From: Ktedonobacterales bacterium
Lineage (GTDB): Bacteria; Chloroflexota; Ktedonobacteria; Ktedonobacterales; JADMIN01
DNA: 32,000 bases
Direction: 5' to 3'
Assembly (NCBI GenBank): GCA_030167145.1
Contig: CP126532.1
Span: 2,970,001-3,002,000, forward strand
The notes below the pieces were generated by a model. It did not search any database. It was not told the DNA's origin and worked only from the letters and a program-made list of their open reading frames with translations. Shown here piece after piece: positions 1 to 32,000 of this stretch (positions are counted from its first letter, which is position 1; every line of letters begins with the position of its first letter). Made by a program: the position numbers and the translations under genes.

Positions 1-419
1 AGCGTCAGCAGCAGCCCATACACATTCGTATCAATCATCGCCTTCCAGCGCGCCGGATCGCTATCCACCAGCGGCATGCGATAGCCGAAGCCCGCGTTGG
101 CGATCAGGATATCGAGCTTGCCCCAGTGATCGAGTGTCCGCTGCACGGCGGCCCGCACATCCGCCTCCTCGCGCACATCGCCGGTCAGCGCCAGCGTCTC
201 GCCGTAATGCTCGCCGCCGAGCTTCGCCTCCTCTGCCATCCGTTCGCCCAACTGGCGCATGCGGTCGCCGCGCCGCGCGAACATCGCCACATGCGCCCCC
301 GCGCGCACCAGCTCCTCGGTGATCGCCTCGCCGATGCCGCTGCTCGCCCCCGTCACCAGCGCCACCCGCTCGTGAAGATCCGCCAGCGGGCGCGCCGCCG
401 GTTGCCGCTGCTCTGCCAT
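1..419 (-). CDS. SDR-family oxidoreductase (short-chain dehydrogenase/reductase), N-terminal part; gene runs off the left edge
   Basis: Absent from the ORF track because it has no in-window stop. My translation of the minus strand from the ATG at 419-417 reads MAEQRQPAARPLADLHERVALVTGASSGIGEAITEELVRAGAHVAMFARRGDRMRQL...KLDILIANAGFGY. It has the TGxxxGIG Rossmann motif and the NAG motif of classical SDRs. AAGGAG (429-434 on +) lies 9 nt upstream of the start. Confidence 0.8.
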   Translation of the reverse strand, partial: MAEQRQPAARPLADLHERVALVTGASSGIGEAITEELVRAGAHVAMFARRGDRMRQLGERMAEEAKLGGEHYGETLALTGDVREEADVRAAVQRTLDHWGKLDILIANAGFGYRMPLVDSDPARWKAMIDTNVYGLLLT

Positions 420-557
420 GCTGTGCTGCTCCTTTCATAATTGCCCCATTATTGTAGCGCACGCTCAAAGCCGGGTGCGCCCATCCGCCGTAAACTATGG
501 GACTATCTCTCTGTGTGAGATTGTGTGGGCATTGACGGTCTTAGGGGCGGGCAGGAG

Positions 558-1094
558 CTATCCCACAATCTGGATCGGCGTGTCGCTGCGTGCCGCCGCG
601 CGGCCACCAGGGAGCGCTGCGATCACGACCAGATCATAGAGGCCGGGCGCCAAGCTGCGCGGCAGATCGAATGTGCTGGTAAGGATGCCGCCGGTGGCTC
701 CGCCCAGCCCAGGCGCGTGCAACAGATCGTTCCAGCCAGATGGCCCCTCAGTAGCCGTGGACGCGCCTATCGCTTGCTGGAGCGCGGCTGCCGACGGGAA
801 CGGGCCGTAGAGGTGGGCGTCGGTTGCTGCCTGCGGTGATTGATTGATCGTGTTGGCGTAGACTTCCGCTCGTAGCTGGGTGATGATCGTGATGCTATCG
901 CCGGGGTGCGCGGGCGCGGGCGCGAGGACGGCGATCTGCGTGGTGAGGAAGAGCGGCTCCGTGGGCGCTGGCGTCGCCGTCACCGTCACCGTGATCTTGC
1001 CCGTCGGCGTACCGCACGCGCTGAGCAGAAGCAGGCAGGATACGAACACTAGGCCGCCTATCAGCTTGATCGTCGCCACGCGCCGTTGAAACAT
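558..1094 (-). CDS. hypothetical lipoprotein
   Basis: ORF 558..1148(-). Preferred start is the internal ATG at 1094 (MFQRRVATIKLIGGLVFVSCLLLLSACG), giving a signal peptide plus an L-S-A-C lipobox. No family recognised. Confidence 0.55.
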   Translation of the reverse strand: MFQRRVATIKLIGGLVFVSCLLLLSACGTPTGKITVTVTATPAPTEPLFLTTQIAVLAPAPAHPGDSITIITQLRAEVYANTINQSPQAATDAHLYGPFPSAAALQQAIGASTATEGPSGWNDLLHAPGLGGATGGILTSTFDLPRSLAPGLYDLVVIAALPGGRAAARSDTPIQIVG

Positions 1095-1132
1095 GAGGAA
1101 CAGCCCCTTCCTGGATTGAGGCAAACATCGTA

Positions 1133-1161
1133 ACCGCCGACGCTCCACAGGCGTCGGCGGT
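1133..1161 (-). terminator. possible terminator hairpin downstream of the 1226..1960 gene
   Basis: Perfect 11-bp stem accgccgacgc (1133-1143) / gcgtcggcggt (1151-1161) with a 7-nt loop, 65 nt after the minus-strand stop at 1226. The trailing minus-strand sequence tacgatgtttgcc is only weakly U-rich. Confidence 0.3.
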
Positions 1162-1225
1162 CAAACGACGAGCAGAGTCAATACTACAACGTGTCAGCGT
1201 GCGGGTTGAAGCAGAGCCTGCCCAA

Positions 1226-1960
1226 TCAACTGCAGTTGCCAAGGTCTAGGTTCGGCGTAGTGTAGTCCCAGCTGGAGCCGTAGCGTGTAAACGTCGTCTG
1301 CTGGTTACCGCACTGGTAGAAGTGCTGTGAGGTGCTGGTACTGGCGTTCCAGCTACCCCACGAGGGCATGAAAGTGTAGGTCTGACCTGGGACTGGAGAG
1401 CCGACGGTCTTGTTTGCAGCCCCATGCGTAGCGCCCCCGCAGTACACATACGACGAGATGCCGGCGTGGATCACAGCTTTCGAAGCCGCTACGCTGCGAT
1501 CAAGCCGAGTCCAAATGGCGTCATAGCCATCTCCAATGAGCGAATAGCAGGCGAAACCGTGGTCGGAGCCAGTGACGAAGTTTATCGTGAGCGACATGGT
1601 CCAGGAGCATGATGGGTCGCAGAAGTTCTGGTCTTTGTAACCCAAAGGAGCGGGGCCGCCATAGAAGATCCAGTCAGGGATGCCAGTCTTATAGGTGCGC
1701 TGTAGCACTGCGTGACTGGCAATGACAATTTGCTTCTCATAGACGTAAACGGGCAGATGGAGGACCTGACCTGTCGCCCGATTACGCAATGGAGCGCTGA
1801 GGGTTGCGATCAGGTAGCTATTGAATGTACCCGCACCCGACACTCTTGATACGTGGGCTTGCTGCGCATCTACACGCGAGGGAAGTACGAGCGAGCCGAG
1901 CACAACTGCGGTAAGGACAATTGTCGTGGTCAAAGATCCAAGCAGCCAACATGATCTCAT
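1226..1960 (-). CDS. secreted Cys-rich hypothetical protein (no family recognised)
   Basis: 244-aa ORF with an N-terminal signal peptide (MRSCWLLGSLTTTIVLTAVVLGSLVLPSRVDA|QQ). The mature part has 8 Cys and is rich in Y/W/S/T/G. Codons are visibly less GC3-biased than in neighbouring genes. Confidence 0.6.
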   Translation of the reverse strand: MRSCWLLGSLTTTIVLTAVVLGSLVLPSRVDAQQAHVSRVSGAGTFNSYLIATLSAPLRNRATGQVLHLPVYVYEKQIVIASHAVLQRTYKTGIPDWIFYGGPAPLGYKDQNFCDPSCSWTMSLTINFVTGSDHGFACYSLIGDGYDAIWTRLDRSVAASKAVIHAGISSYVYCGGATHGAANKTVGSPVPGQTYTFMPSWGSWNASTSTSQHFYQCGNQQTTFTRYGSSWDYTTPNLDLGNCS

Positions 1961-2029
1961 GTTTCCGCCCCCCCAGTTCCTGCACCTGCGCGCGTAGGGC
2001 CGCGTTCTCTTTCTCCGGCTCCCCGCGCG

Positions 2030-2340
2030 TCACGGCCCTAGTCTACCAACCTCTGTGAACGATGTCAAGACGTCGGCCGTTCGATGTTGAGAAATCGGCC
2101 ATATCGGGACGAGTAGTTCAACAAGTCGCCGCTGGTGAGCCGCTTGCTGCTCCAAGCTGTGACGGAAACGGTAGCTTTCGCCCTCAAGCAGCAGGACTAG
2201 AGTTTGTCGGTGAATCCCAATTGCTTCCGCCATCTGTGGCAGGAGGAGGATGCCTAGCACGCCCGCTATACGGTGTCGCGGTCAGCACGCTCGCCAAGCT
2301 ACACAACCCGCTGGCAAGACCTGCTTCATGCGCGGTAAAT
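2030..2340 (-). pseudogene. possible degraded IS remnant (IstB-like C-terminal fragment of an IS21-family helper ATPase?)
   Basis: Minus-strand frames are broken by stops and frame changes. One frame reads ...AEAIGIHRQTLVLLLEGESYRFRHSLEQQ, resembling the conserved IstB C-terminus (...DRLLHH....GESYRLR..). No intact ORF or start context. The call rests on a single short motif. Confidence 0.25.
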
Positions 2341-2380
2341 ATCAGATAACGACCATGAAACCATAAGGAGAACACCACCC

Positions 2381-4210
2381 GTGACCACCAGCACCACGCT
2401 CCCGCACTGGGATATGACCGTCGTCTATCCCAGCATGGCTTCCCCCGCATTCGCCCAGGGCTTCCAGGATGTGATAGACGCCATCGCCGCCCTGAGCGCC
2501 CTCTTCGATCAGCACGGCATCAATCAGCGTCCGCCCGCGACCGTGGATGACGCCACCGTGCGCACCTTCGAGACCGTCACCCAGCAATACAACGCCCTGC
2601 TCGAGCAGGTGCAAACGCTCAGCGCCTACATTGCCGCCTTCGTCAGCACCAACTCCCGCGACGACCTCGCCCAGGCGCGCCAAAGCGAACTGCGCCAGCA
2701 TCTCGTCAAGCTCTCGCTGCTCGGCACCCGCTTCACCGCCTGGATCGGCTCGCTGGATGTCGAGCAATTGATCGCTGCATCGCCTATCGCCCGCGACCAC
2801 GCCTTCGCCCTGCGCCAGACCCGCATCCGCGCCGAACACCTGATGAGTCCCGCCGAAGAAGAACTTGCCGCCGAGCTAAACGTCAGCGGTGGCGCGGCCT
2901 GGGTCAAGCTCCACGGCAACCTCACCTCGCAACTGACCGTTACCTTGCCCACAGATGGCGCCACCAGTGCCACCAGCGCCACCGGCGCGACCCGTGAGCT
3001 ACCGATGAGCGAGATTCGCAACCTCGCCTACGACCCCGACCGCGCCGTGCGCCGCCGCGCCTACGATGCCGAGCTAGCCGCCTGGGAGCGCGCCGCCGTC
3101 CCGCTGGCCGCCGCCATGAACAGCCTCAAAGGCCAGGGCAACACCCTCGCCCAGCATCGTGGCTGGCCCTCCCCGCTCGACTCCGCCATCTTCGAGGCCA
3201 ACATTGACCGCGCAACCCTCGATGCCATGATGACCGCCGCCCACGAGTCCTTCCCGGACTTCCGTCGCTACCTCCGCGCCAAAGCCCGTGTCCTGGGCAT
3301 TCCCACGCTAGCCTGGTACGACCTCTTCGCGCCCGTCGGCGGCAGCGACCGCTCGTGGGATTTCGACGAAGCCGCGCGCTACATCGTCGCGCAGTTCGGC
3401 ACATATTCCCAGCGCCTCAGCGACTTCGCCGCCCGCGCCTTTGCCGGACGCTGGATTGACGCCGAGCCGCGCCCCGGCAAGCAGGACGGCGCGTATTGCA
3501 TGCCGCTGCGTGGTGATGAGTCGCGTGTCTTCGCCAACTTCAAACCTGCGTTCGGCGGCATGAGCACCCTCGCCCACGAGCTAGGCCACGGCTACCACAA
3601 CCTTAACCTCGCCGCGCGCACCCCCTTGCAGCGCCAGACACCGATGACGCTGGCCGAAACCGCCAGCATCTTCTGCGAGACCATCGTGCGCCACGCCGCC
3701 CTCAAAGAGGCCGATACCCAGGAGCAGATCGCCATTCTCGAAGCCTCGCTTCAGGGTAGCTGCCAGGTCGTCGTAGACATCACCAGCCGGTTCCTCTTCG
3801 AGCAGCGCGTCTTCGCGGCGCGCCAGCAGCGCGAGCTGGCGGTGGATGAACTCAACGCGCAAATGCTTCAGGCGCAGCGCGACACCTACGGCGACGGCCT
3901 GGACCCCAACGCCCTGCATCCCTACATGTGGGCCGTCAAGTCACATTACTACAGCGTCGGTCGCCCGTTCTACAACTTCCCGTACATGTTCGGCCTGCTC
4001 TTCGGTCTTGGCCTCTACGCCCGCTATCAGCGCGACCCCGAAGCCTTTACGCGCGGCTACGATGATCTGCTCTCGTCCACCGGCATGGACGACGCCGCCA
4101 CGCTGGCGGCGCGCTTCGGCATAGACACGCGCACGCCCGATTTCTGGCGCGACAGCCTGGCCATTGTCCGCGCCGATGTAGACCGCTTCGAATCACTCAT
4201 CGCCGGTTGA
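2381..4210 (+). CDS. pepF: M3-family oligoendopeptidase (PepF-like zinc metallopeptidase)
   Basis: 609-aa ORF with a GTG start preceded by AAGGAG (2365-2370). HExxH zinc site in STLAHELGHGYHNLN. Length and overall layout are typical of M3B oligoendopeptidase F. Confidence 0.88.
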   Translation: MTTSTTLPHWDMTVVYPSMASPAFAQGFQDVIDAIAALSALFDQHGINQRPPATVDDATVRTFETVTQQYNALLEQVQTLSAYIAAFVSTNSRDDLAQARQSELRQHLVKLSLLGTRFTAWIGSLDVEQLIAASPIARDHAFALRQTRIRAEHLMSPAEEELAAELNVSGGAAWVKLHGNLTSQLTVTLPTDGATSATSATGATRELPMSEIRNLAYDPDRAVRRRAYDAELAAWERAAVPLAAAMNSLKGQGNTLAQHRGWPSPLDSAIFEANIDRATLDAMMTAAHESFPDFRRYLRAKARVLGIPTLAWYDLFAPVGGSDRSWDFDEAARYIVAQFGTYSQRLSDFAARAFAGRWIDAEPRPGKQDGAYCMPLRGDESRVFANFKPAFGGMSTLAHELGHGYHNLNLAARTPLQRQTPMTLAETASIFCETIVRHAALKEADTQEQIAILEASLQGSCQVVVDITSRFLFEQRVFAARQQRELAVDELNAQMLQAQRDTYGDGLDPNALHPYMWAVKSHYYSVGRPFYNFPYMFGLLFGLGLYARYQRDPEAFTRGYDDLLSSTGMDDAATLAARFGIDTRTPDFWRDSLAIVRADVDRFESLIAG

Positions 4211-4224
4211 TCGCGGACACCACA

Positions 4225-5853
4225 CTACCATCCCTGCGGATGCGGCGTCAGCAGCGCCTCCATCACGTTCGCCATCAGACGCTGCATCCCAGGCTCCGCG
4301 CGATTCTGCCCCACGCAATTGTTGCCGGAGATCAGCCGGAAATTATCCAGCGCATACGACCAGTAGATCGAGCCTGCGGCGAAGACCAGCGCCCCCGACG
4401 GCGCGACATAGTACGCCGTATTACTCGTGTCGCTCATCCCGTCGTGGTTGGTCACGGGCGAACTACCCAGCACGTGCAGCCCCGGCGGCGTCGCGCCGTT
4501 GTCGTAGACCCTGTCCCACTCGTAGCCCACATAGTCGCAGCCATAGCTCGTGCCGGGGACCAGTCCCGTTCCCGCCAGCAGCGGCGACGACGCGCCCGCG
4601 TCGAGCCGCCAGGGGAAACCGATGCTCTGCGACCAACTCGAATACATGATGCCCATCAGCGCATTCTCTGGGTGGCCGATCAGCGGGTCGCGCCAGGTGA
4701 TCGTCAGCAGCGCGTTATTCTGGCCGTAGAACGGGTCGGTGAAGGCCAGCTTATAGCAGACGATGGTGCGGTCCGGCGTCCCCTGGCTATCCGCCTCATA
4801 GCGAATCTGCCAATAGGCGTCGTTGCCGCCAAGAAACGCCACCCCCAGCCCCGCGTCGCGCGCCAGATTATAGTTATTCCGCATTTGCAGCGACCAGTAT
4901 TCATCGTGGCCCAGATCAATGATCGCCCTATGGGTCAGCAGATCCAGCCCGGCGTTGTTCAGATCCACGCTGCTCATATACGAGACATCGTAACTCTGCT
5001 GCTCCATCCAGCGGATTGCGTCAATCTCGTAGGGCAAACCCTGGCTCAGCCCCGGACCAGAGTTAGGCCGGTCGAATGAAACCTTCGCGCCGCGCCCGCC
5101 ATTGGGGCCGAGGTATAGGCTATAGCCGCCCCATTCGTTGTATGCCTCATAGGTGTTATCTGAGGTGACGACTAGATATGCCGTGTTTGGCGCTCCACGC
5201 ACATCGAACTGCACATACGTCTGCTTGCCGCTCTTCTCGGTGAACTTGGCATAGTACACCCCCGTCACCCAGTCCTCAGGGATGGCCAGCTTCAGCGAGG
5301 GCTGCCACCGCGCCTCCACCAATCCGGTGCTGGCGTCCACCAGGCAGCTCGCGCACCCCACCAGCGCGCTCGTCGTGTAATCATAATAGCCCTGCGCCTG
5401 CCCCGTGGCCGACGTGGAGTAGAGCAGCCGCCCACCCACGCCACCGTACCAGCCCAGACGATACACCTCTACCGTATAGGGCGTGCCGGCCTGTGGCGTG
5501 CTCACGTAGAAGGTCAGCGTATCGCCAGGGACAACCGAAGTCGCGCTGGCATACGCTTGAATCTCGGTCGTCGCCAGCTCGCCCGAAGGGATAATCCAGC
5601 CAGCGGAGCCGGGTTGCGCGTTCTCCTGCGCAATGACATTGCTATGGCTCGGTGGCGGCGTGGGTGTCGTGTACGGATTCGCTGTCGCCGTGGCGCTGGC
5701 CTGGGGCCGCGGCGTGGCGGTTGGCGTCTGGCCGCCGCTGCTCTCCCCTGGCGCGCACGAGAGCGTCAGGCACGCGACCAGCAGCAATAACAACGGCAGC
5801 ACAGCGGCACGGCGTCTTCGGGGCGCTCTCAGCATGCGACCACTCTCCCACAC
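4225..5853 (-). CDS. secreted/lipoprotein with an N,N-dimethylformamidase beta-subunit-like domain (family call tentative)
   Basis: 542-aa ORF (alternative ATG start at 5835). Signal peptide with LVAC/LSC lipobox-like sites, then a T/P-rich linker. The segment IIDLGHDEYWSLQMRNNYNLARDAGLGVAFLGGNDAYWQIRYE matches my memory of the conserved GH(D/S)EYW...GGN..YW core of DMFase-large-subunit-like proteins. Confidence 0.6.
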   Translation of the reverse strand: MWESGRMLRAPRRRRAAVLPLLLLLVACLTLSCAPGESSGGQTPTATPRPQASATATANPYTTPTPPPSHSNVIAQENAQPGSAGWIIPSGELATTEIQAYASATSVVPGDTLTFYVSTPQAGTPYTVEVYRLGWYGGVGGRLLYSTSATGQAQGYYDYTTSALVGCASCLVDASTGLVEARWQPSLKLAIPEDWVTGVYYAKFTEKSGKQTYVQFDVRGAPNTAYLVVTSDNTYEAYNEWGGYSLYLGPNGGRGAKVSFDRPNSGPGLSQGLPYEIDAIRWMEQQSYDVSYMSSVDLNNAGLDLLTHRAIIDLGHDEYWSLQMRNNYNLARDAGLGVAFLGGNDAYWQIRYEADSQGTPDRTIVCYKLAFTDPFYGQNNALLTITWRDPLIGHPENALMGIMYSSWSQSIGFPWRLDAGASSPLLAGTGLVPGTSYGCDYVGYEWDRVYDNGATPPGLHVLGSSPVTNHDGMSDTSNTAYYVAPSGALVFAAGSIYWSYALDNFRLISGNNCVGQNRAEPGMQRLMANVMEALLTPHPQGW

Positions 5854-5967
5854 TCCACACAGATCCCGTGCCCATTCATCCCCATGTATAATACGTCGTC
5901 AAGATAGCCAGCGCTTGCGTCAAATCACAATGCCCCGCGACATGCATACCGCGTAGCCCGCTTCATA

Positions 5968-7080
5968 TTACGTTCGCCTGCCGTGCAGCAGTTCATAGCA
6001 GAGTTGCTCGTGATAGTCCGTGACGATGTCCCAGCTATAGCGCGAACTCACATGCTCGCGGGCCACCGTGCGGCGCTCCGCCACCAGCTCCGGCGCATCC
6101 AGCAGCATCCGCAGCACGCGGCTCAGATCGCAGGCGTCGCCAGTCTTGAAGGGGAAGCCGATGGGCGCGGCGGGTTCCAGATTCTGCGGGATGTCGCTCA
6201 CCACAACGCAGTTGTGTAGCGCCATGGCTTCCAGCAACGTCAGCGCAATGCCCTCCGCCGTGCTGGGCAGCACATAGAGATAGGCGTTGCTATACAGCGT
6301 CGTCAGTTCCTCGCCATAGCGAAAGCCCAGAAAACGCACGTTTGGCCCCGCCATCGCCCGCAGCCGCTCGGCGTACTCCGGCAGGTGTTGCGCGTCCCCC
6401 GCGATCACCAGCGGCATCTCCGTATGGAGGCTATTATACGCCTCGATCAGCGTATGCACCTCTTTCTCCGGCACCAGCCTGCCAACAAAAAGTATATAGT
6501 TGCGATGCTCCAACCCAAACTCATGCAGATACTCGACAGGTTTGGGCGAAGGCAGCGTCGCGCCCGTGGAAACGAAGAAGCTATCCCAGCCATAGCGCTC
6601 GCGCAGGTCGTTGCGCAGCCAGTGCGCGATGGTCGCGGTGCGCGTCGCGCAGACCGGCGCCAGCTTCTCGCTCAGCGAAAAGAGCCGTGCGGGCAGCCCT
6701 TTCCACTTGTCCTGGCGCCACTCCTGTCCGTGCAAGATCAACGCGGTCGGTTTGCCAAACATGCGCGGGATAAACGTCAGCGGCCCATTGCCAGCGCTAT
6801 GATACAGCACCACGTCCGCGCGCCGCAGCGACACATCCATCGTCGCGAAGAACGTATGACTCAGCGTATCGGTGACACGTCCATTGAGCGTCGGCAGGCG
6901 GCGCAAGCGCACCCCACGGTAGCGCTTGCGGGCGATCTCGCGCGTGGTGTAGTAGGACCGGCAATACACCGTCACGTCGTGCCCACGCTCGGCCAAGCGC
7001 ACCGCCACCTCTTCGGTGTAGCGCTCGATGCCGCCGTAGGTTGCCGGAATGCCCTTCAATCCCAAAATCGCGATACGCAC
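5968..7080 (-). CDS. glycosyltransferase family 4 (GT-B, DUF1972-like N-terminus)
   Basis: 370 aa with a GTG start. N-terminus MRIAILGLKGIPATYGGIERYTEEVAVRLAERGHDVTVYC. C-terminal EX7E-type motif PSTAEGIALTLLEAMALHNCVVVSD. Confidence 0.85.
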   Translation of the reverse strand: MRIAILGLKGIPATYGGIERYTEEVAVRLAERGHDVTVYCRSYYTTREIARKRYRGVRLRRLPTLNGRVTDTLSHTFFATMDVSLRRADVVLYHSAGNGPLTFIPRMFGKPTALILHGQEWRQDKWKGLPARLFSLSEKLAPVCATRTATIAHWLRNDLRERYGWDSFFVSTGATLPSPKPVEYLHEFGLEHRNYILFVGRLVPEKEVHTLIEAYNSLHTEMPLVIAGDAQHLPEYAERLRAMAGPNVRFLGFRYGEELTTLYSNAYLYVLPSTAEGIALTLLEAMALHNCVVVSDIPQNLEPAAPIGFPFKTGDACDLSRVLRMLLDAPELVAERRTVAREHVSSRYSWDIVTDYHEQLCYELLHGRRT

Positions 7081-7132
7081 CTCGTCTTCATCTCCTTTTC
7101 ATCAAATCTCCGGCGCGGATACCCCGCCCTTC

Positions 7133-8517
7133 AACGTTTGGTGTGAGATGCATCGCGTTGGCGTATCATGCGGACTCACGCCGTAACCGTTTCGCATCAT
7201 CAAGCCCAACCGTACTGCCAGAATCTGGGAAACAAGCCTCTTGGCCCAAAACAATTCACACCAAACGTTTCAGGGCTGGGAAGGAAGCGTCGCTCTCCTT
7301 TCCTGTACTACTACCGCTTGACAGGCATAGAACGCCTGTGCTAGCACATGCTTATGAGCAAAACACTCACCCGTACTATCTGTATCAAACTGGACGTGGA
7401 CGGCCATGAGGCAACCTTGGCCGCGACGCAACGCGCGTTTAACGCTGCCGCGTCCTGGATTGCCCAGGTGTGCTGGTATGAGGGTATTACCAACACCAAC
7501 ACCGCGCATCACCGTGTGTACGGCGAAACCCGCCTGAACTTTGGCTTGGGTGCGCAACTGGCGGTCTGCGCGCGAGCGAAGGCAGTGGAAGCCATCAAGG
7601 CGGTGAAGGCGCGACATGAGGAGACCTGCCCGCAGTTTGGACCGCGCGGCAGTGTGCGTTATGACGCGCGCACTTACCGGTTGATGAGCCTGGATAGAGT
7701 GTCGCTCAACACCCTGGATGGGCGGGTAGTCTGCCGTTTGGTATTGGGACCGCGCCAACATGCCATGTTGATAGACCCAGCGTGGGAGATTGGTGGCGCT
7801 GATCTGGTCTGGCGGCGCGGCGTCTCCTATCTGCATGTCACCCAAAGCCGGGAAGCCCCAGAAACGCCGGAGGCGTCTGAGCCAGATGGGGGCACGCTCG
7901 GTGTTGACTTGGGCATCGTGAACCTCGCCACCGATAGCGACGGCGAGACGTTCAGCGGCGCACACGTCACCATCGTTCGCAAACGGTATCACCTGCGCCG
8001 CCAGCGATTGCAGACCGTCGGCACCAAGAACGCCAAACGTCGCCTCAGGAAGACTTCGGGCAAGGAGCGTCGCTTTCAGCGGGACGTGAATCACGGAATC
8101 AGCAAGGCGCTGGTCGCCAAAGCCGCCGTATCGTGCAAGGCAATCGCTCTTGAAGACCTCACGGGGATTCGACAGCGGGTGACGGTTCGACACGAACATC
8201 GCTACGTGCGGCATGCCTGGGCTTTCTTTCAACTCCGCCAGTTCGTCACCTACAAAGCCGCGTGGGCCGGTGTGCCGGCGCATCTGGTGAATCCCAAGAA
8301 CACCAGCCGCACCTGCTCGGCCTGTGGCCATTGTGAGAAGGCGAATCGCAAGAGCCAAGAGACGTTCCTTTGCCAGCGATGTGGCTTTACGCTGAACGCG
8401 GACTACAATGCCGCCATCAACATCAGCAGAAAAGAATGGGCCGCAGTCAACCGGCCTATGGCGTCACCCCTCGCGGGGTAGGTGCAAGCCTCCGGCTTGA
8501 GCCGTGGGGTTGTTGAC
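7133..8517 (+). mobile_element. IS200/IS605-family TnpB-only element (IS1341-like); right end inferred at 8517, left end unresolved (7133 is the outermost plausible position)
   Basis: Contains tnpB and no tnpA. The right end is inferred from the conserved-looking terminal hairpin plus ...GGGGTTGTTGAC (8506-8517), which resembles terminal sequences I recall from related elements. The left limit is set at the outer arm of a 14-bp inverted repeat (7133-7146 / 7256-7269). The octamer caagcctc occurs near both ends (7233-7240 and 8484-8491). Confidence 0.45.
7348..8481 (+). CDS. tnpB: TnpB, RNA-guided RuvC-type endonuclease (OMEGA nuclease, IS200/IS605 accessory protein)
   Basis: 377 aa (alternative ATG at 7354). 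RuvC motifs in canonical order: GVDLGIVNLATDSDGE (D), KAIALEDLTGIRQR (E), TLNADYNAAINISR (D). Zinc ribbon TCSACGHCEKANRKSQETFLCQRCGF. The N-terminal half is typical of IS1341-type OrfB. Confidence 0.9.
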   Translation: MLMSKTLTRTICIKLDVDGHEATLAATQRAFNAAASWIAQVCWYEGITNTNTAHHRVYGETRLNFGLGAQLAVCARAKAVEAIKAVKARHEETCPQFGPRGSVRYDARTYRLMSLDRVSLNTLDGRVVCRLVLGPRQHAMLIDPAWEIGGADLVWRRGVSYLHVTQSREAPETPEASEPDGGTLGVDLGIVNLATDSDGETFSGAHVTIVRKRYHLRRQRLQTVGTKNAKRRLRKTSGKERRFQRDVNHGISKALVAKAAVSCKAIALEDLTGIRQRVTVRHEHRYVRHAWAFFQLRQFVTYKAAWAGVPAHLVNPKNTSRTCSACGHCEKANRKSQETFLCQRCGFTLNADYNAAINISRKEWAAVNRPMASPLAG

Positions 8518-8533
8518 CTCCTTTGCTCTCCCG
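8360..8533 (+). ncRNA. predicted omega-RNA (reRNA) scaffold overlapping the tnpB 3' end, plus a ~16-nt guide-equivalent flank; 5' boundary nominal
   Basis: In characterised TnpB systems the guide RNA derives from the tnpB 3' end and right end, and reads into flanking DNA. Here a hairpin at 8489-8508 (cctccggc-ttga-gccgtggg, one mismatch and one G.U) lies just after the stop (8479-8481). GTTGAC follows at 8512-8517. The flank ctcctttgctctcccg (8518-8533) would be the guide. Confidence 0.35.
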
Positions 8534-8556
8534 CGCGACTGACCCCACTGGCGCGA

Positions 8557-9231
8557 TCAGCCCTCCGTGCGCGGATTGCTCAGGTGGATGTACGGACGGT
8601 AACTGTGCCCCTCAAGCGCGACCCCCGTCTTGCAGGTAACCGCGTCCAGCGTCTTGATGACCCGTCCCGGATTGCCCACCACCAGCGAATACGGCGGAAT
8701 ATCGCTCATCACCACCGCGCCCGAACCGATGACCGAGTGCTCGCCAATCGTAATCCACGGCCCCAGCGTCACATTCACCCCCACCTGCACACCGCGCTTC
8801 AGCGTCGGCCCGCGCATACACTCCAGCGAATACGCGCAGCCGGGGTGCAGGTCGTTGGCAATGGTTACCCCCGGCGCCATGAAGACCTCGTCTTCCAGCA
8901 CCGTAAACTGCGCGACATAGCAATTGGTGTGAATCTTGACGTGGCTGCCAATGCGACAGCCGTAGTCAATCGTCGTGTTGTTCCAGATCTGCACCGCATC
9001 GCCCAGATGATTCTGCTCGCGGATCACCACATTGTGGCCGGTCTGCAATTCCGCGCCGATGGTCGTGCCCGCGTAGATCACTGTGCCGCTGCGCAGCCGC
9101 GCCCGTGGACCAATCCGCAGCGTCAAATCTTCGACTTTCCGCCCCGTCAGATAGCCCAACAGCACCGACGGATCGTACTCACACCCTTCGCCCAGATCAA
9201 TCAATTCGGGGCTGACCAGAAAATCGCTCAT
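8557..9231 (-). CDS. left-handed beta-helix (hexapeptide-repeat) sugar N-acetyltransferase, WbpD/WbbJ-like
   Basis: 224 aa with multiple hexapeptide repeats (IGPRARLRSGTVIYAGTTIGAELQTGHNVVI...VGVNVTLGPWITIGEHSVIGSGAVV). Its start overlaps the upstream stop in an ATGA (9228-9231), indicating translational coupling. Confidence 0.85.
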   Translation of the reverse strand: MSDFLVSPELIDLGEGCEYDPSVLLGYLTGRKVEDLTLRIGPRARLRSGTVIYAGTTIGAELQTGHNVVIREQNHLGDAVQIWNNTTIDYGCRIGSHVKIHTNCYVAQFTVLEDEVFMAPGVTIANDLHPGCAYSLECMRGPTLKRGVQVGVNVTLGPWITIGEHSVIGSGAVVMSDIPPYSLVVGNPGRVIKTLDAVTCKTGVALEGHSYRPYIHLSNPRTEG

Positions 9232-10328
9232 ACATGCGCCTCCGCGGGTTGGTCTTCCGGCTCAAGAGCCACGCTCGCGCCGCCCATCCGCAGCGATTCG
9301 TCCATCGCTTCGAGCAGTCGCACAATCTGCAAGCCATTCTGCCCATCGCTGGGTGGCCTGCTGCCGGTACGTATCGCATCGAGAAAGCGCTGGCACTCAA
9401 TAGTAAGCGGCTCGGTCCAGTGGATATGCGGGCTGACGATATCGCCATAGCGATACGACAACTGAAACTCGCCGAAGGTAGAGGTATAGTCGGGCACATC
9501 CACGCCACGGTTGAAGATCCGCACCTTCTCCGTGGCCTCCACATCGTCGTACACCGCCATTTGCTTCTCGCCCACCACCGTGATGCGCCGCACCTTCGAA
9601 GGATGCAACCAACTCACATGCACATGCGCCAGCGCGCCATTCGGATAGCGCATCATCACGTGCGCCACATCGTGGATGTTGGGCCGCACAAACGCCTCGC
9701 CCTGCACACTCACGCTCACCGGCTCCGCGTCCAGGATGTAGTTCAGTATCGAAAGATCGTGCGGCGCGAGATCCCACAGCACATTGATGTCGGGCTGGAA
9801 CAGGCCAAGATTCACCCGAATCGCATCCACGTGGTAGACCCGCCCAAATGCCTCGTCCGCCACGATGCGCCGCAGCTCTTCGACGGCGGGATTATACAGA
9901 AAGGTATGTCCCACCATCAGCGTCCGCTCCATGCGCTCCGCCAGCGCCACCAGTTTCACCGCCTCTGCCACGCTGGCGGTGAGTGGCTTCTCCACGAAGA
10001 CATGTTTGCCGCGCTCCAGCGCCTTGCGCGCCAGCGGATAGTGCGTGCGAATCGGCGTGGCGACCACGATGGCGTCTATATCGGCATCCAGCGCCAGCTC
10101 GACATCCGCGACGACATTGATATGCGGGAAGGCTTCGCTCGCGGCCTCGCGGCGCGCTGGCGCAAGGTCTACGATGTGCGTCACCGTCGTATCGCGCAGC
10201 CGGTCAAAGTTCCGTACCAGTTGCGGACCCCAATAGCCATAGCCAATCACCGCCACCCGCACGTGCGGCTGCTCGCGACCCGCGCTCCCATCCGTTGCCG
10301 TCGCGACCCCCGTAGCTCGTGGTTCCAC
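9228..10328 (-). CDS. Gfo/Idh/MocA-family NAD-dependent oxidoreductase (WbpB-like sugar 3-dehydrogenase candidate)
   Basis: ORF 9228..10400(-). Preferred start is the GTG at 10328, preceded by GGAGGAGG with a 4-nt spacer. Rossmann motif VAVIGYGYWGPQLVRNF and the EKP motif (VFVEKPLTAS). Confidence 0.85.
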   Translation of the reverse strand: MEPRATGVATATDGSAGREQPHVRVAVIGYGYWGPQLVRNFDRLRDTTVTHIVDLAPARREAASEAFPHINVVADVELALDADIDAIVVATPIRTHYPLARKALERGKHVFVEKPLTASVAEAVKLVALAERMERTLMVGHTFLYNPAVEELRRIVADEAFGRVYHVDAIRVNLGLFQPDINVLWDLAPHDLSILNYILDAEPVSVSVQGEAFVRPNIHDVAHVMMRYPNGALAHVHVSWLHPSKVRRITVVGEKQMAVYDDVEATEKVRIFNRGVDVPDYTSTFGEFQLSYRYGDIVSPHIHWTEPLTIECQRFLDAIRTGSRPPSDGQNGLQIVRLLEAMDESLRMGGASVALEPEDQPAEAHV

Positions 10329-10928
10329 GTTTCCTCCTCCACCCGCACTGTGACCCGAAGCCCTGTAGAGCAGTGGCAGCGCCTCACAAGATCTCATCAT
10401 TTCCCACTATGACACGGATACGAAAGAATGCACAGTGTTTAGGACCAATCGCCATACCGCCAGTGCGCTTTTCAACGCATCCTAACGTCTTTTTCACACA
10501 ACTCTCCGCCGATGCGCGCTCGTAGCTGTCCTGATGTCGTTCGCCATTCCTGACACCGCTATCATATGGCTCGCCATTCCTTATTAGTGGCGTTGCAATG
10601 AAGGGACGCTGTGAGTACTACCGACGACAAGTTTCTGTTCGTGGTCCGTCAACACGTGTGAGGGGTCCATGCGCCCATCGCCGCGACAAGCAATGCGGCG
10701 GTACCATCTGGCAGGTGTATTGCGCGCTTGCAACGCTTGTGCTGTACTCAGCATTGCGAAACTAGAGGCAAACGTGCGCACGCGATACGCGGTCAGGTGC
10801 ATACATCAGGCTGCATGGGGCCGTAGAGAGGCCATTGAGAGAAGGAACGCAGTGCGTCTCGGACGGTGGCGCGGCGCGCGGCGCAGCCGTCAATGTGGTT
10901 GAGGAAGCGGTTCATGTGGGGGGAAGCC

Positions 10929-11834
10929 ATGTCAGAGTATCCAATAGCCGATGTCGCGGTCCGGTCCAGTGGAATGGCGGACACATCCCCAGAGCATACA
11001 GCACAGGGGCCAGCGCGTGTGGCGGCGCGCGCTGTTCCCCCTGCCTGGAAGACCCAGATCGCCGCGACGGGGCTGCTCCCCGCGCCGCGCAACGCCTTTG
11101 CCAGGCGCACACTCGATCTCGCGCTCTCGCTCGTCGCGTTGCTCTTCACCCTGCCCCTCTACCCGATCATTGTCCTCGCCATTCGTCTCGACTCCAAGGG
11201 CCACGCCCTCTATCGCCAGACCCGCGTCGGGCGCAACGGTCAGACGTTCACCGTCTTGAAGTTCCGCTCGATGTATGTCTCCCAGCAGCCCGTGGATCCC
11301 GTCTACCGCGACATGGCAAACAAATGGATGGCGGGCGTCCCGCTCACTCCCACCGCCACCGACGCCGATGCGCCGCACGACACGGCCTCCGAGGTATCCG
11401 CAACGAACGCGCAGACTGCGTCGAACACAACGACGCCAGTGCCGTCGCCCGCGCCATCCTCGCGGGCGAAAGCCGCGCCGAAGTACAAACTCGCCAACGA
11501 CCCGCGCATCACCCATGTTGGGCGGTTTCTCCGCGCCACCAGCCTCGACGAGCTGCCCCAGTTCATCAACGTGCTGCTCGGCGACATGAGCATCGTTGGC
11601 CCGCGCCCCGCCATCCCCTTCGAGGTGGATCGCTACGCCCCGCGCGATTTTGGCCGGCTGCTCGTCAAGCCAGGCATTACCGGCCTGTGGCAGGTCGAAG
11701 GGCGCGGCCATGTCACCTTCCAGCAGATGATTGACCTCGACCTGAAATATGTCGCGCGTAACTCACTCTGGTATGATGTCGGCCTGATCCTGCGGACCGT
11801 GCCCGCCGTGTTGCGGCGCAGCGGCGCGGCCTAA
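10929..11834 (+). CDS. polyprenyl-phosphate sugar-phosphate transferase (bacterial sugar transferase, WbaP/PglC-type initiating enzyme)
   Basis: ORF 10866..11834. Preferred ATG at 10929 after GGGGGAAG. Re-entrant helix RTLDLALSLVALLFTLPLYPIIVLAIRL, then YRQTRVGRNGQTFTVLKFRSM, DPRITHVGRFLRATSLDELPQFINVLLGDMSIVGPRP and KPGITGLWQV. Confidence 0.85.
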   Translation: MSEYPIADVAVRSSGMADTSPEHTAQGPARVAARAVPPAWKTQIAATGLLPAPRNAFARRTLDLALSLVALLFTLPLYPIIVLAIRLDSKGHALYRQTRVGRNGQTFTVLKFRSMYVSQQPVDPVYRDMANKWMAGVPLTPTATDADAPHDTASEVSATNAQTASNTTTPVPSPAPSSRAKAAPKYKLANDPRITHVGRFLRATSLDELPQFINVLLGDMSIVGPRPAIPFEVDRYAPRDFGRLLVKPGITGLWQVEGRGHVTFQQMIDLDLKYVARNSLWYDVGLILRTVPAVLRRSGAA

Positions 11835-12108
11835 GTGATCCTGAAGATGTCGCGCGGGGTACTCTGGTAATCTGGTGATCGGGTGCGCTGTCCGTGCGCC
11901 TATCCGGGCCATCACCCCGCGCCTCGTAGTACTTTGGTGCGGCGGAAAATAGCGCAAGCCGTTTCAAGAGGTACTCTGCGGTAGAGACGCGCGCCGTAGC
12001 GTGCGCGCTCACTTGGCGTCTCGCATATATCGTGTATCGTGTGTACCACGTCTGCGACACTGCGGCGTTTTCCGTACCACACCCCAGCCGGAGGAGATAC
12101 GAAGGGCC

Positions 12109-13983
12109 ATGGAATTGACACGCGCGACAGGCGCTGTCTTGCGTCGCGTCTATCTCGTGATTCTCGGCGCACTGCTCATTGGCGCGCTTGCCTATTTCTG
12201 GTCCATGCGTCAGCCCACCCGCTACACCGCCAACGCGCAGGTCGTGGTGGCGCTCACGAATCTCGCATCGCCAGAGACCGCCAGCGCCGCCCGCGTCGCC
12301 AACGCCGCCTCGCTCGCCCAGCAATACATCGCCAACCCGTTGCCTTCCTCCGTGCTCGATCAGATCCACGAGGCGATTCCCGGCCGCACACCCGCGCAAA
12401 TCAAAGCCGAGGTCAGCTTCACCCTCGTCGCCGGTCAGCCCTTGATCACCATCACCGCCCTCGACCGCGACTCCGCGACCGCACAGGCGCTGGCCAACTC
12501 CGCCAGCATCGCCTTTGCCGGCTACTATTCCCAGCAAGAGTTCAACGCCCGTGCGACCATAACCCAGCAGGTCTCCGATTTACAGGCGCAATTCAAGCAG
12601 AGCGCCGCCCAGATCAAAGATCTGCAACAGGCTATCGCCGCCGCCAAAGCACAAGGCGCCGACACCACCGCCCTGCAAACCCAACTCACCGCGCTCCAGA
12701 ATCAGCAGGCATCCGTCACCAGCCAGCTCACCGCCGCCCAGGCCCAGGCCGATGCCCCGTTGCCCGTCCTCTGGCTCGCGCAGAGCGCCCGCCCAGCCGC
12801 CCAGGTCAGCGTGAATATCCCGCTGAACACCGGCTTCGGCGTCGCGGCGGGCCTGCTCGCCGGTATGGGGCTGGCGCTGCTTCTCGACCTGATGGATGGC
12901 ATCGTGCGCACCCCAATTGACACCAGCCGCTTCGCTGCCCTCACCACACTCGCCACCATGCGCGACATCCCCAGCGACGACGACGAACCGGCCTTGCTCG
13001 CCCCACAGCAATATTTCAGCGTCTTCAATTCCTATCAAGAATTGGCCCAAAGCCTGCTCTTCCTCAACGCGACACGCCGCGTCGAAACGTTGATGGTCGC
13101 CCCCGCCGATAACGTCCCCAACGACGATCTGGTGGGCATCTACCTCGCCATCACCTATGCCCTCTCTGGCGAACGCACCCTGCTCATTGACGCCAACTGG
13201 GACTCACCCTCCCTGGAAAAACGCTTCGGCCTCCCGCCTGAGACACGCGGCGGCCTCTTCACCAGCGTCCTCGCCATGACCCGCGACGCCGCGCACATCT
13301 ACGACGCCATCCAGCCCACCGAGATCCCCGGCCTCTACGTCTTGCTCGTGGGGCCGCAGCCGCCCAACCCCGACGACGTGATGCAGCCCGCCCCGGTGGA
13401 TCACTTCTTCACACGCCTCGAAAGCCAGTTCAGCCAGATCGTCGTGCTCGCCCCCGCAGGCCTGCTCAGCCCCGCCGGACGCCAACTGGCCGAGCGCATG
13501 GACGGCACACTCGTCGTCGCGCACGCTGGCTCAACCGTCGGCGGCGAGCTTGCCGGGCTGGCGCGCTCACTCCGCCGCATGAATTGCTATCTCGTTGGCG
13601 CTGCGCTCGTCGGCGATGAGGTCGCCGCCAAATCCATGCTGCCCGCGCCCAGCCAGCCCGCGCCCGCCGTGCCCATCGTGCCAGCGGCAGTCACCGGCGC
13701 GCTGAACAGCGCCCACTCGCGCACCGAACAGTGGACCGGCAGCTTTGAGGCCATCACCGGCATGTTCCCGGCGGTCAATCTGCCCGCTCAATCCGCGTCC
13801 GGCTACAGTCCCCAACCGATATCCGGCCCAGCGCCCGCGCCAGTGCCACGGCAGGCGCCCGCGCCAGTGCCACTATCAGGCCAGCCAATGCCTGGTCACA
13901 CACCCCTGTGGCCCGGCCCTGCACACAGCGAGGGGTCGCCACCGAGTACAATGGACCAGCAGACAGGCCAGTCTAGGCCGTAG
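12109..13983 (+). CDS. polysaccharide co-polymerase (Wzz/PCP-2-like) with a degenerate C-terminal BY-kinase/ParA-like domain and a Pro-rich tail
   Basis: ORF 12001..13983. Preferred ATG at 12109 after GGAGGAG. TM1 (VYLVILGALLIGALAYFW), a Q/A-rich coiled-coil region, TM2 (GFGVAAGLLAGMGLALLL), then a domain colinear with BY-kinases (TLLIDANWDSPSLEKRFGL; LLVGPQPPNPDDVM) that lacks the GK(S/T) P-loop. Confidence 0.8.
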   Translation: MELTRATGAVLRRVYLVILGALLIGALAYFWSMRQPTRYTANAQVVVALTNLASPETASAARVANAASLAQQYIANPLPSSVLDQIHEAIPGRTPAQIKAEVSFTLVAGQPLITITALDRDSATAQALANSASIAFAGYYSQQEFNARATITQQVSDLQAQFKQSAAQIKDLQQAIAAAKAQGADTTALQTQLTALQNQQASVTSQLTAAQAQADAPLPVLWLAQSARPAAQVSVNIPLNTGFGVAAGLLAGMGLALLLDLMDGIVRTPIDTSRFAALTTLATMRDIPSDDDEPALLAPQQYFSVFNSYQELAQSLLFLNATRRVETLMVAPADNVPNDDLVGIYLAITYALSGERTLLIDANWDSPSLEKRFGLPPETRGGLFTSVLAMTRDAAHIYDAIQPTEIPGLYVLLVGPQPPNPDDVMQPAPVDHFFTRLESQFSQIVVLAPAGLLSPAGRQLAERMDGTLVVAHAGSTVGGELAGLARSLRRMNCYLVGAALVGDEVAAKSMLPAPSQPAPAVPIVPAAVTGALNSAHSRTEQWTGSFEAITGMFPAVNLPAQSASGYSPQPISGPAPAPVPRQAPAPVPLSGQPMPGHTPLWPGPAHSEGSPPSTMDQQTGQSRP

Positions 13984-14092
13984 AATATTCCAGACGGTGA
14001 TTCCTTGTCGGTCGCACGCACTCGGACGCGCGACCATGATTGCCGGTAGAGTCTCAGCTACCCATGTAGGGTGAAGGTGAAAGGGCGGAACA

Positions 14093-15238
14093 ATGACCAC
14101 GGTTTCGACGACGGCGACAACGCTCGCGGAGATTCCCCTCGTAGATCTCAAGGCGCAGTATGCGCCACTCAAAGACGAAATGCTCGCCGCGATTGCCAAT
14201 GTGCTCGATGGTATGCACCTCTTCTTAGGGCCAGAGCAGCGCGACTTCGAGCAAGAGTTCGCCGCATTCTGCGGCACAAGCCAGTGCATCGGCGTCAGCA
14301 ACGGCACTGATGCCATCGAATTGGCGCTGCGCGCCCTGGGCATCGGCGCGGGCGATGAAGTCATCACCCAGCCCAATTCGTTCATCGCCACCGGCGAGGC
14401 CATCAGCGCCGTCGGCGCGATTCCCATCTTCGTGGATGTCAACGAAGCTACCTCCACCCTCGATCCCACGCTCCTCGAAGCCAAGATCACCCCGCGCACC
14501 AAAGCCATCATTCCCGTGCATCTCTATGGCCGCCCAGCGGACATGCCCGCGATTCTCGCGATTGCCGAACCGCGCGGCATCCCCGTCATCGAAGATGCCA
14601 GCCAGGCGCACGGCGCGGAGATTGACGGCCAGCGCGTCGGCTCCTTCGGCACGCTCGCCACCTTCAGTTTCTACTTCTCCAAGAACCTTGGCGCCTACGG
14701 CGAGGCTGGCGCCGTCACCACCAACGACCCCGATCTCGCCGCCCGCGTGCGCCTCTATCGCGACCACGGCTCGCAGGTGCGCTACCATCACGAGGTCGTC
14801 GGCCGCAATGCGCGTATGGATGAGATACAGGCCGCGATCCTGCGCATCAAGCTGCGCCACCTGCCAGAGTGGAATGTCGCCCGGCGCGACCGCGCGGCGG
14901 TGCTCACCGCGGCGCTGGCGGGCACATCGCTCACACTCCCCGTCCCTGGTGGCGAGCATGTGCGCGAAGTCTTCTACGTCTACGCCGTGCGCCACCCAGA
15001 GCGCGACCGCCTCAAAGCCTTCCTGGGCGAGCGCGGCATCAACACCGGCATCCACTTTCCCATACCGATCCACTTGCAGCAGGCGTATGCCGACCTCGGC
15101 TACACACCGGGATCCTATCCCGTCACCGAGCGGCTCTCCAACGAGATCCTCTCGCTGCCCATGTACGCCGAACTCACCGACGAGCAGATCGCCCGCATCG
15201 CGGCGGCGGTCCGCGAATTCGACGCCGCTGGCGCCTGA
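14093..15238 (+). CDS. DegT/DnrJ/EryC1/StrS-family PLP-dependent sugar aminotransferase (WbpE-like)
   Basis: 381 aa. Motifs GDEVITQPNSFIATGEAI, IPVHLYGRPADM and DASQAHGA, plus the PLP-lysine context SFYFSKNLGAYGEAGAV. Confidence 0.9.
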   Translation: MTTVSTTATTLAEIPLVDLKAQYAPLKDEMLAAIANVLDGMHLFLGPEQRDFEQEFAAFCGTSQCIGVSNGTDAIELALRALGIGAGDEVITQPNSFIATGEAISAVGAIPIFVDVNEATSTLDPTLLEAKITPRTKAIIPVHLYGRPADMPAILAIAEPRGIPVIEDASQAHGAEIDGQRVGSFGTLATFSFYFSKNLGAYGEAGAVTTNDPDLAARVRLYRDHGSQVRYHHEVVGRNARMDEIQAAILRIKLRHLPEWNVARRDRAAVLTAALAGTSLTLPVPGGEHVREVFYVYAVRHPERDRLKAFLGERGINTGIHFPIPIHLQQAYADLGYTPGSYPVTERLSNEILSLPMYAELTDEQIARIAAAVREFDAAGA

Positions 15239-15260
15239 GCGCCACGGTAACGCCGATCCA

Positions 15261-15348
15261 GGTAGCGCAGACATTCTTGTCTGCGGTGTACGGTAGCGCA
15301 GACAGGAATGTCTGCGCGTGGTGGGGCAACGGAAACTTGCCCCACCAC
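15261..15348. repeat. cluster of three GC-rich hairpins (two GTAG-headed REP-like units plus a 12-bp stem)
   Basis: ggtag+cgcagaca-ttct-tgtctgcg (15261-15285). ggtag+cgcagaca-ggaa-tgtctgcg (15292-15317). gtggtggggcaa-cggaaac-ttgccccaccac (15318-15348, perfect 12-bp stem). Lies just after the aminotransferase stop. Confidence 0.8.
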
Positions 15349-15606
15349 GTATCCACCCAGTTTTCGCCAGCAGGTGCGGATGGATGCGGGGTAGCGGAGG
15401 TTATGTTCCCTATGGCGACACACCCCACACACGGGCCAATCATGCCTTTTGGCGCTAGCGCGACATCGCACGGCCACACGTTCGTTACACACCGTAGAAC
15501 GTCGCGACGGGATGGGGGACACTCCCGCGCGACATATAGCGCGACGTACATGGAGTCTGGGCCAGCAGTTCCCGCCGCAAGCCGCGTGGGGGCACAAGGA
15601 TAAGCG

Positions 15607-18600
15607 ATGGCGGACTACACACAGGCAAACTATCGCCAGGCAGACGTTGGCCAGGCAGACCACCGTCAGGCAAACTACCCAGGGCAACTGCTCGACGAAG
15701 CCGAGGAGATTCCCCAGTCGCAATGGGCCACCGGCGCGCTGGACGGCCTCTCGGAGCCGCAATGGTCCTCCGAACAGGTCATCACCGGCCAGTATCGCAT
15801 CCCTGGGGCCGTTGCATCGCCTTCAAGCTCGCTCACCAAAGGCGAAGCCAAAGGTAAGGTTGGCTCCGGCAGGGTCACCAGCCGCACCGCCGCGCAGCGC
15901 CTGCGCGAAACCGCCGTCAACGCCAAGATTCTCAGCGCCATCCTCACGCTGGCCAGCGGCACCATCGCCGCACGCGCCCTCGGCGTCTTCAACCAATCGG
16001 TCATCTCCGCGCACTTCGGCGCGGGCGTCGAGATGGACGCCTACTTCGCCACCCTCGCCCTGCCGGTGCTGCTCACCAATCTCGTCGTCAATGCGCTCGG
16101 CTCGGCGATTGTCCCCGTCTACGTCCGCATGACCAAAGATGGCCGGGACCGCGAGGCCTCCGAAGTGCTGAGCACGCTTCTCAACGTCGTGCTGCTCTTC
16201 GTCGCGCTGCTCACCGTGCTGACGCTGCTCTTCCCCAGAGCAGCCGTGCGAGTGATGGCCCCCGGCGCATCCGAAGCCACGATTACGGCAGGCGCGGCGC
16301 TGGCGCCCTATCTCTTCCCAATCCTGCTCTTCAGCACCATCATCGGCTTCCTCACCGGCATCGCCAATGCCACGCGCCGTTTCGGCTTCCCCGCCTTCGG
16401 CGCGATGCTCGTGCCCGTGGGCATCTTCCTCGGCACAATCCTGCTGGGCAACACCCTCGGCGTGCGTGGCCTCGCCCTCGGCCAGCTTGGCGGCATCATC
16501 CTGCAATTCCTGCTGATGCTCGTCCTCAGCCGCAAACTCAAGCTGCACTATCGCCCGTTCATCAGCTTCCGCCACGTCGAGGCCCGCACCGCGATCATGC
16601 AATTCTGGCCGATGCTGATCGGCGCGACCATCGGCCAGGCCAACTCGGTGATTGACCAGATCATCGCCTCTCTGCTCGGCTCCGGCAGCATCTCCGCGCT
16701 GAACTACGCGCTCAAAGTCATCAGCATCCCCATCACCGTCATCTTCGTCGCCTATTCACAGGCCATCTATCCCTACCTCTCCAGCCAGGCCGCCTCGCGC
16801 GACTACAAGAGCCTCAAGAGCACCATCAGCCTCTTCGCCTGGGTCATCGGCCTCGTCACCCTGGGCATGTCCATCGTCTTCACCGTCTTCTCCGGGCCGA
16901 TCATCCACATCCTCTTCACGCGCGGCGCCTTCAGCGAACAGGACGCCGCCAGCACCTCCGCCACGCTGATTGGCTTCTCCGTCGGCCTCGTGCCCATGGC
17001 CATCGAGTTCATGCTCACCCGCACCTTCAACGCCTTGCAGAAGAACGGCGTGCTGATGCGCATCGCCATCTACACCATGGTCACCAACGCCGCGCTCGAT
17101 GTGCTCATGGCTCACTTCTTCGGCTTGCCAGGCATCGCCGTGGCCACCTCGATAGATTACCTGCTCACCGCCGTGCTGATGCTTGCCGTGCTCAAGAGCA
17201 CCATCGGCCCCATCGGCATCCACCGCCCCCCGCCACAACTGCTGCGCATGCTCGCGTTCACCCCCGGCTCGGCCCGCCTGCGCCGCATGGCGCTGCGCAG
17301 CGTCAGCAAACTGGAGCCGCTCGGCCTCACCTTCGGGCGCACCGTGCGTAACTTCGCGCTGGTGCTGCTCGGCTTCGCCGCCATCGCCGCCATCACCATG
17401 AAGAACGCCGTGCAGGGGCTGCGCGTCTCCATCGGGTTCGCGCTGGCGTTCGTGTTCATTCGCTCGCCCTTTGGTCTGCTGCTCACCTGGGCAGGGCTTG
17501 GCGCATTTTACAGCGTCTACGTCCTCGACCACTCGTTGGGTTATGTGCTGGCCCTGGCCTCCATACCAGCATTCCTGCTCCTAATCCGCCGCGAGACCAT
17601 CATGAATCGCCCCTGGCCCCGCGCGCTCTATGTCTACGCGGCCTTCCTGGCATGGGTCATCCTGGGCGTTTCGCTCTCCCCGCTCTCGAAAAGCCAGTTC
17701 GCCATTGATGTGCTCGGCTACCTGGACTACGGATTTGTGTTGCTGCTCGCCGTGACCGAACTCACCACCCGCCAGCGCTTCGAGCGCTTCGTCACCGTGC
17801 TGCTCTGCTCATCCACCGTCCTCGCGCTACTCGGCGTCGCCCAATATCTGTTGCGTTTCGGCGGCTACCAGGAGCCAGGCGCCACATTGGTCTACCGCGT
17901 CGCGGGCATCTACGGCTGGTCGAATTCCTTCGGCTTCTACCTCTGCCTGGTGCTGCCCATCGCCATCTACCGCCTGCTCACCTCTCCACGCGGCCAGCGC
18001 CTGCTCTGGAGCGTCGTCCTCGCGCTGCAAATCGCCGCGCTGGCGCTCACCTTCGTGCGCACCGCCTGGCTCGCCGCCTTCGTCATGATCGCCGTCGCCG
18101 CGATTCTGCTGGACCGCAAACGGCGCAAGCCGCTGCTGGTGGGCATCGGCGCGGTGATCGTCGCAGGCGCGGCGCTCGCGCTGATCCCGCAACTTGGCGT
18201 ACAAAAACGCCTCTTGCAAAACGTGACCACCCTGAACTCGCGCACCGGCGGTTGGGATGCCCTGATCGCCAACTTCCATCCCACCGATGTGCTGGGGCAG
18301 GGTTTGTACGCCTCGAATAATCTGCTCTATCACCTGCATCCCGATGGCGTGGTCGCGCCGCATAGCCTCTATCTGCAAGTCCTCTTCGACCACGGCATCA
18401 TCGGCCTGCTGCTCCTCATCATGACCATCCTGCTGCTGATCGGCGGCGCGGTGCGCAAGGCGTGGCGCAGCCAGGGCAACGCGCGCATTCTTGCCGCGCT
18501 GGCGGCGGGCGGGCTGATCGCCGCGGCGGCATACGTTGCGGTGGATAACGAATTCTGGGTCTACGGCCTGGGCACCTACTTCTGGCTGCTCGCCGCCCTG

Positions 18601-18783
18601 CCCTACGCCCGCGTCTTCGAGTCGCCGCGCTACGCGGGCACCCCCGTGGAGGAGAGCACCGCGCCCGGCGGCCCGACAGCGCGCAATAGTAAGCGTGCAA
18701 AACAACAGAAACCAGGTAAACCGCAAAAACGTGGGAAAGCAGCGACCAGCGTGCCAACCAGCGTCCCCGCATCCCGCGTCTAA
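15607..18783 (+). CDS. fusion protein: N-terminal MurJ/MviN-type MOP flippase domain plus C-terminal O-antigen ligase/polymerase (Wzy_C-like) domain
   Basis: A single 1058-aa ORF. The ATG at 15607 follows AAGGA, and I found no internal alternative start before the first TM segment. The N-terminal half is MurJ-like (ILSAILTLASGTIAARALGVFNQSVISAHFGAGVEMDAYFATLALPVLLTNLVVNALGSAIVPVYVRM). The C-terminal half carries O-antigen ligase/polymerase signatures (LALTFVRTAWLAAFVMIAV; APHSLYLQVLFDHGIIGLLLLI). Basic K/P-rich tail. Confidence 0.8.
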   Translation: MADYTQANYRQADVGQADHRQANYPGQLLDEAEEIPQSQWATGALDGLSEPQWSSEQVITGQYRIPGAVASPSSSLTKGEAKGKVGSGRVTSRTAAQRLRETAVNAKILSAILTLASGTIAARALGVFNQSVISAHFGAGVEMDAYFATLALPVLLTNLVVNALGSAIVPVYVRMTKDGRDREASEVLSTLLNVVLLFVALLTVLTLLFPRAAVRVMAPGASEATITAGAALAPYLFPILLFSTIIGFLTGIANATRRFGFPAFGAMLVPVGIFLGTILLGNTLGVRGLALGQLGGIILQFLLMLVLSRKLKLHYRPFISFRHVEARTAIMQFWPMLIGATIGQANSVIDQIIASLLGSGSISALNYALKVISIPITVIFVAYSQAIYPYLSSQAASRDYKSLKSTISLFAWVIGLVTLGMSIVFTVFSGPIIHILFTRGAFSEQDAASTSATLIGFSVGLVPMAIEFMLTRTFNALQKNGVLMRIAIYTMVTNAALDVLMAHFFGLPGIAVATSIDYLLTAVLMLAVLKSTIGPIGIHRPPPQLLRMLAFTPGSARLRRMALRSVSKLEPLGLTFGRTVRNFALVLLGFAAIAAITMKNAVQGLRVSIGFALAFVFIRSPFGLLLTWAGLGAFYSVYVLDHSLGYVLALASIPAFLLLIRRETIMNRPWPRALYVYAAFLAWVILGVSLSPLSKSQFAIDVLGYLDYGFVLLLAVTELTTRQRFERFVTVLLCSSTVLALLGVAQYLLRFGGYQEPGATLVYRVAGIYGWSNSFGFYLCLVLPIAIYRLLTSPRGQRLLWSVVLALQIAALALTFVRTAWLAAFVMIAVAAILLDRKRRKPLLVGIGAVIVAGAALALIPQLGVQKRLLQNVTTLNSRTGGWDALIANFHPTDVLGQGLYASNNLLYHLHPDGVVAPHSLYLQVLFDHGIIGLLLLIMTILLLIGGAVRKAWRSQGNARILAALAAGGLIAAAAYVAVDNEFWVYGLGTYFWLLAALPYARVFESPRYAGTPVEESTAPGGPTARNSKRAKQQKPGKPQKRGKAATSVPTSVPASRV
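15622..15681 (+). repeat. in-frame 15-nt tandem repeat x4 inside the 5' end of the flippase-polymerase gene
   Basis: caggcaaactatcgc / caggcagacgttggc / caggcagaccaccgt / caggcaaactaccca, encoding QANYR-QADVG-QADHR-QANYP. Confidence 0.85.
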
Positions 18784-18790
18784 CATCATT

Positions 18791-18853
18791 GGGGCGTCCG
18801 CCAGACGCCCGCCCACCCGGTTCATCCGTAGGGGCGTCCGGTGGACGCCCGCC
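18791..18853. repeat. pair of REP-like GC hairpins
   Basis: ggggcgtc-cgcca-gacgcccgcc (18791-18813). gta+ggggcgtcc-ggt-ggacgcccgcc (18828-18853). Same stem, different loops. Located between the flippase-polymerase stop and the next GT start. Confidence 0.8.
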
Positions 18854-18886
18854 TGCGGTTTTGGCCGCCAGCTAGGATACAGCATC

Positions 18887-20284
18887 ATGACAACGCCAGA
18901 CAGTGAGAATCAGAGCGCGCGGCCCATGCGCGTCGTGCTCTTGACCAACCAGTTCTTGCCACGGGTCGGCGGCGCGGAAGTCCTGACCCTGCGCGAGGCG
19001 GTGGCCCTGCGCGCGATGGGGCACGAGACGCGCATCCTCACCCTCCGGCTGGATCGCGTCTGGCCCCGGACGGAAGCAATGCAAGGCGTGCCCGTGCGGC
19101 GGCTCGGCGGCCTATTCGTCGGACGCAAGCTGCGGCTCAAATTCGGCGCGCAATGGCTGGCCGAAGCGCGGCTCTGGCTTCATCTCGTCCGCACTCGCCA
19201 CACCTACGACGTCATCCACATGCGCCAGATCAGCTTCCTGGCGCGGCCCGTGGCGCTCGCCTCCCGCGTGACCGGCAAGCCCGTCATCGTGCAGATCGCC
19301 AACGCTGGCCCCGGCAGTGATTCGCCCGTACCCTCCAGCGCCGAGACCACGCTCGATGCCGGTACCGCGCTCGACCCGCATGCGCCTTATCTACGCATCC
19401 CCAAGGGTTCCTGGGGCGGTTCGGACATGGATACCCTCCGCGCCTCCCAGTGGACGGCGCGCCGCACGCTGCGTATGCTCCGCCATCGCGCCATCACCCT
19501 GCTCTCCGTCAGCAGCCGCACCACCACGTACCTGCTCGAAGACGGCCTCCGCCCCGAACAGATCGTCCTGCTGCCCACCGGCATCGAGCCGGAACAGTAC
19601 GCCCCCGCGCTCGCCCACAACGCGGAGCGCGCCGAGCACCCGCGCGCCACCCCGCCCACCGTCCTCTGTGTTGCGCGCTACCGCTACGAAAAGGGCCTCG
19701 ACTACCTGCTCCATGCCTGGCTGCTCGTGCGCCAGCGCGTGCCCGATGCCCGGCTCATCCTCGCGGGTGGTGGCCAACTACAGCAGCAGCTTGCCCACAT
19801 GATCGCCGCGCTTGGCCTGGGCGACGCGGTAGACCTCGCCGGTGTGCGCGACGACGTCAAGACCCTGCTCGGCGAAGTGGACGCCTTCGTGCTGCCCTCG
19901 CGCTACGAGGGTCTCCCCAACGCCCTGCTCGAAGCCATGGCGGCGGGCCTCCCCTGTGTCGTCACCCGCGTCAGCGGCTGCGAAGACGTCGTGCTGGACG
20001 GACAGACCGGCTTCATCGTCCCCCCCGGCCAACCTAACGCCCTGGCTGACGCCCTGGTGCGCGTGCTCACCCAGCCAGAACTCGCCCACGCGCTTGGTCG
20101 CGCGGGCCGCGACCGCGCCGTAAACCACTACGACCGCCGCGACCTCATGCGCCAGCTCACCGACCTCTATGCCCGCGTCATCGCCGCAGCGAATGGCCAG
20201 CCATCCCACATACCCAGCGCGGCGAACACCGCTACCACTGCTGAACTACCCGTGCCCGCCGCACCCGGAGGCCGCACCCGATGA
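18887..20284 (+). CDS. glycosyltransferase family 4
   Basis: ORF 18536..20284. The 5' extension runs through the hairpin repeats, so I prefer the ATG at 18887 (alternative 18926, MRVVLLTNQF). Motifs FLPRVGGAEVLTLREAVALRAMGHE and PSRYEGLPNALLEAMAAGLPCVVTRVSG (EX7E). Confidence 0.82.
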   Translation: MTTPDSENQSARPMRVVLLTNQFLPRVGGAEVLTLREAVALRAMGHETRILTLRLDRVWPRTEAMQGVPVRRLGGLFVGRKLRLKFGAQWLAEARLWLHLVRTRHTYDVIHMRQISFLARPVALASRVTGKPVIVQIANAGPGSDSPVPSSAETTLDAGTALDPHAPYLRIPKGSWGGSDMDTLRASQWTARRTLRMLRHRAITLLSVSSRTTTYLLEDGLRPEQIVLLPTGIEPEQYAPALAHNAERAEHPRATPPTVLCVARYRYEKGLDYLLHAWLLVRQRVPDARLILAGGGQLQQQLAHMIAALGLGDAVDLAGVRDDVKTLLGEVDAFVLPSRYEGLPNALLEAMAAGLPCVVTRVSGCEDVVLDGQTGFIVPPGQPNALADALVRVLTQPELAHALGRAGRDRAVNHYDRRDLMRQLTDLYARVIAAANGQPSHIPSAANTATTAELPVPAAPGGRTR

Positions 20285-20491
20285 AGCGCCCCTCCCGCCC
20301 GCACCTGACGACAACTCAGCTCACTCGTCGTCCGCACCTGACCACACGTGACCGCACCCGGCTTCGCGCCCAACCGCATCGCCAATGTATCCGCATGCTA
20401 CACTATCCACATACCCATCAACCCCACCGCGAAGGACTCGCCGCCATGCGCCATACCAGCTCAGCCACGATCATATCCGGCCACTCCATTG

Positions 20492-20567
20492 GTAGGGCAG
20501 ACATTCCTGTCTGCCCACCCGCCACATCGGCAACTCCAACCACAGTGGAGCAGACATTCCTCTCTGC
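20492..20567. repeat. REP-like hairpin plus a degenerate second copy
   Basis: gtag+ggcagaca-ttcc-tgtctgccc (20492-20516, perfect 9-bp stem). Degenerate copy gcagacattcctctctgc (20549-20567). Same cagaca/tgtctg core as at 15261-15317. Confidence 0.8.
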
Positions 20568-20577
20568 CATCACGCAA

Positions 20578-20700
20578 AAATCGGCAGAATCGGCAACTGC
20601 ATCACGCGCAATATCGCCAAATCGGCAGAATTGGCAACTGGTCTCACTGGCGAACATCGCAAAATCGGCCAGTTCGGCCACTCCGCGCATTATGCGGTTT
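20578..20700. repeat. three imperfect tandem units of ~41-42 nt built from ATCGGCA-type heptamers
   Basis: U1 20578-20618 aaatcggcagaatcggcaactgcatcacgcgcaatatcgcc. U2 20619-20660 aaatcggcagaattggcaactggtctcactggcgaacatcgc. U3 from 20661 aaaatcggccagttcggccactccgcgc... An extra half-site atcggcaact lies at 20526-20535. Confidence 0.75.
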
Positions 20701-20731
20701 TACTTTCTACGGCGGACACCGGTCTGTCCCG

Positions 20732-20793
20732 AACCCGCGCAGGCGGGTTTGGCGGCCAGCGGCCATTCAGGCGCGGTTTCAACCGCCCGCTCC
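20732..20793. repeat. two-hairpin composite intergenic repeat, copy 1
   Basis: aacccgc-gcag-gcgggtt hairpin, then tggcggccagcggcc...gcgcggtttcaaccgcccgctcc. Homologous to 25383-25467. Confidence 0.75.
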
Positions 20794-20822
20794 GCTTTGA
20801 AGGTTGAAGAAGGAGCGCGCAC

Positions 20823-22754
20823 ATGTGTGGCATAACCGGATTCGTGAACCTGGGCCTCCCCGACGCCGACGCCCAGACGCTGCTCCACCGCATGACCGAC
20901 ATCATCACCCATCGCGGCCCCGACGAAGACGGCCACTGGCTTGGCGATGGCGTGGGCCTCGGCATGCGCCGCCTCAGCATCATTGACCTCAGCGGCGGCC
21001 AGCAGCCCATCACCAACGAAGATGGCTCCGTGCTCGTCGTCTTCAACGGCGAGATCTACAACTACCGCGAGCTGCGCGCCGACCTCGAACGCGCCGGCCA
21101 TCACTTCGCCACCAACAGCGACACCGAAACCATCGTCCACGCCTACGAAGAAGACGGCCTCGACTTCCCACGGCGGCTCCACGGCATGTTTGCCATCGCC
21201 CTCTGGGACCGCAAACGCCAGCGCCTCGTCCTCGTGCGCGACCGCTTCGGCAAGAAGCCGCTCTACTACGCCCACGACGGCCAGCGTTTCATCTTCGGCT
21301 CCGAGATGAAATCGCTCCTGCTCGCCCCCAACCTGCCCCGCGACCTCGATCCCCACGCCATCGGCGAATACTTCACCTTCGGCTACATCTCTTCCCCCCG
21401 CAGCGCCCTCGCCAGCGTCGCCAAACTCCCCGCCGCGCACACCCTCACCTTCGAGCAGGGCCGCGTAGACCTGCGCCGCTACTGGTCGCTCGACTTCACT
21501 CCCCGCAGCCCCGACGACGCAGAGGCAGCCGCGCGGCGCGTCCGCGAGCTTGTCCTTGCCGCCGTCCGCAAGCGGCTGATTAGCGAAGTGCCGCTCGGCG
21601 CGTTTCTCAGCGGCGGCGTGGATTCCAGCATCGTCGTTGCCGCCATGAGCCAGGTTGGCACAGAGCGCGTCAAAACCTTCTCCATCGGCTTTGAGGAAGA
21701 GAGCCACAGCGAGCTAGAGTACGCCCGGCTCGTCGCCCAGCGCTACGACACCGACCATCACGAATTCATTGTCCGCCCCGATCTGCTCGACGTGTTGCCG
21801 CGCCTCGTCTGGACCTTCGACGAACCCTTCGCCGACGCCTCGATGGTACCCACCTATTACGTTTCCAAGATGGCCCGCCAGCATGTCACCGTGGCGCTCT
21901 CCGGCGACGGCGGCGACGAACTCTATGGCGGCTATCGCCGCTACACCCGCGCGATGGACGATATTCGCCTCGCCCGCAAGCTCGGCCCGATGCGTCCGCT
22001 CGCCTCGGTTGCGGGCGCGGTTATGCCTGAAGGCATGAAGGGCAAGAACCGTCTCAGCAGCCTCGCCAGCGACCCCGCCGAACACTACGTCGAACTGCTC
22101 TCCATCTTCCCGTCACACGTCCGTTCGCGCTTGCTCCTGCCGGAGTATCGCTTCAGCGGCGCCGACGACCCGCGACAGGTGCAGTTGCGCCACTTCGCCG
22201 ACGCCCACGATCTCGACTTCTACACCCGCATGCAGCACACCGACGTGCAGGGCTATCTCACCGAAGACATCCTCATGAAGGTGGATAAAGCCAGCATGGC
22301 CACCTCGCTGGAAGCCCGCGCCCCCCTGCTCGATCACGAATTGGCCGAATACGTCGCGTCGCTGCGCCACGAGGTCCGCAACCCCGGCGAACAAAAGAAA
22401 TACATCCTCAAGAAAGCCATGGCCGACCTGCTGCCAGAGCAAACGCTCACCCGGAGCAAAATGGGCTTCTCGCTGCCGGTGGATGGCTGGCTGCGCGGAC
22501 CGCTCCGCGACCTCGCCTGGGATACGCTCACCAGCCAGCGCGCCGCCAACCGTGGCGTGCTCGATCCCCACGAAGTACGGCGGCTACTCGACGCCCAGCG
22601 CAGCGAAGCCCGCAACAACGGCAGCCGCATCTGGGCCATGCTCTGCTTCGAGCTATGGTGCCGCGCCTACCTGGATGGCGACGGCATCGCCCAACCAGCA
22701 ACGCTGGCAACCACAGTAGGGGCGCACGGCGTGCGCCCGTCCGCGAGCGCGTAG
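20823..22754 (+). CDS. asparagine synthase (glutamine-hydrolysing) family amidotransferase, AsnB/WbpS-like
   Basis: 643 aa. N-terminal nucleophile MCGITGFVN, GATase-II region, then the PP-loop SGGVDSS. AAGGAG lies 8 nt upstream of the start. Confidence 0.9.
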   Translation: MCGITGFVNLGLPDADAQTLLHRMTDIITHRGPDEDGHWLGDGVGLGMRRLSIIDLSGGQQPITNEDGSVLVVFNGEIYNYRELRADLERAGHHFATNSDTETIVHAYEEDGLDFPRRLHGMFAIALWDRKRQRLVLVRDRFGKKPLYYAHDGQRFIFGSEMKSLLLAPNLPRDLDPHAIGEYFTFGYISSPRSALASVAKLPAAHTLTFEQGRVDLRRYWSLDFTPRSPDDAEAAARRVRELVLAAVRKRLISEVPLGAFLSGGVDSSIVVAAMSQVGTERVKTFSIGFEEESHSELEYARLVAQRYDTDHHEFIVRPDLLDVLPRLVWTFDEPFADASMVPTYYVSKMARQHVTVALSGDGGDELYGGYRRYTRAMDDIRLARKLGPMRPLASVAGAVMPEGMKGKNRLSSLASDPAEHYVELLSIFPSHVRSRLLLPEYRFSGADDPRQVQLRHFADAHDLDFYTRMQHTDVQGYLTEDILMKVDKASMATSLEARAPLLDHELAEYVASLRHEVRNPGEQKKYILKKAMADLLPEQTLTRSKMGFSLPVDGWLRGPLRDLAWDTLTSQRAANRGVLDPHEVRRLLDAQRSEARNNGSRIWAMLCFELWCRAYLDGDGIAQPATLATTVGAHGVRPSASA

Positions 22755-22782
22755 GGTTGAAGAAAGGAGGCGACGAGGTACG

Positions 22783-23991
22783 ATGGCGGCACAAACACCC
22801 CCGGATCAGCGGAATACCCACGCAGGCGCGGCCACGACGGCCACGGCAACCGCCCCGCTGCGCGTGCTCTACCTCATGGAAGGCTTTGAGAGCGGTGGCG
22901 CGGAACACCGTTTCGTGCGCATGGCCCGCGCCCTCGACCGCGACCGCTTCGCGCTCAGCATCGGCGCGCTCCGCCTTGGCGGGCCGCTTCAGCCCGCGAT
23001 GGAAGCCACCGGCGTGCCGCTCGTGCCGTTCACCCGCCGCAGCCGCTTTGACCTCTCGCCCGTGCTGCGCCTGCGCTCCTATCTGCGCGCCGAACACATA
23101 GACGTGGTGCATGCCATGCACTGGCTCTCCAACCTCACCGCCACTCTCGCCACCACCACGCTGCCCCATGTTGCCGTCATCGGCTCAACCGTTGGCATGG
23201 TCTACGACGCTTCACGCGGTGGGCGTGCCCGTCTCGCGCTAGACCACCAGACGTGGCGGCGCATGGACCGCATGACCGTCAATTCCGAGGCGCTGCGAAC
23301 CTACCTGCTCGGCCACGGCTTCCCCGAACGCAAACTCTCCGTCGTTCTCAATGGCGTGGATCTGCCCGACGCGGCACGCCTCCCAGCCGCCCGTGCGGAA
23401 GCGCGCGCCCGACTCAGTCTCGCCCCGGAGACGCCGCTGGTCGGCATCCTTGCCCGCCTCACCCCCGTCAAAGACCACCCAACCTTCCTGCGCGCCGCCC
23501 AGATCGTGCATCAGCGCATGCCAGCGGCCCGCTTCGCCCTCGTCGGCGACGGACCCGAACGCCCCGCCCTCGAAGCGCTGGCCCGCGATCTCGGCATCGC
23601 CGAAGCCGTCATCTTCACCGGCCACGTTGCATCCAGCGACCTCGTGCTGCCCGCCTTCGATGTCGCCGTCCTCTCCTCCCGCCACGAAGGCATGCCCAAT
23701 GCCCTCTTAGAAGCGGGAGCGTGGGGCGTGCCGCTCGTCTCCACCCCCGTCGGCGGCGCGCCAGAGATCGCCATAGACGGCCAGACCGGCCTACTGGCCC
23801 CCGTCGGCGACGCCCCCGCCCTCGCGGACCGCATCCTCACCCTGCTCAGCGACCCCGCCTCTGCCCACCGGCTAGGCGCAGCGGCCCGCGACCACATTGC
23901 CGCCCGCTTCTCCACGGCCACTATGATGCACAACTACGAATCCGTCTACACCGAAGTCGCCGCCGACCGCCGCAAAGGACATGGCTCTTGA
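22783..23991 (+). CDS. glycosyltransferase family 4
   Basis: 402 aa. Motifs LRVLYLMEGFESGGAEHRFVRMA and SSRHEGMPNALLEAGAWGVPLVSTPVGG (EX7E). AAAGGAGG lies upstream. Confidence 0.85.
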   Translation: MAAQTPPDQRNTHAGAATTATATAPLRVLYLMEGFESGGAEHRFVRMARALDRDRFALSIGALRLGGPLQPAMEATGVPLVPFTRRSRFDLSPVLRLRSYLRAEHIDVVHAMHWLSNLTATLATTTLPHVAVIGSTVGMVYDASRGGRARLALDHQTWRRMDRMTVNSEALRTYLLGHGFPERKLSVVLNGVDLPDAARLPAARAEARARLSLAPETPLVGILARLTPVKDHPTFLRAAQIVHQRMPAARFALVGDGPERPALEALARDLGIAEAVIFTGHVASSDLVLPAFDVAVLSSRHEGMPNALLEAGAWGVPLVSTPVGGAPEIAIDGQTGLLAPVGDAPALADRILTLLSDPASAHRLGAAARDHIAARFSTATMMHNYESVYTEVAADRRKGHGS

Positions 23992-25295
23992 ACATCCTGA
24001 TCTGCAATAATCGCTACTTCCCCTCATCCGGGCCAGAGCGCTATCTCTTCGGCATGACCGCGCTCCTCGAACGCCACGGCCATACCGTCGTGCCCTTCGC
24101 CGCCAACTATGCCCAGACCATAGACACGCCCTATAAACACTACTTCGTCCCGCCGCCGGTGGATGGCGACAGCATCTACTTCAAGCAATATAAAGACCGG
24201 CTCACCCTGGGCAAGCGCGTCGGTCTCGTCGCCCGCGCCACCTACTCGCGCCTCGTGCGCGAAGCCGCCGCGCGTGTCATCCGCGAGCAGCACATAGATC
24301 TGGTCTACCTGCTCAACACCGTCAACGTCCTCTCGCCTAGCATCATAGACGCCGCCCATAGCCAGCGCATTCCCGTCGCCCTGCGTCTCTCCGATTTCAA
24401 CCTGCTCTGCCCGGCCTACGCCTTCCTGCGTGACGGCAAAGTCTGCCAGGAATGCCTCGGCGGCTACCATCATGCGCTCCAGCACCGCTGCCTGCAAGGC
24501 TCGCTGGCGGTCACCGGCGCGCGTGTCTTCGCCATGTCGGTCCACAACGCCATCGGCATCTACGACAAAGTCGGCGCGTACATCGCTCCGTCCCGCTTCA
24601 TGGCCAAGCAAATGGAGCATTTCAAGCCAGCGCGCGGCAAGCTCCACCACATCCCCAGCTTTGTAGATCAATCCCTGCTTGATACTGTCTCATCATCATC
24701 AGCAGCTTCCGATGAGCCAGATACGCCAGTAGAAGCCCAGCGCCCGTACATCCTCTTCTTCGGGCGCGTCTCCCCCGATAAGGGCGTCGAAGTCCTGCTC
24801 CGCGCCTATGCCGGTCTCGCCCGCGACGTAGACCTCGTCATCGCTGGCGACAGCGGCGACGGCTACCGCCAGCGCATGGAACAGCTTGCCGCCTCGCTCG
24901 GCATCCCTGCCCCCAACCTCCGCTTCACCGGCTTCGTCAGCGGCGAACCGCTCTCGCGGCTCATCTCCGGTGCGCTCTGCGCCGTTGCCCCCTCCCTCTG
25001 GCACGACAACGCCCCCATGACCGTCTACGAAAGCCTCGCCCACGGCAAAGCCGTCATCGGCAGCGACCTCGGCGGCATCAGCGAACAGATCGCGGACGGC
25101 TGCGGGCTGCCCGTGCCACCGGGAGACGTGGAAGCCTTGCGCGCCGCCATGTGTACCCTCGTGGACGACCCCGCTCTCCGTACCCGCCTCGAAGCCGCCG
25201 CCCGCACCCGCGCCCTCACCGAGTACGCCCCCGAACGCCACTATCAGCGCGTCATCGCCATCTTCGATGCCCTGCGCACTACAAAGGGCGGCTAA
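23988..25295 (+). CDS. glycosyltransferase family 4 (with a Cys-rich CPAY...CQEC...C segment)
   Basis: ORF track frame 23253..25295. The homology-like part begins at (M)NILICNNRYFPSSGPERYLFG. Proposed TTG start at 23988 overlaps the upstream TGA (cTTGAa). C-terminal motif WHDNAPMTVYESLAHGKAVIGSDLGG. The start codon is uncertain. Confidence 0.75.
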   Translation: MNILICNNRYFPSSGPERYLFGMTALLERHGHTVVPFAANYAQTIDTPYKHYFVPPPVDGDSIYFKQYKDRLTLGKRVGLVARATYSRLVREAAARVIREQHIDLVYLLNTVNVLSPSIIDAAHSQRIPVALRLSDFNLLCPAYAFLRDGKVCQECLGGYHHALQHRCLQGSLAVTGARVFAMSVHNAIGIYDKVGAYIAPSRFMAKQMEHFKPARGKLHHIPSFVDQSLLDTVSSSSAASDEPDTPVEAQRPYILFFGRVSPDKGVEVLLRAYAGLARDVDLVIAGDSGDGYRQRMEQLAASLGIPAPNLRFTGFVSGEPLSRLISGALCAVAPSLWHDNAPMTVYESLAHGKAVIGSDLGGISEQIADGCGLPVPPGDVEALRAAMCTLVDDPALRTRLEAAARTRALTEYAPERHYQRVIAIFDALRTTKGG

Positions 25296-25382
25296 TCACC
25301 AGCCCATCACCATACGATTTTCGCCCTGTGCCCCGGCCTTTATGCACCTTTACAACAGCGTGTGGACACCCACGCCATCTCC

Positions 25383-25467
25383 AGCCCGCGCAGGCGGGCT
25401 TTGCGGCCAGTGGCCGTCGTAGGGGTGTACGGCGTACGCCCGTCGCGCGGTTTTAACCGCCCGCTCC
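25383..25467. repeat. two-hairpin composite intergenic repeat, copy 2, carrying a nested GTAG hairpin
   Basis: agcccgc-gcag-gcgggct hairpin, then ttgcggccagtggcc. The nested unit gtaggggtgtacggcgtacgccc (25419-25441) is flanked by gtc on both sides. Then gcgcggttttaaccgcccgctcc. Lies between convergent genes. Confidence 0.75.
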
Positions 25468-25477
25468 TCTATTGCTG

Positions 25478-27952
25478 CTATTGCCAGCTCGTCAGCGCGC
25501 CGCCAGGACTGCCCGGCAGCAGGCACGGTGGCGACGCCAGGCACGTCATCGGGATGTCTACGATCTGGTCTTTGGTCAGCGGACCATTGATGTTCACCCC
25601 AGGCGTCTTCCCATTCGGTGTGGAGACGGTCAGCGTCAAGGACTGGTTCGACCCCGGCTGATGCTGGAAGTCCAGGTAGTACTGCGCGTTGCCGTTAGCA
25701 TCCTGGATCACCATATTGGGCACGGTCCACGAGAGTTTGAGCGTGTATGACGTGTGGTCGAGCATGTAGACGTAGCCGCCCCACATCTGCCGGTCCGGCT
25801 CATCGCTATGATTGATCTGGTCGTCGCCCTGCATGTTCTGAAAGCCCTCGATGTGTGTCAGGTGGGCGCTCGCGGGGGCATAGATGCGCAGGTAGGTGAG
25901 GTAGTGGTCTGGGCCGAAGAGCAGACTCTTATTGGTGACGTTGAAGGTATAGGTGATGCTCAGATTGTGGGTGGCAGTGCCCTTGTCGTCCACCGTCACG
26001 TTGTCTACATACTTCATGGTGACGAACTGGCTACCCTTGTTCACGCCCACATTGGCGTCCACGATGGTCACGCCGTCGCCGGGGCCATGGGCGATGCTCG
26101 AATCATCGCCGTTGGCGGCGAGCAGCATTTCGGCGTTCTTGTCGCTCAGATAGATCTGAATATCGCGCGCATGGATGCTCTCGATCAGCGTCTGCACCAC
26201 TGCGCCAAGCTGCGCCGTGGAGAGGCCGTGCAGCTTCTCCATGAAGGCGCGGCCCAGTAGCGCGGTAAAGCGCTTGCGCGGGTCGCTGAGTTGGTCTCCC
26301 GGCGGGAATCCGGTACCTGGGTTGTTTGCCACAGTTTGTTGATAGTAATGGATCAGGAACTCCAGGTTGTTCGGCCCGACGGTTTCCGTCTTGTCTGGCA
26401 TCTGCACCTTGACGGAGCCGATCACCCCCAGGATGCGCCCAATGGCTGGCGGTGTCACCGCGACGACGCCCTGCACATCTGGCCCGCCCTCCTGCTTCAG
26501 CAGCTTCATGCCAAGCTGAGCCGACTCCGGGAAGCTCGGATACAGGTTGGAGTCGCGTAGGCCAAAGTCTTGGAATGGCCACCAGGAAGCATATTCAGCG
26601 GGCACTTGAGCGCCGCCGGTTTTCTTGGCGAAAGGAACGTCGAGCAGGTACGTGTCGCTCAGGCTGAACGGCTGCACCTTGCCATCGGAGAGCGTCATCA
26701 CGCCATAGTTGCCGATGAAGCCGCCGCCCGCGCGCATCTCGCTGCGGTCCATCAGTTCGATCAGCAGGCTATTGGGCTTGCCGATGCCCAGCAGGCTAGG
26801 CATGACGTTGATCCAGGCGCGAGCCTGCGCCACCAGCGCTTGCTCTTTGGGCAGGTCGTTCAGCAACTTCTGGATCTGCGCCATCTGCTGCGGCTTCACC
26901 AGCGACGATGGGATCGTCGAAGGATCCACATTGCCAAGGTAGGTGAATGCGCTATCGAAGTGATCGAAGGCGTCCGTGAAGTCGGCTTGCAGCGTCGCGA
27001 AGGTCTTGGCGTCGAGCTGCGGCGGAGGGGGTGTCGGCGTTGTCCCTGGTTTGGCCGTCGCCGTTGGCGTCGGCTTCGGCGTTGCCGTCGGCGTCACGCC
27101 GGGCAGTGGCGGCGCACTGCCGCTGGCGAAGAAGCCGCCCTTGAGGATGGCGAGCAGCATATCGCCATTATTCACGATATCCAGCCCGCCGAGTGCGGCT
27201 TCGTCCGCCCCCGCCGCCAGCGCGGCGAATGAGCGCATCGGCGAACTAACACCAGGGATATGACCAGCAACCGCGAGCGAGCCGCCACTCAGGTCGCCGC
27301 GCAGCCCCGCGAAGTCATGTTCCGCGCCCGTCAACTCCACTTTCAGCTTCTGGAGTGTGTCGGCGTTCAGCGCAGCGAAGGGGCTGCCCGATGCAGGCAG
27401 CAGCGTCTGGATATTGTGGACATGTTGCAGCGCCCCCCGCGCCTCGAAGCCGATACGCACGAAGCGCACCAGCGCATCCAGCGGACAGGCGAGCAGCACA
27501 ATCAGCAGGATAGAGAGGACGGCGGCGCGAGTCGCCTTCTGGCGTGTCCAGTAATTCTTATCCAGAAGGCGCGCGATGCCACGGCGCGGTGCGACAACCG
27601 GCGGACGCCGACCCTTCGCGCCAGCAGCGCCACGCCAGCCGCTGTCGTTCCAATCATGCGGAGAGCTTGCCGCGCCGTTCGTAGGTTCATCGGCCCAGAG
27701 GCGGCCAACAGCGGCGGGTGCGGCGGACCGCTCTGCGGCCCGGTTGCGCTCGCCGCGAGTTGGCGTCTGTGCTGGCTTCTTGGCGCGTTGGTCGCGTGTC
27801 CCATCGCTCCATGCGCGCTGATTCGCATGCTGATTCGCATTCGGATTCGCATTCGGATTGGCTTTCGCGGGTCCAGGGCGGCCCACGGCTGCGCCTCGAT
27901 TGCCCGCTCTGGAACGCGATGGGGGATTTCCGCGACCTCCAGACATCTCCAC
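25478..27952 (-). CDS. large membrane-anchored envelope protein, DUF4012-like (family call from memory)
   Basis: 824 aa with a GTG start (ATG alternative at 27946). Basic, disordered N-terminus with ANPN repeats, one TM segment (AAVLSILLIVLLACPL), then a large extracytoplasmic domain containing MRAGGGFIGNYGVMTLSDGKV. That resembles the DUF4012 core as I recall it. Confidence 0.6.
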   Translation of the reverse strand: MEMSGGRGNPPSRSRAGNRGAAVGRPGPAKANPNANPNANQHANQRAWSDGTRDQRAKKPAQTPTRGERNRAAERSAAPAAVGRLWADEPTNGAASSPHDWNDSGWRGAAGAKGRRPPVVAPRRGIARLLDKNYWTRQKATRAAVLSILLIVLLACPLDALVRFVRIGFEARGALQHVHNIQTLLPASGSPFAALNADTLQKLKVELTGAEHDFAGLRGDLSGGSLAVAGHIPGVSSPMRSFAALAAGADEAALGGLDIVNNGDMLLAILKGGFFASGSAPPLPGVTPTATPKPTPTATAKPGTTPTPPPPQLDAKTFATLQADFTDAFDHFDSAFTYLGNVDPSTIPSSLVKPQQMAQIQKLLNDLPKEQALVAQARAWINVMPSLLGIGKPNSLLIELMDRSEMRAGGGFIGNYGVMTLSDGKVQPFSLSDTYLLDVPFAKKTGGAQVPAEYASWWPFQDFGLRDSNLYPSFPESAQLGMKLLKQEGGPDVQGVVAVTPPAIGRILGVIGSVKVQMPDKTETVGPNNLEFLIHYYQQTVANNPGTGFPPGDQLSDPRKRFTALLGRAFMEKLHGLSTAQLGAVVQTLIESIHARDIQIYLSDKNAEMLLAANGDDSSIAHGPGDGVTIVDANVGVNKGSQFVTMKYVDNVTVDDKGTATHNLSITYTFNVTNKSLLFGPDHYLTYLRIYAPASAHLTHIEGFQNMQGDDQINHSDEPDRQMWGGYVYMLDHTSYTLKLSWTVPNMVIQDANGNAQYYLDFQHQPGSNQSLTLTVSTPNGKTPGVNINGPLTKDQIVDIPMTCLASPPCLLPGSPGGALTSWQ
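27818..27865 (-). repeat. in-frame 12-nt tandem repeat x4 in the 5' end of the DUF4012-like gene
   Basis: Plus-strand units ctgattcgcatg / ctgattcgcatt / cggattcgcatt / cggattggcttt, encoding KANPNANPNANQHANQ on the minus strand. Confidence 0.85.
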
Positions 27953-28054
27953 CCAACCCCTCTATGCTACTCGAATCAACTCATTGCAACCACGCGTGTC
28001 CTGTACCGTGTTGCCGCGCGCCTCACGCCAAGTATACGGCACATGCGGAAGCCG

Positions 28055-29437
28055 TCAACCCGCCGTCACCGGAATGGGTGCGCCCCGCTCAGCCCCTGCG
28101 CTGGCCTGAGCGGGGCGCACCAGCCGCCAAACATGCTCGCTGCCCGCGACCTTCGCGGTGGCGTTGCGCGTATCCACCACCAGCGGCGCCTCGCGCACGA
28201 CACGCGCGTAATCCACATCGCTATGATCCGTGACGATCACCACGCAGTCGGTGTTCCGCAGTGTCTCATCAGTCAGCGCGACGGCGGCGAGCGTCTCGTC
28301 CGGCAGCCGCAGTTCTGGCACGTGTGGGTCCGCATAGGAAATGGCAGCGTGGCGCTCGCGCAGCAGTTCGATCACGTCCAGCGCGGGCGACTCACGAATA
28401 TCGCCAACATCGCGCTTGTAGGTCACGCCGAGAATCAGAATGCGCGCGCCATTGAGGCATTTGCCGTGCTCGTTGAGCGCCAGCGTGATCTGCTCCACCA
28501 CGAAGCGTGGCATCTCGCCGTTGACCTCGCTAGCCAATTCGATGAAACGGGCGCGATAGTTCAACGAGCGCAGCTTCCAGGCGAGATAGTGCGGGTCAAT
28601 CGGGATGCAGTGGCCGCCCAGCCCTGGCCCCGGATAGAACGGCACGAAGCCGAAAGGCTTGCTCGCCGCCGCCGAGATCACCTCCCACACATCCACACCC
28701 AGCACGTTCGCCATCTGCGCCAGTTCGTTCGCCATGCCGATGTTGACGGCGCGGAAGGTGTTTTCCAGCAGCTTCACCAGTTCGGCGACCTTGGTGGAAC
28801 TGACCACCACCACGCGCTCGACTACGGTGCCATAGAGCGCCGCCGCCAGCCGCGAGCAGTCGGCGGTAACGCCGCCGATGACTTTGGGGGTGTTGCGCAG
28901 GCCATAGGTCGGGTTGCCCGGATCAATGCGCTCCGGCGAGAAAGCCAGGAAGAAGTCTTCGCCCGCGCGCATGCCAGCGGCTTCGAGCATCGGCTGCACC
29001 AGTTCTTCTGTGGTGCCGGGGTAGGTGGTGCTTTCCAGCACGATCACCTGCCCGCGATGCAGGGTCTTCGCTATATCCTCGGTGGCTTTCACGATATAGG
29101 AGATGTCCGGGTCTTTGGTCTTGCGCAGCGGCGTGGGCACACAGATGCTCACCGCGTCCACTTCGGCCAGGCGCGCGAAGTCGCTGGTAGCCGTGAATGC
29201 GCCGCGTTCCACGAGCTGCGCGAAGAGATTGCCGTCCACATCGGGGATGTGGCAGTAGCCAGCATTTAAGGCGGCGACTCGCGTGGTATCCACGTCGAAG
29301 CCGATAACCCGCAACCCCGCTTCGGCAAAGCCCGTAGCCAGCGGTAGCCCAACATAGCCCAGGCCAATCACCCCGACCACCGCGCGCCGCTCCGCGACGC
29401 GCGCCAGAAACTCCTCCGCGACCTGTCCATCCGCCAT
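28055..29437 (-). CDS. UDP-sugar 6-dehydrogenase (nucleotide-sugar dehydrogenase, WbpA/TviB/WecC-like)
   Basis: ORF 28055..29464. Preferred ATG at 29437 after GAGGAG. Rossmann motif VVGVIGLGYVGLPLATGFAEAGLRVIGFD, the catalytic-Cys context PGPGLGGHCIPIDP, and the C-terminal UDP-binding domain. Confidence 0.88.
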   Translation of the reverse strand: MADGQVAEEFLARVAERRAVVGVIGLGYVGLPLATGFAEAGLRVIGFDVDTTRVAALNAGYCHIPDVDGNLFAQLVERGAFTATSDFARLAEVDAVSICVPTPLRKTKDPDISYIVKATEDIAKTLHRGQVIVLESTTYPGTTEELVQPMLEAAGMRAGEDFFLAFSPERIDPGNPTYGLRNTPKVIGGVTADCSRLAAALYGTVVERVVVVSSTKVAELVKLLENTFRAVNIGMANELAQMANVLGVDVWEVISAAASKPFGFVPFYPGPGLGGHCIPIDPHYLAWKLRSLNYRARFIELASEVNGEMPRFVVEQITLALNEHGKCLNGARILILGVTYKRDVGDIRESPALDVIELLRERHAAISYADPHVPELRLPDETLAAVALTDETLRNTDCVVIVTDHSDVDYARVVREAPLVVDTRNATAKVAGSEHVWRLVRPAQASAGAERGAPIPVTAG

Positions 29438-29543
29438 GGTGATCTCTCCTCGAACCTGCTGCATGCGAGTATGTCATGTGCGTGCCGCACCAGGCGTCTA
29501 CCGGCGGGCGTCCCTATGGCATCCAGCGCACATGAATACAGCG

Positions 29544-30491
29544 TTACGCGATCTGGGCGCGCATCGCGTCTATCGTCTGCGCCAGACCCTCGCGGAAGCT
29601 GATCCGCGGGTCGTAACCGAGCAGTTGCCGCGCTCGCGAGATGTCGGCCAGGCTGTCGCGCACGTCGCCCGCGCGTGGCGCTTGATAGTCGGCGTTCGCC
29701 GGTGTGCCCAGAATCTCGCTGGTGATGCGCAGCACATCGTTGAGCGAGACACGCTCGCCGTACCCGATATTCATCGCAAAGCCAGAGGCATCGGGCGCGT
29801 CAGCCGCCAGCACGTTCGCCTGAACGACGTTGCCGATATAGGTAAAGTCGCGGGTCTGCTCGCCGTCGCCGAAGACGATAGGGCGCTGGCCGCTGAGCAT
29901 CGCGGTGATGAAGCGTGGAATGACCGCAGCGTACTCCGATTTGGGATCCTGGCGCGGACCAAAGACATTGAAGTAGCGCAGGGCGACGGTTTCCAGCCCG
30001 TAGATGCGCGTGAACACACCACAGAGTTGCTCGGCTGAGAGCTTCTGCACCGCATAAGGCGACATGGGCAAGGTTGGCATCGCTTCGTGCTTTGGCAGGG
30101 TGGGCGTATCGCCATAGACCGACGACGACGAGGCGTAAACCACGCGCCGCACACCGCTCTCGCGCGCCGCCAGCAGCACATTCAGCGTGCCGTTGATGTT
30201 CGTTTCGAGCGAGGCAACCGGCTCAGCAATGGAACGCGGCACCGAGGCGAGCGCCCCCTGGTGAAAGACGACCTCCGCGCCAGCGATGGCCGCGCGCACG
30301 GCATCGGCATCGCGCAGATCGCCGCTCACGAACTCGACGCTGTCGCCGCTGAGATGAGCAATATTGGCCTCTTTGCCGGTGGAGAGATTATCGAAGATAC
30401 GAACCGATTCGCCGCGCGTCATCAGCGCTTCGGCGATGTGCGAGCCAATGAAACCGGCTCCTCCGGTGATAACGAAACGTGCTGCCTTCAT
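29544..30491 (-). CDS. NAD-dependent nucleotide-sugar epimerase (extended SDR, WbpP/TviC-like 4-epimerase candidate)
   Basis: ORF 29544..30752. The 5' extension crosses the REP-like repeat, so I prefer the ATG at 30491 after GGGGAGG (5-nt spacer). Motifs MKAARFVITGGAGFIGSHIAEAL, the catalytic SPYAVQK (YxxxK) and NLSTGKEANI. Confidence 0.85.
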   Translation of the reverse strand: MKAARFVITGGAGFIGSHIAEALMTRGESVRIFDNLSTGKEANIAHLSGDSVEFVSGDLRDADAVRAAIAGAEVVFHQGALASVPRSIAEPVASLETNINGTLNVLLAARESGVRRVVYASSSSVYGDTPTLPKHEAMPTLPMSPYAVQKLSAEQLCGVFTRIYGLETVALRYFNVFGPRQDPKSEYAAVIPRFITAMLSGQRPIVFGDGEQTRDFTYIGNVVQANVLAADAPDASGFAMNIGYGERVSLNDVLRITSEILGTPANADYQAPRAGDVRDSLADISRARQLLGYDPRISFREGLAQTIDAMRAQIA

Positions 30492-30550
30492 CCAACCTCC
30501 CCAAGAACCTGAGCGCATCCCGATGCGCTGCTCCTTCGCGCGCCGCGCCA

Positions 30551-30586
30551 CGCCGCCATCTGCGTAGGGGTGTACGGCGTACGCCC
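30551..30586. repeat. GTAG-headed hairpin unit, left arm of a 32-bp inverted repeat
   Basis: cgccgccatctgc+gtaggggtgtacggcgtacgccc. Bases 30551-30582 are the exact reverse complement of 31577-31608. Confidence 0.9.
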
Positions 30587-30865
30587 GCCGTATACCCGCC
30601 GCGCGGCGCATGCGCGCGATTTCGCTAGTGTTATAGGCGCTAACGCCAGCAGTATACCAGCAGAGGTCGCCAGATGGGTAGGAGAGCCACGCTTTTGTAC
30701 CAGCGCCGCTGCCAGATGCCGCCGCTGAGCGCGCGACCACTGTAGCCTGCAATGCGATGGCGCGCGGGAGTTGAGTATGTATTGAGTATGTATGGTCAGG
30801 CAGGGGAACATTTTGAGCAGGATTGCGTTATGTTGGTAGGGATTTCTATTGAGAGGGGGTTGTTC

Positions 30866-31471
30866 ATGGTGTCCTTCCTTCGACGGCGGCTGTACGTCGG
30901 CTTTCTTTTCGCGCTGATGGCGCTGGCTGGCTGCGGGGTGACGGCGGTGAGCGCAGCGGATTGCTCTAGCCTGGGCGGTAGTCCAGGGACGAAGACCAGC
31001 GGCCCGATAACTATCGCCACCGACCACACGACCTACGCGGCGAATGCGCCGCTGGTGGTCACGGTGACGAATACGCTCAGCACCAGCATCTACGCGCCCG
31101 ACCACGCGGCGGACTGCTCGATTCTGGCGCTGCGCAGCGTGGCGGCAGGGCAGTCTACGCCACCCAACTTCCAATACGGGTGCGCGCTCGGCATCGCCAC
31201 GCGGCTGATCGAGATCGGCGCGGGCAAGTCCTACACGGCGACGATCCATCCAGGCTATCTGCACGAGGGAACATTTGCTCCGGGGACGTATCAACTGGCG
31301 TTGGCATACTTTCCGACAAACTCGTTCAGCGACGGAAACCGCACGGTCATCTATTCGCAGACGATCACCATCTCGACCTGCGGCGCGGCGACGCCGGTCA
31401 AGCCAGGGGCGGGTAGCACCGCGCAACCCGCCAGTGGCACGCCCGTGCAGGTCAGCGCGACGAAACCATAG
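30866..31471 (+). CDS. hypothetical lipoprotein
   Basis: ORF 30752..31471. Preferred ATG at 30866 after GAGAGGGGG. MVSFLRRRLYVGFLFALMALAGCG gives a signal peptide plus an L-A-G-C lipobox. No family recognised. Confidence 0.6.
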   Translation: MVSFLRRRLYVGFLFALMALAGCGVTAVSAADCSSLGGSPGTKTSGPITIATDHTTYAANAPLVVTVTNTLSTSIYAPDHAADCSILALRSVAAGQSTPPNFQYGCALGIATRLIEIGAGKSYTATIHPGYLHEGTFAPGTYQLALAYFPTNSFSDGNRTVIYSQTITISTCGAATPVKPGAGSTAQPASGTPVQVSATKP

Positions 31472-31572
31472 CGGTGTGCGTTCGCCTGTTTCTGGCAGCG
31501 TACTTGCTGAAAGTGTGCTGTCGTATCGTTCAGCGGGATGGCGCGTGCCGCCCGCTGGATAGGCCGCGCGGT

Positions 31573-31608
31573 GGGTGTACGCCGTACACCCCTACGCAGA
31601 TGGCGGCG
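31573..31608. repeat. GTAG-headed hairpin unit (inverted orientation), right arm of the 32-bp inverted repeat
   Basis: gggtgtacgccgtacacccctac+gcagatggcggcg. Bases 31577-31608 are the reverse complement of 30551-30582, checked base by base. Confidence 0.9.
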
Positions 31609-31646
31609 CGGCGCTCGCTCGCACATGCGGGGTGAGGAGGGGAGAT

Positions 31647-31805
31647 ATGTCGCGGCATCGTGTGCGGTGGTGGCATACAGCCTTGATGGGGCTGGCAGCG
31701 GTTGTGTTGATGGCGGCGCTGGCCGGATGTATGGGCGCGTCCACCACGCCCCAGCATCAATCCACGCCCATTCCGCCACAACCAGGAATGATCTGGCATC
31801 CGTAG
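31647..31805 (+). CDS. small hypothetical lipoprotein (52 aa)
   Basis: ATG at 31647 after GAGGAGGGG. MSRHRVRWWHTALMGLAAVVLMAALAGC has an L-A-G-C lipobox. It is short and no family is recognised, so the coding status is uncertain. Confidence 0.4.
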   Translation: MSRHRVRWWHTALMGLAAVVLMAALAGCMGASTTPQHQSTPIPPQPGMIWHP

Positions 31806-31892
31806 CTCGTTGGCTGTATTAAGCTGTGCAATGAGTGACCATCTTTGCGCGCCGCTGTGCCCACGCCTGGGCGTAGCGGCGCATCTTGTCCG

Positions 31893-32000
31893 CTAGCGGC
31901 CTTCCACCGCTGCTCTGCCCGCGTTCTGCAGGGTCGTGTCGTCGGGTGGCGCGTTGATCAGTCCTGCCCGCGCGTCGCGGAAGAGCCGTTCCAGGCGCAT
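31893..32000 (-). CDS. C-terminal end of an acyl-CoA dehydrogenase-family protein (partial, gene continues beyond the right edge)
   Basis: My minus-strand translation from the window edge reads (M)RLERLFRDARAGLINAPPDDTTLQNAGRAAVEGR*, with the stop at 31895-31893. The LERxxRDxRAG...PP..D pattern resembles ACAD-family C-termini. Only 35 aa are visible. Confidence 0.4.
   Translation of the reverse strand: MRLERLFRDARAGLINAPPDDTTLQNAGRAAVEGR

Follow-up and report, generated by a model that had tools for sequence, protein, structure and literature searches.

A solo tnpB insertion sequence with a MITE nested in its left-end hairpin, in a glycan locus of a Ktedonobacterales bacterium

Overview

A lone tnpB gene, framed by recognizable transposon ends, lies antisense between two minus-strand genes of a glycan locus in a Ktedonobacterales bacterium. 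The element is a non-autonomous IS1341-type member of the IS200/IS605 family, which is a canonical and well-understood kind; the feature newly identified here is a MITE that occupies the loop of its left-end (LE) hairpin. Taken as a whole, the most credible account, and one we regard as highly probable, is that of a solo-tnpB IS sitting 3' of a TCAT motif, with an apparently functional nuclease, that was later invaded by a MITE and probably immobilized by it.

The host genome is a single contig of 5.07 Mb, and the window analysed here is the whole 32,000-nt stretch at positions 2970001-3002000; all other coordinates below are those of the window unless a genomic position is evident. The genes and boundaries needed for the argument are as follows.

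5968-7080, minus strand: GT4 glycosyltransferase (Pfam Glycos_transf_1 and Glyco_transf_4), the downstream neighbour
7099-7102, plus strand: TCAT, read as the TAM, directly 5' of the left end
7102/7103, plus strand: occupied left junction, …TTTTCAT/CAAATCTCC
7103-8517, plus strand: IS element, tnpB-only, antisense to the neighbouring genes
7103-7133, plus strand: 5' half of the LE, comprising the foot, 5' arm and loop (CCCCGCCC-TTCA) of a subterminal hairpin, assigned by its match to related LEs
7134-7272, no strand assigned: nested net insertion of 139 nt, made up of a 135-nt MITE (7134-7268) and a 4-bp TTCA duplication
7273-7353, plus strand: 3' half of the LE, comprising the 3' arm (GGGCTGGG…GGAAGCGTCGC), a TTGACA -35 and a TG-extended -10, TAGCAC, assigned from the orthologue alignment
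7354-8481, plus strand: tnpB (375 aa; 377 aa with the ATG at 7348), RNA-guided RuvC nuclease family
8430-8517, plus strand: predicted omega-RNA 3' scaffold and right end (RE), three hairpins spanning the tnpB stop and ending …GGGGTTGTTGAC
8517/8518, plus strand: occupied right junction, …GTTGAC/CTCCTTTGC
8518-8537, plus strand: guide-equivalent flank CTCCTTTGCTCTCCCG…, directly after the RE, with a putative guide role assigned by position
8557-9231, minus strand: hexapeptide-repeat sugar acetyltransferase (profile matches), the upstream neighbour in the operon
9228-10400, minus strand: GFO_IDH_MocA oxidoreductase (Pfam match)

The locus and the ends of the element

The gap between the GT4 and acetyltransferase genes measures 1,476 nt (7081-8556), and most of it is taken up by the plus-strand tnpB, entered in the ORF list at 7348-8481 with 377 aa. 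The preliminary description of this DNA had put the gap at about 1.47 kb and had recognized its tnpB content, and it had also read the acetyltransferase and oxidoreductase genes as translationally coupled through an ATGA motif; both points hold, the latter as a 4-nt overlap. The best match of the oxidoreductase is a UDP-GlcNAc 3-dehydrogenase. Farther out lie genes for a Bac_transf priming transferase, a Wzz-like protein, a DegT aminotransferase, a MurJ-Wzy fusion, a second GT4 and an asparagine synthase, and as far as gene content can tell, a glycan/EPS locus is thereby confirmed; the antisense position of tnpB among co-directional glycan genes, also proposed earlier, agrees with this neighbourhood. 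The GT4 gene itself is intact, starts with GTG only 22 nt from the LE and matches its congener orthologue over the full length at 70% identity, while the stop codon of the acetyltransferase lies 39 nt from the end of the RE.

The boundaries of the element were fixed by alignment of its relatives, as the preliminary description had recommended, and they differ from the extent of 7133-8556 given there: the element runs from 7103 to 8517, and 7133 is merely the edge of the nested MITE. On the left side, the distance from TCAT to the LE hairpin is constant in some 20 orthologous and paralogous elements, and the sequence farther left is unrelated among them. Conservation thus begins at TCAT, which is therefore read as the TAM. 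The boundary is placed right after this motif on the analogy of IS200/IS605 chemistry, so that the LE would start at 7103. The TAM of ISDra2, in contrast, is TTGAT. On the right side, the DNA matches of several relatives terminate exactly at 8517.

The IS has no terminal inverted repeats, and its ends are instead subterminal imperfect palindromes. The LE hairpin (CCCCGCCC-TTCA-GGGCTGGG) and the RE hairpin (CCTCCGGC-TTGA-GCCGTGGGG) each have a T bulge in the 3' arm, and both covary among relatives; such a resemblance between the two ends is typical of the IS200/IS605 family. Target duplication was absent by eye in the flanks of five orthologues (L035, L038, L040, L045 and L047). In the window copy, the 7-nt sequence CTCCTTT stands on both sides of the IS as a direct repeat, at 7092-7098 and 8518-8524, and an 11-nt tandem repeat runs across the insertion point (TCATCTCCTTT, then TCAT, the IS and CTCCTTT), an arrangement that is unexpected under IS200/IS605 chemistry. 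The CTCCTTT repeat may be due to chance or related to a ribosome-binding site.

A conserved, Cas12f-like nuclease

The ATG at 7354 is the likely start of tnpB, favoured by the public gene call and by the orthologue alignments. Its product scores 181.6 bits against the NCBIfam model NF040570, "RNA-guided endonuclease TnpB family" (cut-off 100), and matches the Pfam models OrfB_IS605 (PF01385, 39.8 against a cut-off of 30.5) and Cas12f1-like_TNB (PF07282, 82.4 against 26.3). The RuvC triad consists of D187 (in GVDLG), E269 (ALEDL) and D352 (NADYN), and a zinc ribbon is formed by CSAC (323-326) and CQRC (342-345), with the cysteines C323, C326, C342 and C345. The residues thus occupy the canonical GxDxG, xEDL, NADxNA and CxxC contexts. 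These motifs line up with those of solved Cas12f and TnpB chains, including OsCas12f (9NZQ) and a TnpB (9NZP), and the best sequence matches among such chains reach E = 1e-29. The triad residues presumably correspond to D191, E278 and D361 of ISDra2 TnpB, an equivalence taken from alignment offsets only. The AF2 model has a mean pLDDT of 81.5, and Foldseek searches with it returned AsCas12f (TMq 0.74), ISFba1 TnpB (0.58) and ISDra2 TnpB (0.57), all with a probability of 1.00. As modelled, the protein is a full-length WED/REC plus RuvC fold.

Comparison with ten intact orthologues (72-85% aa identity) gave dN/dS values of 0.08-0.14 for tnpB, with dS saturated, and the D/E/D triad and all four cysteines are unchanged in all 11 sequences. 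At the 172 columns where the other ten sequences agree, the window protein has three private changes, within a range of 2-11 among the 11 sequences. Purifying selection on the triad and the ribbon within this TnpB family is thus supported by the alignments. The ORF of 375 codons contains neither a frameshift nor a stop, and two orthologues (L037 and L063) are pseudogenes with premature stops; decay clearly happens within the family but is not visible in the window copy. The retention of all three RuvC motifs and of the CxxC…CxxC ribbon, noted in the preliminary description, is borne out by these residues, none of the catalytic ones being substituted in the alignment to solved TnpB and Cas12f chains. 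To judge from its sequence, the RNA-guided nuclease is apparently functional.

The right end, omega-RNA and guide

At the RE, a pattern of ACAAGC-stem-TTNAG-stem'-N-TGAC is kept in 18 orthologues, and the flanks diverge right after TGAC in all copies. RNAalifold, applied to 19 elements, folded the final ~90 nt into three hairpins, with 32 pairs of which 17 show compensatory changes, and a covariance model of the RE (R1) scored the window copy at 89 bits, the top score. The three hairpins are the expected omega-RNA 3' scaffold, at the level of a predicted RNA. A genome search with the 16-mer of the adjoining guide, allowing up to three mismatches, revealed no other site with fewer than two mismatches.

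An Rfam scan of the region 7000-8650 gave only chance-level matches, and Rfam at gathering thresholds gave none in the whole window.

The left end and the tnpB promoter

Three other tnpB lineages of the host genome, and orthologues in other Ktedonobacterales, have matching LEs whose hairpin arms covary. The segments 7098-7133 and 7269-7312 match stretches that, upstream of two very different tnpB genes of the host genome, follow one another without a break. The layout common to the paralogues and the ~20 orthologues is TCAT, about 10 nt, and a hairpin of the form GGCGCGGA-CCCCnGCC-TTCA-GGCnGGGG-GGAAGCGCC, after which the relatives have a TTGACA box, a TG-extended -10 and an ATG 6 nt farther on. 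In the alignment of orthologue upstream regions, this reads as TTGACA, a spacer of 17-18 nt, TAGAAT or TATACT, 6 nt and ATG, an arrangement which suggests that the tnpB mRNA is probably leaderless. The -10 of the window copy, TAGCAC, lacks the final T and is poorer than those of the orthologues, with the TG extension kept. A consensus scan called no promoter.

A MITE in the left-end hairpin

The window copy is the only one in which the LE hairpin is interrupted; the ~20 related elements have an uninterrupted hairpin with a loop of 4-6 nt. The insert has perfect 13-nt terminal inverted repeats (TIRs; ACGTTTGGTGTGA…TCACACCAAACGT), is bounded by the target duplicates TTCA at 7130-7133 and 7269-7272, and sits exactly in the TTCA loop. 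A 14-nt inverted repeat upstream of tnpB had been a candidate for the LE hairpin of the IS itself, and it was ruled out both because the relatives join 7133 straight to 7273 and because the termini of the repeat are the ends of a DDE transposon family.

The MITE is unique in the host genome, where no further copies were found. Among 168 other Ktedonobacterales genomes that were searched, its termini turned up in 13, frequently close to contig ends. Sibling MITEs (L198, L202 and L208) measure ~125-133 nt and have 4-bp duplications of TTCA, TGAA or TTAA. A ~1.1-kb copy with the same termini (L206) codes for a DDE_Tnp_1 protein of 322 aa, which matches NCBIfam IS982 best, at 99 bits and below the cut-off of 130. 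No autonomous parent with the MITE termini was found in the host genome, the sole homologue there being 31% identical and without matching termini. On the sequence evidence, then, the insert is a MITE of an IS982/IS5-like DDE element. It shares the 13-nt perfect TIRs and the 4-bp target duplication with elements of that kind and their MITEs, and it differs from a plain IS982 case in that the sibling transposase falls under the model cut-off and the host genome has no autonomous copy.

What this insertion means for mobility follows from its position. The MITE splits a hairpin to which Y1 TnpA would have to bind, so mobilization of the element is probably no longer possible; the MITE repeats can pair and so join the LE arms, which makes the loss of TnpA recognition likely rather than certain. 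The preliminary description had called the element apparently intact. This stands for the nuclease gene and the RE/omega-RNA end, and it fails for the LE, where the 139-nt insertion splits the hairpin and renders mobility doubtful.

Relatives in the genome

The host genome contains 11 TnpB-like ORFs and three Y1 tnpA genes (PF01797), one tnpA being at genomic position 2434135-2434488. None of the latter lies in the window, in keeping with the earlier reading of a solo tnpB without tnpA. Two of the three tnpA genes sit in autonomous tnpA+tnpB elements with an LE hairpin core (CCCCGTCCC-TTTA-GGGCTGGGG) similar to the window LE, and these two elements are candidate mobilizers in trans; their TAM context differs from that of the window element.

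The window element is single-copy, its closest paralogues having 47-48% aa identity. A genome search with R1 recovered eight copies of this RE type: three with tnpB (the window copy and two paralogues), one relic and four without an ORF. The last four are mini-elements of 294-342 nt with a TAM, an LE hairpin, a promoter-like box and RE/omega-RNA hairpins. Two of them, A (genomic position ~3610795-3611088) and B (~2771888-2772181), match the window element in both LE and RE at 77-81%, and the other two have an RE like that of the paralogues and TCAC in place of TCAT. The guides of the four mini-elements, searched in the same way as that of the window copy, also had no second site with fewer than two mismatches in 16 nt.

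Comparison with known systems

IS elements that carry only tnpB are among the commonest of prokaryotic genes, and the window element resembles the described ones in most respects. Like the non-autonomous IS1341-type elements of Geobacillus stearothermophilus (the ISGst tnpB elements; 10.1101/2023.03.14.532601) and ISDra2 TnpB, it lacks terminal inverted repeats and has subterminal top-strand LE and RE hairpins, a 4-nt TAM against the LE, a predicted omega-RNA scaffold that overlaps the 3' end of tnpB, a right flank that would serve as guide and a dependence on a TnpA encoded elsewhere; the lone tnpB is a trait of the IS1341 type. Most tnpB elements lack tnpA and rely on a transposase in trans (Meers et al., bioRxiv 10.1101/2023.03.14.532601). 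The window element differs from ISDra2 in its TAM, and from the IS1341 type in general by the MITE nested in its LE hairpin loop. The four mini-elements of the host genome, all outside the window locus, have the same design as PATEs (palindrome-associated transposable elements), which are ORF-less derivatives of IS200/IS605 elements that often encode an omega-RNA and need TnpB in trans (Meers et al., 10.1101/2023.03.14.532601); the link to the window element is confined to A and B, which alone share its LE and RE type.

In both sequence and fold, the window TnpB is nearer to Cas12f (AsCas12f, OsCas12f) than to ISDra2 TnpB. Cas12f chains (AsCas12f 8DZJ/8J12 and OsCas12f 9NZQ) are its best matches by sequence (E 1e-29) and by fold (TMq 0.72-0.74), and the RuvC and ribbon motifs are common to both. 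Unlike Cas12f, the window gene is flanked by neither a CRISPR array nor cas genes and lies inside transposon ends with a TAM. A repeat search of 6900-8800 detected no CRISPR array, the flanking genes being those for GT4 and the acetyltransferase. A type V-F Cas12f effector was accordingly rejected as an assignment, the NCBIfam Cas12f2 model giving 139 bits against a cut-off of 450 and an array being absent.

The acetyltransferase-GT4 spacer

With 7103-8517 taken out in silico, the acetyltransferase stop and the GT4 start come to lie 61 nt apart, the ribosome-binding site of GT4 falls within this residual spacer and the predicted donor joint reads …TTTTCAT/CTCCTTTGC; such a residue would fit an IS that had entered between two genes of an operon. 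The comparison with relatives proposed in the preliminary description did not yield an empty site in any genome or metagenome contig searched; earlier contiguity of the acetyltransferase and GT4 genes is plausible from the 61-nt residual spacer. The sole same-genus genome with the locus has the order DMFA2_C-like gene, GT4, 195 nt, oxidoreductase (70-73% aa identity), without the acetyltransferase and without the IS; the insertion was likewise not found to be shared with this congener or any other relative searched. Look-ups by exact protein, run for the oxidoreductase, the acetyltransferase, TnpB and GT4, gave either no record or only the one to which the window belongs, and an exact 30-mer scan of metagenome contigs gave no matches. 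A protein index counts a second contig, of 10-20 kb, that carries an identical acetyltransferase.

A tblastn screen covered 80 metagenomic acetyltransferase loci. In the closest of them (75-84% identity), the acetyltransferase adjoins neither an oxidoreductase nor a GT4 gene; more distant loci retain the oxidoreductase-acetyltransferase pair, with GT4-like matches more than 2 kb off and in three loci only. The preliminary description had suggested that the insertion may be polar on GT4, or may drive or insulate it. Consensus scans called no promoter, and terminator-like sites in 6900-8700 numbered four against 1.8 ± 1.5 in shuffled sequence, which is no excess.

Proposed history and alternative readings

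The preferred account can be put as a series of steps. The IS would have inserted 3' of TCAT, antisense, into a short acetyltransferase-GT4 spacer of the glycan locus. Transcription that runs through the 3' end of tnpB and on through the RE would yield an omega-RNA, with the adjoining flank of 16-20 nt as its guide. By analogy with characterized TnpB elements, the nuclease would, after excision, cut the vacated TCAT-plus-guide site, and recombination would restore the element. Later, the 135-nt MITE would have landed in the LE hairpin to which Y1 TnpA must bind, within the TTCA loop, leaving an element that is now probably not mobilizable, with tnpB and the omega-RNA end still intact.

It is conceivable that the element is still mobile, the MITE TIRs zipping together to lengthen the LE hairpin and a TnpA acting in trans to bind and excise it. 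The DNA fold of 7103-7320 does stack the LE arms on the stem formed by the MITE TIRs (z = -3.5), and two of the genomic tnpA genes belong to elements with a similar LE hairpin core. We nevertheless think this unlikely: the loop is short in every one of the ~20 related LEs, the element is present once and has only distant paralogues, and the autonomous elements differ in TAM context. Hairpin-binding Y1 transposases such as that of IS608 read the geometry of the loop and upper stem, which also counts against continued mobility. The opposite extreme, a silent relic in which tnpB is unexpressed, disabling mutations have yet to build up and the sole effect is disrupted operon transcription, would fit the degenerate -10, the promoter scan that called nothing, the disrupted LE and the decay already seen in L037 and L063. 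It sits poorly with the open ORF, with a count of private changes among the lowest of the 11 sequences, with the intact RE/omega-RNA hairpins and their top covariance-model score, and with the retained TG extension, and it strikes us as rather improbable.

A host function is harder still to credit. The 22-nt distance to the GT4 start, the antisense orientation and the persistence of an intact ORF in a probably immobile element might suggest a domesticated TnpB, for example an RNA-guided regulator or insulator of GT4 and hence of glycan structure. Regulators of the TldR type are reportedly nuclease-dead. The window protein was rejected as one of these, its triad being intact and the LE, RE and TAM all being present. 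The TldR regulators come from a study of TnpB domestication (10.1101/2023.11.30.569447). Domestication in any form is further opposed by the canonical transposon ends and TAM, by a guide that matches only its own flank and by the absence of the insertion from the congener and the other relatives searched, and we give it very little credence indeed. A related and more specific idea is that the MITE-immobilized copy is kept intact because it would be the only genomic TnpB matching the omega-RNA/RE type of A and B, and could serve them as a homing nuclease in trans, while its antisense position modulates GT4 expression; this is speculative, and we consider it quite unlikely.

Significance

The significance of the preferred account, that of a solo-tnpB IS probably immobilized by a later MITE, is modest, the anatomy being that of the textbook and the MITE in the LE loop a mildly instructive twist. 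A Ktedonobacterales TnpB system is delimited in full, with its TAM (TCAT), LE, covarying omega-RNA scaffold and guide, and its compact Cas12f-like protein of 375 aa is a testable candidate nuclease. The position of the element flags a possible polar lesion between the acetyltransferase and glycosyltransferase of an EPS-type locus. Versions of the LE with and without the MITE would provide a handy pair of substrates for the LE requirements of Y1 transposases, and the locus itself offers a natural case in which one transposon has probably disabled another through the loop of the hairpin to which TnpA binds.

Related elements in the genome

The following features lie elsewhere on the single contig (G000:C1) of the same genome:

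2434135-2435600, + strand, autonomous IS605-type element with Y1 tnpA and tnpB
1922880-1924352, - strand, autonomous IS605-type element with Y1 tnpA and tnpB
3971971-3972300, third, weaker tnpA
about 3610795-3611088, + strand, ORF-less, PATE-like mini-element
about 2771888-2772181, + strand, ORF-less, PATE-like mini-element
about 4281140-4281452, - strand, ORF-less, PATE-like mini-element
about 2803375-2803716, + strand, ORF-less, PATE-like mini-element
4404212, - strand, fifth right-end (RE) match, a relic of a tnpB 3′ end

Both autonomous elements have a left-end (LE) hairpin core of CCCCGTCCC-TTTA-GGGCTGGGG, very similar to the LE found in the tnpB-only elements and in the mini-elements, and the pair are candidate sources of trans-acting transposases. 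The four mini-elements (294-342 nt) all retain a TAM, an LE hairpin, a promoter-like box and omega-RNA/RE hairpins, and the predicted guide of each is its own flank. Half of them share the LE and RE type of the window's element.

The MITE that splits the LE hairpin of the window's element belongs to an IS982/IS5-like DDE family, whose termini are ACGTTTGGTGTGA and whose 4-bp duplications take the form T-N-N-A (L204, L206, L198, L202 and L208, loci from other Ktedonobacterales genomes). MITEs derived from this family occur in several Ktedonobacterales genomes, and the frequent location of family matches at contig ends suggests multi-copy repeats that break assemblies.

Insertion site and glycan locus

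An 11-nt tandem repeat encloses the insertion point (window 7088-7102 and 8518-8524), reading TCATCTCCTTT and then TCAT[IS]CTCCTTT. Alternatively, it can be described as a 7-nt direct repeat, CTCCTTT, on both sides of TCAT plus the IS; read on the minus strand, these copies are two ribosome-binding-like AAAGGAG motifs. IS200/IS605 elements do not make target duplications, and by-eye comparison of five orthologue flanks found no such duplication.

In a same-genus genome (L033, G002:C110, 2276-2472), the oxidoreductase orthologue is followed by a 195-nt spacer and then directly by the GT4 orthologue. Because no acetyltransferase lies between them there, presence of this gene at the glycan locus varies.

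Expression and affinity of TnpB

The tnpB promoter has the following layout:

window 7323-7356, TTGACA, 17-18 nt, TG-extended -10, 6 nt, ATG

This arrangement suggests a leaderless mRNA whose 5′ end would be the ATG at 7354. The -10 is TAGCAC, as against TAGAAT, TATACT or TATGTA in orthologues.

Both the sequence and the predicted fold of the encoded TnpB (7354-8481) place it nearer to two CRISPR effectors, AsCas12f and OsCas12f, than to ISDra2 TnpB, which would put this transposon protein in a branch of TnpB close to an origin of Cas12f.

Follow-up and report, generated by a model that had tools for sequence, protein, structure and literature searches.

We analysed a 32,000-nucleotide stretch of a Ktedonobacterales genome (GCA_030167145.1, CP126532.1:2970001-3002000), hereafter the window, whose genes and protein segments of interest are collected in Table 1. 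At its centre lies a plus-strand gene that opens with ATG at 15607, the sole start candidate within its first 110 codons, and runs for 1058 residues with zero internal stops. Third-position GC stays between 0.79 and 0.93 across all 150-codon stretches of this gene, including 0.81-0.87 over the junction between its two halves (aa 526-676). The encoded protein matches the Pfam MurJ family PF03023 over aa 133-530 (E 2.1e-71, 241.3 bits against a cut-off of 27.4), with the alignment ending at model position 400 of 451, and the Pfam Wzy_C family PF04932 over aa 804-938 (E 2.2e-14, 54.0 bits against 31.7), covering model positions 2-149 and thus the full model. The original prediction had described a single ORF carrying a flippase and a Wzy_C-like domain in one chain; the stop-free translation and steady GC bear out the former, and the above-threshold Pfam matches the latter.

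Table 1 Features of the window, with positions counted from its first nucleotide
Feature	Position	Strand	Basis
GT4 glycosyltransferase	5968-7080	-	Profile match
Hexapeptide acetyltransferase	8557-9231	-	Profile match
GFO/IDH/MocA oxidoreductase	9228-10400	-	Profile match
Priming phosphoglycosyl transferase (Bac_transf)	10866-11834	+	PF02397 E 1.5e-60; TIGR03025 274 bits, just below cut-off
PCP: Wzz domain and C-terminal BY-kinase-like domain with degenerate Walker A/Walker B and no Tyr cluster	12001-13983	+	Wzz E 1e-4
DegT-family sugar aminotransferase	14093-15238	+	PF01041 E 8.5e-121
Fused gene, 1058 aa, 26 predicted TM helices	15607-18783	+	ORF listing, translation, profile matches, AlphaFold2
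N-terminal extension, aa 1-100: low-complexity disordered segment containing short QA[DN]-type repeats	15607-15906	+	AlphaFold2 pLDDT
Flippase module, aa ~101-550, 12-TM MurJ-like MOP, ends at PPPQLLRML motif	15907-17256	+	PF03023, Foldseek, split orthologue
Inter-module linker, aa 551-573, disordered, Arg-rich	17257-17325	+	pLDDT, split-orthologue boundaries
Wzy_C-family module, aa ~574-1009, about 14 TM, N-in/C-in, outward loop aa 859-920; candidate polymerase (or ligase)	17326-18633	+	Separate model, Foldseek, split orthologue
Pfam Wzy_C core, aa 804-938	18016-18420	+	PF04932, family alignment
C-terminal tail, aa 1009-1058, K/R/P-rich, disordered, cytoplasmic	18634-18783	+	AlphaFold2 pLDDT <50
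GT4 glycosyltransferase directly downstream of the fusion	18536-20284	+	PF00534 E 4e-42
AsnB-like glutamine amidotransferase	20823-22754	+	PF00733 E 2.6e-102
GT4 glycosyltransferase	22783-23991	+	Profile match
GT4 glycosyltransferase, approximate start (longest ORF 23253-25295 overlaps preceding gene)	24000-25295	+	Profile match
UDP-N-acetyl-amino-sugar 6-dehydrogenase	28055-29464	-	TIGR03026 442.6 bits, above cut-off
NAD-dependent sugar epimerase, best match TviC-like	29544-30752	-	Profile match

The same architecture recurs well beyond this genome. Both domains are present in 29 of 33 homologues of the protein, one of which (P0001) is 96% identical; the remaining four comprise two proteins of 585-590 aa with MurJ alone, a partial sequence and a match to PF03023 only. 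In line with the check proposed with the original prediction, a scan across genomes found the MurJ and Wzy_C combination as a full-length fusion in 36 species-level Ktedonobacteria/Chloroflexota genomes at 31-64% identity, in addition to many metagenome clusters, and the junction is unbroken in independent assemblies from NCBI, JGI, ENA and Logan. We found no support for the alternative that the long ORF is an artefact, with a frameshift or mis-assembly merging two neighbouring genes, the sole prior reason for it being that flippases and Wzy_C proteins are usually separate. Against it stand the even codon-position GC over the junction and the split orthologues, which are not adjacent to each other (in L058, genes for a PCP and a UDP-sugar dehydrogenase (UGDH) lie between them). 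Moreover, since the fused architecture persists at identities as low as 31% and in dozens of assemblies made independently, an artefact is ruled out and its probability is practically nil. The gene is therefore confirmed to encode, in one real polypeptide, a flippase of the MOP superfamily joined to a complete membrane protein of the Wzy_C family.

The AlphaFold2 model of the full-length fusion (pLDDT 80.7, pTM 0.69) shows two helical modules flanked and joined by flexible segments. Residues 1-90 have pLDDT <50, and the N-terminal extension to aa 100 is probably cytoplasmic. The linker at aa 551-573, likewise below 50, coincides with the module boundaries of the split orthologues; eight Lys and Arg residues fall within aa 539-579, suggestive of a cytoplasmic location. 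In some relatives the chain runs on past the position of the C-terminal tail into a GT4 domain.

We examined the gene neighbourhood of the fusion in the window and in the 36 related loci. The cassette PCP - UGDH - fusion - GT4 - (GT4) - AsnB is common to nearly all of them: a GT4 gene lies immediately 3' of the fusion in nearly every locus and, in other lineages, is joined to the Wzy module, UGDH lies directly upstream in most relatives, and the AsnB-like amidotransferase is found in most loci. In the window, the longest ORF of the downstream GT4 overlaps the tail of the fusion, and its real start is probably near 18780-18960. The window's oxidoreductase, acetyltransferase, DegT-family aminotransferase and dehydrogenase would together resemble WbpA/B/E/D and supply a 2,3-diacetamido uronic acid. 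Consistent with the earlier claim that the locus has no separate Wzx or Wzy, the 32-kb window shows, apart from the fusion, neither a polytopic membrane ORF nor a match to any Wzx or Wzy family. OPX/Wza was not found either and would not be expected. The PCP, two genes upstream, gives a below-cut-off TIGR01007 domain match (E 4e-15) and had been predicted to be kinase-dead. Its P-loop position indeed reads APADNVPNDD, lacking GK[ST], and there is no Tyr cluster, so it does not classify as a BY-kinase; this decay, however, is shared only with the three nearest relatives (L001-L003), whereas L004-L030 retain a GEGKST Walker A. The DUF4012-like protein proposed as a further partner did not hold up: it lies 6.7 kb away on the opposite strand and occurs near the fusion in none of the 36 related loci, and is thus outside any conserved machine with the fusion.

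Several loci carry the same modules in other states. The unfused cassette L058 has the order MurJ-like (493 aa) - PCP - UGDH - Wzy_C (497 aa) - GT4 - GT4 - AsnB, and two further split flippases (L055, L056) are also located in sugar loci. MurJ, Wzy_C and GT4 are three separate but adjacent genes in L038, Wzy_C is fused to GT4 in L040 and P0060, and all three are joined in six triple-fusion proteins (P0012, P0016, P0018, P0029, P0032 and P0053). The split orthologues within this shared cassette (L058) and the variety of fusion states support the conclusion that the two halves belong to one pathway.

In the N-terminal half, AlphaFold2 places 12 helices within aa 92-533, arranged in the two six-helix lobes of the MOP fold that are common to the MurJ structures of E. 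coli, T. africanus and S. aureus. MurJ is the best match in both sequence (phmmer E about 1e-33) and fold (7wax, Foldseek E 3e-14, TMt 0.80), and WzxE (9g9p) aligns with TMt 0.79 and rmsd 4.2. The predicted MurJ/MviN-like flippase thus stands at the level of PF03023 and TIGR01695, but not as a canonical MurJ. Canonical MurJ proteins (P0209, P0225) continue with two extra hydrophobic helices beyond TM12; the split orthologues stop 10-25 residues past TM12, and one of them (P0181, 493 aa) is 53% identical to aa 103-549 of the fusion and ends there. In the fusion, TM12 is followed by the disordered linker and then by helices homologous to the N-terminus of stand-alone Wzy_C proteins. The absent TM13-14 form the hydrophobic groove for the undecaprenyl tail and are unique to MurJ homologues (bioRxiv 10.64898/2026.06.21.733627). 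The cationic triad R18/R24/R270 essential in E. coli MurJ (PMC9973255) corresponds to R123/N129/K370, where K370 is invariant and at least 90% of family members have Asn at position 129. The loss of Arg24 does not decide against MurJ function, because S. aureus MurJ (triad K22/R176/K302) draws the middle charge from another helix, and a compensating residue may exist here too. The equivalent of MurJ D39 is kept (D144), while the Arg52 position is Thr.

Given its 12 TM helices, the lack of the MurJ-specific TM13-14 and the Asn at Arg24, the flippase half is MurJ-like by sequence only and non-canonical as a lipid II MurJ. Most likely it is a Wzx-like repeat-unit flippase, being a 12-TM MOP transporter in a locus with a phosphoglycosyl transferase, glycosyltransferases, a Wzy_C protein and a PCP, as is typical of Wzx. 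In terms of sequence family it differs from the usual Wzx: the window protein shows zero matches to the Wzx families PF01943, PF13440 and PF14667 at E<=0.01, although one relative (P0022) has a precomputed PF13440 match. We also considered whether the organism uses this protein as its housekeeping lipid II flippase, MurJ, with the Wzy_C domain acting on peptidoglycan-linked or wall-associated glycans. Its TIGR01695 score of 248.3 bits passes the equivalog threshold of 235.55, MurJ structures are its best matches, public annotation names it MurJ, and neither the genome scan nor the protein searches, which were not designed for that purpose, brought up a canonical MurJ from Ktedonobacteria. Moreover, AsnB-type amidotransferases also serve peptidoglycan amidation in some bacteria. 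We nevertheless judge this reading quite improbable: besides the missing helices and the Asn at Arg24, polysaccharide genes and zero mur/fts genes surround the fusion in 36 of 36 loci, the split orthologues sit in sugar-nucleotide/GT loci, and one MAG carries two paralogous fused loci.

For the C-terminal half, a separate model is of higher confidence (pLDDT 88.7, pTM 0.88). Among solved folds it comes closest to the O-antigen ligase WaaL (7tpg; Foldseek E 1.5e-5, TM 0.55-0.59), followed by the SEDS proteins FtsW/RodA, and the stand-alone Wzy_C protein of L058 aligns with fusion aa 619-1017. As in WaaL (7TPG) and the Wzy_C superfamily, including Wzy and PglL/TfpO, the module is polytopic, its final helices are preceded by a large extracytoplasmic loop, and its conserved Arg residues are predicted, from positive-inside counts and the model, to face outward. 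R764, R818, R868 and R879 are invariant in these loops, and T815, R818, R868, T875, R879, W883, G930 and G933 are invariant within the Wzy_C core. The two Wzy_C-like motifs originally placed at nt 18040-18080 and 18350-18420 correspond to aa 812-825, which contain T815 and R818, and to aa 915-938, which contain H919, D928, G930 and G933. The module also departs from WaaL, with about 14 TM helices against 12 and with no sequence similarity to WaaL detected even using the family profile. Fold and HMM matches by themselves do not separate polymerase from ligase or O-oligosaccharyltransferase.

The module would be the pathway's polymerase rather than a ligase, because the cassette conserves a PCP and lacks any second Wzy candidate. 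Indeed, bona fide Wzy polymerases of M. xanthus were identified via PF04932 (PMC7310880). A doubtful but credible alternative is a WaaL/PglL/TfpO-like ligase that delivers the flipped Und-PP-linked glycan to its end acceptor (for instance a lipid anchor, a polymer of the wall, or a protein at the surface or in the S-layer), so that the fusion couples flipping to ligation. WaaL is the closest solved structure, but the PDB matches included zero Wzy structures, and this ranking is therefore not discriminating. The top NCBIfam matches are to TIGR03097 (putative O-glycosylation ligase, exosortase A system-associated; 54 against 188 bits) and the O-oligosaccharyltransferase TfpM (27.5 against 600), both far under their cut-offs. 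The window protein also carries an HSx9GxxG motif at H919-G933, and H[NSQ]x9Gxx[GTY] with a catalytic His is the motif reported for O-antigen ligases. However, the His that is invariant in WaaL-type enzymes is not so here: of 30 family members, 24 have His and six have Ser at position 919, which is thus unlikely to be an essential catalytic residue. The cassette co-conserves a PCP, the partner of Wzy polymerases, and neither the window nor the split cassette L058 has any other polymerase candidate. The host lineage, moreover, is described as Gram-stain-positive in one report (PMC12453558), and a lipid A-core acceptor like that of WaaL is therefore not expected.

Taken with the polymerase reading, these observations make it probable that, in this Ktedonobacterales (Chloroflexota) bacterium, the two integral-membrane enzymes of a Wzx/Wzy-dependent heteropolysaccharide pathway are naturally fused end to end in one gene. 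From the locus gene content, the Bac_transf phosphoglycosyl transferase and several GT4 enzymes would assemble an undecaprenyl-diphosphate-linked repeat unit on the cytoplasmic face, one sugar of which is probably an amidated and N-acetylated amino-uronic acid. Spanning aa ~100-550, the N-terminal module would flip this unit as the pathway's Wzx, and the WaaL-like C-terminal module would polymerise the units at the outer face, where the invariant Arg residues of its outward loops would bind diphosphates; chain length would be set by the PCP. The ~25-residue linker would tether the modules such that a flipped lipid-linked unit emerges beside the polymerase. That export and polymerisation would be physically coupled is reasonable to infer from the fusion, and direct substrate hand-off from flippase to polymerase may follow. 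A stronger version, which we regard as unlikely, is a covalent assembly line: the Wzy-module helices aa 576-640 would replace the lost TM13-14 groove beside the lateral portal, and the unit would pass from the last cytoplasmic GT to flippase to polymerase active site inside the complex, also in the triple form. In that case, unfused Wzx and Wzy proteins elsewhere would come together transiently in the same complex, and the fusion would be the first structural template of the long-postulated Wzx-Wzy hand-off.

Wzx/Wzy-dependent pathways produce most bacterial O-antigens, capsules and exopolysaccharides. The parts list of P. aeruginosa B-band, M. xanthus EPS/BPS/MASC and the S. pneumoniae capsule is found here in one locus: a priming phosphoglycosyl transferase, cytoplasmic glycosyltransferases, a 12-TM MOP flippase, a Wzy_C protein and a PCP with a kinase-like domain, besides sugar-nucleotide genes resembling WbpA/B/D/E and a WbpS-like amidotransferase. 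Flippase and Wzy_C protein are normally separate, whereas here they form one polypeptide, with GT4 added in some relatives. Further differences are the membership of the flippase in the MurJ sequence family (PF03023) instead of PF01943/PF13440 and, relative to the named examples, a monoderm Chloroflexota host. Compared with MurJ itself, the flippase is encoded in a polysaccharide cassette, not in a cell-wall cluster, and is joined to a 14-TM enzyme. The locus also resembles the XrtA/PEP-CTERM exopolysaccharide loci (Haft et al. 2006, PMC1569441), in that the amidotransferase, GT4, Wzy_C module and PCP best match TIGR03108 (670 bits against 816.9), TIGR03088 (stp2, 147 against 409; the GT4 downstream of the fusion), TIGR03097 and TIGR03018/03007, respectively. 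All of these matches, however, fall under the curated cut-offs, no exosortase or PEP-CTERM protein is present among the scanned window ORFs, and a flippase-polymerase fusion is not among the described features of those loci.

Contact between Wzx and Wzy has been debated for about two decades, mainly on genetic specificity effects. We know of no solved Wzx-Wzy complex, and our literature search returned neither such a complex nor a paper describing a natural Wzx-Wzy fusion. An old, class-wide fusion, recurrently extended by the neighbouring glycosyltransferase, is Rosetta-stone evidence that these parts act in close proximity. It also provides a stoichiometric flippase-polymerase in one chain, suited to cryo-EM and to reconstituted assays of flipping and polymerisation. 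Its distribution further exposes a systematic mis-annotation: public records label such proteins 'murein biosynthesis integral membrane protein MurJ' or 'peptidoglycan lipid II flippase', a naming that is questionable because they lack the MurJ-defining feature and are located in polysaccharide loci.

The fusion gene is one ORF of 1058 aa, whose third-position GC stays at 0.79-0.93 over the full length, junction included, and whose sole candidate start within the first 110 codons is the ATG at 15607. Pfam matched MurJ (PF03023) to aa 133-530 with an E value of 2e-71, and Wzy_C (PF04932) to aa 804-938 with an E value of 2e-14 (54 bits; gathering score 31.7); the NCBIfam murJ model TIGR01695 scored 248.3 against 235.55. 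ORF continuity and the two Pfam matches thus confirm the original prediction that a flippase and a Wzy/ligase-type domain share a single chain. The two stretches it had picked out as Wzy_C motifs map onto family-invariant or near-invariant residues, the first including T815 and R818 and the second D928, G930 and G933.

We then considered whether the long ORF could be an artefact, split in reality by a frameshift or mis-assembly. A protein search over NCBI, JGI, ENA and Logan assemblies returned both domains in 29 of 33 homologues, from 96% down to 32% identity. When GTDB species were scanned, each represented by one genome, 36 genomes of Ktedonobacteria/Chloroflexota proved to carry the fusion at full length, with 31-64% identity. 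When the Wzy half alone was used as query against 1.8 billion representative proteins, the closest 26 clusters (E<1e-30) comprised 15 fusions, 2 of these cut by contig ends, together with eight stand-alone proteins (447-548 aa) and three fragments. This recurrence across independent assemblies and genomes excludes such an origin, and we give an artefact a practically negligible chance.

A full-length AlphaFold2 model built on a 30-sequence alignment (pLDDT 80.7, pTM 0.69) has disordered segments at aa 1-90, 551-573 and 1009-1058, and the Wzy half as a separate model reached a pLDDT of 88.7 and a pTM of 0.88. The module boundaries follow from the ends of split orthologues. P0181, a stand-alone flippase of 493 aa, matches fusion aa 103-549 at 53% identity and ends there, and the separate Wzy_C protein encoded in that locus (497 aa) matches aa 619-1017, its residues 1-78 corresponding to aa ~575-618. 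Topology was taken from the AlphaFold2 helices and loop charge counts rather than from Kyte-Doolittle TM calls, which were too noisy. On this model, both modules would be N-in/C-in with a cytoplasmic linker and tail, and the loops at aa 750-771, 816-820 and 859-920, which hold the invariant R764, R818, R868 and R879, would face outward. The N-terminal 100 residues (15607-15906) form a disordered stretch with short repeats of the QA[DN] type (ADYTQANYRQADVGQADHRQANY); since there is no alternative start codon, this extension is really encoded.

The modules turn up in every state of fusion. The unfused cassette L058 reads GFO, acetyltransferase, DegT, regulator, MurJ-like (493 aa), PCP, UGDH, Wzy_C (497 aa), GT4, GT4, AsnB and AsnB, and stand-alone flippases of the clade lie in two sugar loci, L055 and L056. 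Six proteins are MurJ-Wzy_C-GT4 triple fusions (P0012, P0016, P0018, P0029, P0032 and P0053). Outside Chloroflexota, an Izemoplasmatales genome encodes MurJ followed by a Wzy_C-GT4 fusion. In a Solirubrobacterales genome, separate genes for Wzy_C, GT4 and MurJ directly adjoin one another. An approximate neighbour-joining tree built from flippase modules separates the family's clade from canonical MurJ; in it, one sub-clade of split proteins lies within the fused ones and triple fusions fall at three or more separate places, so fusion and fission have both occurred repeatedly. The flippase and Wzy modules are independently folding parts of one common pathway. GT4 is recurrently joined to the predicted cytoplasmic C-terminus of the Wzy_C module, with or without the flippase; Wzy_C-GT4 examples are L040 11782-14145 and P0060. 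One MAG, MFD09603.bin.1.156, has two paralogous fused flippase-Wzy_C loci, L033 and L035, both of which include GT4 genes of their own.

The window is a polysaccharide locus, and no second polytopic membrane ORF accompanies the fusion in it. Across 36 related loci, tblastn with the window's genes gave the conserved core PCP, UGDH, fusion, GT4, (GT4) and AsnB. The DUF4012 protein had been proposed as an assembly partner but does not belong to any conserved machine, as tblastn placed it near the fusion in none of the 36. A single TM helix is strongly predicted in it, at aa 144-162, and its N-terminal part contains a ANPNANPNANQHANQ repeat. Also rejected as a cassette member was a 184-aa ORF at 20281-20835, of low complexity, with no family match and missing from the related locus L002; nothing else lies in the ~540-bp gap between GT4 and AsnB (20285-20822), which measures ~50 bp in L002.

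Features of the polysaccharide locus and of the fusion protein
Feature	Position	Strand	Remarks
GT4	5968-7080	-	
TnpB/IS605 OrfB-like gene of IS element	7348-8481	+	PF07282 (Cas12f1-like TNB) and PF01385
Hexapeptide acetyltransferase	8557-9231	-	
GFO-type oxidoreductase	9228-10400	-	
Bac_transf priming enzyme	10866-11834		
PCP	12001-13983		
DegT aminotransferase	14093-15238		
Fusion	15607-18783	+	after DegT aminotransferase
Fusion, N-terminal extension	aa 1-100		disordered
Fusion, flippase module	aa ~100-550		12 helices
Fusion, linker	aa 551-573		Arg-rich, disordered
Fusion, Wzy module	aa 574-1009		~14 helices
Fusion, tail	C-terminal of aa 1009		K/R/P-rich
GT4 downstream of fusion	end 20284		
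AsnB-like amidotransferase	20823-22754		
Two further GT4s after AsnB-like gene	end 25295		
DUF4012 protein	25478-27952	-	824 aa
UDP-sugar 6-dehydrogenase	28055-29464	-	
Epimerase	29544-30752	-	

The neighbouring PCP had been described as kinase-dead and grouped with the fusion. The pseudokinase is real: the P-loop position of the window PCP reads APADNVPNDD, and its sequence lacks GK[ST], the Walker B Asp and the Tyr cluster. The PCPs of the window's three nearest relatives (L001-L003) are equally degenerate, with Walker A lost. However, those of the more distant fused loci (L004-L030) keep GEGKST, so the degeneration is specific to the clade and its tie to the fusion does not stand.

Public records name the fusion proteins MurJ or 'lipid II flippase', and MurJ structures are the top matches of the flippase module both in sequence (phmmer, E about 1e-33 to 7e-35) and in fold (Foldseek, E 3e-14, TMt 0.80). 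WzxE, a 12-TM lipid III flippase, superposes on the module about equally (TMt 0.79, rmsd 4.2). Canonical MurJ continues past TM12 with two extra hydrophobic helices, whereas the fusion has its disordered linker at that position, and the stand-alone flippases of the clade stop 10-25 residues past TM12 (...LLKPPPQLFRLL...RGKK). TM13-14 have been described as the polyprenyl-tail groove and as a feature that only MurJ homologues have (bioRxiv 10.64898/2026.06.21.733627). The flippase module is MurJ-like yet no canonical MurJ; it derives from the MurJ sequence family with TM13-14 lost. For the essential MurJ triad R18/R24/R270 (PMC9973255), the flippase family keeps R18 (R123 in the fusion), R270 is replaced by an invariant Lys, and the R24 position is Asn in at least 90% of members. 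Because the middle triad charge of S. aureus MurJ comes from another helix, TM5 (bioRxiv 10.64898/2026.06.21.733627), this change is suggestive only, and we rejected the loss of Arg24 as decisive proof against lipid II flipping. We find the present annotation, as a lipid II flippase with a housekeeping role, quite improbable.

For the Wzy module, the O-antigen ligase WaaL (7tpg) was the sole solved-structure match at E<=0.001 (E 1.5e-5, TM 0.55-0.59), with the SEDS polymerases FtsW and RodA as the next fold matches. The link to WaaL is one of fold only, since searches of the PDB by sequence, with the single sequence or the 30-member family profile, gave no real match. R764, T815, R818, R868, R879, W883, G897, G899, G930 and G933 are invariant over fused and stand-alone members. 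At the position of the WaaL-like His, H919, alignment A1 of 30 fused-family sequences shows His in 24 and Ser in the other 6. The best NCBIfam matches were TIGR03097 ('putative O-glycosylation ligase, exosortase A system-associated'), with 54 bits (cut-off 188), and TfpM, with 27.5 bits, both far under their cut-offs. We regard a WaaL/PglL-like ligase as unlikely. The module would instead act as a polymerase, because the PCP is co-conserved, because it is the sole Wzy_C protein in fused and split cassettes alike, and because bona fide Wzy polymerases are identified through their PF04932 domain (PMC7310880). Tethered by the short cytoplasmic linker, it would receive the flipped unit as this emerges beside it.

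The fusion is no new kind of machine, and its system would work like an ordinary Wzx/Wzy pathway. It differs in that flippase and Wzy_C are covalently joined, sometimes with GT4 as well, in that the flippase is of the MurJ sequence family without TM13-14, and in its host, which belongs to a monoderm lineage of Chloroflexota. The nearest likeness of the cassette is the XrtA-type EPS core, every match to which lies under its cut-off. A literature search over a collection with few subscription journals turned up no account of a naturally occurring flippase-polymerase fusion. At the level of sequence, the fusion supports the view that Wzx and Wzy lie close together, and as a single chain it is a practical target for structural work.

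The TnpB-like gene lies inside the polysaccharide locus, with GT4 on one side and the acetyltransferase on the other. Upstream of the fusion, the intergenic region 15239-15606 contains a pair of almost identical palindromic units of 25 nt (15261-15285 and 15292-15316) and a 13-bp stem with perfect pairing (15317-15329/15337-15349), all of which look terminator- or REP-like; Rfam gave zero matches in the window, this region included. A DMFA2_C protein (N,N-dimethylformamidase beta-subunit-like) is encoded at 4225-5853(-) and recurs by related polysaccharide loci; its neighbours in L055 and L056 are an ATP-grasp protein, a flavin oxidoreductase and two polysaccharide deacetylases.
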